From assembly GCA_950097015.1 (NCBI GenBank), contig CATNEN010000039.1, forward strand, positions 19,592,001 through 19,656,000: a DNA stretch of 64,000 nucleotides. Reading direction: 5' to 3'. The DNA is from Macrostomum hystrix (taxonomy: Eukaryota; Animalia; Platyhelminthes). The position numbers and the translations under genes were made by a program. Under the pieces are notes generated by a model that worked only from the letters and a program-made list of their open reading frames with translations, ran no database searches and was not told where the DNA came from. This document shows positions 1 through 64,000 of this stretch, piece after piece; positions within the stretch are counted from its first letter, which is position 1; each line of letters starts with the position of its first letter.

Positions 1-310
1 CCAAATTCCAAATCAATCCCTATCCCAAATCAATCCCAATCCCAAATCAATCCCAATCCCAAATCAATCCCAATCCCACATCAATCACAATCCCACATCA
101 ATCCCAATCCCAAATCTATCCCAAATTCCAAATCAATCCCTATCCCAAATCAATCCCAATCCCAAAATCAATCCCAATCCCAAATCTATCCCAAATTCCA
201 CATCAATCCCAATCCCACATCAATCCCAATCCCAAAATCAATCCCAATCCCAAATCTATCCCAAATTCCAAATCAATCCCAAATCAATCACAATCCCAAT
301 CCCAATCCCA
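1..310. repeat. Intronic minisatellite, ~16-17 bp unit (CCCAAATCAATCCCAAT-like)
   Basis: Tandem degenerate AATCCC/CAAATC units ending just before the acceptor ggtcag at 330. Confidence 0.9.
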
Positions 311-330
311 CCACCGAATTCCTCGGTCAG

Positions 331-763
331 GCTGTCTTCAGCTCCGAGGACGCCGGAGCCAGACATCGAAGAGCTGCTCCGTCAGAACCTGGAGGCCCAG
401 CGGCGCAACTTGCACAGCTGCAGGCGAGGCTCCGACCTGCCAGCTACCTGCCGGCCTAATGCCGCTAGCGCCGAATCAGACCGCGTCGCCTCGGACAATT
501 CGCCGCCGTCGACGCCGTCGCCATTGTCGACGGCTTGCGGTCCGCGGCGTCGGCCATTGTCGGAGCGCAGCCAGCGCAGTCGGGAAGCCGCGGCGGCGAT
601 GCGCGAGGCGGCCGTAGCCGCTGGTGGCAGACTGTCCAGTCGCAGCCTGCTGCTCCGTCGGCTGCAGTCGGACTCGACAGGAACCGCCGCCGCGGCGGCA
701 GCTTTGGCTGTCTTGGCTTGCGTAGCCGGCCTATTGGCCTACTCGTTGATTGGCGGGAAATGA
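331..763 (+). CDS. Terminal exon of a gene encoding a C-terminally tail-anchored membrane protein (upstream exons outside the window)
   Basis: Acceptor cag|g at 330. Open GC-rich frame LSSAPRTPEPDIEELLRQNLEAQRR...AAAAAALAVLACVAGLLAYSLIGGK-stop. A basic helix followed by one terminal hydrophobic segment loosely resembles PTP1B/TC-PTP tails; identity not established. Confidence 0.6.
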
Positions 764-1215
764 GATTCCATTCTTTTTACCCTCGGCTGGGCTAGTGATT
801 TCCGTGTTCCATTAATTTAGTTGAAATATTCTCGTTATTTTTTTCCCACTGGGTCAACACCACGCTGATATTCCAAATACCCGCTGCCTACGTCACGGTA
901 GCTCCGAAACCCGAATGATTGATTTTCTTGAAAGTCCAACAAGTATATCAAAACGTTTATGGCGAATCCATATGGGTTTAATAATAAAATAATTAAAAAG
1001 TATGATGGATAGAAAAAAACTACCTATGTTGCCTGTTATTGGTGGACGAGAATCGTTGAATATCACAACGACGCAGATGTGTTTGTGATTCTGGAAGTTG
1101 CTTCATCGGATAGAGCGGATTTTATTTTAGGCGGTGTTTTGGATTTTCATGGCGAATGTTTGAATATTTTGGGTGATGCAGAATAAAGAAGATTTGGGTA
1201 TTTAAGATAACTCAC

Positions 1216-1216
<1 letters not shown>

Positions 1217-1261
<45 letters not shown>

Positions 1262-1625
1262 TAATAATAATAATTGCAGGAGGGCTGCGGGCAATGACGC
1301 ATCATTTGGTGACACTAGACCCGCAGCCAGCGAGGAGGCAATTCTGCCTATTTCGCTGACTCCTGAGCACACACACACACAGATACTGTAGCGCAAGCAC
1401 ACGCTCACACAGGTGTGTACATCTGCCCTGACTTTCGCATCGTCAGGCAGTGTACACTCTCACTGTGCCTTGGAGGTTGGCCCACAAGGGCGTAAATTGC
1501 ACGACAAGCCACCAAGCCTTCTCTCCGCGGCTGCGCCCCAAATGAATGTGTTCTTGCCGCAGAATCGAGCTTAGGGACCTTGGCGCGAGAGGCAAACGCG
1601 ATAACCGCTCTGCCACCGACCCCCT
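1217..1625 (-). mobile_element. tRNA-derived SINE family A (~360 bp) with long (TTA)n tail
   Basis: Minus-strand head GGGGTCGGTGGCAGAGCGG (A box)...AGCTCGATTC (B-box-like); 3' stem GGCTGCGGG/CCCGCAGCC; TAA run 1217-1272; many similar copies in the window. Confidence 0.85.
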
Positions 1626-2294
1626 ATAATAACTCCCTGTGGTCCTTCTACTTTTTCTGCCAAAGTTGACTTATTATCCGATAATAAAGTTACAAACTGT
1701 CCTCCTTTTAAGTTGCCTAATTATTAAGTTGCTAAGGAGGAGACACAAGGCCACAATTTTTCTCAAACGCATATTTGCATGTTCTGTTTATATTTTGATT
1801 GCATAAATTGCTGCAATTACTTAATTGCTTGCTATCTTTAATTTGTACTTTTGTACATTTACAGCAATAGCTTGTTGCGTTAATTTGCAATATTCATCGC
1901 ACTTAAAATGATTTCGGTTTGCTATGTCAGTACTTGAAATACTACTGATTAGAGTTAATGAGTAGAAATATGCGTTTATTAATATAATATTTTTGTTAGC
2001 GCTTCCTTCAATAAGTCGTTCGCGCTTTTTCAATGTTGATGAGCCAACATTGTCTTTTTATCCAGTTCTGATTTGCTATCCGCTGCGATAGCAATTAATT
2101 TTGATACCTTATTTTCAACACTATGCACATTTACTTGTTTCTTTTTTCATTTTTCAAATTTGAGTTCTCAAATTTTTGCGTGCTAACGCTAACAACGATT
2201 ATATAATTTTTAATTGTTTCACAAATTTATATTTTTAATTAAACGTTGGCTAAGGCAAAAAAATTCATTTCATTTCGGCTGAAAACTTTAAATC

Positions 2295-3330
2295 TCCCTG
2301 ACCAACTTTGACTCTCCCTCCGACACACCTTGACTCTCCTTTTGACCAACTTTGACTCTGTCTGACCCACTTTGAATCTCTCTGACCTACTTAAACTCTC
2401 TCTGACCTACTTAAACTCTCTCTGACCTACTTAAACTCTCTCTGACCTACTTTAACTCTCTCTGACCTACTTTAACTCTCTCTGACCTACTTTGACTCTC
2501 TCTGACCTACTTTGACTCTCTCTGACCCACTTTGACTCTCTCTGACCCACTTTGACTCTCTCCGACCCAATTTGACTCTTCCTCCGACCCACTTTGACTC
2601 TCTCTGACCTACTTTGACTCTCTCTGACCCACTTTGACTCTACCTCTGACCCACTTTGACTCTCCCTCCGACCCAATTTGAATCTTCCTCCGACCCACTT
2701 TGAATCTCTCTGACCCACTTTGACTCTCTCTGACCTACTTTGACTCTCTCTGACCCACTTTGACTCTCTCTGACCCACTTTGACTCTCTCTGACCCACTT
2801 TGACTCTCTCCGACCCAATTTGACTCTTCCTCCGACCCACTTTGACTCTCTCTGACCTACTTTGACTCTCTCTGACCCACTTTGACTCTACCTCTGACCC
2901 ACTTTGACTCTCCCTCCGACCCAATTTGAATCTTCCTCCGACCCACTTTGAATCTCTCTGACCCACTTTGACCCCGTCTGACCAACTTTGACTCTACCTC
3001 TGATCCACCTTGAATCTCTCTGACCAACTTTGACTCTACCTCTGACACACTTGAATCTCTCTGACCCACTTTGACCCCGTCTGACCAACTTTGACTCTAC
3101 CTCTGATCCACCTTGAATCTCTCTGACCCACTTTGACTCTCCTTTTGACCAACTTAGACTCTACATTTTACCCACTTTGACTCTGTCTGACCCACTTTGA
3201 ATCTTTCTGACCCACTTTGACTCTCTTCGACCCAATTTGACTCTTCCTCCGACCCACTTTGACTCTCTCTGACCCACTTGGACTCTTTCTGACCTACTTT
3301 GACTCTCTGTGGTTCACTTTGACTCCGACC
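2295..3330. repeat. Minisatellite, ~20 bp unit CTCTCTGACCCACTTTGACT
   Basis: Roughly 50 tandem degenerate copies upstream of the AF10-like start. Confidence 0.95.
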
Positions 3331-3504
3331 CACTGCAAGTCAATATTAACTAGCCGAGATGAAGTTATCTCAAACTAATTTCTATTTTACTGTAAAGTTT
3401 TCAATTTGATAAACTGATAGTTTTCTTTTTTCAAGTTTAGCATTTATCATTTCAACAAACAAAAGTTTCAGCAGCCAAGAAATCCTAAAGTATAGGAGAA
3501 ACCC

Positions 3505-6168
3505 ATGAAAATGTCATCTTCATCAACTGTTGCCGGGTCCAACGGCCTCGCAGCGCCAGGCCCTGCCGACTGCGGAGTCTGCGGCTGCCCTGACAATGAT
3601 CAGCAGCTTCTACGCTGCTCTGGCAGCCAATGCGGCGGCGTCTCAGTTCATCCCGGCTGCTACGGCGTTGCCGATGTGCCCGACGACGCGGCAAACTGGC
3701 AGTGCCGTCGGTGCGAATTTCCACACGAGCGCTCGGCGAGGGTCCGCTGTGAGCTCTGCCCGATGCGGGGCGGCCCGCTCAAGCGAACGGATCGAGGCAG
3801 CGGCTGGTGTCATGTCTTGTGCGCATTGGCTGTGCCAGAGGCCGGCTTCGCTGATTGGTCCAAGCTAGAACCAATCCTATTGGCTGGCGTTCCAGCCGAA
3901 CGGTTTACTAGGCCCTGCTGCCTGTGCAGCGGCGAGTTCAACAATACGAATAGTATTAGTAATATTAATGCTAATAATAATAATGGCGTCATCAGCGACC
4001 CAGGCGGAGCCACTCTGCGCTGTCAGCGCTGTCGGCTAGGGTTGCACGCCACTTGCGCTCAGGCACGCGGGTTGCTCAGACAGGTGAGTAGATTTATCCG
4101 TTAAAACTCGATACCCGTGCTCCAAAGTCCGTTTAGGAAGCGTTACTGTGTATTTTTCAAGTTGTCCAGCGGAGGTTTTTATTTGAGGTACTTCGAGTAA
4201 TACTGATTAGAGATTATAATCATTAGAGAAGCGTTTGAGTCATTAGAGAAGCGTTTGAGTCATTAGAGAAGCGTTTGAGTCATTCGACAAGTGTTTGAGT
4301 AGTTAGACAAGATTTAAAATAGTAAGCTAGGCTAGGCATTCTATAAATATGAAAACACTTAATACACCCGTATCGTCTCATCATCTTAGGCATCGACAAG
4401 CCAGTCAGCTGACGGTGGCAGTCAGCAACAGAGACGCCTATTCTTTATCGCCTACTGTCCGAGTCACGTGCCTCCGTCAGCCGACTCTGCGGCGTCAGTC
4501 ATCCGGCCGCTGCACAAGCTGCTCCTGACAAAGTCATGCGTTGACGAGGCCACCACACTGCCTAAACGACCGACGACATCAACTCGGCAAAATAGTAAAA
4601 ACTCGGGCGTCGTGAAATCTTTGTCTCTAAATAGTTCTCGTAGGCGACTTCGACCGGCTTCGAGGCAGTCAACAGCGAAGACATCGACTGGCGGCGGCGT
4701 CGTTGGTGGTGCCGCCGCTGAGGCGCGTCAGCGTCGCCGTTTAATCATCGCGTCGCGTCTTCGAAAGCGGTCGACGCTGCCGACAGCGGTGACGACGAAG
4801 CCTGCTCCAAGGCCGGCTAGACGACAGCCGCAGCCGTTGAACAAACATCGTCAACTACTTCGCGATCAACAGTCGCGTCTAACGCCGTCCACATTAACGA
4901 AGACGAAAGCGCTGTCGAAGTCGATGCAGGTGAAAAAGATTCGATTAAAAAGTTCAAAACCAAAGCGCGAGCGTCCGCTGCCGCAGCTGCTCCCAGCTTC
5001 TGACTCCGAGGAAGACGAGAATGACTTCAATAACGATGTCGACGACGACAACATGTCGGCCGCTGCCGCGTCTTCGTCAGCCGCGGCTTCTTCGCCAACT
5101 GCCGAAGATGACGAAGACGCGGAAGAAGAGGAGGAAGCGGTGGATCCAGTCAGTCTGGGACCGGCTGCGGCCGTTGAATCCCGACCAGCCGAGCCTTCGG
5201 GCAGCTGCGCCTACGCCGGGCCGTCTAGCCTGCCAGCCGGTTTCAGCCTGGCCGACCTGAACAATCCTGCTGACACGGCCGGCGTCGGCCTGTCCTTAGA
5301 CAGCCTGCTGGACTGGCAGTGGAGCCAGACTGGCGACTTTGTGATGCAGATGCTGGCTGGCAGCGAGCTGGGCCCACTGCTCAGCTGCCTGCACCAGCTT
5401 CAGCGAGACAATCGGGATCTGGAGGCCGCCGCTCTCCAGCTTCAGTGCCGGCGCGATCGGCTACTGGCGCTGAATGCCAAACTGGTCCATCATCGCTTCG
5501 AACCCGCTGCCGAGGGTGAGCCAGGAACTGCGACGGAGCAGCCGCCGGTGAGCCAGCAGCAGCAGCAGCAGCAGCAGGCTTTCAAACAACCGCCTACTCC
5601 ACTTCCCATTATGCCCATTGCAAATCGTCAGCAATTAGTTAATCAGCAACCGATTGCTAGTATCCCGCAGCAGCAGCAGCAGCACCACCACCACTTGGCT
5701 AATCAAAACCTGGTTGGTCATCGGATGATTCAAGAACATCATCAGCAACAGCAGATGCCGCATGCGCAGCCTCACCAATTTGCTGGTCAGTTCCTTGCCC
5801 CGGGGCAGCAGATTCCGCATCAGCAGCAGCAGCAGCATCCTCAGTATCAACAGCTGCATCAGCAGCATCAGCAGAGCCAGCGGCAGTTCATATCTGGCCA
5901 GTCATTGGCTAGCCAGCTCACCAATCAGCAATTGGCTAATCAGCTGGCGCTTCTAGCCGGATCTGCTCAGCTGCAGCTGCTTACAGGGGCTCAGCAGCAG
6001 CAGCCGCCGCAGCCGCAGTATCATCAGTATCAAGCGCAGTACGAGCATCGCTTTCGTCAGCATGCCAATTCAATGCCAGCTGTTCCACCTATTCATCTCG
6101 GTGGAAATACTGCTCAGCAACAGCAGCAGCAGCAGCAGCAGCAGCAACGTTTACCACGCAGAGAGTGA
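3505..6168 (+). CDS. MLLT10: AF10/AF17 (MLLT10/Alhambra/ZFP-1)-like chromatin protein: PHD-Zn knuckle-ePHD (PZP), octapeptide-leucine zipper, poly-Q tail
   Basis: Exon 1 3505-4083 (cag|gtgagt), exon 2 4390-6168 (ttag|gca), in frame. Motifs VHPGCYGV, RVRCELCP, LKRTD, WCHVLCAL.VPE, HATCAQ, AYCPSH. LDSLLDWQW...LHQLQRDNRDLE...RRDRLLALNAKL matches the AF10 OM-LZ (EQLLERQW...LHQLQVENRRLE...LNAQL). Confidence 0.85.
4219..4300. repeat. Short intronic tandem repeat, 20 bp unit CATTAGAGAAGCGTTTGAGT
   Basis: Three to four copies in the AF10 intron. Confidence 0.85.
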
Positions 6169-7413
6169 AAGTTAAATTTATAGTTTAGGAAGACAATTTT
6201 CAGTATTTAAAATTAAATTTCTCACTAAATCGAATGATATGCTGATTGCCTAATTTTTTTCCAAGTTTTCTGCTGTCCACACATCTTTTCTATAAGACTC
6301 CTAAGAGTACATTAAAACCCAATGCTCCATGTTTTTGTGTGTTTATGTGTTCGAGTTGTGTCATTTTATCATTTTTTATTTAACATGATATTTTATACAA
6401 TAGTTAAAATGCGTTTTCCTAATTTTTCGCCTTTTCCGTAAGAGTACAGTGTTTTGACTTCGTTTGGACAGTGAAGTGATCAACCAGGTAAGTGACTTAA
6501 TAATATCCTTTAAAACATCAGGTATCGTATTATGCTATGAGTATTCATAGTAGATCAAGCCAGTTGTTTTACTCATTTAATTACTGCCATTATATACACC
6601 AATTTTCCAACATGTAGTTTACTGTTTCGTCAATCATGTATTAAACTTGTTAACTTGTTTGTAATCTACAAATGATGGAAATATTCTCAAGATTTCTTGA
6701 AAGAAAATATATTCTTTCGTTTCTGAATTTTTGTTTTTAGACTATTTTGTTGTACAAAATTTTAAATCATTGATTCATTTTTTATTTGTATTTTAATTTT
6801 AATAACTATAATCATATTGGTAAAGTATAACTATTCTGTTTCAATAAAATTCCACGACTTTATAGAGAAAGTTGATCAGGTTTTTGCTTATTTTGAGTTC
6901 ATTATTGAATATATAAAGAAATTGTGCTGCACTGTCCATAACCTATCACTGAATTTAGCTGAATTTTTTATTGTTTATCAAATTAGTTATATTGTAAACG
7001 CATTCGCTGTTCAGCTTATTTAGCTCTACGAAAATGATGTCGTGCTAATTTTAAGTTTGTATGTTTTGTTGTTGGACTTTTTTGCTGTGTATTATAAAAA
7101 ATACAACTTTTTCTGTTTTTATTATTTATTAATTTTTCCAAACCAGTTTTATGGTTTTCGATTAACGCAAACAACTCAATTCAATGTTGAGCCAAGAACT
7201 CAATTGTTATTATATCATTTAAATGGCCAAAAAATATATATTTAATAGATCAGAAGAAAAAACAGTTAGTAAATATTCAATTATAAATATGCTGAAGAAA
7301 GCAGGAAATAAAAGAAAACATCAGAGAAGGTTAAAGTGCAGAAAATGGAAACTAGAGTTCAGTGTTTAATAGGCATAACCGTCATTTAACAAGTTAACAA
7401 TTTAATCGCTTTT

Positions 7414-7978
7414 TAAACACAGGCAGACACCCCAGATGTGTCTATAAACACAGGCAGACACCCTGGAGATGTGTCTATAAACACAGGCAGACACCCTGGA
7501 GATGTGTCTATAAACACAGGGAGACACCCTGGAGATGTGTCTATAAACACAGGCAGACACCCCAGATGTGTCTATACACAGGCAGACACCCCAGATGTGA
7601 CTATAAACACAGGCAGACACCCCAGATGTGTCTATAAACACAGGCAGACACCCTGGAGATGTGTCTATAAACACAGGGAGACACCCTGGAGATGTGTCTA
7701 TAAACACAGGCAGACACCCCAGATGTGTCTATAAACACAGGCAGACACCCCAGCTGTGTCTATAAACACAGGGAGACACCCTGGAGATGTGTCTATAAAC
7801 ACAGGCAGACACCCCAGATGTGTCTATAAACACAGGCAGACACCCCAGATGTGTCTATAAACACAGGCAGACACCCCAGATGTGTCTATACACAGGCAGA
7901 CACCCCAGATGTGTCTATAAACACAGGCAGACACCCCAGCTGTGTCTATAAACACAGGCAGACACCCCAGATGTAAAC
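7414..7978. repeat. Minisatellite, 31/33 bp unit ACACCCCAGATGTGTCTATAAACACAGGCAG
   Basis: About 18 tandem copies just 3' of the ELMOD stop. Confidence 0.95.
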
Positions 7979-8022
7979 ACTAAAAGGAGACAGACATCCT
8001 AGTTGATAGTGGTCCAGTCAGT

Positions 8023-10258
8023 CTACCAGGCAGTTCCGCTTTCCTCTGGAGCCATGAATATACAGTCAGGATTGGATGCTTCGTCTTTAACGAGCCGTTT
8101 AAACTTTGACTTGACGCCGTTGAACTGCATGACGTCCAAACCCTGGCGCTGCCAGAATTCGGCAAAGCGTACGAACAGGCCGCAGAACAGCCGATGCAAG
8201 TCGTCCAATTCGTAGGAGCCCAGATTGTGGAAATGTTTGCGAAACTTTCGACCCTTTAACAGGCGCCAAACAAGGTCGCTGATGTTAATGCTGGCTATGG
8301 CGTATGGAAAACCATTGACTGGGTGCCGGCACTGACTAAGTATCGAAGCGGCTTGGCTAGGATAGCGGGTAGCAAAGAACAGTAGCTGGTCAAGGCCCAG
8401 CATTCCCATGCCGCGAAAGTCCGTCTGCGGATCGTCGCCCTTTAGACAGAGGTAGTTGATTATTATCAGGAAACGAAATGTAACACAAATTTTTTATTTT
8501 ACGACTTTTTTTCGAAAAATCCCGGCTTTGTTATTGTCGATAATTTCCGTTGTTTCAACTTCATGAGCCTTAGATTTTTTTGGCCATCAGTAGCGACTAA
8601 CTGTGAAAATTAGCTCGTAGTTTATACTTGCCTGGTAAAAAAGTTATTTGTTTAAAAAAGTTTACTAAAAATATATTCTTTTATGTTTTAAACTACACTT
8701 TAAACATTAATTTATTTTTAATTGCTGTTTTTAATACAACGCTCTTCTTTACGACTCATTTATAATTCAGTGACTTTTAGTTAAACTATCGGACTTTGGA
8801 AATGCCTGGTTCGATGTCGCAACTTGCTTTGTTATTATTAATTTTCATTCCTGTCAATGACGCACCTGAAATCCGATGTCGCCCCACTGCTTGGAGACGC
8901 GGCCAGACAGGGGCTCGCTAGGGCAGAGGGCGGTCCACAGTCTAGCCAGCTTGGCCTCGTGCTCCCTGGACTTCGAATTGAACGCCACCCGACGCACAGC
9001 GTCAGCTTGTTGACAGAGCCGATCGTGGCTAGCAATGGCGATGACCGCCTCGGCCAGAGCCGACTCAAACATCGGATAAGCGCCGGGCTCCACGCGCTTG
9101 GCTACGGCAACTGCGGCTGCGGCCGCTGCGGCGGCCTCCTTATCAATAGTATCAGAGCTCTTAGCTTGCCCAGCTGCTGGGCCGCTGCGGTCGCTGGAGC
9201 CGCCACCGACATGCGCGTCGGCTTGGTGCGGCAGGAGAGCTCGCACGGCTGGACAGCCCGAGGCGCGAATTACTCGCTCTGTGTTGAAAAAGTAACATTG
9301 TTGAGTGCTATGCTAGACACCTGACTGTGATTGCCGAATACAGATTTTTAAGGTGTTACAGGCTAAAGATCTGGGAGTGACGGGCTGAGTATCTGTGAGG
9401 ATCTGGGAGTGACAGGCTGAGTATCTGTGAGGATCTGGGAGTGACAGGCTGAGTATCTGTGAGGATCTGGGAGTGACAGGCTGAGTATCTGTGAGGATCT
9501 GGGAGTGACAGGCTGAGTATCTGTGAGGATCTGGGAGTGACAGGCTGAGTATCTGTGAGGATCTGGGAGTGACAGGCTGAGTATCTGTGAGGATCTGGGA
9601 GTGACAGGCTGAGTATCTGTGAGGATCTGGGAGTGACAGGCTGAGTATCTGTGAGGATCTGGGAGTGACAGGCTGAGTATCTGTGAGGATCTGGGAGTGA
9701 CAGGCTGAGTATCTAGGAGTGATAGGCTAAAGATCTGGGAGTGACAGGCTGAGTATCTGTGAGGGTCTCGGAGTGACAGGCTGAGTATCTGTGAGGGTCT
9801 CGGAGTGACAGGCTGAGGATCTGTGAGGGTCTCGGAGTGACTGGCTGAGTATGTGTGAGGGTCTCGGAGTGACAGGCTGAGGATCTGTGAGGGTCTCGGA
9901 GTGACAGGCTGAGTATGTGTGAGGGTCTCGGAGTGACAGGCTGAGTATGTGTGAGGGTCTCGGAGTGACTGGCTGAGGATCTACGCTCGTAAGTGTGACA
10001 GGATGAGGATCTGGTAGTGACAGGCTTATAGCTGGGAGGTACAGACGAAAGTCGAGGCCAACATAAGCAAGCAGTTAGAGTGAAATTACCTAATTCGCAA
10101 AACCGCTTCGCGCCTCTAGGATAGCGAAGAATAACTCTCAATAGGCCGCACTTGCCCGAGAACTTAGTTGTCAGCCACTTGAACATCGGCCAGACGAGGT
10201 TCAGAAGCAAGTTAAACAGGCGCAGAATGAAAACCGCCAGTGGCCATCGTTTGACCAT
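8023..10258 (-). CDS. ELMOD: ELMO domain-containing protein (ELMOD1/2-like ARF/ARL GAP)
   Basis: Exons 10258-10090, 9278-8866, 8439-8023 with GT-AG boundaries in frame. Splicing gives the GAP motif KQWGDIGFQ|GDDPQTDFRGMGMLGL; also FPYAIASINIS and DVMQFN. Confidence 0.88.
9353..10025. repeat. Intronic minisatellite, 32 bp unit GGATCTGGGAGTGACAGGCTGAGTATCTGTGA
   Basis: About 20 copies in ELMOD intron 1. Confidence 0.95.
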
Positions 10259-10369
10259 GGCTGCAAGGATTGATTCAGTCCACTTAAACACTTAGAAAGT
10301 GGGGTGGATAACCTTAAGCTACACATTTCTCTATTCATTCTACAGTTATTTTTAGTCGCCTGCGATCAG

Positions 10370-10700
10370 GATCTCTCCCGTCTTATCTATCCCCAGTCTT
10401 TATCTCTCTAATTTCTCCTCCCTCCGCTGTCTCATCTCTCTAATATCTTATCTCTTCTGTCTTATCTTATCCCTTGTCGCATCTCTCCCATGTCTCATCT
10501 CTCTACTGTCTGCTCTCCCCGTCTTATCTCTCCGTGTCTTCCGCTGTCTCTTCTATCCGCTGACTCATCTCTCCCCTGTCTTATCTCTCCACTGTTTTCT
10601 CTCTTATGTCTAATTTCTTCACTGTCTCAGATCACTCATTTGTGATCTCTTATCTGTCTTTTTTCTCCTCTGTCTCATCTTCCCCTTTCATATCTTCCTG
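10370..10700. repeat. Degenerate pyrimidine-rich repeat (TCTTATCTCTCC-like)
   Basis: Low-complexity CT-rich tandem units between the SBNO 3' end and the ELMOD start. Confidence 0.7.
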
Positions 10701-11222
10701 TCTGCTGATGTCCCGTGCTTTATATTATACTTCGCAACTAAAAAGCCGTAAAATAATAGGCGAATTGAAAGACAACAAGTATTTTAAACAAATTAGACAT
10801 GACATAAATAAAAAACTATTATTATATTCTTCTTATTTAACGACAAAAGCGTGTGTATTTCCCGGTAATGAGAGCCATGCTACCATGTTTATGCTTGTAT
10901 TCATATTAACAAAGGTACAAATCACTGAAAGGCTGGTTATATAATGAGTTTATTAGCCAAAATCTGAATAGAATTGACAAAGCAGAGGCTCGCATACTGC
11001 TTATAATAATATACTACTGAGCGTGTGAGTAGTAGATAAATGCCTGCAACAACGGGGTACATTATTTAATACTACTGTATTAGTAGTAAAACATGGAAAA
11101 GACGATATGTTCATCTATGTAGTTTTTGTTTCTATATTTTAACAGCCAAAAAAATAAATAAATAACAAATCAAGCAATCTTGAAGAAGAACACGCATTTG
11201 TGTTTATTCAGAGATATTTCAA

Positions 11223-14200
11223 TCACTGCATCTGGCACAGGCAGGAGTGCACGGGTCCAACTGATTCAGGCGGTACAAGGACTCCAACAATGCGCCTACC
11301 ATCGCTGGCTCGCATTCGCACCAGTTGCATATTGCGACAGACGCGTTCCAGTGTGGGCCAGACACTCAGCACTGACCCAGCTAGCAGGTGATAGACGCGA
11401 ACCCGGAGCCCGACTTCGCACGGCTTACCTGTGGCTGCTTGACGGCCGCACTGGCCGCTGGCAGAGGCGATAGCGTGGGCGCAATGACTGCGTGAGCGAT
11501 CGTACACCTGGGCGGTTCGCGTTTGAGAAAACTGATTTGACAAATGCGAGCTTTATCTCTAATCCTTACCTGTCTTATCTCTCGCCTCCCTTATCTCTCT
11601 CAAATTCTCACCTGTCTATCTCCTTTCACCCTTAACCGTTCTATTTATTCTTACCCCTCACGCGTTTAATATCTCACCTGTCACCTGTCTTATCTATTGT
11701 CCCACTCACCTGTCTTATCTTGTGTCACCCGCACCTGTCTTATCTCTCTCAACCCTCACTGTCTTATCTCTCTCAGCCCTCACTGTCTTATCTACTGTCA
11801 CCCACACCTGTCTTCCTCACTTGTCTTATCTCCTATCACCCGCACCTGTCTTATCTCTCTCACCCCTCACTGTCTTATCTCTCTCACCCCTCACTGTCTT
11901 ATCTCTCTCACCCCTCACTGTCTTATCTCTCTCACCCCTCACTGTCTTTTCTACTGTCACCCCTCACTGTCTTATCTACTGTCACCCTCACCTGTCTTAT
12001 CTACTGTCACCCTCACCTGCCTTTTCTCTCTCACTCCTAGCCGATTTCTCTTACGCTATGCTGACAAGGAATTTCGTTAGAAAGAAATCTATAGAGCTAG
12101 TTAGATTGGCTCGGTGACTATATAGTCTAACAACTAACCTGTTCCCAAATCCGCTTCGCCACATCCAGATCCGTGACGCGACGCCATCTTTCCTGCAGTC
12201 GCAGCAGACCCTCTAGCCTGGCCTGCTGCCCTGTACTAGGCCTGTACAGTCGCATTAGAACAGCCTCCTCCGCGTGACCGGAGCCAGTCGAAGAGCCGCC
12301 GGCGTCCAATTTGCGCCGCTTACTCCGCTGTTTTCTACTAGGCGCCACAGCCAGCAGAGGCTGTTGAATACCGGACGCGGCCGGCTGTTTTGGCAGATAA
12401 AAGCCGTCATGCGGTCCCTCGTGAAGATAGAAAATCTCCGAGGCCTTGTGCCAGGGCAGGCCCCGCTCGGCCCGCACAGTGTGCAGGTGCACCTGGCAAC
12501 AGTCGCCAAAGTAGCGCGTCTCATAGGACTCGGTGTCCTCGATCTGGAATGGGATGATGAATTTTGTTATGGCAATAAGCAATTCCGGGGTATCATGATA
12601 ACAAGAACGGACCCCACAGTAAAAGAAGAAAATGCAGAGACAAGAACATGTTACAATGAGAGCAAAAATCACACTTTCTTGAGAACAGGTATCACACTTT
12701 CTTGAGAACAGGTATCACAATTTATTGAGAACAGGTATCACACTTTCTTGAGAACAGGTATCACACTTTCTTGAGAACAGGTATCACACTTTCTTGAGAA
12801 CAGGTATCACACTTTCTTGAGAACAGGTATCACACTTTCTTGAGAACAGGTATCACACTTTCTTGAGAACAGGTATCACACTTTCTTGAGAACAGGTATC
12901 ACACTTTCTTGAGAACAGGTATCACACTTTCTTGAGAACTGGTGTCACACTTTATTGGGAACAGGTATCACACTTTCTTGAGAACTGGTGTCACACTTTA
13001 TTGGGAACAGGTATCGCACTTTATTGAGAACAGTTATCACACTTTCTTGAGAACAGGTATCACACTTTCTTGAGAACAGGTATCACACTTTCTTGAGAAC
13101 AGGTATCACACTTTCTTGAGAACAGGTATCACACTTTCTTGAGAACAGGTATCACACTTTCTTGAGAACAGGTATCACACTTTCTTGAGAACTGGTGTCA
13201 CACTTTATTGGGAACAGGTATCACACTTTCTTGAGAACTGGTGTCACACTTTATTGGGAACAGGTATCGCACTTTATTGAGAACAGTTATCATACTTAAA
13301 AGATAATAAGTATCGAACTCAAGAGAACAGGGGCATCGAACTACTAAAAACAGACATACAACTTTTAAATGAGTATTTAAGGCATCAATCATACAGCTTC
13401 AACAAACCTGTAGGCTCTCTCCTTTGACGCCCAGATCGGCTATGCCAATATCGAGTTTGCCTTCGCGCTTAGCTTTCAGCGTCACCTCGGCCAGGGTGTC
13501 CGCAAAGTATTGAAATAGCGCATTCTGCATAGCCACCTCCAGTCCTAGCAGGCGATTTAGAAACTTCGGTATACAATTGTACTCCCTATCAAGGAAGTAG
13601 CCGTTCGGCTGCCGACCAATCATTCCCATGCTAACTAGGGCCTGCGGAAAATCGAACCAAAGATCAACCGGCACCTCGGCGATTGGCTCCTCCATGCCGA
13701 TGGCCGATTTGACGGCGGATTCAAGGGCCAGCCGGCCAAATTGATTGTCCAAATTGAATCGCGACAGGTCGCGACTTTCGCCAGCGCGCCTATCGCCGTG
13801 GGTCAGGGCGCCGAGGCTTTCTAATCGCTTAGCAACCGAGGCGGCGAATCGGCGCTCCCCAGCTAGCTCGGAGATTAGAAATATGTAGCGGGGAGCCGAC
13901 ACCTGATTGGATCGGTGGGTGCGGCCGAACTGTTGAATAGCTCGATCGGCGCTCCAAGGCAACTCCAGGGTGATGTGCACACGACGGCGCTGATTCGGTA
14001 CCCGCTTATCGGCCTGGATAAATTATGAAATCGCGAGAGCAATTTGTGGAATAAAATCGCAGCAGAGAGGCTACAGATGGAATCGCAGCAAATAGGTAAG
14101 ATATGGAATCGCAGCAGAGAAGCAACAGATGGATTCGCAGCAGAGAAGCAACAGATGGAATCGCAGCAGTGCAGAGAAGCAACAGATGGAATCGCAGCAG

Positions 14201-17200
14201 AGAAGCAACAGATGGAATCGCAGCAGAGAAGCAACAGATGGAATCGCAGCAGAGAAGCTACAGATGAAATTATACCTGCAAGCTGATGCCACTAGAAGCC
14301 GCCTCGGATATGACAGCTATTAGTTTTTCGCCGTCCATAAATCGCTGCTTCTCAGTCAGGTTAATTAGCTCCATCGACAATTCCGCTTCTCGGCGGCTTT
14401 CGTAGGTCACCTAAAAAAATCAAAACCGCTTTTAATTTCTAACGAGGAAGTAGCTTGTGTTGGGATTTCTGAGGAAGTAGCTTGTGTTGGGATTTCTGAG
14501 GAAGTAGCTTGTGTTGGGATTTCTGAGGAAGTAGCTTGTGTTGGGATTTCTGAGGAAGTAGCTTGTGTTGGGATTTCTGAGGAAGTAGCTTGTGTTGGGA
14601 TTTCTGAGGAAGTAGCTTGTGTTGGGATTTTTGAGGAAGTAGCTTGTGTTGGGATTTCTGAGGAAGTAGCTTGTGTTGGGATTTCTGAGGAAGTAGCTTG
14701 TGTTGGGATTTCTGAGGAAGTAGCTTGTGTTGGGATTTCTGAGGAAGTAGCTTGTGTTGGGATTTCTAATTAAAATACTTTGGGTTGGGATTCCTAATTA
14801 AAATACTTCGGGTTGGGATTTATAGTTAAGATACTTCGGGTTGGGATTTCTAATTAAAATACTTTGGGTTGGGATTTCTAATTAAAATACTTTGGGTTGG
14901 GATTTCTAATTAAAATACTTTGGGTTGGGATTTCTAATTAAAATACTTTGGGTTTGATTTTCTAGTTAAGATACTTCGGGTTGGGATTTCTAACGATCAT
15001 TGAAGTCAGGATTTTTAATCAAGCAGACTAAGGCTGGGATAGGGAGGGGTCGGTGACAGCGGTTATCGCGTTTGCCTTCCGCACCAAGGTCCCTGAGCTC
15101 GATTCCGTGGCGAGGCCGCATTCATTTGGGGCACAGCTGCGAAGAGAAGTCTTGGTGGCTTGTCGTACAATTTACGCCCTTGAGGGCAAACCTCCAAGGC
15201 ACAATGAAGTTCGTACACTGCCTGACGATGAGAAAGTCAGGGCAGGTGTACACACCTGTGTGTGTGCCTGCGTACGGTATCTGTGTGCGTGTGTGCTCAG
15301 GAGTCAGCGAAATGGGCAGAATTGCTTTCTCGCTGGCTGCGGGTCTAGTGTCACCAAATGTTGTGCCTTTGCCCGCAGCCCTCCTGCAATTGTTATCATT
15401 ATTAAGGCTGGGATATTTGATAAGGAAATAGCTTTACTGATCTCTAAAATATGGTGAGAGTGTTACTCACTTGTCCAGCATCGTCAGCGACAACTCGTCC
15501 GCGCCGTCCGGTCATCTCGGCCACCACCACCGGGCCGCCTAGCCTATCGATGAGCTCGTCTAGAGCATTTTTAGGCAGCTGATCGTCCATAGCTTCAACG
15601 GCTTTCAATAGGTCTGCCTTGAGCTGGGCAGCCCGGCGCCGGTCCTCACCCGTCACTTCCCGAGTCGGAGCGCCACCGCCGGATTCGCTGCCGCTGCCGG
15701 CACCATCGGCGGTGTCGCGCAGACGATTCTGACGAACCCACCGACTGCCGAGGATTTCACCGATTGTGTCGTCGCCTTCAAACAAATCCATTAGCGACAG
15801 ATCGACGCTGGGAAAGTGCTTTTCGATTAGCGACTGAAACACGCCTTTGGCTGTGGACACGAAATCGTTTAAGTCTCCCTGCGCTTCTTCCAATAGTTCC
15901 GTGGTTCGAGCCTCGCCTGTTGACTGCAGGCCAATGACAACGCAATGTCCAGCCTCAACTGCCTCTGTAGCCAGCTGAAGATAAGTGCGTAGTATGAGTA
16001 GGGATTCAGTGTATTCTTATAAACAGAACTCAAATCATGGAGATTGTATTAAACAGAACTCAAATCATGGGGATTGTATTAAACAGAACTCAAATCATGG
16101 GGATTGTAATAAACAGAACTCAAATCATGGGGATTGTAATAAACAGAACTCAAATCATGGGGATTGTAATAAACAGAACTCAAATCATGGGGATTGTAAT
16201 AAACAGAACTCAAATCATGGGGATTGTATTAAACAGAACTCAAATCATGGGGATTGTATTAAACAGAACTCAAATCATGGGGATTGTATTAAACAGAACT
16301 CAAATCATGGGGATTGTATTAAACAGAACTCAAATCATGGGGATTGTATTAAACAGAACTCAAATCATGGGGATTGTATTAAACAGAACTCAAATCATGA
16401 GGATTCTAATAAAAAGAACTCAAATCATGAGGATTCTTATAAACAGAACTCAAATCATGAGGATTCTAATAAAAAGAACTCAAATCATGAGGATTCTTAT
16501 AAACAGAACTCAAATCATGAGGATTCTAATAAACAGAACTAAAATCATAGGGATTCTTATAAACAGAACTCAAATCATGAGGATTCTAATAAACAGAACT
16601 CAAATCATGAGGATTCTTATAAACAGAACTCAAATCATGAGGATTCTAATAAACAGAACTCAAATCATGAGGATTCTTATAAACAGAACTCAAATCATGA
16701 GGATTCTAATAAACTTAACTCCAAATGTGGATTATGATTATAAATCCCAAATAAGGGGATTTTCTGACAGCGCATATCTTACCTCAACACATCTGTCAAT
16801 CTTAGCCGAGACGCAAAGGTGTTTAAAGAATCGCTGATGCGCCGACCAGAACTGGCCCCACACCACCTTGCGATTCCTGCCATCAGGATCCGTGCGCTTC
16901 GAAGCCTCCTCGAAGGCCGCCTTTGCCTGCAGCCACAGTCGGCAGCTGGCGTTGTACATTTCAGTGTACTCCTGGCACAGAGGAACCTCGTCTATGCCGA
17001 ATTGGACACCCTGGGATGAGATGAGATTTACAAGCTTTAGATATATACTGGCTAATGCTGAGATGGATACTAGCTAATGCTGAGATGGATACTAGCTAAT
17101 GCTGAGATGGATACTGGCTAATACTGAGATGGATACTGGCTAATGCTGAGATGGATACTAGCTAATGCTGAGATGGATACTGGCTAATGCTGAGATGGAT

Positions 17201-20200
17201 ACTGGCTAATGCTGAGATGGATACTGGCTAATGCTGAGATGGATACTAGCTAATGCTGAGATGGATACTAGCTAATACTGAGATGGATACTGGCTAATGC
17301 TGAGATGGATACTAGCTAATACTGAGATGGATACTGGCTAATACTGAGATGGATACTGGCTAATGCTGAGATGGATACTGGCTAATACTGAGATGGATAC
17401 TAGCTAATACTGAGATGGATACTGGCTAATACTGAGATGGATACTGGCTAATGCTGAGATGGATACTGGCTAATGCTGAGATGGATACTGGCTAATGCTG
17501 AGATGGATACTGGCTAATGCTGAGATGGATACTTGCTAATGCTGAGATGGATACTGGCTAATGCTGAGATGGATACTGGCTAATGCTGAGATGGATACTG
17601 GCTAATGCTGAGATGGATACTAGCTAATGCTGAGATGGATACTGGCTAATGCTGAGATGGATACTAGCTAATGCTGAGATGGATACTGGCTAATACTGAG
17701 ATGGATACTGGCTAATGCTGAGATGGATACTTGCTAATGCTGAGATGGATACTGGCTAATGCTGAGATGGATACTGGCTAATGCTGAGATGGATAATGGC
17801 TAATGCTGAGATGGATACTGGCTAATGCTGAGTTGCTAATATGGACACAAAAAGCTAGACAATACTCACATGAAAGCTAAGCTGTCTAGCGATGTACATT
17901 CCTCGCAGTTTCATATCCATAGCTAGCAGTTCCATAACTCCAATGCCTCTTCGTTCAATAGTGTTGATAAAGTGGGCAAAGGTTGGGAAAGCACTGCCGC
18001 TGCCCCATAGGCCTAGACGGGTCATGTAGCCCATATTCTTAGGCTCCGAGGCGCCAGTAGCCGATGCGTAGACTACCCTGGCCATTGGTAATTGATTTTG
18101 CAAATCTAGCACAGTCTGACCAGTTTTGCTAGGCTTCTGAGAACCAGCAGGATAAAGATTCTTGGCTCGATGGCATTCGTCCAGGATGATTAGGCCTTCA
18201 AATTCTCGGCCAAGAAAGTTGACTAGCTGACGCAGACGGCTCTTATATTTGCTAGTTGAACTGGCCGATTCGCCAATTAGAGACGCGTAGGTGGCGAATA
18301 TGCAGCCTTTGCGAATTCTGCCATTCTCGTCGCTATTGATTTTGGCGTACTTCATTCGGTGGAGAGAATGCACAGCAATCCGATCCGCCTTAATTCATTG
18401 GTTCGGGATTCGAATAGTGACATTGGGATCTTAATGATGTTTTGCCACAGTTGGGAACATTGGAGTACAGACTGGGATCATTGGAGTTGGGACTCTAGGG
18501 GTTGGGATTTTAATTTTTGGGAGTTCGCAATATCAATTTTATAAAATGGATTTTTTAAATGAAAACGACATTATTGATAATTTGAAATAGGATCCTGATT
18601 TATATCAATGGGATTCTGATCTTTGGTAAATGAAATCAAACTTCTTTCAATGAGATTTAGATCCTTTTAAATAAGATTCCGATCCTTTGAAATGAGATTC
18701 CGATCATTTGAAATGAGATTCCGATCCTTTGAAATGAGATTCCGATCCTTTGAAATGAGATTCCGATCCTTTGAAATGAGATTCCGATCCTTGGAAATGA
18801 GATTCCGATCCTTGGAAATGAGATTCCGATCCTTGGAAATGAGATTCCGATCCTTGGAAATGAGATTCCGATCCTTGGAAATGGGATTTAGATCCTTTGA
18901 AATGAGATTCCGATCCTTTGAAATGAGATTCCGATCCTTGGAAATGAGATTCCGATCCTTGGAAATGAGATTCCGATCCTTGGAAATGAGATTCCGATCC
19001 TTGGAAATGAGATTCGGATCCTTGGAAATGAGATTCCGATCATTTGAAATGGGATTTAGATCCTTTGAAATGAGATTCCGATCCTTTGAAATGAGATTCC
19101 GATCCTTTGAAATGAGATTCCAATCCTTTGAAATGGGATTTAGATCCTTTGAAATGAGATTCCGATCCTTGGAAATGAGATTCCGATTCTTGGAATTAAG
19201 ATTCCGATTCTTGGAAATGGGATTTTAATCCTTTGAAATTGGATTTTGATCATTTAAAATGGGATTTAAATCCTTTAAAATGGGATTTAGATCCTTGGAA
19301 ATGAGATTCCGATTCTTGGAAATGGGATTTTGATCCTTTTAAATTGGATTTTGATCATTTAAAATGGGATTTAAATCCTTTAAAATGGGATTTAGATCCT
19401 TGGAAATGAGATTCCGATCCTTGGAAATTGGATTTTGATCATTTAAAATGGGATTTAAATCCTTTAAAATGGGATTTAGATCCTTGGAAATGAGATTCCG
19501 ATCCTTGGAAATTGGAGTCTCAAAATTGCAGCCAAGATTCTTCTTTTTTGTATTATAAAATGTCTAGGATACGCGATTTCGCCGCTAACCTGCAGATCGC
19601 GCAAATCTCGTTCAGCATCTACGCGTAGATCGTTAGACACTGATAGCCACAGGGCGCGCTTCCTCCCGCGCAGATAGTTCTCGTAGAGCAGGGCGGCCAG
19701 GACTCGACCCTTGCCCATGCCGGGACCGTCGCCAAGTAGGTAGCCGGCCCGCTGGCCGCTGGGCAGTATCGATTCGTGGCGCTGACAGGCGTAGATGACG
19801 GCTTCTAATTGAGCACTGCTCAATAGGCCGTCGGAGATTACTTCTTCCGGTAGGCGCAGTTCGTAATGAATATCGGGCGGCTCAACGGCTGCAAGAGAGC
19901 TAGATTCAACGACAACGTCTGGATGCGGACAGCCGATGCGAAGCTTCTGAGGTCTGGGAGGAAAGAATGGACTCTATCAGGCATGAACCACAGCCTAGAA
20001 TCATTGGGTCAGCTATGACCCACAGTCTAGAATCATTGGGTCAGCTATGACCCACAGCCTAGAATCATTGCGTCAGCTATGACCCACAGCCTAGAATCAT
20101 TGCGTCAGCTATGACCCACAGTCTAAAATCATTGGATCAGCTATGACCCACAGCGAAGAATCATTGGATCAGCTATGCTCTCTCAGTTTAGGATGGCTGG

Positions 20201-21436
20201 CAAACAAGCAGCCAGTGATTGAACTCACCGATAGTCTTTGTAAGTCTCAGCCGCCCCCAGCTCCTCCAGCTGATCTTCCAATTCGTCAGCGGCCTCTTCG
20301 CGCTGCCGGCGCAGTGCGTTGTTGCGATTTAAGAGCCGGTCTCTGGCCAACTTTTCGCGTTCCTGTGGCGTCAGAACAGGCGCCGATGCGACTGGCTTTA
20401 ATGAGGCCTGATTAAAAGGCGGTGCCTGACGATTGTATAAAAATGGTGGCTGCTGCTGCTGTTGCTGTGGTCTTATTGGCATACGCACAGGAATTGGCAC
20501 AGTTAACGGTTGTTGCTGTGCAGTTAGCACCTGCACAGGCACATTAGATGTCTGTGGCGTCATGGAAGATGTAGGCAGTGACGGAGGCGGACCAGTCAGA
20601 TTACTGAGGCCGCTCTCAGCTAGTGCCAGCTCCAGCAGGTCGGTGGGCTTTTCAGCTGGCTGACTGGTGGATGAGCTGCTAGGCATCATTTGCGACTGCT
20701 GCGATAGCGGCATCGGTGGAGCTAAACGGACAATCGGCCTGATGCCGCCAAGTGGATTAGCCGCCGATGTTGTCGCGAACCGCATCGGAGACAGCATTGT
20801 TGAAGACGCCGACGAGTATGGCGACGGTGGCGGAACAATGACTCGATGCCGGATGCCACCAGGCGAGACCTGCAAAATGACGGCACCGGGAGGCGGTGCA
20901 CCTACGCGCAGGCCGGAAGCGACAGATGAGACGCGAGTGATGGCACCCGTAGGGGAGGCGGATGACGAAGTCAGCTGATGATGAATCTGATAACGATGCA
21001 TTGGCAGCGGAGTGCCAGCCGCATTTGCAGAAGCAACAGTTGCTATGCCATTGCTAACGGGCAGAAATTGATGACGTACTATCACAGAACCTGAATGCTG
21101 GTGTATCATTGGTGAAGAATGTGGCTGTTGCAGTATTGGCATCTGGGATGCAGTGGTGACAGGATGCTGCTGCTGTTGCTCTTGCTCCTGTGGCTGACCT
21201 AGTGGCTTTTTACTAATAAGGTTGTCAATTTCATCTTCATCTAGATCATCAAGAGGCTCTTCAACAACAGCTGGATTGTTGCCTTTGGCAGTGGATTCCT
21301 CTGGCTTATTAAGCTTATGATTGTTGTTGTTGGCCTCTAGATTAGTTGTAATATTTTCTGTACTAATAGTTGGCGCAATGGGTCGGCTGCCAAAGTCCTG
21401 AGACAGAGCTTCATTGAACAAGTCCAGCTGGTCCAT
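11223..21436 (-). CDS. SBNO1: Strawberry notch homolog (SF2 helicase-like nuclear protein)
   Basis: Nine exons: 21436-20229, 19953-19590, 18388-17870, 17010-16783, 15974-15471, 14410-14276, 14013-13408, 12543-12139, 11507-11223, all GT-AG and frame-consistent. Motifs [109 protein letters not shown]. Confidence 0.95.
11560..12035. repeat. SBNO intron 8 minisatellite, ~24 bp unit CCCCTCACTGTCTTATCTCTCTCA
   Basis: Tandem degenerate copies. Confidence 0.9.
12669..13290. repeat. SBNO intron 7 minisatellite, 23 bp unit CACTTTCTTGAGAACAGGTATCA
   Basis: About 27 near-identical copies. Confidence 0.95.
14055..14268. repeat. SBNO intron 6 minisatellite, 26 bp unit GAATCGCAGCAGAGAAGCAACAGATG
   Basis: About 7-8 copies. 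Confidence 0.9.
14444..14992. repeat. SBNO intron 5 compound minisatellite (27 bp GAGGAAGTAGCTTGTGTTGGGATTTCT, then 28 bp AATTAAAATACTTTGGGTTGGGATTTCT)
   Basis: Two related arrays abutting, sharing GTTGGGATTTCT. Confidence 0.95.
15042..15402 (+). mobile_element. SINE family A, full length with 13 bp target-site duplication
   Basis: TAAGGCTGGGATA at 15029-15041 and 15403-15415; tRNA-like head; TTA-like tail. Confidence 0.9.
16000..16715. repeat. SBNO intron 4 minisatellite, 30 bp unit AAACAGAACTCAAATCATGGGGATTGTATT
   Basis: About 23 copies; variants change progressively along the array. Confidence 0.95.
17046..17840. repeat. SBNO intron 3 minisatellite, 22 bp unit CTGGCTAATGCTGAGATGGATA
   Basis: About 35 copies filling almost the whole intron. 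Confidence 0.95.
18650..19512. repeat. SBNO intron 2 minisatellite, 21 bp unit GAAATGAGATTCCGATCCTTT
   Basis: About 40 copies with degenerate flanks. Confidence 0.95.
19984..20177. repeat. SBNO intron 1 minisatellite, 32 bp unit CAGCTATGACCCACAGCCTAGAATCATTGCGT
   Basis: About 6 copies. Confidence 0.9.
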
Positions 21437-24246
21437 CAAATGATGGCACCTATGGACTGTACAGTTGGTGACACAAAGGCCTTATTGGGCCACTAAGTGG
21501 GCTTTAATTTAGAAATTCTTGTTTGATTATTTTGTAACTTTATCTGCAAAGCCACAATGGCTGCAATTGAAACAAATAAATGTTTAAAAAAACTTATAAG
21601 TCAACTGACTACTTCAGATACAAAATTATTTGTGCCTAAATGTGTCAAATACTTAAATGGTATGTATTTCAGTTACCTTTTGTAACTAAAATTTTATAAC
21701 TATTTTATTTATACTATACCATAATACTATATAAACATATGTATATACTAGCGTATGACTAGTGTGTGGCTAAAATACTCTACTAACTTGATACTTTTCT
21801 ACTTGGGTACATACCATTTATAAATAATTGTTATTAACTATTGATATTATATTGATATTCCCTGAAGGAAAAAACTAAATTGTTGAGTACACATCTGACA
21901 CAATTCTGAAGTGCACAATTGGGCAGCATTGCATGGCACAGCCAATTACCCCGTGCTGTCTTTGTTTTTTCCAATAGGTTTACATAGGTTAAAGCCATTG
22001 TTAGCTTTGTATGGAACTTTTTGAACCAAAATGCCACAGTTCCCTGATGCATGTCCATAAAACTTAGTGTAAAAATTCCAACAGAGTTGATAATTCATTA
22101 TTGATATCAACTATAGAAACTAGTTTATCATTTTTTATCTTTATGATTAGTTGGTTTGATCTTTATGAAAACCTTGAGTTCATCAAACATTTACATATTG
22201 ATGTGCTGTAGTCTGCTATGTCCAAGATTCCTTGATACTTAGAGAATTTTCAGTCCCTGAAAACTCCATCTTTACCGGAAAACTTAGCAATCCCAAGCCT
22301 GATTACTTGGTTGCTCTACTGCTAGAAAGCATCAGTGTTTAGGCTGGTAAAACCCCTCTGACCCCTATTAGTCATTTTTACCAATTGTGTGCCAGGCTAC
22401 CACAGGTGCAACAATAGGAAATGAATATATATTGTATTGAATTTTTATTAAGTATTTCTGACATAAAAAATATTTCTTTCAGATCTGTAATTTTTTATAA
22501 TCACCTCTTACTGAACAGCCCCTTTAAGCATTGTTTTGAGCAATATTTTAAAAGAGCATATGCTGAGCAGCAATATCCTATATACTTTGCTAAGCAATAT
22601 GTATAAAAAAACCTCAGATAAATATTACAGCTGTTACAAAAAATTCGATTTATAATGCCTTAGTGAATTGTCCAATATACCCTTAGGTGTAAAAATGACT
22701 GGATGGCTTAACTTTTATTGCTTAAAAAGTAAACTTATATATGGAGTGCATGATCAATGTAGGTATAAAAAGGTACCTTAAATACTTAAGGAAATAAGTC
22801 ACTCAAAATACTGAATTGGTTGATCTCTAACAAATTCTGATAGGATAGATCACCAATGGTATACAAAGTAACAAAGAAACATTGGTGACAAAGTTAATTG
22901 TCACCTTTGTACCCAAATATACCATTCTTGCTGTTTTTTATTCAGGTTTTTGTTATAGGGCCTAGAACTCATATTCTCATATTTTATCCTCATATTCTAA
23001 TATTCTCATACTCAATATTTACTCATCTTTTGTTAAGAAATTCCCAGTAAAAATATGCACAAAAATGAAAAAACTACAGTATTTGTACATGCTATTTTTT
23101 CCAGTTGCTTTCCAGTTGCTTTCCAGTTGCATTGATATAAATACTAAAATGTTAAATTAAATAGTGGAGAATATTAAACTTTGTGGCAAGAAAGTTTACC
23201 TCTAGTGTAATTTACATTATAGTTTCATGTCATTAACTAGGCCCTATAAAAAAGCAAATAGCAACTTGTCTAGTTCTATATTGAATTTGTTTTAATTGTT
23301 TTAAATTTTATTAGCTTAAGTATATAGTATGCTGCTACTCAACATTAAGCTTTTTTATAGGCCTAACTGGCTCAAAATCATTCTTGAAGTGAGCTGTTCA
23401 GTTACTGAGTTAGACATGTCATTTAAAAAATTATACATAAAATAAGACAAGTGTAGGCCTAGGCCTAAAATTATTAAAAACATAACTGTTCAAAATTTTA
23501 CATTGGAAGATTTGAACCAGCATGATCTAGGCCTAGCTCCAACTCCAGAGGTGGCCCAGACCAACAAGCCATAAAGCCATAGTCATCACTCATCAATCAG
23601 AATTTGTTTTCAGGGTGCTTTGTTTCTCAAACCATCAAATGTGTTTTGTTTGTCCACATTTGATTATTGTTCATTAAAAATGTAAAAAACTATTTGGCCT
23701 AAGCAAAACAAACTGCAAATGGCAATGCCAAAAAAATTAATATTATAAATTATAATCACTTTTTGGGGCCTATATTATAGTAAAAATATAAACAGTGAGT
23801 TCAAGACTAACACCAAACAAACAAATAACAAGCCACTCAGATGTCATAGTAGTGTGCTCCTACACCCTGAGTCTGTCTGGGTGGCTGTGAATACTGGCCT
23901 AGGCCTATTGATAATATTTTAGACATATCTGTCCTGGCAATTGTTAGCTTTTTGGTTGGGATTTAGTAGAATGTATATAAGTAGCTAGTAAGCTAGGTAG
24001 TAGGCCCTACTCAAATTAAAGTATTTTTACAATAAACTAGGAAAATGGTTTTTATTAGGGGGCTGGCTCTGGCTCAAGGTCAATCTTGCTACCTTGCTTT
24101 TAGCTTTGCAAGCTTGTGAAATACCATGCTGTCGCCTGTCTGAGTGTCTGTGCCTCATCAAGATCCTATGAACCCGAAAGGATTAGCAGAGCAGCCAGGG
24201 GCCAGGGCTAGGCCATATTGCCATGAGACAGTAGGTTATACGAAGA

Positions 24247-24375
24247 GCTTGCGTGCACGGCTGCCGTTCACCCAAAGCCATACTTGCGTGCACGGCTGCC
24301 GTTCGCCCAAAGCCATACTTGCGTGCACGGCTGCCGTTCGCCCAAAGCCATACTTGCGTGCACGGCTGCCGTTCG
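24247..24375. repeat. 35 bp tandem repeat CTTGCGTGCACGGCTGCCGTTCGCCCAAAGCCATA
   Basis: About 3.6 near-identical copies. Confidence 0.9.
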
Positions 24376-24764
24376 TATATTATATGATACCATCATTACC
24401 ATGAAGGGCATGTAGCTTTGCATTCAAATATGGCTATATTGCTAATCAAACAAGAATCGGTATATATATATCAATATCTATCGTATCTTAATATTAAATA
24501 TATGCACTGTCCTGTCGGTACGGTACGTAGACCGTAGATCGATTGCTTTTTAAATACTATAGGCCTATTAAGACAATGTAGTGCGATTTTCTTGCCCCAT
24601 TTGAATGTGCGCATTTACTGTAATCTTCCATATTTACATTAACATTCGCGATGTAATTTTGTACTAGTAATGTAATTATATTGTAATTGTATTGTACTTC
24701 CTTCCTTTATCTACTGTAATTTATTGTATTCGTATTTGTTTTAATGTTTGTTACTTAAATAACT

Positions 24765-24870
24765 GCACGTCATCGAGAACCATTAGTCTGTACGCTGATT
24801 GGCTCAGCTTATATTTAAATACACTCGATGGTGATTGGCGGCTACCTTCCCGTGCGGCTGGCGTCGAAGT
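24765..24870 (-). promoter_or_regulatory. Candidate SBNO promoter: CpG-retaining patch with two CCAAT boxes
   Basis: ATTGG (CCAAT on minus) at 24798-24802 and 24834-24838, plus a CRE-like CACGTCA, upstream of the CpG-depleted 5' region of SBNO. Confidence 0.4.
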
Positions 24871-26285
24871 GAGAGCTAAGTTAAAGTTTACATTTTGATT
24901 GCGAGTCTACAACATTTGAAAACCAGTTCAGTAACACGAAATTGTTACAACAAGCAAGGCAAGGCATATTTAAAACTGTCATCCGATTTCAACAAAAGCA
25001 CTTGATAAAGCAGATTGTTCTAAACTTTAGGCAATTTGTTGGCTTTAAGGCATATTAAATTAATTGTTTTGTGCTAATCTTACTGATTTACAGAATTTCT
25101 CAAAAGCTTACATTGCAACAGAGTTCTTGCTCTATTTAACTTACTTAGAAATTGCTATATAAAAATGTATATAAGTAACAATAAAACTCCAGGGCCTCGA
25201 TTACTATTTTTTAAAGCAAGATTCTTATGTGAACAAAACGCCTCGCATGTCCCAGAATATGATTTCATTTCTGTGCTTCTCTCATCTGTTCTTTTTTATT
25301 TCGCGTTTTTTTAGTTATGCTGTTTTACATGCTACACCAGACTCCCGAGCTTAAATCAGGCAGGAACGCAAAAAGTGCATCTTTCTTTCACGTAACTGTA
25401 TTATTCTCTATGCAGTGATTATCTGCGTATAAATAAAATTAATTACGTAGCTAGCTGTAAAATACATCTACAAGTATGTAACTGCATGATTATTATAATA
25501 ATAGTCTTATGGTCTATTATTCCCCCCAAATATGTAGATTAATATTGGGTCCCTGCATGTCTTCTTTCAGAAGTCAGACCGCAAAATAATTGGGCTTGGC
25601 CGGCAAACCCGTACAACAATCCTATGTCGGCAGACTTTCTCGACGCAACTGCTACGTCCAGCGACGTCGATATGGCAAATGGGAATTGTTTAATTACATC
25701 GAAGAAATGAAAAATACGCGAAGACTTACAAAAACCCTCGGAAAATTATTATTGATGCAGAAACAGCATAAAATGCGAAAATTCATGACTGAGCTTCGGC
25801 TTTGTGTAGAAGTTCTCATTTACCACAGTCAGCCGATGTCAGATTATTTGTTTTACTTAATAGCTTCTCCATCCTCTCTTTATCCATTGATTCTCAGCAT
25901 CCGCGATAGTAAGTCATAAAGTTTTGATCGATTCTAAATTTTCCTACGATGAAAAGACTGCTTTCTCAACTGGACCTCCGTAAAGCATAATTGTGTTTTG
26001 TTTTTTTTAACCTGCTTATCATCATGTATATGAGCACGATAGCACCACTGTTGGAGGCGGAAAATGTAATTATTTTTTACTCGTAATCCCGCTCCCATTC
26101 GAAATTACGCAACAATTATACTCAAAGTTATAAATTATTGAAATTCAGTGAAAACTTAATTTAGATACACGCTTTTTTAATATAGTTAACAACGAACCAC
26201 GTGCACAGAAAACACTTCGCTTAATTCTGGATCCTCAGCAACGGAGCTAAGTGTCCTAAACTGAATAGCCCGGATTTGTTTCATA

Positions 26286-29200
26286 TCAAGATCGATCAAT
26301 CATCAAATCAGCAGTTATGGATTCGAATTCTTGAATCTCGGGGACATCATTATTGGCGCTAGATTTAACTGCAGCTGCGGCGGCGCAAGAGTTAGCAGTA
26401 AGGCGGCCGGTGCTGATCGCGTCTGATGATTCAGCGCTGGACTCTGCGTCTGGCTTTACAGGCCTGACAATTCCAGCCGTGGCGCAGTGGTAGATGACAA
26501 AAACAGGACAATCGCCGGTTTCATCTGTCTCATAGCGGGCTACTAGTTCGCGCACCATTTCCAGTGAGAATAGTGACCGGCTCTCGCGATGCAGTTCGAC
26601 GCTGGTGCATAGTTGACAGTCGGAACGACCGAAGCCGCCAAAAAAGGCGATCGAACCGGCGCCGCTGAAGTGCGGACACTCCAATACTTGGATCTGGCCG
26701 CGTCTATTGGCAAACAGCCACACTGAGCCCAGCCAAGGCACTGTGAACCGACTGGGCACTAGTAGGTTCAGTGTGTCTTCCTGGTCGGCTGGAGGATGAA
26801 ACAATTGTTGTAGGACAATGCAATCAGTATATACTGAGTATGCTAGGGCTACGGCACACATACACAGCTGACGTATAGTCCAATATTGGTTATAGCCTAA
26901 CTTAAAACTGACAGATCTGGAAATAAAATCCTAGCAAAAATCAATGTGGCTGCCTTTGGCAGCCTCAAACCCAAAGGTCGCGCATTTCAAACCCAAAGGT
27001 CGCGCCTTTCAAATTCAATGTGGCGCCCTTCAAAATCCAAAGGGCGCTCTTCAAATCTAAGGTGGTGTTCCCCAAAGCGGAGTGGTGTTCACCAAAATCC
27101 GTGGGAATCCAAGGTAGGGTTCCCTCCAAATCCAAGGTGGTTTTCTCGCAAATCCAAGGTGGTTTTCTTGCAAATCCAAGGCGGTTTTCTCGCAAATCCA
27201 AGGTGGTTTTCCCTCAAATCCAAGGTGGTTTTCTTGCAAATCCAAGGCGGTTTTCCCCCAAATCCAAGGCGGTTTTCCCCCAAATCCAAGGTGGTTTTCC
27301 CCCAAATACAAGGTGGTTTTCCCCCAAATCCAAGGCGGTTTTCCCCCAAATCCAAGGTGGTTTTCCCTCAAATCCAAGGTGGTTTTCCCCCAAATCCAAG
27401 GTGGTTTTCCCCCAAATACAAGGTGGTTTTCCCCCAAATCCAAGGCGGTTTTCCCCCAAATCCAAGGTGGTTTTCCCCCAAATCCAAGGTGGTTTTCCTC
27501 CAAATCCAAGCGTCTGATGCCGTCGACATATATAATTTATCTACCTTACCGTTGTATAACGACAAAGTAAATTCCACCGCAGAAACTTACCAACAAGGAA
27601 TCCGTCATCAATGGTGACGTAACGAATCTTGACTCGATGCTGCTGCGGTCCCCCTTCGAACCAGATAATCTCCGAGCCGGAATCAACGTAGCGCATTGGC
27701 GAGAAGTCGAGCCGCATTTCTGCAAGCAGCTGGAATGGATCCTTCTTGTAGGCGTTGAGAACTACCCTTCGAGACACAGTGTAGAATGAGCAGAGCAAGA
27801 TTCGGGTATCGCTGACTGATACCTGTACAGATGAAGGTTTCAAAATTTGAATTATTTGTACTTTATTGCTAAGTTTTCTGGAAAGTGTTGTTACCTGAAC
27901 TCCATCATTAACTCACGTAATATACTCAATGCGGAATTTTCAAGTGGCCCCAGAAAGCAGAAAAGTGAGTATACTGAATGCTCAATAATGCAGATAAGCA
28001 GGATATGCTCAATTGGATGCTCAATTAAAGAGAATCGTTCTATAGGGACTTAAGTCAGTGTGGGTGAGTACCAGAGCGGTTAAACTCGTTTACTCTTCGT
28101 ATGATCGGCACCTGTCTATCTATCTGCAGGGGGGCCCGGGGCACTTGTCGCACAAGCGACGGAGCGGCACGCCCCCAGACCGGCGAACTAGGCGCTTTAG
28201 CGCCCATCGCGCCGCCTCCCCTGAGCAGGCACCACATACAGCAGCACAGACCAGCCGGGGAGGGCAGGAGGCACCCAGAATAGGCAGCAGTGTCCCCCAC
28301 CCCCGCCCCACACGCACAGAGCAGACCAAGCCGGGGCGGAAGGCTGATAAGAAATCAGTCCTCAGGGGGGGGCCGGGTGATGAGTGTACACTTATCCAAT
28401 CGCGCTGACGGAATTCCAGAGAGCGCGCGGCGGTGTACACCCGCCCTCCAGCCACCCCCGCAAGGTCTAACGCCCCAGCGCCAACGCACAAACTCATACA
28501 ACGCAGAAGGCACACAGAAGGTAGGAGCGAAGCTATTATTTCAAGCTTTGATTGCACGAAATATGGTGCACCTCCGCCGGTCGCTACTGTCCAAAACCCC
28601 GCCCAACAAGTCCCGAAATTAATCGTGACTTGAAGGGTGAATCGAACTAGCGTCCTTTGGAGTGCGAGGCAGCGACGTTAGCCGCTGACCCACTCGCCCC
28701 TTCATGATCGGCACCTGAGCTCGATTCATAGCTACAAATGTTGCAGTTTACAATCGATCTAGAAGTACTTGACTCTCATTGGCACAACAGACTGCAGAAC
28801 AGAATTGCCTAGTACGCTGGCTGCGGGTCAAATGTCTCTCAGACGAAGAACCAGTGTCTACAACCCTCCTGCAAAAAATATTCGCTCGAATTACTGTCAG
28901 GGACTGGGGTGTGTCGGTGGCAGAGCGGTTAAACGCGTTTGCCTCTCGCCCAAAGGTCTATAAGCTCGATTTTGCGGCAAGAACACATTCATTTGGGGCA
29001 CAGCCGCGGAGAGAAGGCTTGGGGGCTTGTCGTGCAATTTACGCCCTTGAGGTTCAACCTCCAAGGCTTAGTGAGAGTGTACACTGCCTGACGATGAGAA
29101 AGTCAGGGCAGATGTACACACCTGTGTGAGCGTGTGCCTGTGTACGGCATCTGCATGTACCTCCCCTGCACGTGCTCAAGAGTCCGCGAAATGGGCAGAA

Positions 29201-30982
29201 TTGCCTCCTCGCTGGCTGCGGGTCTAGTGTCACCAATTGATGTGCCTTTGCCCGCAGCCCTCCTGCAATTACAAATAAAATTTTAATTTATAACTATCAT
29301 TGTTCTTATTAATAATATTCTTATTTTATTGACAGGCGTATAAATTATTTATTCAGTTTATCACTGTGGTTTTATTTCTTATGCTAGAAGCAATCGCAGA
29401 AACTAACCTGAAAAGGTGACTTGGTCTCCTGCGGCACGAATCTCTCTCCTGCGTCGCTGCAGTCAAGCACTGAGACCTGCTCAAGCTCTGGCACAGATAG
29501 CCTCCTGATGCAGTTCTCAGAATCGCCAGGTAGGTAGAACAGCTTGTCAGAGTAGCAGAAGCTGGGCGATATCGTCAGGCCGAATTGTAGTGTTCGCAGT
29601 AGCATTAACTGCGAGTCGAATACCAGCAAGCCGGATCGGAAGGTACCGCCCGCATTTAGCCGACAGTTGAGCAGGAAGTGGCCGCTTTGCGACAACCAGC
29701 AGCTCACCACGCCTGGAATTATGTTAGTATTCGTAGGAATATAATAGTAACGCATTGGGTTGTTTGCACTGACGCATCATTTTAATTCCACTAACCCTAG
29801 ACACAATTGACACACACGCACATACCGTTGGTACCTTATGTCTAGGCCCTTCGATCCTGGACGAAGAGACCTCCAAAAGACTTCTTCGTGGCCTGTATGC
29901 CCCATATAAATGTGGCCTCGCCTCGAATTCGAGCTAAGGAACTCCGCATGAGTGCCATTAAGAGTCGAACATGGTACCGTATGTACTATTAACAAGAAAA
30001 AATGTAAATAACTGCAGGAGGGCTGCCGGCCATGGCACATCATTTGATGACACTAGACCTGCAGCCAGGGAGAAGGCAATTCTGCCCATTTCGCTGACTC
30101 CTGAGCACACACGCACACGATACCATACGCAGGCACACGCTCACACAGGTGTGTACATCTGCCCTGACTTTCTCATTGACTGGCGGTGCTACACTTCACT
30201 GTGCCTTGAAGGTTGGCCCGTAAATTGTACGTAAATTGCAGGACAAGCCCCCAAGCCTTCTCTCCGCAGCTGCGCCCTAATTAAATGTGACTTCGCCGCG
30301 GAATCCAGCTCAGGGACCTTGGTGCGAGAGGCAAACGCGTTGACCATGCACTTTGCCACCCGCCCCCACCGTTTGTACAATATGTACTTTATACGCTTGA
30401 ATATAAAAACTCGGATATTACTCACTAGTGATCAGAACATTTTCAAGCTGCCTGACATAGACGAGACGCGCTATGCGAAATTCGTCAACCTCAGTGCCAC
30501 CCTTTGGTGCCGACTGTTCCGAGGCAAAGCGCTTGAACTTCCTTATCACCAGCTGTCGCTGCTCCACCGTCGCCGCGAAGACCACAGCGATGCGTTCGCT
30601 GACTGTGTCCTCGTAGTCCCAATCGAATACTGAGACACGAGGCGAAAACGGTATCAGAATAGAGGTCATTTTACTAACTTTCCTTACGAAACAACTAATA
30701 ATTACAAAACGATTAAATTCATTTAACTTCAATTCGGTTACCTTCAGAGCTTTATGCAAAGAAAATATTTTTTACCATAAACAATCCATTTGTATAAAAG
30801 CTTTGACTTAGTTGCAAACTAAAGATAGTTGACATCTTACGTGTCTTTTTGTAAACGACTTTCCCTTTGATGTCAAAATCTGGAGAAGCTTTCAGCATCA
30901 TGCGCATTTCACGTATGACTGAATAGTTGTCGCCCTGAAAAACCTGTCTCTGTGTTGATTGTTTAGCGCCGTTCAGAGCCAT
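26286..30982 (-). CDS. Uncharacterised ~460 aa protein, 5 exons (beta-rich, no family recognised)
   Basis: Exons 30982-30841, 30630-30426, 29712-29408, 27822-27591, 26788-26286. Donors gtaaga/gtgagt/gttagt/gtaagt and pyrimidine-AG acceptors join in frame without stops (MALNGAKQ...FDWDYEDT...VVSCWLSQSG...VSVSDTRILL...ADQEDTLNLL...MIDRS). Confidence 0.6.
26965..27510. repeat. Intronic minisatellite, 22 bp unit AAATCCAAGGTGGTTTTCCCCC
   Basis: About 20 copies. Confidence 0.95.
28115..28703 (-). mobile_element. tRNA-derived SINE family B (~590 bp) with (GATA)n tail and 14 bp TSD, nested in a SINE-A head fragment
   Basis: Head GGGGCGAGTGGGTCAGCGG (A box)...GTTCGATTC (B box); TSD ATGATCGGCACCTG at 28101-28114 and 28704-28717; the flanks rejoin into a SINE-A-like head (28058-28114 + 28718-28728). 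Confidence 0.85.
28906..29271 (+). mobile_element. SINE family A copy
   Basis: Same head, body and 3' stem as the other copies. Confidence 0.9.
30009..30368 (-). mobile_element. SINE family A copy (plus an older relic at ~29875-29975)
   Basis: Reverse complement of the family consensus. Confidence 0.88.
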
Positions 30983-33142
30983 AAAAAACCCGTATCGTTG
31001 TCAGAAAATATTTTAAAATATATGACAGTGACTTCGATTTTTTTATTAAACTCTAAAGCAAAATGAGAATATTAACATTAAGGAGAAAGTATAAGGTCAG
31101 AAAACGATTAAGCGTAATTATTGCTACATTTTTCGCGTGAATTTGGCACAATGTATTTAAAAAAGCTAAGTAGAGTGCGTTGCGCGTGGGTGGGCCCAGC
31201 GCGGCGAGAAGGCTTAGGCTGCCCCACCCCTGTGTGGTGGAGGGGTGCCTACAATGTACCCAGCCGCGTGGGCTACTTGGCTGGCTAGGCTGTTAGTCTC
31301 TTGCAGCCTGCGTGCTGATTGGCTGACGGCCGGCGTTTGTCTGAGCCCTCCCCTGCACGTGCCTTTTAAGGCTTGAAGCGGCTGTGGCGGTTTCTTGAGT
31401 GCCTGCGTTAACGTTGCGTTTGCGTCTGCGACTGCGACTTATAGAAGACCTCCGAGTAGCTCGATCCTGACTCCGGCAAGACCCCATCGGGGCTTGACGC
31501 CGGAGCTGAACAGTCAGGTGTCGATTGTGAGGTTCATTGTCCACGGACAACGGTTGGACTGGTGAAACCAGTGGACCCACGCGCAAGCCAAACCAGCACC
31601 CTTTAGCCGCCGCTTCTGCGCCTGATGCAGAGGCGCCAGTTTCTGTGTGTTTTGCTGTGGCAGTCGGGGAATTTAACTTGCTTGCTGAACCTTTCGGATG
31701 ACCCTCGTACACTCACCCCAAAACTAAAGTTTCTGCTTAATAGCTTTCAGCTTTTATAACTTGCTGCAGTTTCTTGCCTTGATTTCGAATCAAGCCCAAG
31801 TTATATTTCATCAGTTCATCAGTCCATCAGGTCATCGCAAAATTTTGTTCCTAAACTTTTGAAAGGGGGTTGGCCGGCTGTGGTCGGGGTGGCCGGTCCT
31901 GCCAAGTCCAAGCCAATGCCCCAGCCAGACCAAAAGAGACCTCTATTGTTCTTATTCATATTTATAGACACAATGTCTTTCGAGCGCCTACCTACTTGTA
32001 CCCATGGACCAGAGGCACGCCCAAGGAATGCACTAAAGTGATCAAAAATGGTCTTTCGGCTGTTTCCACGTCAGTAGCAGTGAGCTTAAAAGCTATTTAT
32101 AGCCATTGGCCATGGACATTTTCAAGAAATACACTATGGCCGGCTGGAAGAATGAATCTTTTGCTCAAAGCCTTACATGCGGTTTCCACTGGCATTAAAG
32201 TCACATAGTCCACGATATTACTTTCAGAGGGGGACGAAAACGAATTCGTCTATGGCAGTCACGAGCCAATAGGAAGGAACGGGGGGAACGGGATGTTTAA
32301 AAGTGAAGTTCGAGGGAAACAAAAATAACCGGCTCAGATTGGCACTCCATTCTATTCTTTCCTCCATGGGGAAAGCTTGCCCAGATTCAGGAAATTTTCA
32401 TCCTTTAATTGTCATAAGAAATGCCCTACATTAGAATTTCGTCTGTGGATAGCTCTAGACTCGAGCGATGTTTTTAACCAGTACGCCAATGGAGACAACT
32501 CGCACTTAAACTGGATATCAAGAGGACAACTACCAATGACATCATCAGGGGAAATGTTGAATAGGGTAGCATTATCTAATTGCGCGTGGAGTTGCAGTGA
32601 GACCAAAATTTTCTGAGGTGACGCTCAATGCATTGACAAGACGTGTGAAAGAAAGCAAAGAAAAATTTCCTCTTTTAGCATAAACTCAATTCTCTACCCC
32701 AGCAGGCAACCAATGCCCCTTAACTGGCAACCAATGCCCTTCACGCACTGTAAGACACATACGCTACTACGAGCGCATTTATCGGTTTCGACAGGAAAGA
32801 AAATTATTTAAATTTAGCAGCGCTTTCATCCTTTGCTCGTGAAATTTATTATAAGTATTTGTCCATATCAATTGTATTTGCTGGTCAACTTACTCGTTCA
32901 AAAACTTTATGGCTATTAGCGGACTGTAGAGTAAATCTGGGCCTAAATTTGCTAGGCTTACAAAAGAACTCAGTTCATTTTTCAACAGAAAGTGCATCTT
33001 ACATCTTACATTTTATTCGCAATGACTCTCTATAAGCACTTTAGTATTTTCGTCAGTTGTTTTAGGCAGCAAATAACGATCGGATATATTGTAAATCGAA
33101 ATGTAACCACAGAAACTAGAGAATCATTCATGGGACATTGCT

Positions 33143-34378
33143 TTACAGGCTGCAGCTGCTGGCAAACTGCAGCAGGATGGTCAGGACAACCGAAGCTATC
33201 AGAAAGAACTGAGCACCAGACACTTGATGGCCGGTGTTGCACAGGTCAGATTGGCAGCAGTAAATAGCACCCTTTAAACTCGTATCCTCGCAAAACGGAA
33301 GAAAGCCTCTAATGACAGCTACACCAGAAAGCGCTTTCTGTTTGTTAAATTGTTAAAAAGTTTATTGTATTCATAGTTTATTACATCAAGAATATTTAGG
33401 GAATAAAAATCCGTTGCAGACTTAAGTCTATGTGCTTGGCCTCCCAAAGATTCCAACTCAGGGACTTTGTTGTGGGAGGCAAACGTACGGACAAATATGT
33501 CCATTAGCCCCGGATAATCGGAAGTTTAGCTTGACATTTTAACCAAGAGCTTAATTAATTTTTGAGTTTAAGTCTTCCTACAAAAGACTGCGATTCCTAA
33601 GGATTGTGAAGCTACAATTTACAAGCTGCAATGAAGCCCAAGCTTCTCCAGTACTGCAAACCTACTGGACTGAGATTCTTGTGGACTGCAAACCTACTGG
33701 ACTGAGATTATTCAGGACTGCAAACCTACTGGACTGAGATTCTTGAGGACTGCAAAGCTACTGGACTGAGATTCTTCAGGACTGCAAAGCTACTGGACTG
33801 AGATTCTTCAGGACTGCAAAGCTACTGGACTGAGATTCTTCAGGACTGCAAAGCTACTGGACTGAGATTCTTCAGGACTGCAAAGCTACTGGACTGAGAT
33901 TCTTGAGGACTGCAAAGCTACTGGACTGAGATTCTTCAGAACTGCAAAGCTACTGGACTGAGATTCTTGAGGACTGCAAAGCTACTGGACTGAGATTCTT
34001 GAGGACTGCAAAGCTACTGGACTGAGATTCTTGAGGACTGCAAAGCTACTGGACTGAGATTCTTGAGGACTGCAAAGCTACTGGACTGAGATTCTTGAGG
34101 ACTGCAAAGCTATTGGACTGAGATTTCGCTTTTACATGACTCACAAAGCAGTAGTCTCCCTGCAACTTTCTGGTGGCATTATCCACAGTTCTGCAGCCTG
34201 CGCAGGCATAGCACTTGACGGCGTTGGTTTCAGGAATGCAAACTAAAATGTTGAAATTGTGGCAAGCTTAATTTATGAAAGCTGAATTTCTAAATTTAAA
34301 ATAGAAAAAATGATGAAACCGTCTTGACTAACTTGCAGACAGTATTCCGATCCACAGAATTGAACGAAGTTTTAACAT
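33143..34378 (-). CDS. Ly6/uPAR (CD59/three-finger) GPI-anchored protein, paralog 1, 112 aa
   Basis: Exons 34378-34333, 34242-34145, 33337-33143: MLKLRSILWIGILSAICIPETNAVKCYACAGCRTVDNATRKLQGDYCF|KALSGVAVIRGFLPFCEDTSLKGAIYCCQSDLCNTGHQVSGAQFFLIASVVLTILLQFASSCSL. Signal peptide, CCxxDxCN motif, hydrophobic GPI tail. Confidence 0.88.
33652..34125. repeat. Intronic minisatellite, 32 bp unit GGACTGCAAAGCTACTGGACTGAGATTCTTCA
   Basis: About 14 copies in Ly6 paralog 1 intron 2. Confidence 0.95.
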
Positions 34379-34940
34379 TTTTCTTGCTTCGAGTAAGTCT
34401 TGGAAGGAGCTGTCGAAGAAATTTGCCTGTTGAACAAAACTTAGAGTTTAGCTGAATGACCGATGAACTGATGAAATATTGCTTTAGCTTGATTCTAAAT
34501 TCAAGGCAACAAACGGCTGCAAGTTATTAACACTGAAAGCTATTTAAGTGTTATATAAATTAAGCAGAAACTTGGAGTGACTGAACGATGATGTATCCCT
34601 CACTTGCCCCGGGCAGTTGTCTATGTTTTTAAGCTTACAATTTATTTGCACTAGTGCAATAAATTATTTATTTCACTTTGCATCGATGCAAATAAATTAA
34701 CTATAACACAGAACTATAACACAACCATAGACAAACAGAATGTCTAAAAATAAAAATGTTTGTTTGCCCGTTTCATGTTAGGGATACATATCATATTTGT
34801 TGTATGATGTTGAATTCGGCTTCGCCTCGGTCAATAAGCTTTATACATTTTCCTATAAACTCTCCCCTCAATTTTCATCTCTTCTTATCGTTTCTAGAAA
34901 ACCGTGCAGGAATGACTTTGTCTATGGTCAAAAGACAATG

Positions 34941-35426
34941 ATATTCCTACACGCAAACTCGTGCGTCTATGGCAAAATTCACTCGTGCGCTTCGCGCACT
35001 CGTGCTTTTGCCATTATAAGGCTTCAGCAACGTATTATGGTATAAACGATCACTCAGCGATAATGGCATGTCTATGGCACAAACTGCGCCAATCCGCGAT
35101 GAGCCAGAAGCTGACAAAATTTGGACGCTTATATTTGTTTCTTTTAATTATCAATTAAAGTATTTTACCAACCGGTAAAAGCATTATAAGGCTTCAGGCC
35201 ATAGACAAATCAACTCCCCCTATAACGCCGTTGCTTGTCGACCGACAGCCGCCAGATAGCGTTATAGGGGGAGTTGATTTGTCTATGGCCTGAAGCCTTA
35301 TAATGCTTTTACCGGTTGGGTGCCGAGCAAGTTAATGGCGCTACGCGCCTCGATCGACCGCCATTAACTTGCTCGGCACCCAACCGGTAAAGTTCCATTG
35401 ACGCACTCGTTTTCGTGCAGGAATAT
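34941..35426. mobile_element. MITE-like element with 32 bp imperfect TIRs and long internal palindromes
   Basis: TIRs 34941-34972 and 35395-35426 (5 mismatches in 32); perfect internal inverted repeats 35168-35228/35259-35319 and 35308-35340/35359-35391. Confidence 0.6.
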
Positions 35427-35449
35427 TACATCTGTGACTGGGTTAGGTG

Positions 35450-35860
35450 TTCACTTTCACCGTGCTTGTAGGTTGGCCCTCTCGGGCGTAAATTGCACGG
35501 CTGCTACCTAACAGATGCGGCCCCGCCGCGAAATCGAGCTCAGGGACTTTGGTGCGAGAGGAAAACTCATTAGACGCTTTGCCACTCACCACCCTGGTCA
35601 CCACGTTACATACAGGGTCCCAAACGTTTGCTCAGAGTCCGGCGTGACGCCCAAGTACTTCGGGGTCCTCGTCCTGACCATTTTCTCGGTTCCTAGGTAC
35701 AGCTCTGGCAGCGCTACTTGGGTTCGTTAGGTGGTCAATGAAGATCAGGAACAGGATCGGGTGCGGCACAGCTCCCTGCCGCAGCCCAGTTGCACTGACC
35801 GCGAGTACCCGCGCACTGAGTAGGGTCACTAGAGACAGCAGGCGCTGCTTCAGCACGTGG
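35450..35860 (-). mobile_element. SINE-A-related head variant joined to a degenerate LINE RT fragment
   Basis: tRNA-like head ~35450-35595. RT relic reads GLRQGAVPHPILFLIFIDHL (domain 4-like) and, in another frame, PKYLGVTPDS (domain 7-like). The head plus KYLGV block recurs at 39109-39208 + 41873-42003. Confidence 0.65.
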
Positions 35861-35938
35861 TATCGCCGCGGGCAGTTTGTTACAACCCAGGTTCGAAAAA
35901 TATCTCACAGACGCAGACTAGCAGTCTCACCTTTTCGG

Positions 35939-36333
35939 TGTTGTTCGGCCAACTGCGTCAGCTGAGGCTTCAGCTTCCGATAAAAAATGCTTTGGATACG
36001 ACACAAGGCGAGCACAACTCTCCAAGGCTACGCTTTAAGTACAGTATAGCGACAGAGGAGTGGACGGGAAACGATGGCTAGCACCGGGGGGAGGGAAGAA
36101 ACCGCAGACGGAGCCACACCTGCAGTTAACTCACGCGTGAGTGCAGGACTGGGGACAAGCAGAGTGCGAGCTGGGCCTGAACCAATCAGAGCACGCGAGT
36201 GGCTAGGGTCGCCCAGCCACTTGAGCTAGTGCACCACAAATGGCTTGCACCCACCCCCTCTACGCACTCCAACAGCTCAGCCAGCCCACCCGGCACAAAA
36301 ATTGGCTACGACTATTGGCTATTGGCTTCAACA
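35939..36333 (-). mobile_element. LTR-like sequence (TGTTG...CAACA), probably Ty3/Gypsy-type
   Basis: Inverted termini TGTTG/CAACA and an internal CCAAT box; highly similar in reverse orientation to 42211-42580. No TSD seen. Confidence 0.6.
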
Positions 36334-36922
36334 CCCCTAAGCAACCAAACCTAACCCAACCCAACCCAACCCAATCCATGTGTAATGTATTATTTCACTG
36401 AAATCATATTATCTTCGAGACTTTGATTCCAGTGTCTTTACAATCCTGAGGAATTTCAGCCCATTGTATCCTCAGTCCTGAAGAATCTCAGTTTAGTAGA
36501 TTCACAATCCTGAAGAATCTTAGTCTTAGGTAAAGTAGCTCGCCTAATAAAACAACGAAAAAAAATAATCAATATACTTATCGATTTCTTTTTGCCAATG
36601 CATTTCTTCCCACAATTGACATCTTCAGAGCTAAATTTAATTTTCTGAGAGGGCTTCTCGGAAAAGCACTGCCGAGTAACTAACTATATTGTCCAAAAAC
36701 ATTATGGCTATTAGCGGACTGTAGAGTAAAACTGTCCCTAAATTTGCTAGGGTTACAAAAGAAACAGTTCATTTTTCAACAGTGTTACATCTTATTCGCA
36801 ATGATTCTCTATAAGCACTTTAGTATTTTCGTCAGTTGTTTTAGGCAGCACAGAACGATCGGATATATTGTAAATCGAAATGTAACCACAGTTCAAACGA
36901 AAATCATCCATCAGACATTGCT

Positions 36923-38006
36923 TTACAGGCTGCAGCTGCTGGCAAACTGCAGCAGGATGGTCAGGACAACTGAAGCTATCAGAAGGAACTGAGCACCAGA
37001 CACTTGATAGCCGGTGTTGCACAGGTCAGATTGGCAGCAGTAAAAAACACCCTTCATCTCCTTGCAATACGGAACGCCGGTAGGAATAACGCCTCTAGTG
37101 ACAACTGCACCAGAAAGCGCTTTCTGTTTGTTAAATTGTTAAAAAGTTTATTGTATTCATAGTTTATTACATCAAGAAGATTTAGGGTATAGAAATCCGT
37201 TGCAGACTCAAGCCTTGTGCTTGGCCTCCCAAAGATTCCAACTCAGGTTCTTTATTGAACGTGAGATTCTTTAGGACTGCAAAGCTACTGGACTGAGATT
37301 CTTCAGGACTGCAAAGCTACTGGACTGAGATTCTTCAGGACTGCAAAGCTACTGGACTGAGATTCTTCAGGACTGCAAAGCTACTGGACTGAGATTCTTA
37401 AGGACTGCAAAGCTACTGGACTGAGATTCTTCAGGACTGCAAAGCTACTGGACTGAGATTCTTAAGGACTGCAAAGCTACTGGACTGAGATTCTTCAGGA
37501 CTGCAAAGCTACTGGACTGAGATTCTTTAGGACTGCAAAGCTACTGGACTGAGATTCTTCAGGACTGCAAAGCTAGTGGACTGAGATTCTTAAGGACTGC
37601 AAAGCTACTGGACTGAGATTCTTCAGGACTGCAAAGCTACTGGACTGAGATTCTTAAGGACTGCAAAGCTACTGGACTGAGATTCTTCAGGACTGCAAAG
37701 CTACTGGGCTGAGATTTTGCTTTTGTCTACTGCATCACTTATTTTTAGGTTCGTGATAAATGACTCACAAAGCAGTATTCTCCCTCCAACTTTCTGATGT
37801 CATTATTCACAGTACTGCAGTCTATGCAGACATAGCACTTGACGGCGTTGGTTTCAGCGATGCAAACTAAAATGTTGAAATTCGCTGTGGCAAGCTTAAT
37901 TTATGAAAGCCGGATTTCTGAATTGAAAATAGAAAAAATGATGAGACCGTCTTGACTAACTTGCAGACAGTATTCCGATCCACAGAATTGAACGAAGTTT
38001 TAACAT
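36923..38006 (-). CDS. Ly6/uPAR (CD59/three-finger) GPI-anchored protein, paralog 2, 114 aa
   Basis: Exons 38006-37961, 37866-37769, 37123-36923: MLKLRSILWIGILSAICIAETNAVKCYVCIDCSTVNNDIRKLEGEYCF|KALSGAVVTRGVIPTGVPYCKEMKGVFYCCQSDLCNTGYQVSGAQFLLIASVVLTILLQFASSCSL. Part of a tandem duplication ~32900-34575 / 36690-38165. Confidence 0.88.
37262..37716. repeat. Intronic minisatellite, same 32 bp unit as in paralog 1
   Basis: About 14 copies in Ly6 paralog 2 intron 2. Confidence 0.95.
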
Positions 38007-39208
38007 TTTCTTGCTTCCAGTAAGTCTTGGAACGAGCTGTTGAAGAAATTTGCCTGTTAAACAGAACTTAGCGATGAATATTGCTTTGGCTTGATGCCAA
38101 ATTAAAGTAGAGAAACTGCAGCAAGTTATAAACACACTGAAAGTTATTAAGGAGAAACTTTAGTGCTGGATGAAGTGTTCAATGTGGCCCGGAAATGACG
38201 AACTGCAGATTGTCGCTAACTTTTATGTGCAGTGGTGTCCAATCGTCGTAAACAGGGTATGTTCAGCGAAAAAATATTTGGTAAATATTATTTCGCTGAA
38301 TTAATGCATTTGTTGGGCCATATCCTCCTAATTGCATTGTTGATTGACCACGCGTGCAAGGTTTCATTCCTGCACACTTATGCGTGCAGGATGTCATTCC
38401 TGCTTGAGCAGTAACACGTCAAAAGCTTTTCAGAAACAGTTTATTTAAAGGTTTTTTAAAACCAAATTGAAAAAGAAACAAACGCCATTACAGTGTGCCC
38501 ATGCACGCCAAGTTGAATTTCATTTTCCTTGATGTTTTCCCAGCATTGAAACTGAAAATGAATAAATGGATTTCATAAGAAAATATAGTCCAAACAATGA
38601 TGCATTCTTCTCATTACCGATTGCACTTTAGTTTCAGTTTCCCCTCAATTCATTTGTTTTTGTCGTGCCGTAACAGCAAGGCGAACTCTTGTTTTAAGAG
38701 ATAGCTCAGCTAAGAAAAATACAAACCTGACATGAGGGCCACTCTGTATTATTTTGAACAAGACTGGCGGCAACGTGCCGCCCACAACATTACGTGAATA
38801 TGGCGCAATCAACCAGAACAACATGCTGCATGTGGACGCTTCGAAGAACATGTACATTAGTTTAGCAGACAGAACCGCACAGCTACAGCAGATATAGTTA
38901 TAATGATTATGAGCATATAGTTAACTAGTCAAGCGGCTTGCCGCGTTCGGGCTGCCCAGGGTCTCGGGCTCGGGCTCGGCCGCTGTCTCCAACAAGTCCA
39001 ACAAGAGCCCTTTGAGCCCAAGAAATAGTAACATCTGCATATATTATTTGACTTGCCAGCTTAAAAATTCTACCCAGTAGAACACAATTTGTGACTAGGT
39101 TTAATGTTCACTATCACTGTGCTTGTAGGTTGGCCCTCTCGGGCGTAAATTGCACCGCTGCTCCCTAACAGATGCGGCCCCGCCGCGAAATCGAGCTCAG
39201 GGACTTTG

Positions 39209-41872
39209 TTGTTAAAACGAATTCCCCCGAAGGGGCGCGGGGCGCGGATCAGTTCCGAAGAACTCTGCCGCAGAGATATAAAATAAATTTAATCAAAATT
39301 TTATAAAATATGTACACGCAATTCGATTTAGATTATTTTGTACGAATTAAACATACGATTAAACATAAATAAAAAAATAAATAAATAAGTAAATAAACAA
39401 ATAATAAAATTTCTTAATAATAAAATAAATATTTAAAAAGCTAGCAGTTTGTGAATAAAGGGCAAAAATAACAAAAACCTTATATACTCGTAGGCAATAA
39501 AAGCATTTAGTCAGTTGAAAAATAGCATAAAATAGGGACTGGAATAACAGAGCAGCTGAGCACTGCTCATCAGCCCTCTTGAGCTCAGGCAGATATTAAA
39601 ATTTAATTTTAGTTTACTTTCATTCAGGGCCATGGGTCTCAGAGACTGCTCAGCCCTGGATTGGGAGCGGGTTCTGCCCATTGATTTGTCCCCGCCTCAG
39701 GGCAGCCCACAGGACATTGAGGATGGGAACTCGGCCCGGAGCTCGAGGCAGCTCCGGCTCGATGTGGAAGCCGTGCTCATCTTGAGCAGCCAGGCCACAC
39801 TGAGCCGCTTGACTCTAGCTGAGAGCATTGGCATGCCGGCCAGTTTGTGAAGGTATTCGGTGCTCAGGTGCTCAGAAAAGTAGGAAGGCACACCATAGCA
39901 GATGCGCAGAGCAAGGTTCTGGATCTTTTGCAGCTTGATCTGGTTGGGGACGCAGATCAGAGTCAAGATTGGGGCGCCGTAGGTGAGAGCGCTCTCACCG
40001 TAGGCCCTGTACAGCATCTTGAGAGTGACGCTGCTCAGTTTGGTGATCTTGGTGATGCGGCACAGGGACATGACAATGGCCCTGCACGTGTTCGCCATGT
40101 TTTCCACGTGTTTGTTCAAGCAGAGATTTGCGTCAACGAGGACACCTAGAAATTTCACTTCCTGACAGTAGGGGACCTCCGTCTGTCCCAGCTGCAATTT
40201 GGGTCGCAAGTCGGCGCGAGCTGTCGGCTTGTTGTTGAAGGCGACAGCCTTGCTCTTGTCGGCATTCAGTCTGATGCCTTGCTTGCCGCACCACTCCCAG
40301 ACTTGTCTGAGGTAGCTCTGGAGGCATGTCCGCAGACCAGCAAAGGTGTCATCGATGTCGGCCGGAATCGGATAGAAGGAGGAGAACTGGGCAACTTCGG
40401 CCACCTCCTGTTTGAGCTGGTCGCAAGTGGATGGGACTGGGCGCATCTTTGAGTCCAGAGTGGCCGCGAGAAGGTTCGCTTTCTCCAGATCAGTGTGCGC
40501 ACTGGTTTGACCCGAAGTGAGGGTTGGGATGGAGGTGGGCTTGAACTTGCCCATCAGCTTCCTGGTGTCATGCCAGAAGTTCTTGACCTTGCTGTTTTTG
40601 CTGTTCTCGACAACATTCTCCTGTTGGCCATTTGGTTGGCCAGCCTTTTGAAGTTTTCATCGTGCGTGCTGTTGAAGAGGCGTCTGAGTTTTCGGCGCTC
40701 TTTAATGAGCTCGAGGATGGGCTTGGGCAGAGCATTTCGGCCACCACAGTTTGTCACTGTCGACTCAATGACCGTGTGGATGGCCTTTGTGATGAGCTCG
40801 ACCTCAGCGTCAATTTGCTGAGCACTCAATAGGCGAGTCGGCTGGTCAGGAAGAAGGGCTTCATTGATCCCAGTTGGTTTTGGAAAAGTTTTTCGACTTC
40901 GCGGGACCTGCCCACTTTGCGGACTGAATGTTGAGGGTGAGGATGATTAGCAGGTGGTCGCTGTCCAGGCCAGGACCGACTGCAAAGTACTGCACAAAGG
41001 GCAGAAAGTCCTCCGTGGCCAGGCCGAGGTCCAAGACATTCCTGGAAATGGCGCCGTTCTTGGTGGCGATTCTGGTGAACTGGCCAACTTGATTGAGGAT
41101 GGTGGGCGAGGTCGGACCTTCAGAGAGCCAGTCGTACAGCTCATGGCCAGCCTTGTTGTTGCTGCTGTCACCGCCAAGGAAGCGGTGTCTGGCATTGAGG
41201 TCGCCAAGGAGAACACTGCGTCTGCGCGAGACCAGGCTCTTGAGCAGGTTCAGGTTCAGGTGGTAAGATGCCGGAGACCTGTACACTAGAGCCAGATTAA
41301 AGTCAGTACTGTAAGAGTTGTCAGACAGGCTGACGGTGCAGGAGATGGCTTCATGGTTCACGTTGTCGTAGTGCAAGCGAACATTGGTGAGTATGACGCG
41401 CGGTGAGTGAGCAAGGAGCAGTCCGCGTCTGACATGCGGAGTGTCGTACCGGATGATGGACTGATGATCCCAGATCCCGGATCTGGACCGTGTGCGAACT
41501 CTTGAGAATTGTTTCAGAGAAGAGAGCAGTGTCTATTGCTTGACTAATGACCCATTGGGTGAGTTCCTGCTTTTCGGGTGGAACCCTCTGCAGTTGAGGT
41601 GCATAATTTTCAGACCCGATGTGTGGGTAATAGGGTTACCATTTAATTTAAGGAATTTACAGTTTTCTGGTTTAGCTGCCTGGACCCACGACCCCGGTGG
41701 CGGTGGAGGCCATTCCAGACACGTCCTGGAGGACAGCCCGCACAATGTCCTCGACCATTTTACTGGTCGATTCCACTGTTAGGAGCTCACGTACCAGGCG
41801 GCCTAGACAGGGCCCGCACAATCACCTGGGTCAGAGAGCGGGTGATCAGGGGCAACATCATGCTCACTTAGG
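39209..41872 (-). mobile_element. 5'-truncated, frameshifted APE-type LINE lacking the RT catalytic core, with 16 bp TSD
   Basis: Endonuclease motifs LKIMHLNCRG, LVYRSP, LGDLNARH, VLDL, DSDH; C-terminal RT/thumb LQSYL..W....GIRLNADKS, VKFLGVLVD, LYRAY, LQKIQNLALR; A/T-rich 3' UTR with short CAA tail; TSD GAGCT(C/T)AGGGACTTTG at 39193-39208 and 41873-41888. Confidence 0.88.
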
Positions 41873-42210
41873 GAGCTTAGGGACTTTGGTGTGAGAGGAA
41901 AACTCATTAGACGCTCTGCCACTCACCACCCTGGTCACCACGTTACACACAGGGTCCCAAACGTTTGCTTGGAGTCCGGTGTGACGCCCAAGTACTTCGG
42001 GGCTTCAAAGCTAATTCTCCTTTTCTCCCTCCGTCCCTCCCGTGGAGTTTTTATTTGCTAGTATATATATATATATCCCTCGATTTATACCGGCAGGACG
42101 GATTTCTTGTACAGCTCTTAAGCAAGCCATACTGAAAGCTAGAAAATGTTTTTAAAATCTGTCTTTTCCGTCGGTCCATTCTGTTGGAAATTGAATTTAT
42201 TGAATAAGGC

Positions 42211-42800
42211 TGTTGAAGGGGTAGTAGCCTATATTGTTGTGTGGGGTGGGCTGGCTGGGCTGTTGGAGTGCGTGGTGGGTGTGGGGTGCAAGCCATTCGT
42301 GGTGCACTAGCTCAAGTGGCTGGGCGACCCTAGCCACTCGCGTGCTCTGATTGGTTCAGGCCCAGCTCGCACTCTGCTTGTCCCCAGTCCTGCACTCACG
42401 CGTGAGTTAACTGCAGGGGGTGGATCCGGCTGCGGTTTCTTCCCTCCCCCCGGTGCTAGCCATCGTTTCCCGTCCACTCCTCTGTCGCTATACAGTATTT
42501 AAAGCCTTGAAGAGTTGTGCTCGCCAACGCCCTGTGTCGTATCCGACACCTTTTAATAAATCGGAAGCTGAAGCCTCAGCGGAGCCAGGCTCATGCGGAA
42601 GTGCGAAACAATTTGTACACTTATCAGAGACGGCAATAAGAGTTGCATGTGCTGCCGCGGCGAGGCCAATTGAAGTCAGCCATTCGGTGTTAGAGTTTAG
42701 ACCAGCTCTGAAAAAGGGCGAAGGAGCCAAGTTTCACCGTCAGTGGAGAGGCCCAGCTCGCGTTATGGACAAGCTGTCTGATGTAGTTGTTCCGGATCCG
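42211..42800 (+). mobile_element. LTR-like copy followed by a Gypsy integrase C-terminal (GPY/F-like) relic
   Basis: Starts TGTTG; ATTGG 42350, TATTTAAA 42496, AATAAA 42555; then KKGEGAKFHRQWRGPARVMDKLSDVV at ~42711-42790. Confidence 0.6.
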
Positions 42801-44751
42801 TCATGGAGCTGAGAAGTGTCGAACAGTCTATTGCTAAAAATCTGCGGAGGATTCATTCGAGTGCAACGACGAATGAGCCCAAGCTCCGTGTCGGTAGAGG
42901 AGCGCGCCGAGGCTGGTGCTGGCGAGGGCTCAGACGGAGACAAGGAGGACGAGGTGTGGTGCGGAGTCCCAAATTCTGAGGGTCCATCCAACGCAATTAG
43001 GCCCGGAGCCAGAGCAGGCTGCAGCTGTGGGCCAACACTATGCTGCTGTATCGGGTCTGATGGTGCGACGCGGCGCCGGATTCCGGGACTCTGCGCCTAC
43101 CACGCCATCCTTGACGCGTCTGTGGACCCGGTCTGTACTTTTTGTCGCATGCTCCGCTTCTTCCTTTAGCAACAATTCAGATTTTATTTGAGGTCTATTT
43201 TCTAAGTATTAAGACAGACGGCAACTGTCTTGCAGAAACCACAGCTAGACAGCTTGTTAGTTTTAAATGAACCAATCTGGTAGAAGCTTCAAAATAGATT
43301 GTGTAGCTTTTTAGCTTTTTATGCGTACACTCTTGCTTAAACATTCGCACTAACAACATTAAATCTATGTCGTTTTTATAATCGATAGTCAAACATTTTA
43401 TGAGTGAATTCCAGTATTAAAACAAATTCATGCTCGTAAATTTTTCTTGGAACTGACTCGGCGTGATCCGAGCTAAAAGTACAGTGACATCAAGGTTTAA
43501 TGAGTAACATCAACAGTAGAAAAGAAAGAAAGGCTTGGTGCAGTGCTCTAGTATTAAAAATATTATAAATTGTAATAAAATACATCCTATTAAAATAATG
43601 AGTATTGTTTTTTACTTGACTTTAGTAAGCAGCTATTTTGTAATGTCAATAATCCAAAGTTGGCTTAGTTATGTTGTCAATTGGCTAGTCCTATTTTTCA
43701 TTATTTTGGCTTGAAATTAGACTTCCTTTAAATATACATTTACAATTTACAAGTACACTTACAGTGCTGCATGGCATTCCCATTTTATTATATTGTACTC
43801 CCGCAAGCTTTGCCTTTGCTATTGCTACTGTAAGTTGTAGGCCTACCATTGATGTTTTTTCAGAGGCATGTAAATTATATTTATGTGCCACTGACAGATA
43901 TTTTGCAATTGTACTTTTTTACTTATGTTAAGGCCTGTAACTGCTATTTATAAATAATTTATTTGTTGCAGTCTAAGAATGACAGTTATTATTTATATTT
44001 TTTGTGTAGGGCCTAGACAATTATATTTATGATATGTACATTCTCTTAGGCCTATATATAAATTAAATTACATCTGTCTTGTACTTATGTTAGGCCTAAT
44101 TCATAAATGTTTGTTTTTATTTATCTCGTATTCATAGTCCAGATCATGTAGTGCCCACAGGAATTTTCTAGTACACATTTAGCTTTGGTTGGTGTGTATG
44201 GCATGTATCAGTATATAAGGCCCCTACTTTAAAGAGTTGGCGTGCATGGTGTGCATCATGCATTTATGATAGATCAAATGCGCTGTTTTTTATTAATTAT
44301 ATTTAATAGTTTTAATTGTGTAAATAAATAGCAGTAAGCCTAGAAATTTACATTATCAATAATTACAAACTTTGCATGACTAAAACCAAATGTTCTGTCA
44401 GCATCATACATGCGCAACCTCCCAAATCTTAGCCGGCCGTGCGACTTAGTTTTTGCTCTCATTTGCTCTCTTTTTCTCTCCCCTTTTTCTTTTTCTTCAC
44501 GCCTTCCTTTTTTGTCCCTTGGTCCCCCCTTTAATTTTTTTTGTGCTTGGTCAATTGGTTTTTGCAACTTACCTTGCTTGGCCCTCTTTTCACCCAGCCA
44601 GTTCGACTGGGTTGGTCGGGTGTTGCGCATGTATGGTCAGCATTATAAACTTTATAAGCTTTATAAATTGGACTAGGGCCTATAAATACTTTTAAAAATT
44701 CATTGTTATATGCTCCATTTGAAAAATAATATTTTAATATTTGCAATAAGG

Positions 44752-45070
44752 GCTATGGGCAGTGGCATATCATTTGGTGACACAACCTGCAGCTAGCAAG
44801 GAGGCAATTCTGCCCATTTTGCTGACTCCTGAGCATATATGCACACTACTGTACGCAGGCATACACTCACATAGGTGTACATATCTGCCTTGACTTTCTT
44901 ATTTTTAGGGAGTGTATAATCTCTGTGCCTTGGAGGTTGGTCTTCAAGGGTACACAAGCCCCTAAGACTTCTCTCTGTGGCTACACCTCAAATGACCTTG
45001 TAGTGGAATTGAACTTGAAGACTTATGGTGCAGAAAGCAAATTTATGAACTGCTCTGCTACCAACCCCCT
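44752..45070 (-). mobile_element. SINE family A copy with near-complete CpG decay
   Basis: Aligns to the consensus with CG>TG/CA at almost every CpG (e.g. ctccgcggctgcgcc > ctctgtggctacacc). Confidence 0.85.
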
Positions 45071-45388
45071 ATATGTTCCATTGCTTTTATTTAAATACAG
45101 CATGCAAATAACTTTCTCCTTTTAATTGAAAAATATGCTATGTCTTTTACAAGCTACAAATGTCAGTTTTGTCCTGATGGACATGTTTCTGCAGGCCACA
45201 TTTTCAAACAGCTGCTTCAGTAATTTGTGGCACTACCTAAAACTATAGCCAGAAAAATGTTTAGAATTTTTTCTACATCCTTGCGAAAAAGCTTTTTCCC
45301 AATCATCTTTTTTAAATTTCATATTACTGTTTCATGGCTAAAAATAAAAGACATAGAAATAAAATTTCAGCATTTGCTAAAATCAGTC

Positions 45389-48300
45389 ATGGAAGATGCT
45401 GAGACAGAGCGAGTTCAAGTGTCATTTGTTACAAAAGATTCACAGTGAGTATCATTTGCTACTATCACTAATTTAATTTCATTTCCACCCAAAGCTGTTT
45501 AATATATTTTTAATTTCACTGTGCTTTGATTAACATTCTAGATTCTCAGTGAGCAGCTATCCTATCTATGTTCAGTTAGATAGTAGTCGAGGAGATTTAA
45601 GTGACATGGTGAAGAGCCTTCTAGCCTCAGATCATCATGGTAAGAAAATACAATTTTTATAATGTTCTAGAAATGTTTTCATTTCACAGTACGGGACTAC
45701 CAAGCCCTTTTGCCACCCGTTTTTATACCAAGGAATTCCCCCCCCAGAAAACTTTTTTTGGCAGCGCCCGAATGCCAACAGCGTTGGGTGGTGACTGATT
45801 GGTTGACAGACTAGGCGAGGGTGTCCTGTGGTTGAGCTGTGCCTAATATTTAGGTTGATCAGTGAAATTAGAGAAATTCGCGTCAGGGTGTCCATAGTGG
45901 CCTAGTTCCACCTGTTGTAGCCCTCGAAGGTCCTGCAGTTAATCAAGATAAAGGTAGGTGACCACCAAAGTCGAAGATGATGACATGCTGATAAATTTTG
46001 AAGGCCTGGCAAGGCCGCACTGAGGCGCAGTGCTAATTTCTCAGCCAGAACTGTTGAATATCTCGTCGGTCTGAAGTGCTGGCGAATCTATTCTTGTTTC
46101 AGAAGATGCTCAGCAAAAACTTAGTCCGTGTTCTTTTCTTGTGCTGGGGGGTGGGTAAATTTCCTTGGTTGTTCTACTGTTAGATGTTTTGTAATGGGTA
46201 AACGGCGGAAGCAAGTATGAATGGCGTCCCTACGAATATGCTTCGGAATTTAATTACGAGGGTAATTTCATGCTCGTAGTAATTAGTATGCTAGCAAGTA
46301 TTTTTTTCTCCGCAGGTTCCCAATCGAACGGGGACGCTATGCCGCCAGCCGAGTTCGAATTTCTTGTCCAAGATGAACTGCTCGTCGGCAGCCTGCGCCA
46401 GCTGATTCAAGATCGCGGCCTAGCCATGGACGCCGTCCTACGGGCAGAATATTTTCCTAGGCGCTCGGCGCCGGCGCCGCACGCCGAATTGGCGTTGGGC
46501 AATTTTGTTAGCTGCGTCAGGATTAACGGTCGGCGAATTCTGATTGGCTGCTATGATTGCAGCGTCGCTATTGGTGACATCGATGGAGGTTCGGAATTCG
46601 GCTTGAAACTGCCCGACGCGCACGAGAAGGAAGTGAAATCTGTCGACTGGTTAGCGGCTGCCGTCGATGCCAACGGCGACGGCGCCGGTGTTCGCGAGTT
46701 CGTTTCCGCCGGGCACGATCAAGACTGTCGCGTCTGGCGCTGGGATTTGGACGGCACGGCTAAATGCCTGGCCGTGTGCAAAGGCCACGCCTCCAGCGTA
46801 CTGTGCGTTGCCGGCAGCCCAGGGCCAGCTTACGGCCATTTCGCCTCCGGCTGCTACGAGGGCCGGGTGAAACTGTGGCGCGCCAGCGAGGAGGCTATGA
46901 CTGCTGAGACTGGTAATGCTTGCTTGAGCACAACTTACCTTAGTGCTGAACAGACAAATAATCACTGTCATTGAATATTGAGACTATGAGACAGTGAGAA
47001 CAGCTGTAAGACAGTGAGAACAGCTGTGAGACTGTGAGAACAGCTGTGAGACAGTGAGAATAGCTGAGACTGTGATAACAGCTGTGAGACAGTGAGAACA
47101 GCTGTGAGACAGTAAGAATAGCTGAGACTGTGAGACAGTGAGAACAGCTGTGAGACAGTGAGAATAGCTGAGACTGTGAGACAGTGAGAACAGCTGTGAG
47201 ACAGTGAGAATAGCTGAGACTGTGAGAACAGCTGTGAGACTGTGAGAACAGCTGTGAGACAGTTAGAATAGCTGAGACAGTGAGAACAGCTGTAAGACAG
47301 TGAGAACAGCTGTGAGCCTGTGAGAACAGCTGTAAGACAGTGAGAACAGCTGTGAGCCTGTGAGAACAGCTGTGAGACTGTGAGAACAGCTGTGAGACTG
47401 TGAGACTGTGAGAACAGCTGTGAGACTGTGAGAACAGCTGTGAGACTGTGAGAACAGCTGTAAGACAGTGAGAACAGCTGTGAGACAGTGAGAACAGCTG
47501 TAAGACAGTGAGAACAGCTGTGAGACAGTAAGAATACCTGAGACTGTGAGAACAGCTGTGAGACAGTTAGAATAGCTGTAAGACAGTGAGAACAGCTGTG
47601 AGACTGTGAGAACAGCTGTGAGACTGTGAGAACAGCCGTGAGACTGTGAGAACAGCTGTGAGACTGTGAGAACAGCTGTGAGACTGTGAGAACAGCTGTG
47701 AGACTGTGAGAACAGCTGTGAGACTGTGATAACAGCTGTGAGACTGTGAGAATAGCTGAGACTGTGAGAACAGCTGTGAGCCTTAAGCCATTTTATGGGG
47801 GGTGAGTGGCAGAGTGGTTAACGCGTTTGCCTCTTGCACCAAGGTCCCTGAGCTCGATTCCGCGGCGAGGCCACATTCATTTGGGGCGCAGCCGCGGAGA
47901 GAAGGCTTGGGGGCTTGTCGTGCGATTCCACGCCCTTGAGGGCCAACCTCCAATGCACAATGAGAGTCTTCACTGCCTGGCGATTTACAGTAAAAGTCAG
48001 GGCAGATGTACAGACCTGTATGAGCGTGTGCCTGTGTACAGTATCTGTGTGCGTGTGTGCCCAGGAGCGAAATGCGCAATGGGCAGACTCGCTGGTTCCG
48101 GGTCTAGTGTCACCAAATTTGACACACTGCGCCATTGCTCGCAGCCCTGCTGCAATTATTATTATTATCAAGCCATTTCACAGTTCGCCAGCCAATCTCG
48201 CAAACCCTTACCAACCAGGCGGCATCAGTCACCAGAGCAAGCACTCGGTGCCCAGTCGGGTGCCCCTGCGCACCCTGCCGGGCCATCGGGACGCCGTACA

Positions 48301-48772
48301 CACCGTAGCTTACGCCGGCTCCGCCCAATTGTTCTCCGGCGGCGCCGACTGCTGCATCCGACTGTGGGACGTCGAAGTCGGCGCCGAGTCGGTCCTACTC
48401 AGGGCGCCTAGCGCCGTGCTAAGCCTGCACAGCCGGCCAGACGGTCGGGCTCTCCTAGCCGGCTGCGCCGGGCCTCAGCCGCGACTGTACGATCCGAGGA
48501 GCTCCGGCGACAATCTGGTTGCCTGCTTCAACGCGCACGACAGCTGGGTGTCCGGCGTGCGCTGGTGCCCGAAGCCCGGCAGCCATCTGTTTGCCACCTC
48601 AGGCTACGAAGGCGTTGTCAAGCTGTGGGATCTGCGCTGCACCAAAGCGCCACTGTACGACCTCCGTGATCACGGCGGCATTGTCACCAGCGTCGACTGG
48701 GCCGAGACTGGTCACGTGGTGTCCGGCAGCGCTGACTGCACAGTCAAGATTTTCAAAGCTGATTTGATTTAA
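45389..48772 (+). CDS. WDR12: Ribosome biogenesis protein WDR12/Ytm1 (N-terminal UBL/NLE domain + WD40)
   Basis: Exons 45389-45444, 45542-45639, 46316-46912, ~48192-48772. VQVSFVTK, EFEFLVQDELL..SL, CKGHASSV, PRLYDPR, HDSWVSGVRW, KLWDLRCTKAPLYDL, SGSADC. AATAAA at ~48797. Confidence 0.9.
46980..47781. repeat. WDR12 intron 3 minisatellite, 20 bp unit GAGACTGTGAGAACAGCTGT
   Basis: About 40 copies with variants. Confidence 0.95.
47796..48169 (+). mobile_element. SINE family A copy with AAGCCATTT TSD
   Basis: AAGCCATTT at ~47785 and ~48170; tRNA head; TTA tail. Confidence 0.88.
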
Positions 48773-49145
48773 TCGGTCTTTGTTTCAAAGCGCTGAAATA
48801 AAGACTACAAACTGGACTGTACTGCTAGTTTGTTACGAGATTAATTTGTTAAATGCATTTCAATTCACTTCAAATACAAGCTAATTAAGCAGCGCTGGTA
48901 CTCTTGTTGCCACTTTTTCGGATTGAAAAAAGCATAAAAAATTAATCTCGATATGTTTTTTGTTAATCATTTCTTCAGTTACTGTTGGAATCTGCAGTGC
49001 GATATTTTACTTGTTTAGGACATTCACACGCCGGATTCTACCCTAGCTTTAGTGGTAGCGGTTTTTGGGGTTCAAAGTTTAGAATTTATCTAAAAATCTA
49101 AAACACTGCACATAGATGGTGTTAAGTGCTGTGAATTTGCGACTT

Positions 49146-52133
49146 TGTAAAGATTCGGTTGTTGGAAAGTTAGATTTTTATGAAAGATTTCGGTTTTTTA
49201 AGATTCATTGTTGGGAAGATTCGGTTTTATGAAGATTCATTGTTTGGAAGATTCGGTTTTGGGAAGATTCGGTTTTATGAAGATTCATTGTTGGGAAGAT
49301 TCGGTTTTATGAAGATTCGTTGTTGGGAAGATTCAGTTTTGGGAAGATTCTGTTTTAAGAAGATTCATTGTTGGGAAGAATCGGTTTTATGAAGATTCAT
49401 TGTTGGGAAGATTCGGTTTTATGAAGATTCATTGTTGGAAGATTCTGTTTTCGGAAGATTCGGTTTTATGAAGATTCATTGTTGGAAGATTCTGTTTTGG
49501 GAAGATTCGGTTTTATGAAGATTCATTGTTGGAAGATTCTGTTTTGGGAAGATTCGGTTTTATGAAGATTCATTGTTGGAAGATTCAGTTTTGGGAAGAT
49601 TCGGTTTTGGGAAGATTCAGTTTTAAGAAGATTCATTGTTGGGAAGATTCAGTTGTTGGGAAGATTCGGTTTTATGAAGATTCATTGTTGGGGAGATTCG
49701 GTTTTATGAAGATTCATTGTTGGGGAGATTCGGTTTTATGAAGATTCATTGTTGGGGAGATTCGGTTTTATGAAGATTCGTTGTTGGGAAGATTCGGTTT
49801 TATGAAGATTCGTTGTTGGGAAGATTCCGTTTTGGGAAGATTCGGTTTTATGAAGATTCATTGTTGGGGAGATTCGGTTTTATGAAGATTCATTGTTGGG
49901 GAGATTCGGTTTTATGAAGATTCATTGTTGGGGAGATTCGGTTTTATGAAGATTCGTTGTTGGGAAGATTCGGTTTTATGAAGATTCTTTGTTGGGGAGA
50001 TTCCGTTTTGGGAAGATTCGGTTTTATGAAGATTCATTGTTGGGAAGATTCAGTTTTGGGAAGATTCCGTTTTGGGAAGATTCGGTTTTATGAAGATTCA
50101 TTGTTGGGAAGATTCAGTTTTGGGAAGATTCTGTTTTATGAAGATTCATTGTTGGGAAGATTCAGTTTTGGGAAGATTCCGTTTTGGGAAGATTCGGTTT
50201 TATGAAGATTCATTGTTGGGAAGATTCAGTTTTGGGAAGATTCGGTTTTATGAAGATTCATTGTTGGGAAGATTCGGTTTTGGGAAGATTCATTGTTGGG
50301 AAGATTCGGTTTTATGAAGATTCATTGTTGGGAAGATTCGGTTTTATGAAGATTCATTGTTGGGAAGATTCGTTTTTATGAAGATTCATTGTTGGGAAGA
50401 TTCGGTTTTATGAAGATTCATTGTTGGGAAGATTTGGTTTTATGAAGATTCATTGTTGGGAAGATTCGGTTTTATGAAGATTCATTGTTGGGAAGATTCG
50501 GTTTTATGAAGATTTATTGTTGGAAAGATTCAGTTTTGGAAAGATTCGGTTTTATGAAGATTCATTGTTGGGAAGATTCGGTTTTATGAAGATTCGGTTT
50601 TGGGAAGATTCGGTTTTAAAAAGATCCATTGTTGGGAAGATTCGGTTTTATGAAGATTCGGTTTTGGGAAGATTCGGTTTTATGAAGATTCATTGTTGGG
50701 AAGATTCGGTTTTATGAAGATTCATTGTTGGGAAGATTCGGTTTTATGAAGATTCATTGTTGGGAAGATTCGGTTTTATGAAGATTTATTATTCGGAAGA
50801 TTCAGTTTTGGGAAGATTCGGTTTTATGAAGATTCATTGTTGGGAAGATTCAGTTGTTGGGATGATTCGGTTTTATGAAGATTCATTGTTGGGAAGATTC
50901 GGTTTTATGAAGATTCATTGTTGGGAAGATTTGGTTTTATGAAGATTCATTGTTGGGAAGATTCGGTTTTATGAAGATTCATTGTTGGGAAGATTCGGTT
51001 TTATGAAGATTCATTGTTGGAAAGATTCAGTTTTGGAAAGATTCGGTTTTATGAAGATTGATTGTTGGGATGATTCGGTTTTATGAAGATTCATTGTTGG
51101 GAAGATTCGGTTTTATGAAGATTCATTGTTGGGAAGATTTGGTTTTATGAAGATTCATTGTTGGGAAGATTCGGTTTTATGAAGATTCATTGTTGGGAAG
51201 ATTCGGTTTTATGAAGATTTATTATTCGGAAGATTCAGTTTTGGGAAGATTCGGTTTTATGAAGATTCATTGTTGGGAAGATTCAGTTGTTGGGATGATT
51301 CGGTTTTATGAAGATTCATTGTTGGGAAGATTCGGTTTTATGAAGATTCATTGTTGGGAAGATTTGGTTTTATGAAGATTCATTGTTGGAAGATTCAGTT
51401 TTGGGAAGATTCGGTTTTGGGAAGATTCAGTTTTAAGAAGATTCATTGTTGGGAAGATTCAGTTGTTGGGAAGATTCGGTTTTATGAAGATTCATTGTTG
51501 GGGAGATTCGGTTTTATGAAGATTCATTGTTGGGGAGATTCGGTTTTATGAAGATTCATTGTTGGGGAGATTCGGTTTTATGAAGATTCGTTGTTGGGAA
51601 GATTCGGTTTTATGAAGATTCGTTGTTGGGAAGATTCCGTTTTGGGAAGATTCGGTTTTATGAAGATTCATTGTTGGGGAGATTCGGTTTTATGAAGATT
51701 CATTGTTGGGGAGATTCGGTTTTATGAAGATTCATTGTTGGGGAGATTCGGTTTTATGAAGATTCGTTGTTGGGAAGATTCGGTTTTATGAAGATTGATT
51801 GTTGGGATGATTCGGTTTTATGAAGATTCATTGTTGGGAAGATTCGGTTTTATGAAGATTCATTGTTGGGAAGATTTGGTTTTATGAAGATTCATTGTTG
51901 GGATGATTCGGTTTTATGAAGATTCATTGTTGGGAAGATTCGGTTTTATGAAGATTCATTGTTGGGAAGATTTGGTTTTATGAAGATTCATTGTTGGGAA
52001 GATTCGGTTTTATGAAGATTCATTGTTGGGAAGATTCGGTTTTATGAAGATCCATTGTTGGGAAGATTCAGTTTTGGAAAGATTCGGTTTTAAAAAGATC
52101 CATTGTTGGGAAGATTCGGTTTTATGAAGATTC
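49146..52133. repeat. 3 kb satellite, 32 bp dimer of 16 bp subunits GAAGATTCATTGTTGG / GAAGATTCGGTTTTAT
   Basis: Continuous tandem array between WDR12 and the PLD gene. Confidence 0.97.
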
Positions 52134-52555
52134 AGTTCCTAAGACAGATCCTAACTTGATCCACTGAGTAACTGGCTAGGTGAATTAGTGTGGGTGTGTT
52201 CATTCCTGCCCTGTAAAGCAGTCTCAGCCTGTTTAATCCAGATGGCAGTTTGCCAGTTTGAAAGAATATTAGAAACTTTATAAAACGATATAAAAAGTTG
52301 ATCCGGTTTTTTTGGCCAGAGTCAACAAGGCCGTTAGCCCATCTGCCATCTGCTCTGTATTCCAATTTGTTTGCCTCAGAGCGAAAGGCGCATTTTGAAA
52401 CGAAAGAAAAACTTTTTGTAACTTATTCACACACACACACACACACACACCGGTTTAAACCACATCGGCCGTCTAGAAAGACTGCGATTATATATTTGAT
52501 TGATTGAAATGCTTCCTTGAAGCGAGACGAGGTTTTCCAAATTTCCAAATAGAAG

Positions 52556-54543
52556 ATGGCATCACGTTTTTATTTCGTCGCTGTACCAGGACAGTTGCTG
52601 CTGCTGCTGGTGCTGCTAAGCCCAGCTGATTGTGGTCGCACCAGCGATCCATTCTACATCATCACCCACATGACCAACAGTCCGCACTCACTAGACTGGT
52701 CAGTTAGGCAGGGCGCCAACGCGCTCGAAGCCGACATTAAATTCGACGGCCACGGCTGGCCGACTAAGTTTGAGCACGGCGGCTTCTGCGACTGTAGCTG
52801 TCCGCATCCCGGATCTTATCACATCTGCAGCCACTCGCTCAGGGGCTGCTCCGGCAGGGGCGCGAGCGCGGGCGCCGCTGAGCACCTGAGGCACATGGCC
52901 CGCTTGCCCGGACTCGCCCTGATCATCCTGGACGGCAAGGTGGACGCCAAGTGGGGCGACAGGTGTGTGGTTCTGTCAATATCAGCCACTATCGGTAGAA
53001 GGAACACACTTTTTCCCCGTTTGGCTTTTCAAAACGATTGGCTAAGTATTTTTGGCGATACAGAAAAAAATATTGGTATTAGAAATAACCATGTAGTCTT
53101 TCTACTGGTAATTCGGAAAAAAGACTCGAATAATAGAAAATTTCTGCGGCACAATAACAGTGTAATGCCTTCGTTATTAATATACTACGAGTATATTCGT
53201 TTATTTTCCCTTGATAACATTCCTACAGACTCGCTACTGCTGGTCGCCGCCTAGTCGAACTGGTTGAGCGCAATCTGTTTGGCAACGGCTATCGCGGCAA
53301 GGTGGTGATTTCCGCCGGTCAGATCAACTGCTTCGAGTACGTCTACGCCGCCGCCAGGGCCGCCGCCGCCACGCGACACAGCGACCAGTATTATTTCTCG
53401 TTTGATCAGGAGTCGAACAACTACCGCGGCGTAGCCGGCATGCTGTCAAGATTCACTAGGCAGCGCGTCTTCGGCACCGGCATCAGCTCCTGCATCCCAG
53501 GCAGCTACCGGTGGGGCATCCAACAGGCTGTTGACGGCGTCCGGCGCGGCGAGATGGGCATGAGCTATATTTGGACACTGGACAAGGTAAATCCGGACAG
53601 TTTGTTAAAACACGCACCATTTTTTGCTTTTATTGGTTCGCCCTGACTTAAATTTCGGTATCGACTTAGGGACTGCTACCAAACTGTATGGTATCGACTT
53701 AGGGACTGCTACCAAACTGTATGGTATCGACTAAGGGACTGCTACCAAGCTAGACGGTATCGACTTAGGGACTGCTACCAAACTGTATGGTATCGACTAA
53801 GGGACTGCTACCAAACTGTATGGTATCGACTAAGGGACTGCTACCAAGCTAGACGGTATCGACTTAGGGACTGCTACCAAACTGTATGGTATCGACTAAG
53901 GGACTGCTACCAAGCTAGACGGTATCGACTTAGGGACTGCTACCAAACTGTATGGTATGGACTAAGGGACTGCTACCAAGCTAGACGGTATCGACTTAGG
54001 GACTGCTACCAAACTGTACGGTATCGACTTAGGGACTGCTACCAAACTGTACGGTATCGACTTAGGGACTGCTACCAAACTGTACGGTATCGACTTAGGG
54101 ACTGCTACCAAGCTAGACGGTATCGACTTAGATGCTGCGAGTACATTGCTACCGTCTGCCCAAACCCATCGCCGTCTCAGGAGTCCTCGATGGATACCTA
54201 CATCAACCTTGGCGTCCATGGCATCATCACGAATCGGCCGGGCCTGCTGCTTAAGCTAGCTCGTCGTCGCGGCCTCCGACTGGCGCGTCCGGGCGACCCG
54301 ATTCCCGTTGCCAGGGTCAACGTTGAGTCACCGAACAACTGCGACTGCGACTATCACCGTGGCGGCTGCACCATCTCGTCGCCGGCGCCGCCATTCCGCG
54401 CTTGCCGCTGCCGCTACAAGGGCTTCTGGACCTGCGGCGGCTCGGTGGTCGGCTGCGACGGTCGTCAGCAGCAGTGCAGAAATCCCGACTCGTCTAGAGC
54501 CTCCTGTAGAATCGGCCGCGGCGACTGCGGCGGCTATCGTTAA
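52556..54543 (+). CDS. Secreted GDPD-like sphingomyelinase D / phospholipase D (Loxosceles dermonecrotic toxin family) with C-terminal 10-Cys domain
   Basis: Exons 52556-52962, 53229-53586, 54181-54543 in frame. Signal peptide; catalytic motifs ITHMTN (His), ALEADI (Glu/Asp), EHGGFCDCSC (His), LDGK, YIWTLDK, GIITNRP; plug RLARPGDPIP; then CDCDYHRGGC...WTCGG...GDCGGY. Confidence 0.9.
53657..54130. repeat. PLD intron 2 minisatellite, 32-33 bp unit GGTATCGACTTAGGGACTGCTACCAAACTGTAT
   Basis: About 14 copies. Confidence 0.95.
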
Positions 54544-54804
54544 GGCTACGGAGATACGGGAAGTAGAGAGCTAACAATTAGTGAAGAGAAGGCGAAGAGG
54601 TGTTTGCTCACAAGCTATTTTTAAGAGTTGATTGATAAAAATATAGAATCCGTCGGTGCTTGGCTTATTTCTGTCGAATTTGAGTTGACTTGTACGCGGC
54701 TTATTTTTGCAGAAATCTCCGTAGATCGTACCTGTACTACAAAATATAACCTTGGTGGTAAAATTCTACACTTTCGGAGAATCTCAAAGGGATATCTTTC
54801 TAAA

Positions 54805-55045
54805 AGGGAGAGTCTAAGTGGGGAAATCCTGTTACTACAAGGGAGAATCTTAGTGGGGAAATCCTGTTACTAAAAGGGAGAATCTCAGTGGGGAAATCCT
54901 GTTACTACAAGGGAGAATCTTAGTGGGGAAATCCTGCTACTACAAGGGAGAATATTAGTGGGGAAATCCTGCTACTACAAGGGAGAATCTCAGTTGGGAA
55001 ATCCTGCTACTACAAGGGAGAATCTCAGTTGGGAAATCCTGCTTC
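54805..55045. repeat. Minisatellite, ~35 bp unit GGGAGAATCTCAGTGGGGAAATCCTGTTACTACAA
   Basis: About 6-7 copies. Confidence 0.9.
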
Positions 55046-56156
55046 AACGTAGAGATAATCTCAGGGTCGAAATCTGGCCAATTCAATGCGAAATTTTAGT
55101 GGTGGAATCTTCTAGAAAAAATATGAATCTCATCGGCGAAATCTCACTGGAGAATCCCAATGTTAGTCAACTACTGGTTGCTTTATTTTGGACACTTATT
55201 AAAAACGTCACTACAATATAGTAATAAAAGAAGTTCAATAAAAGACAGGAAAATAAGTAAAGCAAAGGAAAGGCAAATTGGGAAAAGCGGTCATAGTTTG
55301 TCTTTGATTTTGATTTTTTTGATTTTGCGAGGGAAGACCAACTATAAAGCAAACTGCATAACGTAGCAATTTTGAAAGCATGAAAACAACTTAAGTAACT
55401 TTAATAAAAAAACCTTTGCCTTATTAAATTTAGGTCTTGCTAAAATAAAATACAGATCAAAACATACTAGCAACTAAATATAAAGTTTTATAGGAAAATC
55501 ATTTGGTTATTTTTCTAAGAATAAAATTCGAGCACAAGTCAGGTTATATTAAAATTAAAGTGTAGGTACAAAAGTTAAGCATAATTAGATTGATTCGGAG
55601 AAATATCACAGCACAGCTTTGATTTGTTATTGAAGCATGGAGCGAGTTTGTACAATTAACTACTTTATTAATCTTTTCGGTTTTTATACTTTAAAAGGCC
55701 ATTGACAGTTTTTAGATCAGGGCTGCATTGGATATGCAAAGAATCAGTCATTTTTTTTAATTTCACTATTGCGTGGAAAGTGGTAAAGTGATTTATAAGT
55801 GAAACTAATTTTGGATACTTATTAAAATCGCACTTGTTAAAAAAGTATACCGTTTTTTTAAATTTCTAATAAACAAAAAATAAACATTTTTTGTAATCTT
55901 TAATACAGCAGTACAAGTTCAGTCAACTTCCGATCTTCCCGTTTTCCCTTTCTGTATTTTAAATTGGCGCCAAAATTACGTACTTTATATTTTCTATGTG
56001 CCTCTTAATACAAACTTCAATTGCGAATTTAAAAGTATGCTTTAAGTTTTTTATTTCGATTTTTTAACGATATATATTTACCACAAAATATCTATCTAGA
56101 TTTCGTTATACTTTTGGCGCGAATTTAAGATTTTATATGTCCTGTATAGCAGTAGT

Positions 56157-60042
<3,886 letters not shown>

Positions 60043-60313
60043 CTAGATGGTAAAGAACTGACTAGCTACCATAAAAATCAACGTAACTCACCTGGAATGG
60101 CTTTATAATGTCTCGCTTTTTTCTTCTAATTCTTTAGTTATGGAGGAAAGGCTAGATGTGATGCTAGGCATCACTTTATTTGTGTTTAATTTAGCTAGTA
60201 TTATTTTGCATGCCTTCTAGCACTACTAATGTCACTGTACACTGAAGCCATTGCACAAGCCTGTCTTTCCTTCTCTCGTCTCGCCACCGTCCTCAGACCA
60301 GTGTAGCGCAGCT

Positions 60314-60326
60314 GTTGCTAGGCGAC
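60314..60326 (-). promoter_or_regulatory. RFX X-box-like site GTCGCCTAGCAAC
   Basis: Matches the X-box consensus GTNRCC-N0-3-RGYAAC just upstream of the ZNF474-like 5' exon. Confidence 0.55.
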
Positions 60327-60849
60327 TGTGAACTAGGAATAGCTCAGTGTTTTTTCATTATCTACTTATAGTGTACTCAGAAATATTTCTTTCTTTCCCT
60401 CTGCCCCTGAGCCAGCAGTACGGCTTAGCGAATGTGAAAGCGCGTGCCAATGGGACGGGCTATAGTACAGGCACTGACAGCTAACTTATTGTGTAGCAGC
60501 TATTTAGCACAATGGAGCTATTGTGCCAGGGGTCGTGTCCCAAAGAGAACTCATATTAATAGTGGATAAAAAACAATAATATTTATTTTGTTATTATGTC
60601 ACTATTTACGCTTCTGTATCGAAAAAATTGTGCGAATTTAAAAGCTCGTCAGGAAACAAAGTAGAAACCAATCTAAAAATAACCTGATTCAGATGAATTT
60701 AGCTGTTTACTACTCATGACAGATCTCATTGCCTGCTTCTGTAACTATGTTTTTATTTACTTCGCTTGATAATAGTGCTAAATAGTTTGGTGTCACATAA
60801 AACTCTGGCGTTTGCTTCTCGCACAATGGTCCCTGAGTTTGATTCCGAG

Positions 60850-61397
60850 ATCACCTGTTAGACAGATTATCACCTGTTAGACAGATTATCACCTGTTAGA
60901 CAGATTATCACCTGTTAGACAGATTATCACCTGTTAGACAGATTATCACCTGTGAGACAGATTATTACCTGTTAGACAGATTATCACATGTTAGATAAAG
61001 ATAATCGCCTGTTAGACAGGGATTATCACCTGTTAGACAGATTATCACCTGTTAGACAGGGATTATCACCTGCTAGACAGGAATTATCACCTGTTAGACA
61101 GAGATTATCACCTATTAGACAGATTATCACCTGTTAGACAGATTATCACCTGTGAGACAGATTATTACCTGTTAGACAGATTATCACCTGTTAGATAAAG
61201 ATAATCGCCTGTTAGACAGGGATTATCACCTGTTAGACAGATTATCACCTGTTAGACAGGGATTATCACCTGCTAGACAGGGATTATCACCTGTTAGACA
61301 GAGATTACCACCTATTAGACAGATTATCACCTGTTAGACAGATTATCACCTGTTAGATAAAGATAATCGCCTGTTAGACAGGGATTACCACCTGTTG
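60850..61397. repeat. Minisatellite, 19-21 bp unit TCACCTGTTAGACAGATTA, starting directly after a SINE-A head fragment (60806-60849)
   Basis: About 27 copies. Confidence 0.93.
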
Positions 61398-61794
61398 GAA
61401 AGAGATTCATCAGTGCCAACATGTTAAAATATTGAAGACATTTATAAACGCCTTTATGATTTCAATTCGCACAGGTTGATTTTATTTGTTTTTTGCAGAG
61501 ATAGAGAACAAATAAAGCCAGTGTTTACTAACATTAATAAACCTTTGATTGATAAAAAACTTTATACTACTGCAAAACACTCATTCGCTAATAGTAGTGT
61601 CAATTTCCAATAGATATTTCAAATAAAACGATTGAAATTTACAGATGCGCTGGAGTGCTGCATTCACTAAGTTCTGGGAAATTTTCGGTAAAGAATACAC
61701 AAACTATCACACAGTAATTTTTCTTATGAGGGTCGCCAAATCTGCACCAATTTTCATTCCGATCTAACAGAATAATTACTTAGTAACAATTATG

Positions 61795-61808
61795 GTTGCC
61801 ATAGCAAC
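61795..61808. promoter_or_regulatory. Near-perfect RFX X-box GTTGCCATAGCAAC
   Basis: 14 bp near-palindrome matching the canonical X-box. Confidence 0.6.
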
Positions 61809-62849
61809 ATAGTCGATGACGCAAAATATCGACCATAAAAGAGAAAAAAACTGCATGGTCTACTCAATCGGGTAGTGGGGTTCAAGACTACGGCGCATCT
61901 GAGGAATCAAAGTTACGCATATGACATGATGTAACAAAGGTGAAAAACTCTGAGACCAGCTCGTTATCAAACAGGCAGCTTTGACGAGTATAGTTTAATG
62001 CTGACAAAAAATATAAGCGACTTTTATGATTGAAACTTGTGTGTTAAATGAATTTCAAGTTCTTTGGTAAGTTTGCTATAAATCTCATAAATAGCGGATT
62101 GTATTTATCTTAGGGTTAGGCAACAAGCTATAGGTACTAGAAAATAATAAACAAGTTTTATGATGGTCCAACAATAATAGCCTAATAAATGACAGAAGCA
62201 AATAAAAACAAACTTAAAGTTTCAAAAAGAGAAGCACTAAACCTGCTGTTTGAAAATGTGTACGAAACAGTTCTATAGGGCAAAGCGATAAAAATTAACA
62301 AATAGTTTACGGGTTTAACATGCAACTTTTAAATTGTTAAAAATGTTTAGATGAATGGCAACATCAAAGAGATACATGAACATGTCGTAAAAGGAGCGAA
62401 CAAAAATGTAATTAGATATATATTAAAACTCTCTTTGATTTGGTTGCCCGACCACAAAAATATATTAGTTTACGGGTTTTTCGCGAAAAACGCAATTATT
62501 TTAGTTTGTTATAATGAGTTTAATTCGCCTTAAAGTTGGTGGACTGCTCAAGTAGCTAAATCCGTGCTAAAGAAATCAGTACCACTAAAAGTAGTTTTAG
62601 TAGACAGAAGCTCAGCTTCATATTGTGAGCGTAACAATAGGCACAATGTTAATGGTGGACAGCGAATCAACGTCACAATGGATAGAGCACGTTTGTTGCA
62701 TGCATTTCAATAATATTTTTTTAGCTAACAATATTGGGTATTTAAAGCAAATAAAAAGCATAGAGTGTAAAGCAGCGAATCGCAATTCACACATTTTTTG
62801 GAGTTTTTACGCAACAAATTGATGTACTCGTATCTGGCGTACTCTCAAA

Positions 62850-64000
62850 TCAAACCCAACTGTCGGCAATCGGCTGCTGCTGCTGGCTGTGCTTCGCAGT
62901 GGTGGTCTTAGTGGTTGTGCTTGTTGTGCTGTAGCCATAGTTACGCTCGCCTCGGTTAATCTGGGCGTACTGCGGCTCAGAGGCCGTTGTTCGCAACTCC
63001 AGAGTGTTGGCCTGCGAGGTCAGGACGATGATGAAGTAAGGCTTTTGTTTTAATTTTTCAGTTCGTCATACTTAATATTTATTCATTAATTCTTACGAGA
63101 CCCTAAATACCGGAAAATCTTAATATGATGACGAAAAACATGTAATTGAATGAAGCTGTATGCCTAGAAGATCATTTGTCAAGACGATTGGAAAAAAGAA
63201 CCATCAGGCAGGACCCGCAGCCAGCGAGGAGGCATTCCGCTGACTCCTGAGCACACGCTCACACAGGTATGTACATCTGCCCCGACTTTCTCACGTCAGG
63301 CAGTGTACACTTTCACTGTGCCTTGGAGGTTGAATTGCACGGCAAGCCCCCAAGCCTTCTCTCCGCGGCTGCGCCCTAAATGAATGTGGCCTCGCCGCGG
63401 AATCGAGCTCAAGGAACTTGGCGTGAGTGGCCGACGCATTTGCCGCCAAGCAAGTCAAAGTAAGCAAACCTGGAATCCGGCATTGTCGTAGGCTTCGTCG
63501 CCACGAGGTCCTGTCACTCTGATGTTGATGCCGGCTCCACCGCCAGCTGAAGCTGAAGCGGTGGCTGACGAGGAGCTCTGCTGCTGCTGGCTAGTCGTCT
63601 TCTGCCCGGCGGGCGCCGAAGCCGTTGCAGAAGCGCCAGCGGTCTTCTGTTTCTGGCCCTGCTGCTTTTGCAACTGCTGCTGATTGGACTTGTGGGGACC
63701 GCTCCAGCTGAACTCGTCTCGCAAGCGATTTCTAAACGGAATTGGGCGTAAGCTGGAAACTTTATGTAGCTGGGAAAACGGGAAAATGGAAACTATGGGA
63801 AGCTGGGAACTATGGTAAAATGGAAACTATATTAATTATTGGAAACAAAGTGGGAAGCTGGAAGCAATGTTAATCTATAAAATAAATTTAGGAAGCTGAA
63901 AAGTATCTGTAAAAAACTCTTGTCCTAAGCTCACTTGTTGGCGGCGCCCTCTCCGCAGGTGGCAAGGAAAGCGAGCAGGGCGTCAGCGTAGCGGACCACG
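62850..64000 (-). CDS. 3' exons of a probable p120/delta-catenin-family protein ending in the PDZ ligand DSWV (partial)
   Basis: Exons >64000-63935, 63731-63470, 63011-62850 join in frame: VVRYADALLAFLATCGEGAANKNRLRDEFSWSGPHK...EPQYAQINR...PIADSWV-stop. DSWV is the C-terminus of delta-catenin, ARVCF and p0071. Confidence 0.5.
63210..63447 (-). mobile_element. SINE family A copy with internal deletions
   Basis: Reverse complement of the family consensus. Confidence 0.85.

Follow-up and report, generated by a model that had tools for sequence, protein, structure and literature searches.

The described methylation systems closest to the pattern considered here are of two invertebrate types. One is the 5'-biased type of insects, represented by Nasonia vitripennis, in which the mark is reported on the coding exons that follow the start codon, on 65.7% of CpGs in the 500 bp behind that codon against 5.1% before it and 0.7% in introns (PMC3794928), and by Planococcus citri and Nicrophorus vespilloides, in which methylation is biased to the first three exons (PMC7343188). 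The other is the mosaic type of gene-body methylation, known from Ciona intestinalis (PMC3827831) and likewise described for annelids and molluscs (PMC11292947). Within the genus concerned here, low-level 5-methylcytosine (5mC) with DNMT1 and DNMT3 is attributed for Macrostomum lignano to Wasik et al. 2015 in citing passages of PMC11292947, PMC10658182 and PMC9246332, the enzymes being named in PMC11292947 and PMC9246332; the excerpted text of PMC3710501 treats DNMT2/MBD only. Literature on methylomes of Macrostomum or free-living flatworms amounted, in our search, to reviews and passing mentions, with Wasik et al. 2015 known through citing papers, and we did not find the pattern set out below, CpG loss at the 5' transcript start, described for any free-living flatworm.

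In a 64-kb stretch of Macrostomum hystrix DNA (the window, to which all positions refer), such a scar extends over the initial ~2.3-3.3 kb of the SBNO and WDR12 transcripts, and promoter-proximal CpG methylation in the germline probably produced it. Germline action is inferred from the loss being heritable; the footprint of germline 5mC deamination put forward in the original prediction is in this sense supported, with methylation as the probable cause of the loss of CpG.

The first domain (21077..24132) spans the SBNO 5' leader and codons 1-120, and its core retains 6 CpGs against 88.7 expected, an observed/expected ratio (O/E) of 0.07, the expectation being taken from AT-rich DNA outside the domains (30 stretches of 300 bp) with an O/E of 1.04. 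CpGs are dense through 21075 and again from 24133, the only ones between lying at 21374, 21384, 21752, 21952, 22276 and 22646, and the fitted edges fall at 21079 (21015-21107) and 24241 (24113-24458). The Poisson probability of the deficit is 2e-30 for an interval picked post hoc, and the block-bootstrapped background O/E is 0.81-1.16. The earlier hand count of about four CpGs in 21481-24120 proved exact, these 2640 non-coding bases holding 4 against 66.2 expected from their own composition (O/E 0.06), and the AT-rich stretches offered as controls do keep their CpGs (1680-2290, O/E 1.17; 24900-26280, 1.09; 60500-62800, 0.95). O/E here is far lower than in matched DNA. The accompanying TpG/CpA excess is likewise present, TpG standing at 1.36 against 1.08 in background and CpA at 1.18 against 1.12, with GpC unchanged, and is joined by CG>TG/CA conversion in a SINE of the second domain.

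Domain 1 is mostly single-copy DNA with no allelic differences over 3657 bases, and the repeats inside it have no sister copies within the 64-kb window. It includes a ~100-bp genomic multi-copy repeat near 22300; of its seven difference rows, a number too small for scoring, one has TG here where copies elsewhere have CG. A degraded inverted pair, 22483-22609 with 23296-23438 (68%), also lies in the domain. Its upstream edge is obscured by a 35-bp tandem unit (24240..24375), multi-copy in the genome and CpG-retaining. The loss had been placed as ending upstream near a CpG-retaining CCAAT patch; an upstream end there is, at 24241, but the patch (24798, 24834) is some 600 bp off and, on these data, does not qualify as the promoter. 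It belongs to a dispersed multi-copy repeat (24577..24950), for which DNA run X1 shows raised depth and numerous contigs that diverge from one another. Summed DNA contig depth over that repeat reaches up to 813 against 72-76 in single-copy DNA. The best-matching DNA run is possibly the source of the window sequence and is not independent of it.

The SBNO coding sequence offers a comparison within one exon. The first coding exon (20229..21436, minus strand, with the splice at 20229 taken from RNA contigs) has codons 1-120 (21436-21077) inside the domain and codons 121-403 outside, so that the loss, anticipated to enter the first ~350 nt of coding sequence, runs for 360 bases and stops mid-exon, the rest of the exon being CpG-rich. 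NCG codons number 1/31 inside and 30/112 outside (p=0.003), and a synonymous third-position C preceding G is found at 0/15 sites inside against 18/44 outside (p=0.002); CpG-free control codon sets do not differ (21/46 vs 37/85, p=0.86; 18/29 vs 28/40, p=0.61). The exon matches M. lignano SBNO P0001 over residues 1-356 at 44% identity, and given that the alignment starts at residue 1, this N-terminus is long-standing coding sequence; identity to the M. lignano protein is 94% for an SBNO exon and 78% for a WDR12 exon, values that make the two worms probably sister species. Further downstream, the SBNO exons are CpG-rich and CpGs are retained over the other ~10 kb of the gene.

Upstream of the ATG, RNA evidence (spliced contigs in three runs, from 8 public runs in 2 studies) places most of domain 1 in a transcribed leader. 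Two TTGCAG splice acceptors (21544..21561, minus strand) are likely spliced-leader trans-splice sites: contig X3-17 ends at 21561 with 21 unaligned letters and X7-24 ends at 21544, while at the WDR12 acceptor at 45370 contig X7-22 ends with 22 unaligned letters. We infer that the extensions of 21 and 22 letters are spliced-leader-like from their length, from their stopping on the last G of the acceptor and from the ATG in which the published leader is stated to end (PMC8629364; PMC10468722). Beyond the acceptors, contig X2-9 runs continuously over 20229-24269, spliced at 20229, and X3-20 spans 22144-24300 with 0 differences, delimiting an unspliced transcribed leader (21562..24300, minus strand), likely an outron, whose transcript starts at or upstream of 24300; the start site itself is masked by repeats. 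Domain 1 is thus mostly unspliced 5' leader, likely outron. The predicted restriction of CpG loss to the 5' end is supported; because the domain is chiefly outron or first intron, TSS-proximal is a better term for it than gene-body methylation over the SBNO 5' end.

Recurrence at the 5' end of another conserved gene, proposed as a check, is provided by WDR12, which the original prediction had missed. Domain 2 (43471..45691) holds 16 CpGs against 67.0 expected, or 8 against 52.4 when a MITE is excluded; its upstream edge is fitted at 43473 (43468-43587), and its downstream edge, at 45717-46206, is uncertain owing to an inserted repeat. Public RNA contigs of WDR12 begin at 43481 and 43502, near the fitted edge, contig ends being bounds on the start site only, and the upstream side (43100-43480) is spared, with 15 CpGs against 13.5 expected. 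The non-coding first exon (43481..43829, plus strand; X2-9 from 43481, X3-16 splicing 43502-43829 to 45371, GT donor at 43830) retains 1 CpG of 8.0 expected. Coding exons 1-2 (45371-45444 and 45542-45638, plus strand, ATG at 45390) lie within the domain, whereas the next coding exon (46315..46913, plus strand, supported by RNA contigs) is CpG-rich and outside it, with C preceding G at 46/62 synonymous sites. The MITE (44405..44635), a young element with 14-bp terminal inverted repeats and an intact 8-bp target duplication that run X1 shows in very many copies, keeps 8 CpGs of 12.1 expected. In a by-eye comparison with sister copies over a 27-base stretch it differs by two CG>CA changes and no others, which suggests that the CpG-losing process is still active.

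Domain 2, rather than domain 1, also contains an internal reporter, a SINE copy (44723..45065, minus strand). At 18/19 scorable family CpGs it has TG, CA or TA, compared with 22/109 in six sister copies (p=5e-10), while changes at A/T sites are no more frequent (7/129 vs 54/779, p=0.70); given that its CpGs are converted although its A/T-site age is no greater than that of its sisters, the scar arose in place. The CpG O/E of this copy is 0.07 and that of the other six scored 0.64-0.89. These counts omit two short aligned matches (102 and 118 bases) and 4 shorter unaligned ones.

A two-state HMM on CpG, run after tandem-repeat masking, returned two segments only over the 64-kb window, domains 1 and 2, together ~8% of it, and the lowest CpG O/E among 387 other 1.5-kb stretches is 0.62. 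Low-CpG windows at 7501-8000, 16001-17500, 33500-34100, 47000-47800 and 58500-59600 are tandem repeats with a CpG-less unit and were masked. A domain accompanies 2/8 scored gene starts (SBNO, WDR12), those of unconfirmed genes being set by eye. Within the window, none is found at two Ly6-like genes or PLD, as had been claimed, or at one unidentified gene; the ZNF474-like gene does not count as a negative, its 5' end being unplaced and perhaps outside the window. Two conserved genes, ELMOD and a PHD-finger gene, also have none (O/E 0.93-1.06 around their starts), which weighs against the methylation reading; they possibly escape as downstream operon members, a guess from spacing.

Set beside the described systems, the two loci share with mosaic and other gene-body methylation the depletion of CpG with TpG/CpA gain, and its place on transcribed DNA with a spared promoter side, RNA contigs covering both domains. 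They resemble the insect type in that only the 5' part of genes is affected, sparsely, transposons being spared for the most part and the effect falling off deeper in the gene; the genes here are conserved and may be broadly expressed, as those of the insects are. They differ from it in that most of the scar precedes the start codon, each domain consisting largely of leader, intron or non-coding exon, and in that the scar is blind to exon borders and ends 360 bases inside the SBNO coding exon. CpG loss tracks position and not exon or intron identity: it takes in leader and first intron, a non-coding exon as well as short coding ones, and part of a long exon. With the mosaic type they share sharp-edged domains linked to transcription units, introns included, and the domain 2 SINE recalls the repeats that are passively methylated in methylated introns while copies elsewhere are not. 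In mosaic systems, however, nearly the whole transcribed region is covered, with depletion at gene ends, whereas here ~3 kb at the 5' end is affected and exons of SBNO and WDR12 further downstream are CpG-rich. A point against the methylation reading is that a Ciona transgene is reported to have stayed unmethylated for ~1 kb beyond its start (PMC3827831), whereas here the loss begins with the first transcribed bases. M. lignano, of the same genus, offers a different likeness, its small methylated fraction suiting domains that occupy so little of the window.

The loss of CpG is not enough to account for the domains. Simulated conversion of 92% of background CpGs to TG/CA yields a G+C of 0.312 against 0.310 observed, but relative to that simulation TpC O/E is 0.68 against 0.87, CpC 1.22 against 0.92, TpA 0.95 against 0.75 and CpA/TpG 1.25 against 1.37. 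Raised non-CpG C>T, TpC loss and enrichment of TAGGCCTA are left over; our search found no paper with TAGGCCTA as a whole word. Such leftovers invite an unlikely alternative, in which cytosines are deaminated during transcription without 5mC, enzymatically or on the exposed non-template strand, over the first few kb of germline-active genes. Somatic hypermutation is likewise limited to a region downstream of the promoter. In keeping with it, the domain 2 SINE carries non-CpG C>T at 29/150 sites against 44/875 in copies outside the domains (about four-fold up, CpA highest), changes lean to the non-template strand (34/108 vs 17/86, p=0.07), TpC is depleted in the domains, and the WDR12 domain begins at the RNA start. 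Yet in the same SINE CpG cytosines are hit far above others (22/44 against those 29/150), TpC outside CpG is not favoured (6/26, against ApC 8/30 and CpC 10/40), CpA and TpG are both in excess in the domains, and for M. lignano both DNMT1 and DNMT3 are reported, together with low 5mC (PMC11292947).

Quite unlikely, too, is that the domains are transposon-silencing patches, with methylation spreading from old mobile-element debris in leaders and first introns to the adjoining exon and the link to start sites incidental. Domain 2 does contain a SINE and a MITE, and domain 1 the multi-copy fragment and degraded inverted pair described above. SINEs outside the domains show a weak two-fold excess of transitions at CpG (23/229) over non-CpG sites (44/875; p=0.008), and the O/E of a LINE fragment in the window is 0.69, so that the earlier view of this genome as having unmethylated-looking repeats and downstream exons holds for the exons, while the repeats are not wholly untouched. 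However, six sister SINEs keep their CpGs, including the copy at 15036-15391, which lies in an SBNO intron further downstream, and the sole depleted copy of seven is that of domain 2; the repeats that border the domains on either side retain CpGs, domain 1 is largely single-copy, and the WDR12 edge coincides with the RNA start, where there is no repeat boundary. That CpG was selected against, that foreign AT-rich DNA was inserted or that the composition is due to chance, to which an AT-rich region (G+C 0.32-0.34) and a low-complexity SBNO N-terminus with one Arg in 120 codons might seem to point, is very improbable and largely refuted by the near-unity O/E of composition-matched AT-rich DNA, by loss at synonymous sites and in a non-functional SINE, by CpG-rich downstream exons in the same mRNA and, for an insertion, by a loss that runs across a conserved coding start.

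Under promoter-proximal germline methylation, 5mC would be placed by DNMT3, maintained by DNMT1 and, in germ cells or neoblasts, deaminated to T. The side activity of DNMT3 prefers CpA > CpT > CpC, and additional C>T in that order could be its product. An early-elongation chromatin mark at broadly expressed promoters may set the extent of methylation, which genes downstream in operons would escape; H3K79 methylation and H2B ubiquitination are candidate marks. H3K36me3 was considered as the targeting mark and set aside, a poor fit to a 5' window since in planarians it is described as lying 3' on active neoblast genes (PMC6169894), and the Schistosoma data on H3K36me3 in the excerpted text of 10.64898/2026.01.23.701327 add nothing decisive. 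A bolder and rather doubtful extension is that Macrostomum has rewired gene-body methylation to a short promoter-anchored window, running from the first transcribed bases over outrons and first introns, applied once per transcription unit so that downstream operon genes escape, set by an early-elongation mark rather than H3K36me3, and including germline CpA methylation that would leave a mutation signature and a landscape rich in TAGGCCTA.

A ~3-kb window at the transcript start, over non-coding leader DNA, belongs neither to the whole-gene type nor to the insect coding-exon type. The targeting of invertebrate gene-body methylation thereby becomes testable in a genus with transgenesis, where domain edges can be set against histone marks, start sites and operon position. 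If the reading is true, CpG depletion would serve as a sequence-only map of start sites concealed by trans-splicing and of operon heads, and the sequence encoding the N-termini of housekeeping proteins would be a local hotspot of mutation rate.

CpG depletion at the 5' end of SBNO, a minus-strand gene, is a genuine feature: its leader and first 120 codons (domain 1, 21077-24132) hold six CpGs where 88.7 are expected from the observed/expected ratio (O/E) of 1.04 in thirty AT-rich 300-bp windows elsewhere in the window, and CpG is dense up to 21075 and from 24133 onward. The original prediction had counted four CpGs in 21481-24120 and named three CpG-retaining control regions; the count held on recount and the controls were correct. 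The TpG and CpA excess was likewise found (O/E 1.36 vs 1.08 in background, and 1.18 vs 1.12), with GpC normal. The downstream edge is sharp (fitted at 21079, interval 21015-21107) and the upstream edge looser (24241, 24113-24458) because repeats are located there; the CCAAT patch noted near that edge lies inside a multi-copy repeat, and a role as the SBNO promoter was not borne out. A degraded inverted pair within the domain (22483-22609 with 23296-23438, 68% identity over 145 columns) may be what remains of the termini of an ancient DNA transposon.

Within the 64-kb window, which with four public sequencing runs and the literature constitutes the whole analysis, a two-state model with tandem repeats masked returned only two depleted segments. 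The second (domain 2, 43471-45691) occupies the 5' end of WDR12 on the plus strand and contains 16 CpGs vs 67.0 expected, so that the depletion does recur at another gene's 5' end; the next WDR12 exon is CpG-rich. The gene name comes from a WD40 exon that shares 78% identity with an M. lignano protein, for which human WDR12 is the best relative among solved proteins. Among 387 other 1.5-kb stretches the lowest O/E is 0.62. A frameshifted LINE fragment carrying an endonuclease domain (39697-41532) is the lowest outside both domains, at 0.62-0.69. Remaining low-CpG windows proved to be minisatellites whose repeat unit lacks CpG.

Spliced contigs occur in three public runs. One SBNO contig, with the next intron spliced out, runs unbroken from 24269 through all of domain 1 and on to the coding exon, a second spans 22144-24300, and the transcript start lies at or above 24300, masked by repeats. 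Mature-type SBNO contigs end at two acceptors, 21561 (with 21 unaligned letters beyond) and 21544. WDR12 contigs start at 43481 and 43502 (two runs of one study); in run X3 a non-coding first exon, 43502-43829 on the plus strand, is cis-spliced to 45371, and in run X7, from a second study, a contig ends at 45370 with 22 unaligned letters. The unaligned extensions of both genes stop on the acceptor's G, and the published 35-base spliced leader (PMC8629364) would end likewise; we infer trans-splicing at these acceptors. At a single acceptor, WDR12 seems to receive a cis-spliced first exon in some transcripts and a leader-like extension in others. The contig starts of WDR12 fall at its CpG edge (43473, 43468-43587), and since contigs only bound a start site this match is a hint, rather than a map, that domain 2 is anchored at the transcription start. 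Measured from the RNA 5' end, the domains extend about 3.2 kb or more at SBNO and 2.2-2.7 kb at WDR12.

The position of the scar, its transition spectrum and its recurrence at WDR12 support the original reading of a 5'-restricted footprint of germline methylation, and germline 5mC confined to the first ~3 kb of a transcription unit is probably the cause; the methyl mark, the enzymes, their germline action and the targeting chromatin are inferred from that scar. A scorable repeat reporter was found in domain 2 only, with none in domain 1. Seven copies of one SINE family are scorable, one in domain 2 (44723-45065) and six outside the domains. In the former, 18 of 19 scorable family CpGs are now TG, CA or TA, vs 22 of 109 in the others (p=5e-10); four more of its CpG sites are gapped or otherwise altered and fall outside the 19. 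Its A/T sites changed no more than those of its sisters (7/129 vs 54/779), and therefore the copy is not older. Of its TCG sites 7/8 have changed, vs 15/36 of CpGs in the remaining contexts (p=0.046). Outside CpG, C>T is elevated as well (29/150 vs 44/875), highest at CpA (16/56), then CpT (8/43) and CpC (5/50; CpA vs CpC, p=0.03), with 4-6% in these contexts in sister copies. CpG decay simulated on background DNA matches the G+C of both domains but yields too much CpA/TpG (1.37 simulated, 1.25 seen) and TpC (0.87 vs 0.68), and too little TpA (0.75 vs 0.95) and CpC (0.92 vs 1.22); additional CpA decay corrects CpA/TpG, TpA in part, and nothing else. Neither decay generates the enrichment of GGCCTA (6.2 per kb in the domains vs 0.08 in AT-rich background). 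Eight of ten copies of TAGGCCTA, a motif chosen post hoc, lie inside the domains, which make up 8% of the window (binomial 8e-8); no match to it as a word was found in the literature. C>T in the domain 2 SINE leans weakly to the non-template strand (p=0.07). Promoter-near deamination independent of methylation is an improbable source of the scar.

Silencing of transposons that spread into neighbouring DNA is slightly less probable still: CpG loss is set by position and not by repeat identity, and a sister SINE in a downstream SBNO intron retains its CpGs. Among SINEs outside the domains, CpG transitions are in two-fold excess, and for this reason there may be a small amount of methylation elsewhere in the genome. 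A young MITE in domain 2 (44405-44635; high-copy, its 14-bp terminal inverted repeats intact, as is the 8-bp target duplication, from whose length we take it to be hAT-like) retains 8 CpG and, by eye against one loose-end consensus, shows two CG>CA differences within a 27-base stretch that it shares with other copies. The CpG-erasing process seems to be still running.

Depletion enters the start of SBNO coding sequence, after which the same exon is CpG-rich, just as predicted: NCG codons number 1/31 in codons 1-120 vs 30/112 in codons 121-403, and C before a G-starting codon 0/15 vs 18/44. Two controls show no difference, C before other codons (21/46 vs 37/85) and G-ending Gln/Glu/Lys codons (18/29 vs 28/40); because CpG-forming choices differ and both controls are equal, the effect is CpG-specific and positional. 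Along with the WD40 exon, an SBNO exon that shares 94% identity with its M. lignano counterpart places the DNA in Macrostomum, and the diverged SBNO N-terminus (44%) suggests a sister species. The start of the protein aligns with M. lignano SBNO from residue 1 and is therefore not a recently captured intron; selection or insertion is a very improbable explanation.

A domain is present at two of eight gene starts scored in the window. Conserved ELMOD and a conserved PHD-finger gene, each closely behind a same-strand gene, have none at their starts. ELMOD (8023-10265) lies ~960 bases past the SBNO stop (11223) on the same strand, ~700 excluding a tandem repeat, with a splice acceptor 2 bases ahead of its ATG, a spacing inside the 1-kb operon rule of PMC8629364. 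A plus-strand ORF (332-765) ending in a hydrophobic tail precedes the same-strand PHD/zf-HC5HC2H gene (3505-6168), AF10-like by domain content, and the two are possibly another operon. Just upstream of SBNO, an expressed four-exon minus-strand gene (26286-30771) has no CpG domain and no Pfam match for any of its four pieces. Putative Ly6/three-finger-like genes, so named from the original prediction and the cysteine pattern (33030-34560, 36790-38150), are tandem duplicates sharing a 32-bp intronic minisatellite. A putative secreted phospholipase-D-like gene whose tail is cysteine-rich (52553-54543), named from the original prediction and by eye, is CpG-rich throughout. Minisatellites of 16-35 bp, differing from one intron to the next, fill most downstream introns of SBNO, ELMOD, WDR12, the phospholipase-D-like gene and a ZNF474-like gene; the leader and first intron within the domains have none. 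A tentative and rather doubtful extension is a window anchored at the start, set once per operon, that carries non-CpG methylation and has a trigger other than H3K36me3.

M. lignano reportedly has DNMT1, DNMT3 and low 5mC, and a 2022 review (PMC9246332) terms the genome-wide pattern of free-living flatworms unknown. No Macrostomum methylome was found in the literature searched; that search did not extend to the genome paper of 2015 or the supplement to it, which may bear on novelty. The domains behave like invertebrate gene-body methylation but miss the defining layouts of both the whole-gene type of Ciona (PMC3827831) and annelids (PMC11292947) and the insect coding-exon type of Nasonia (PMC3794928; PMC7343188).
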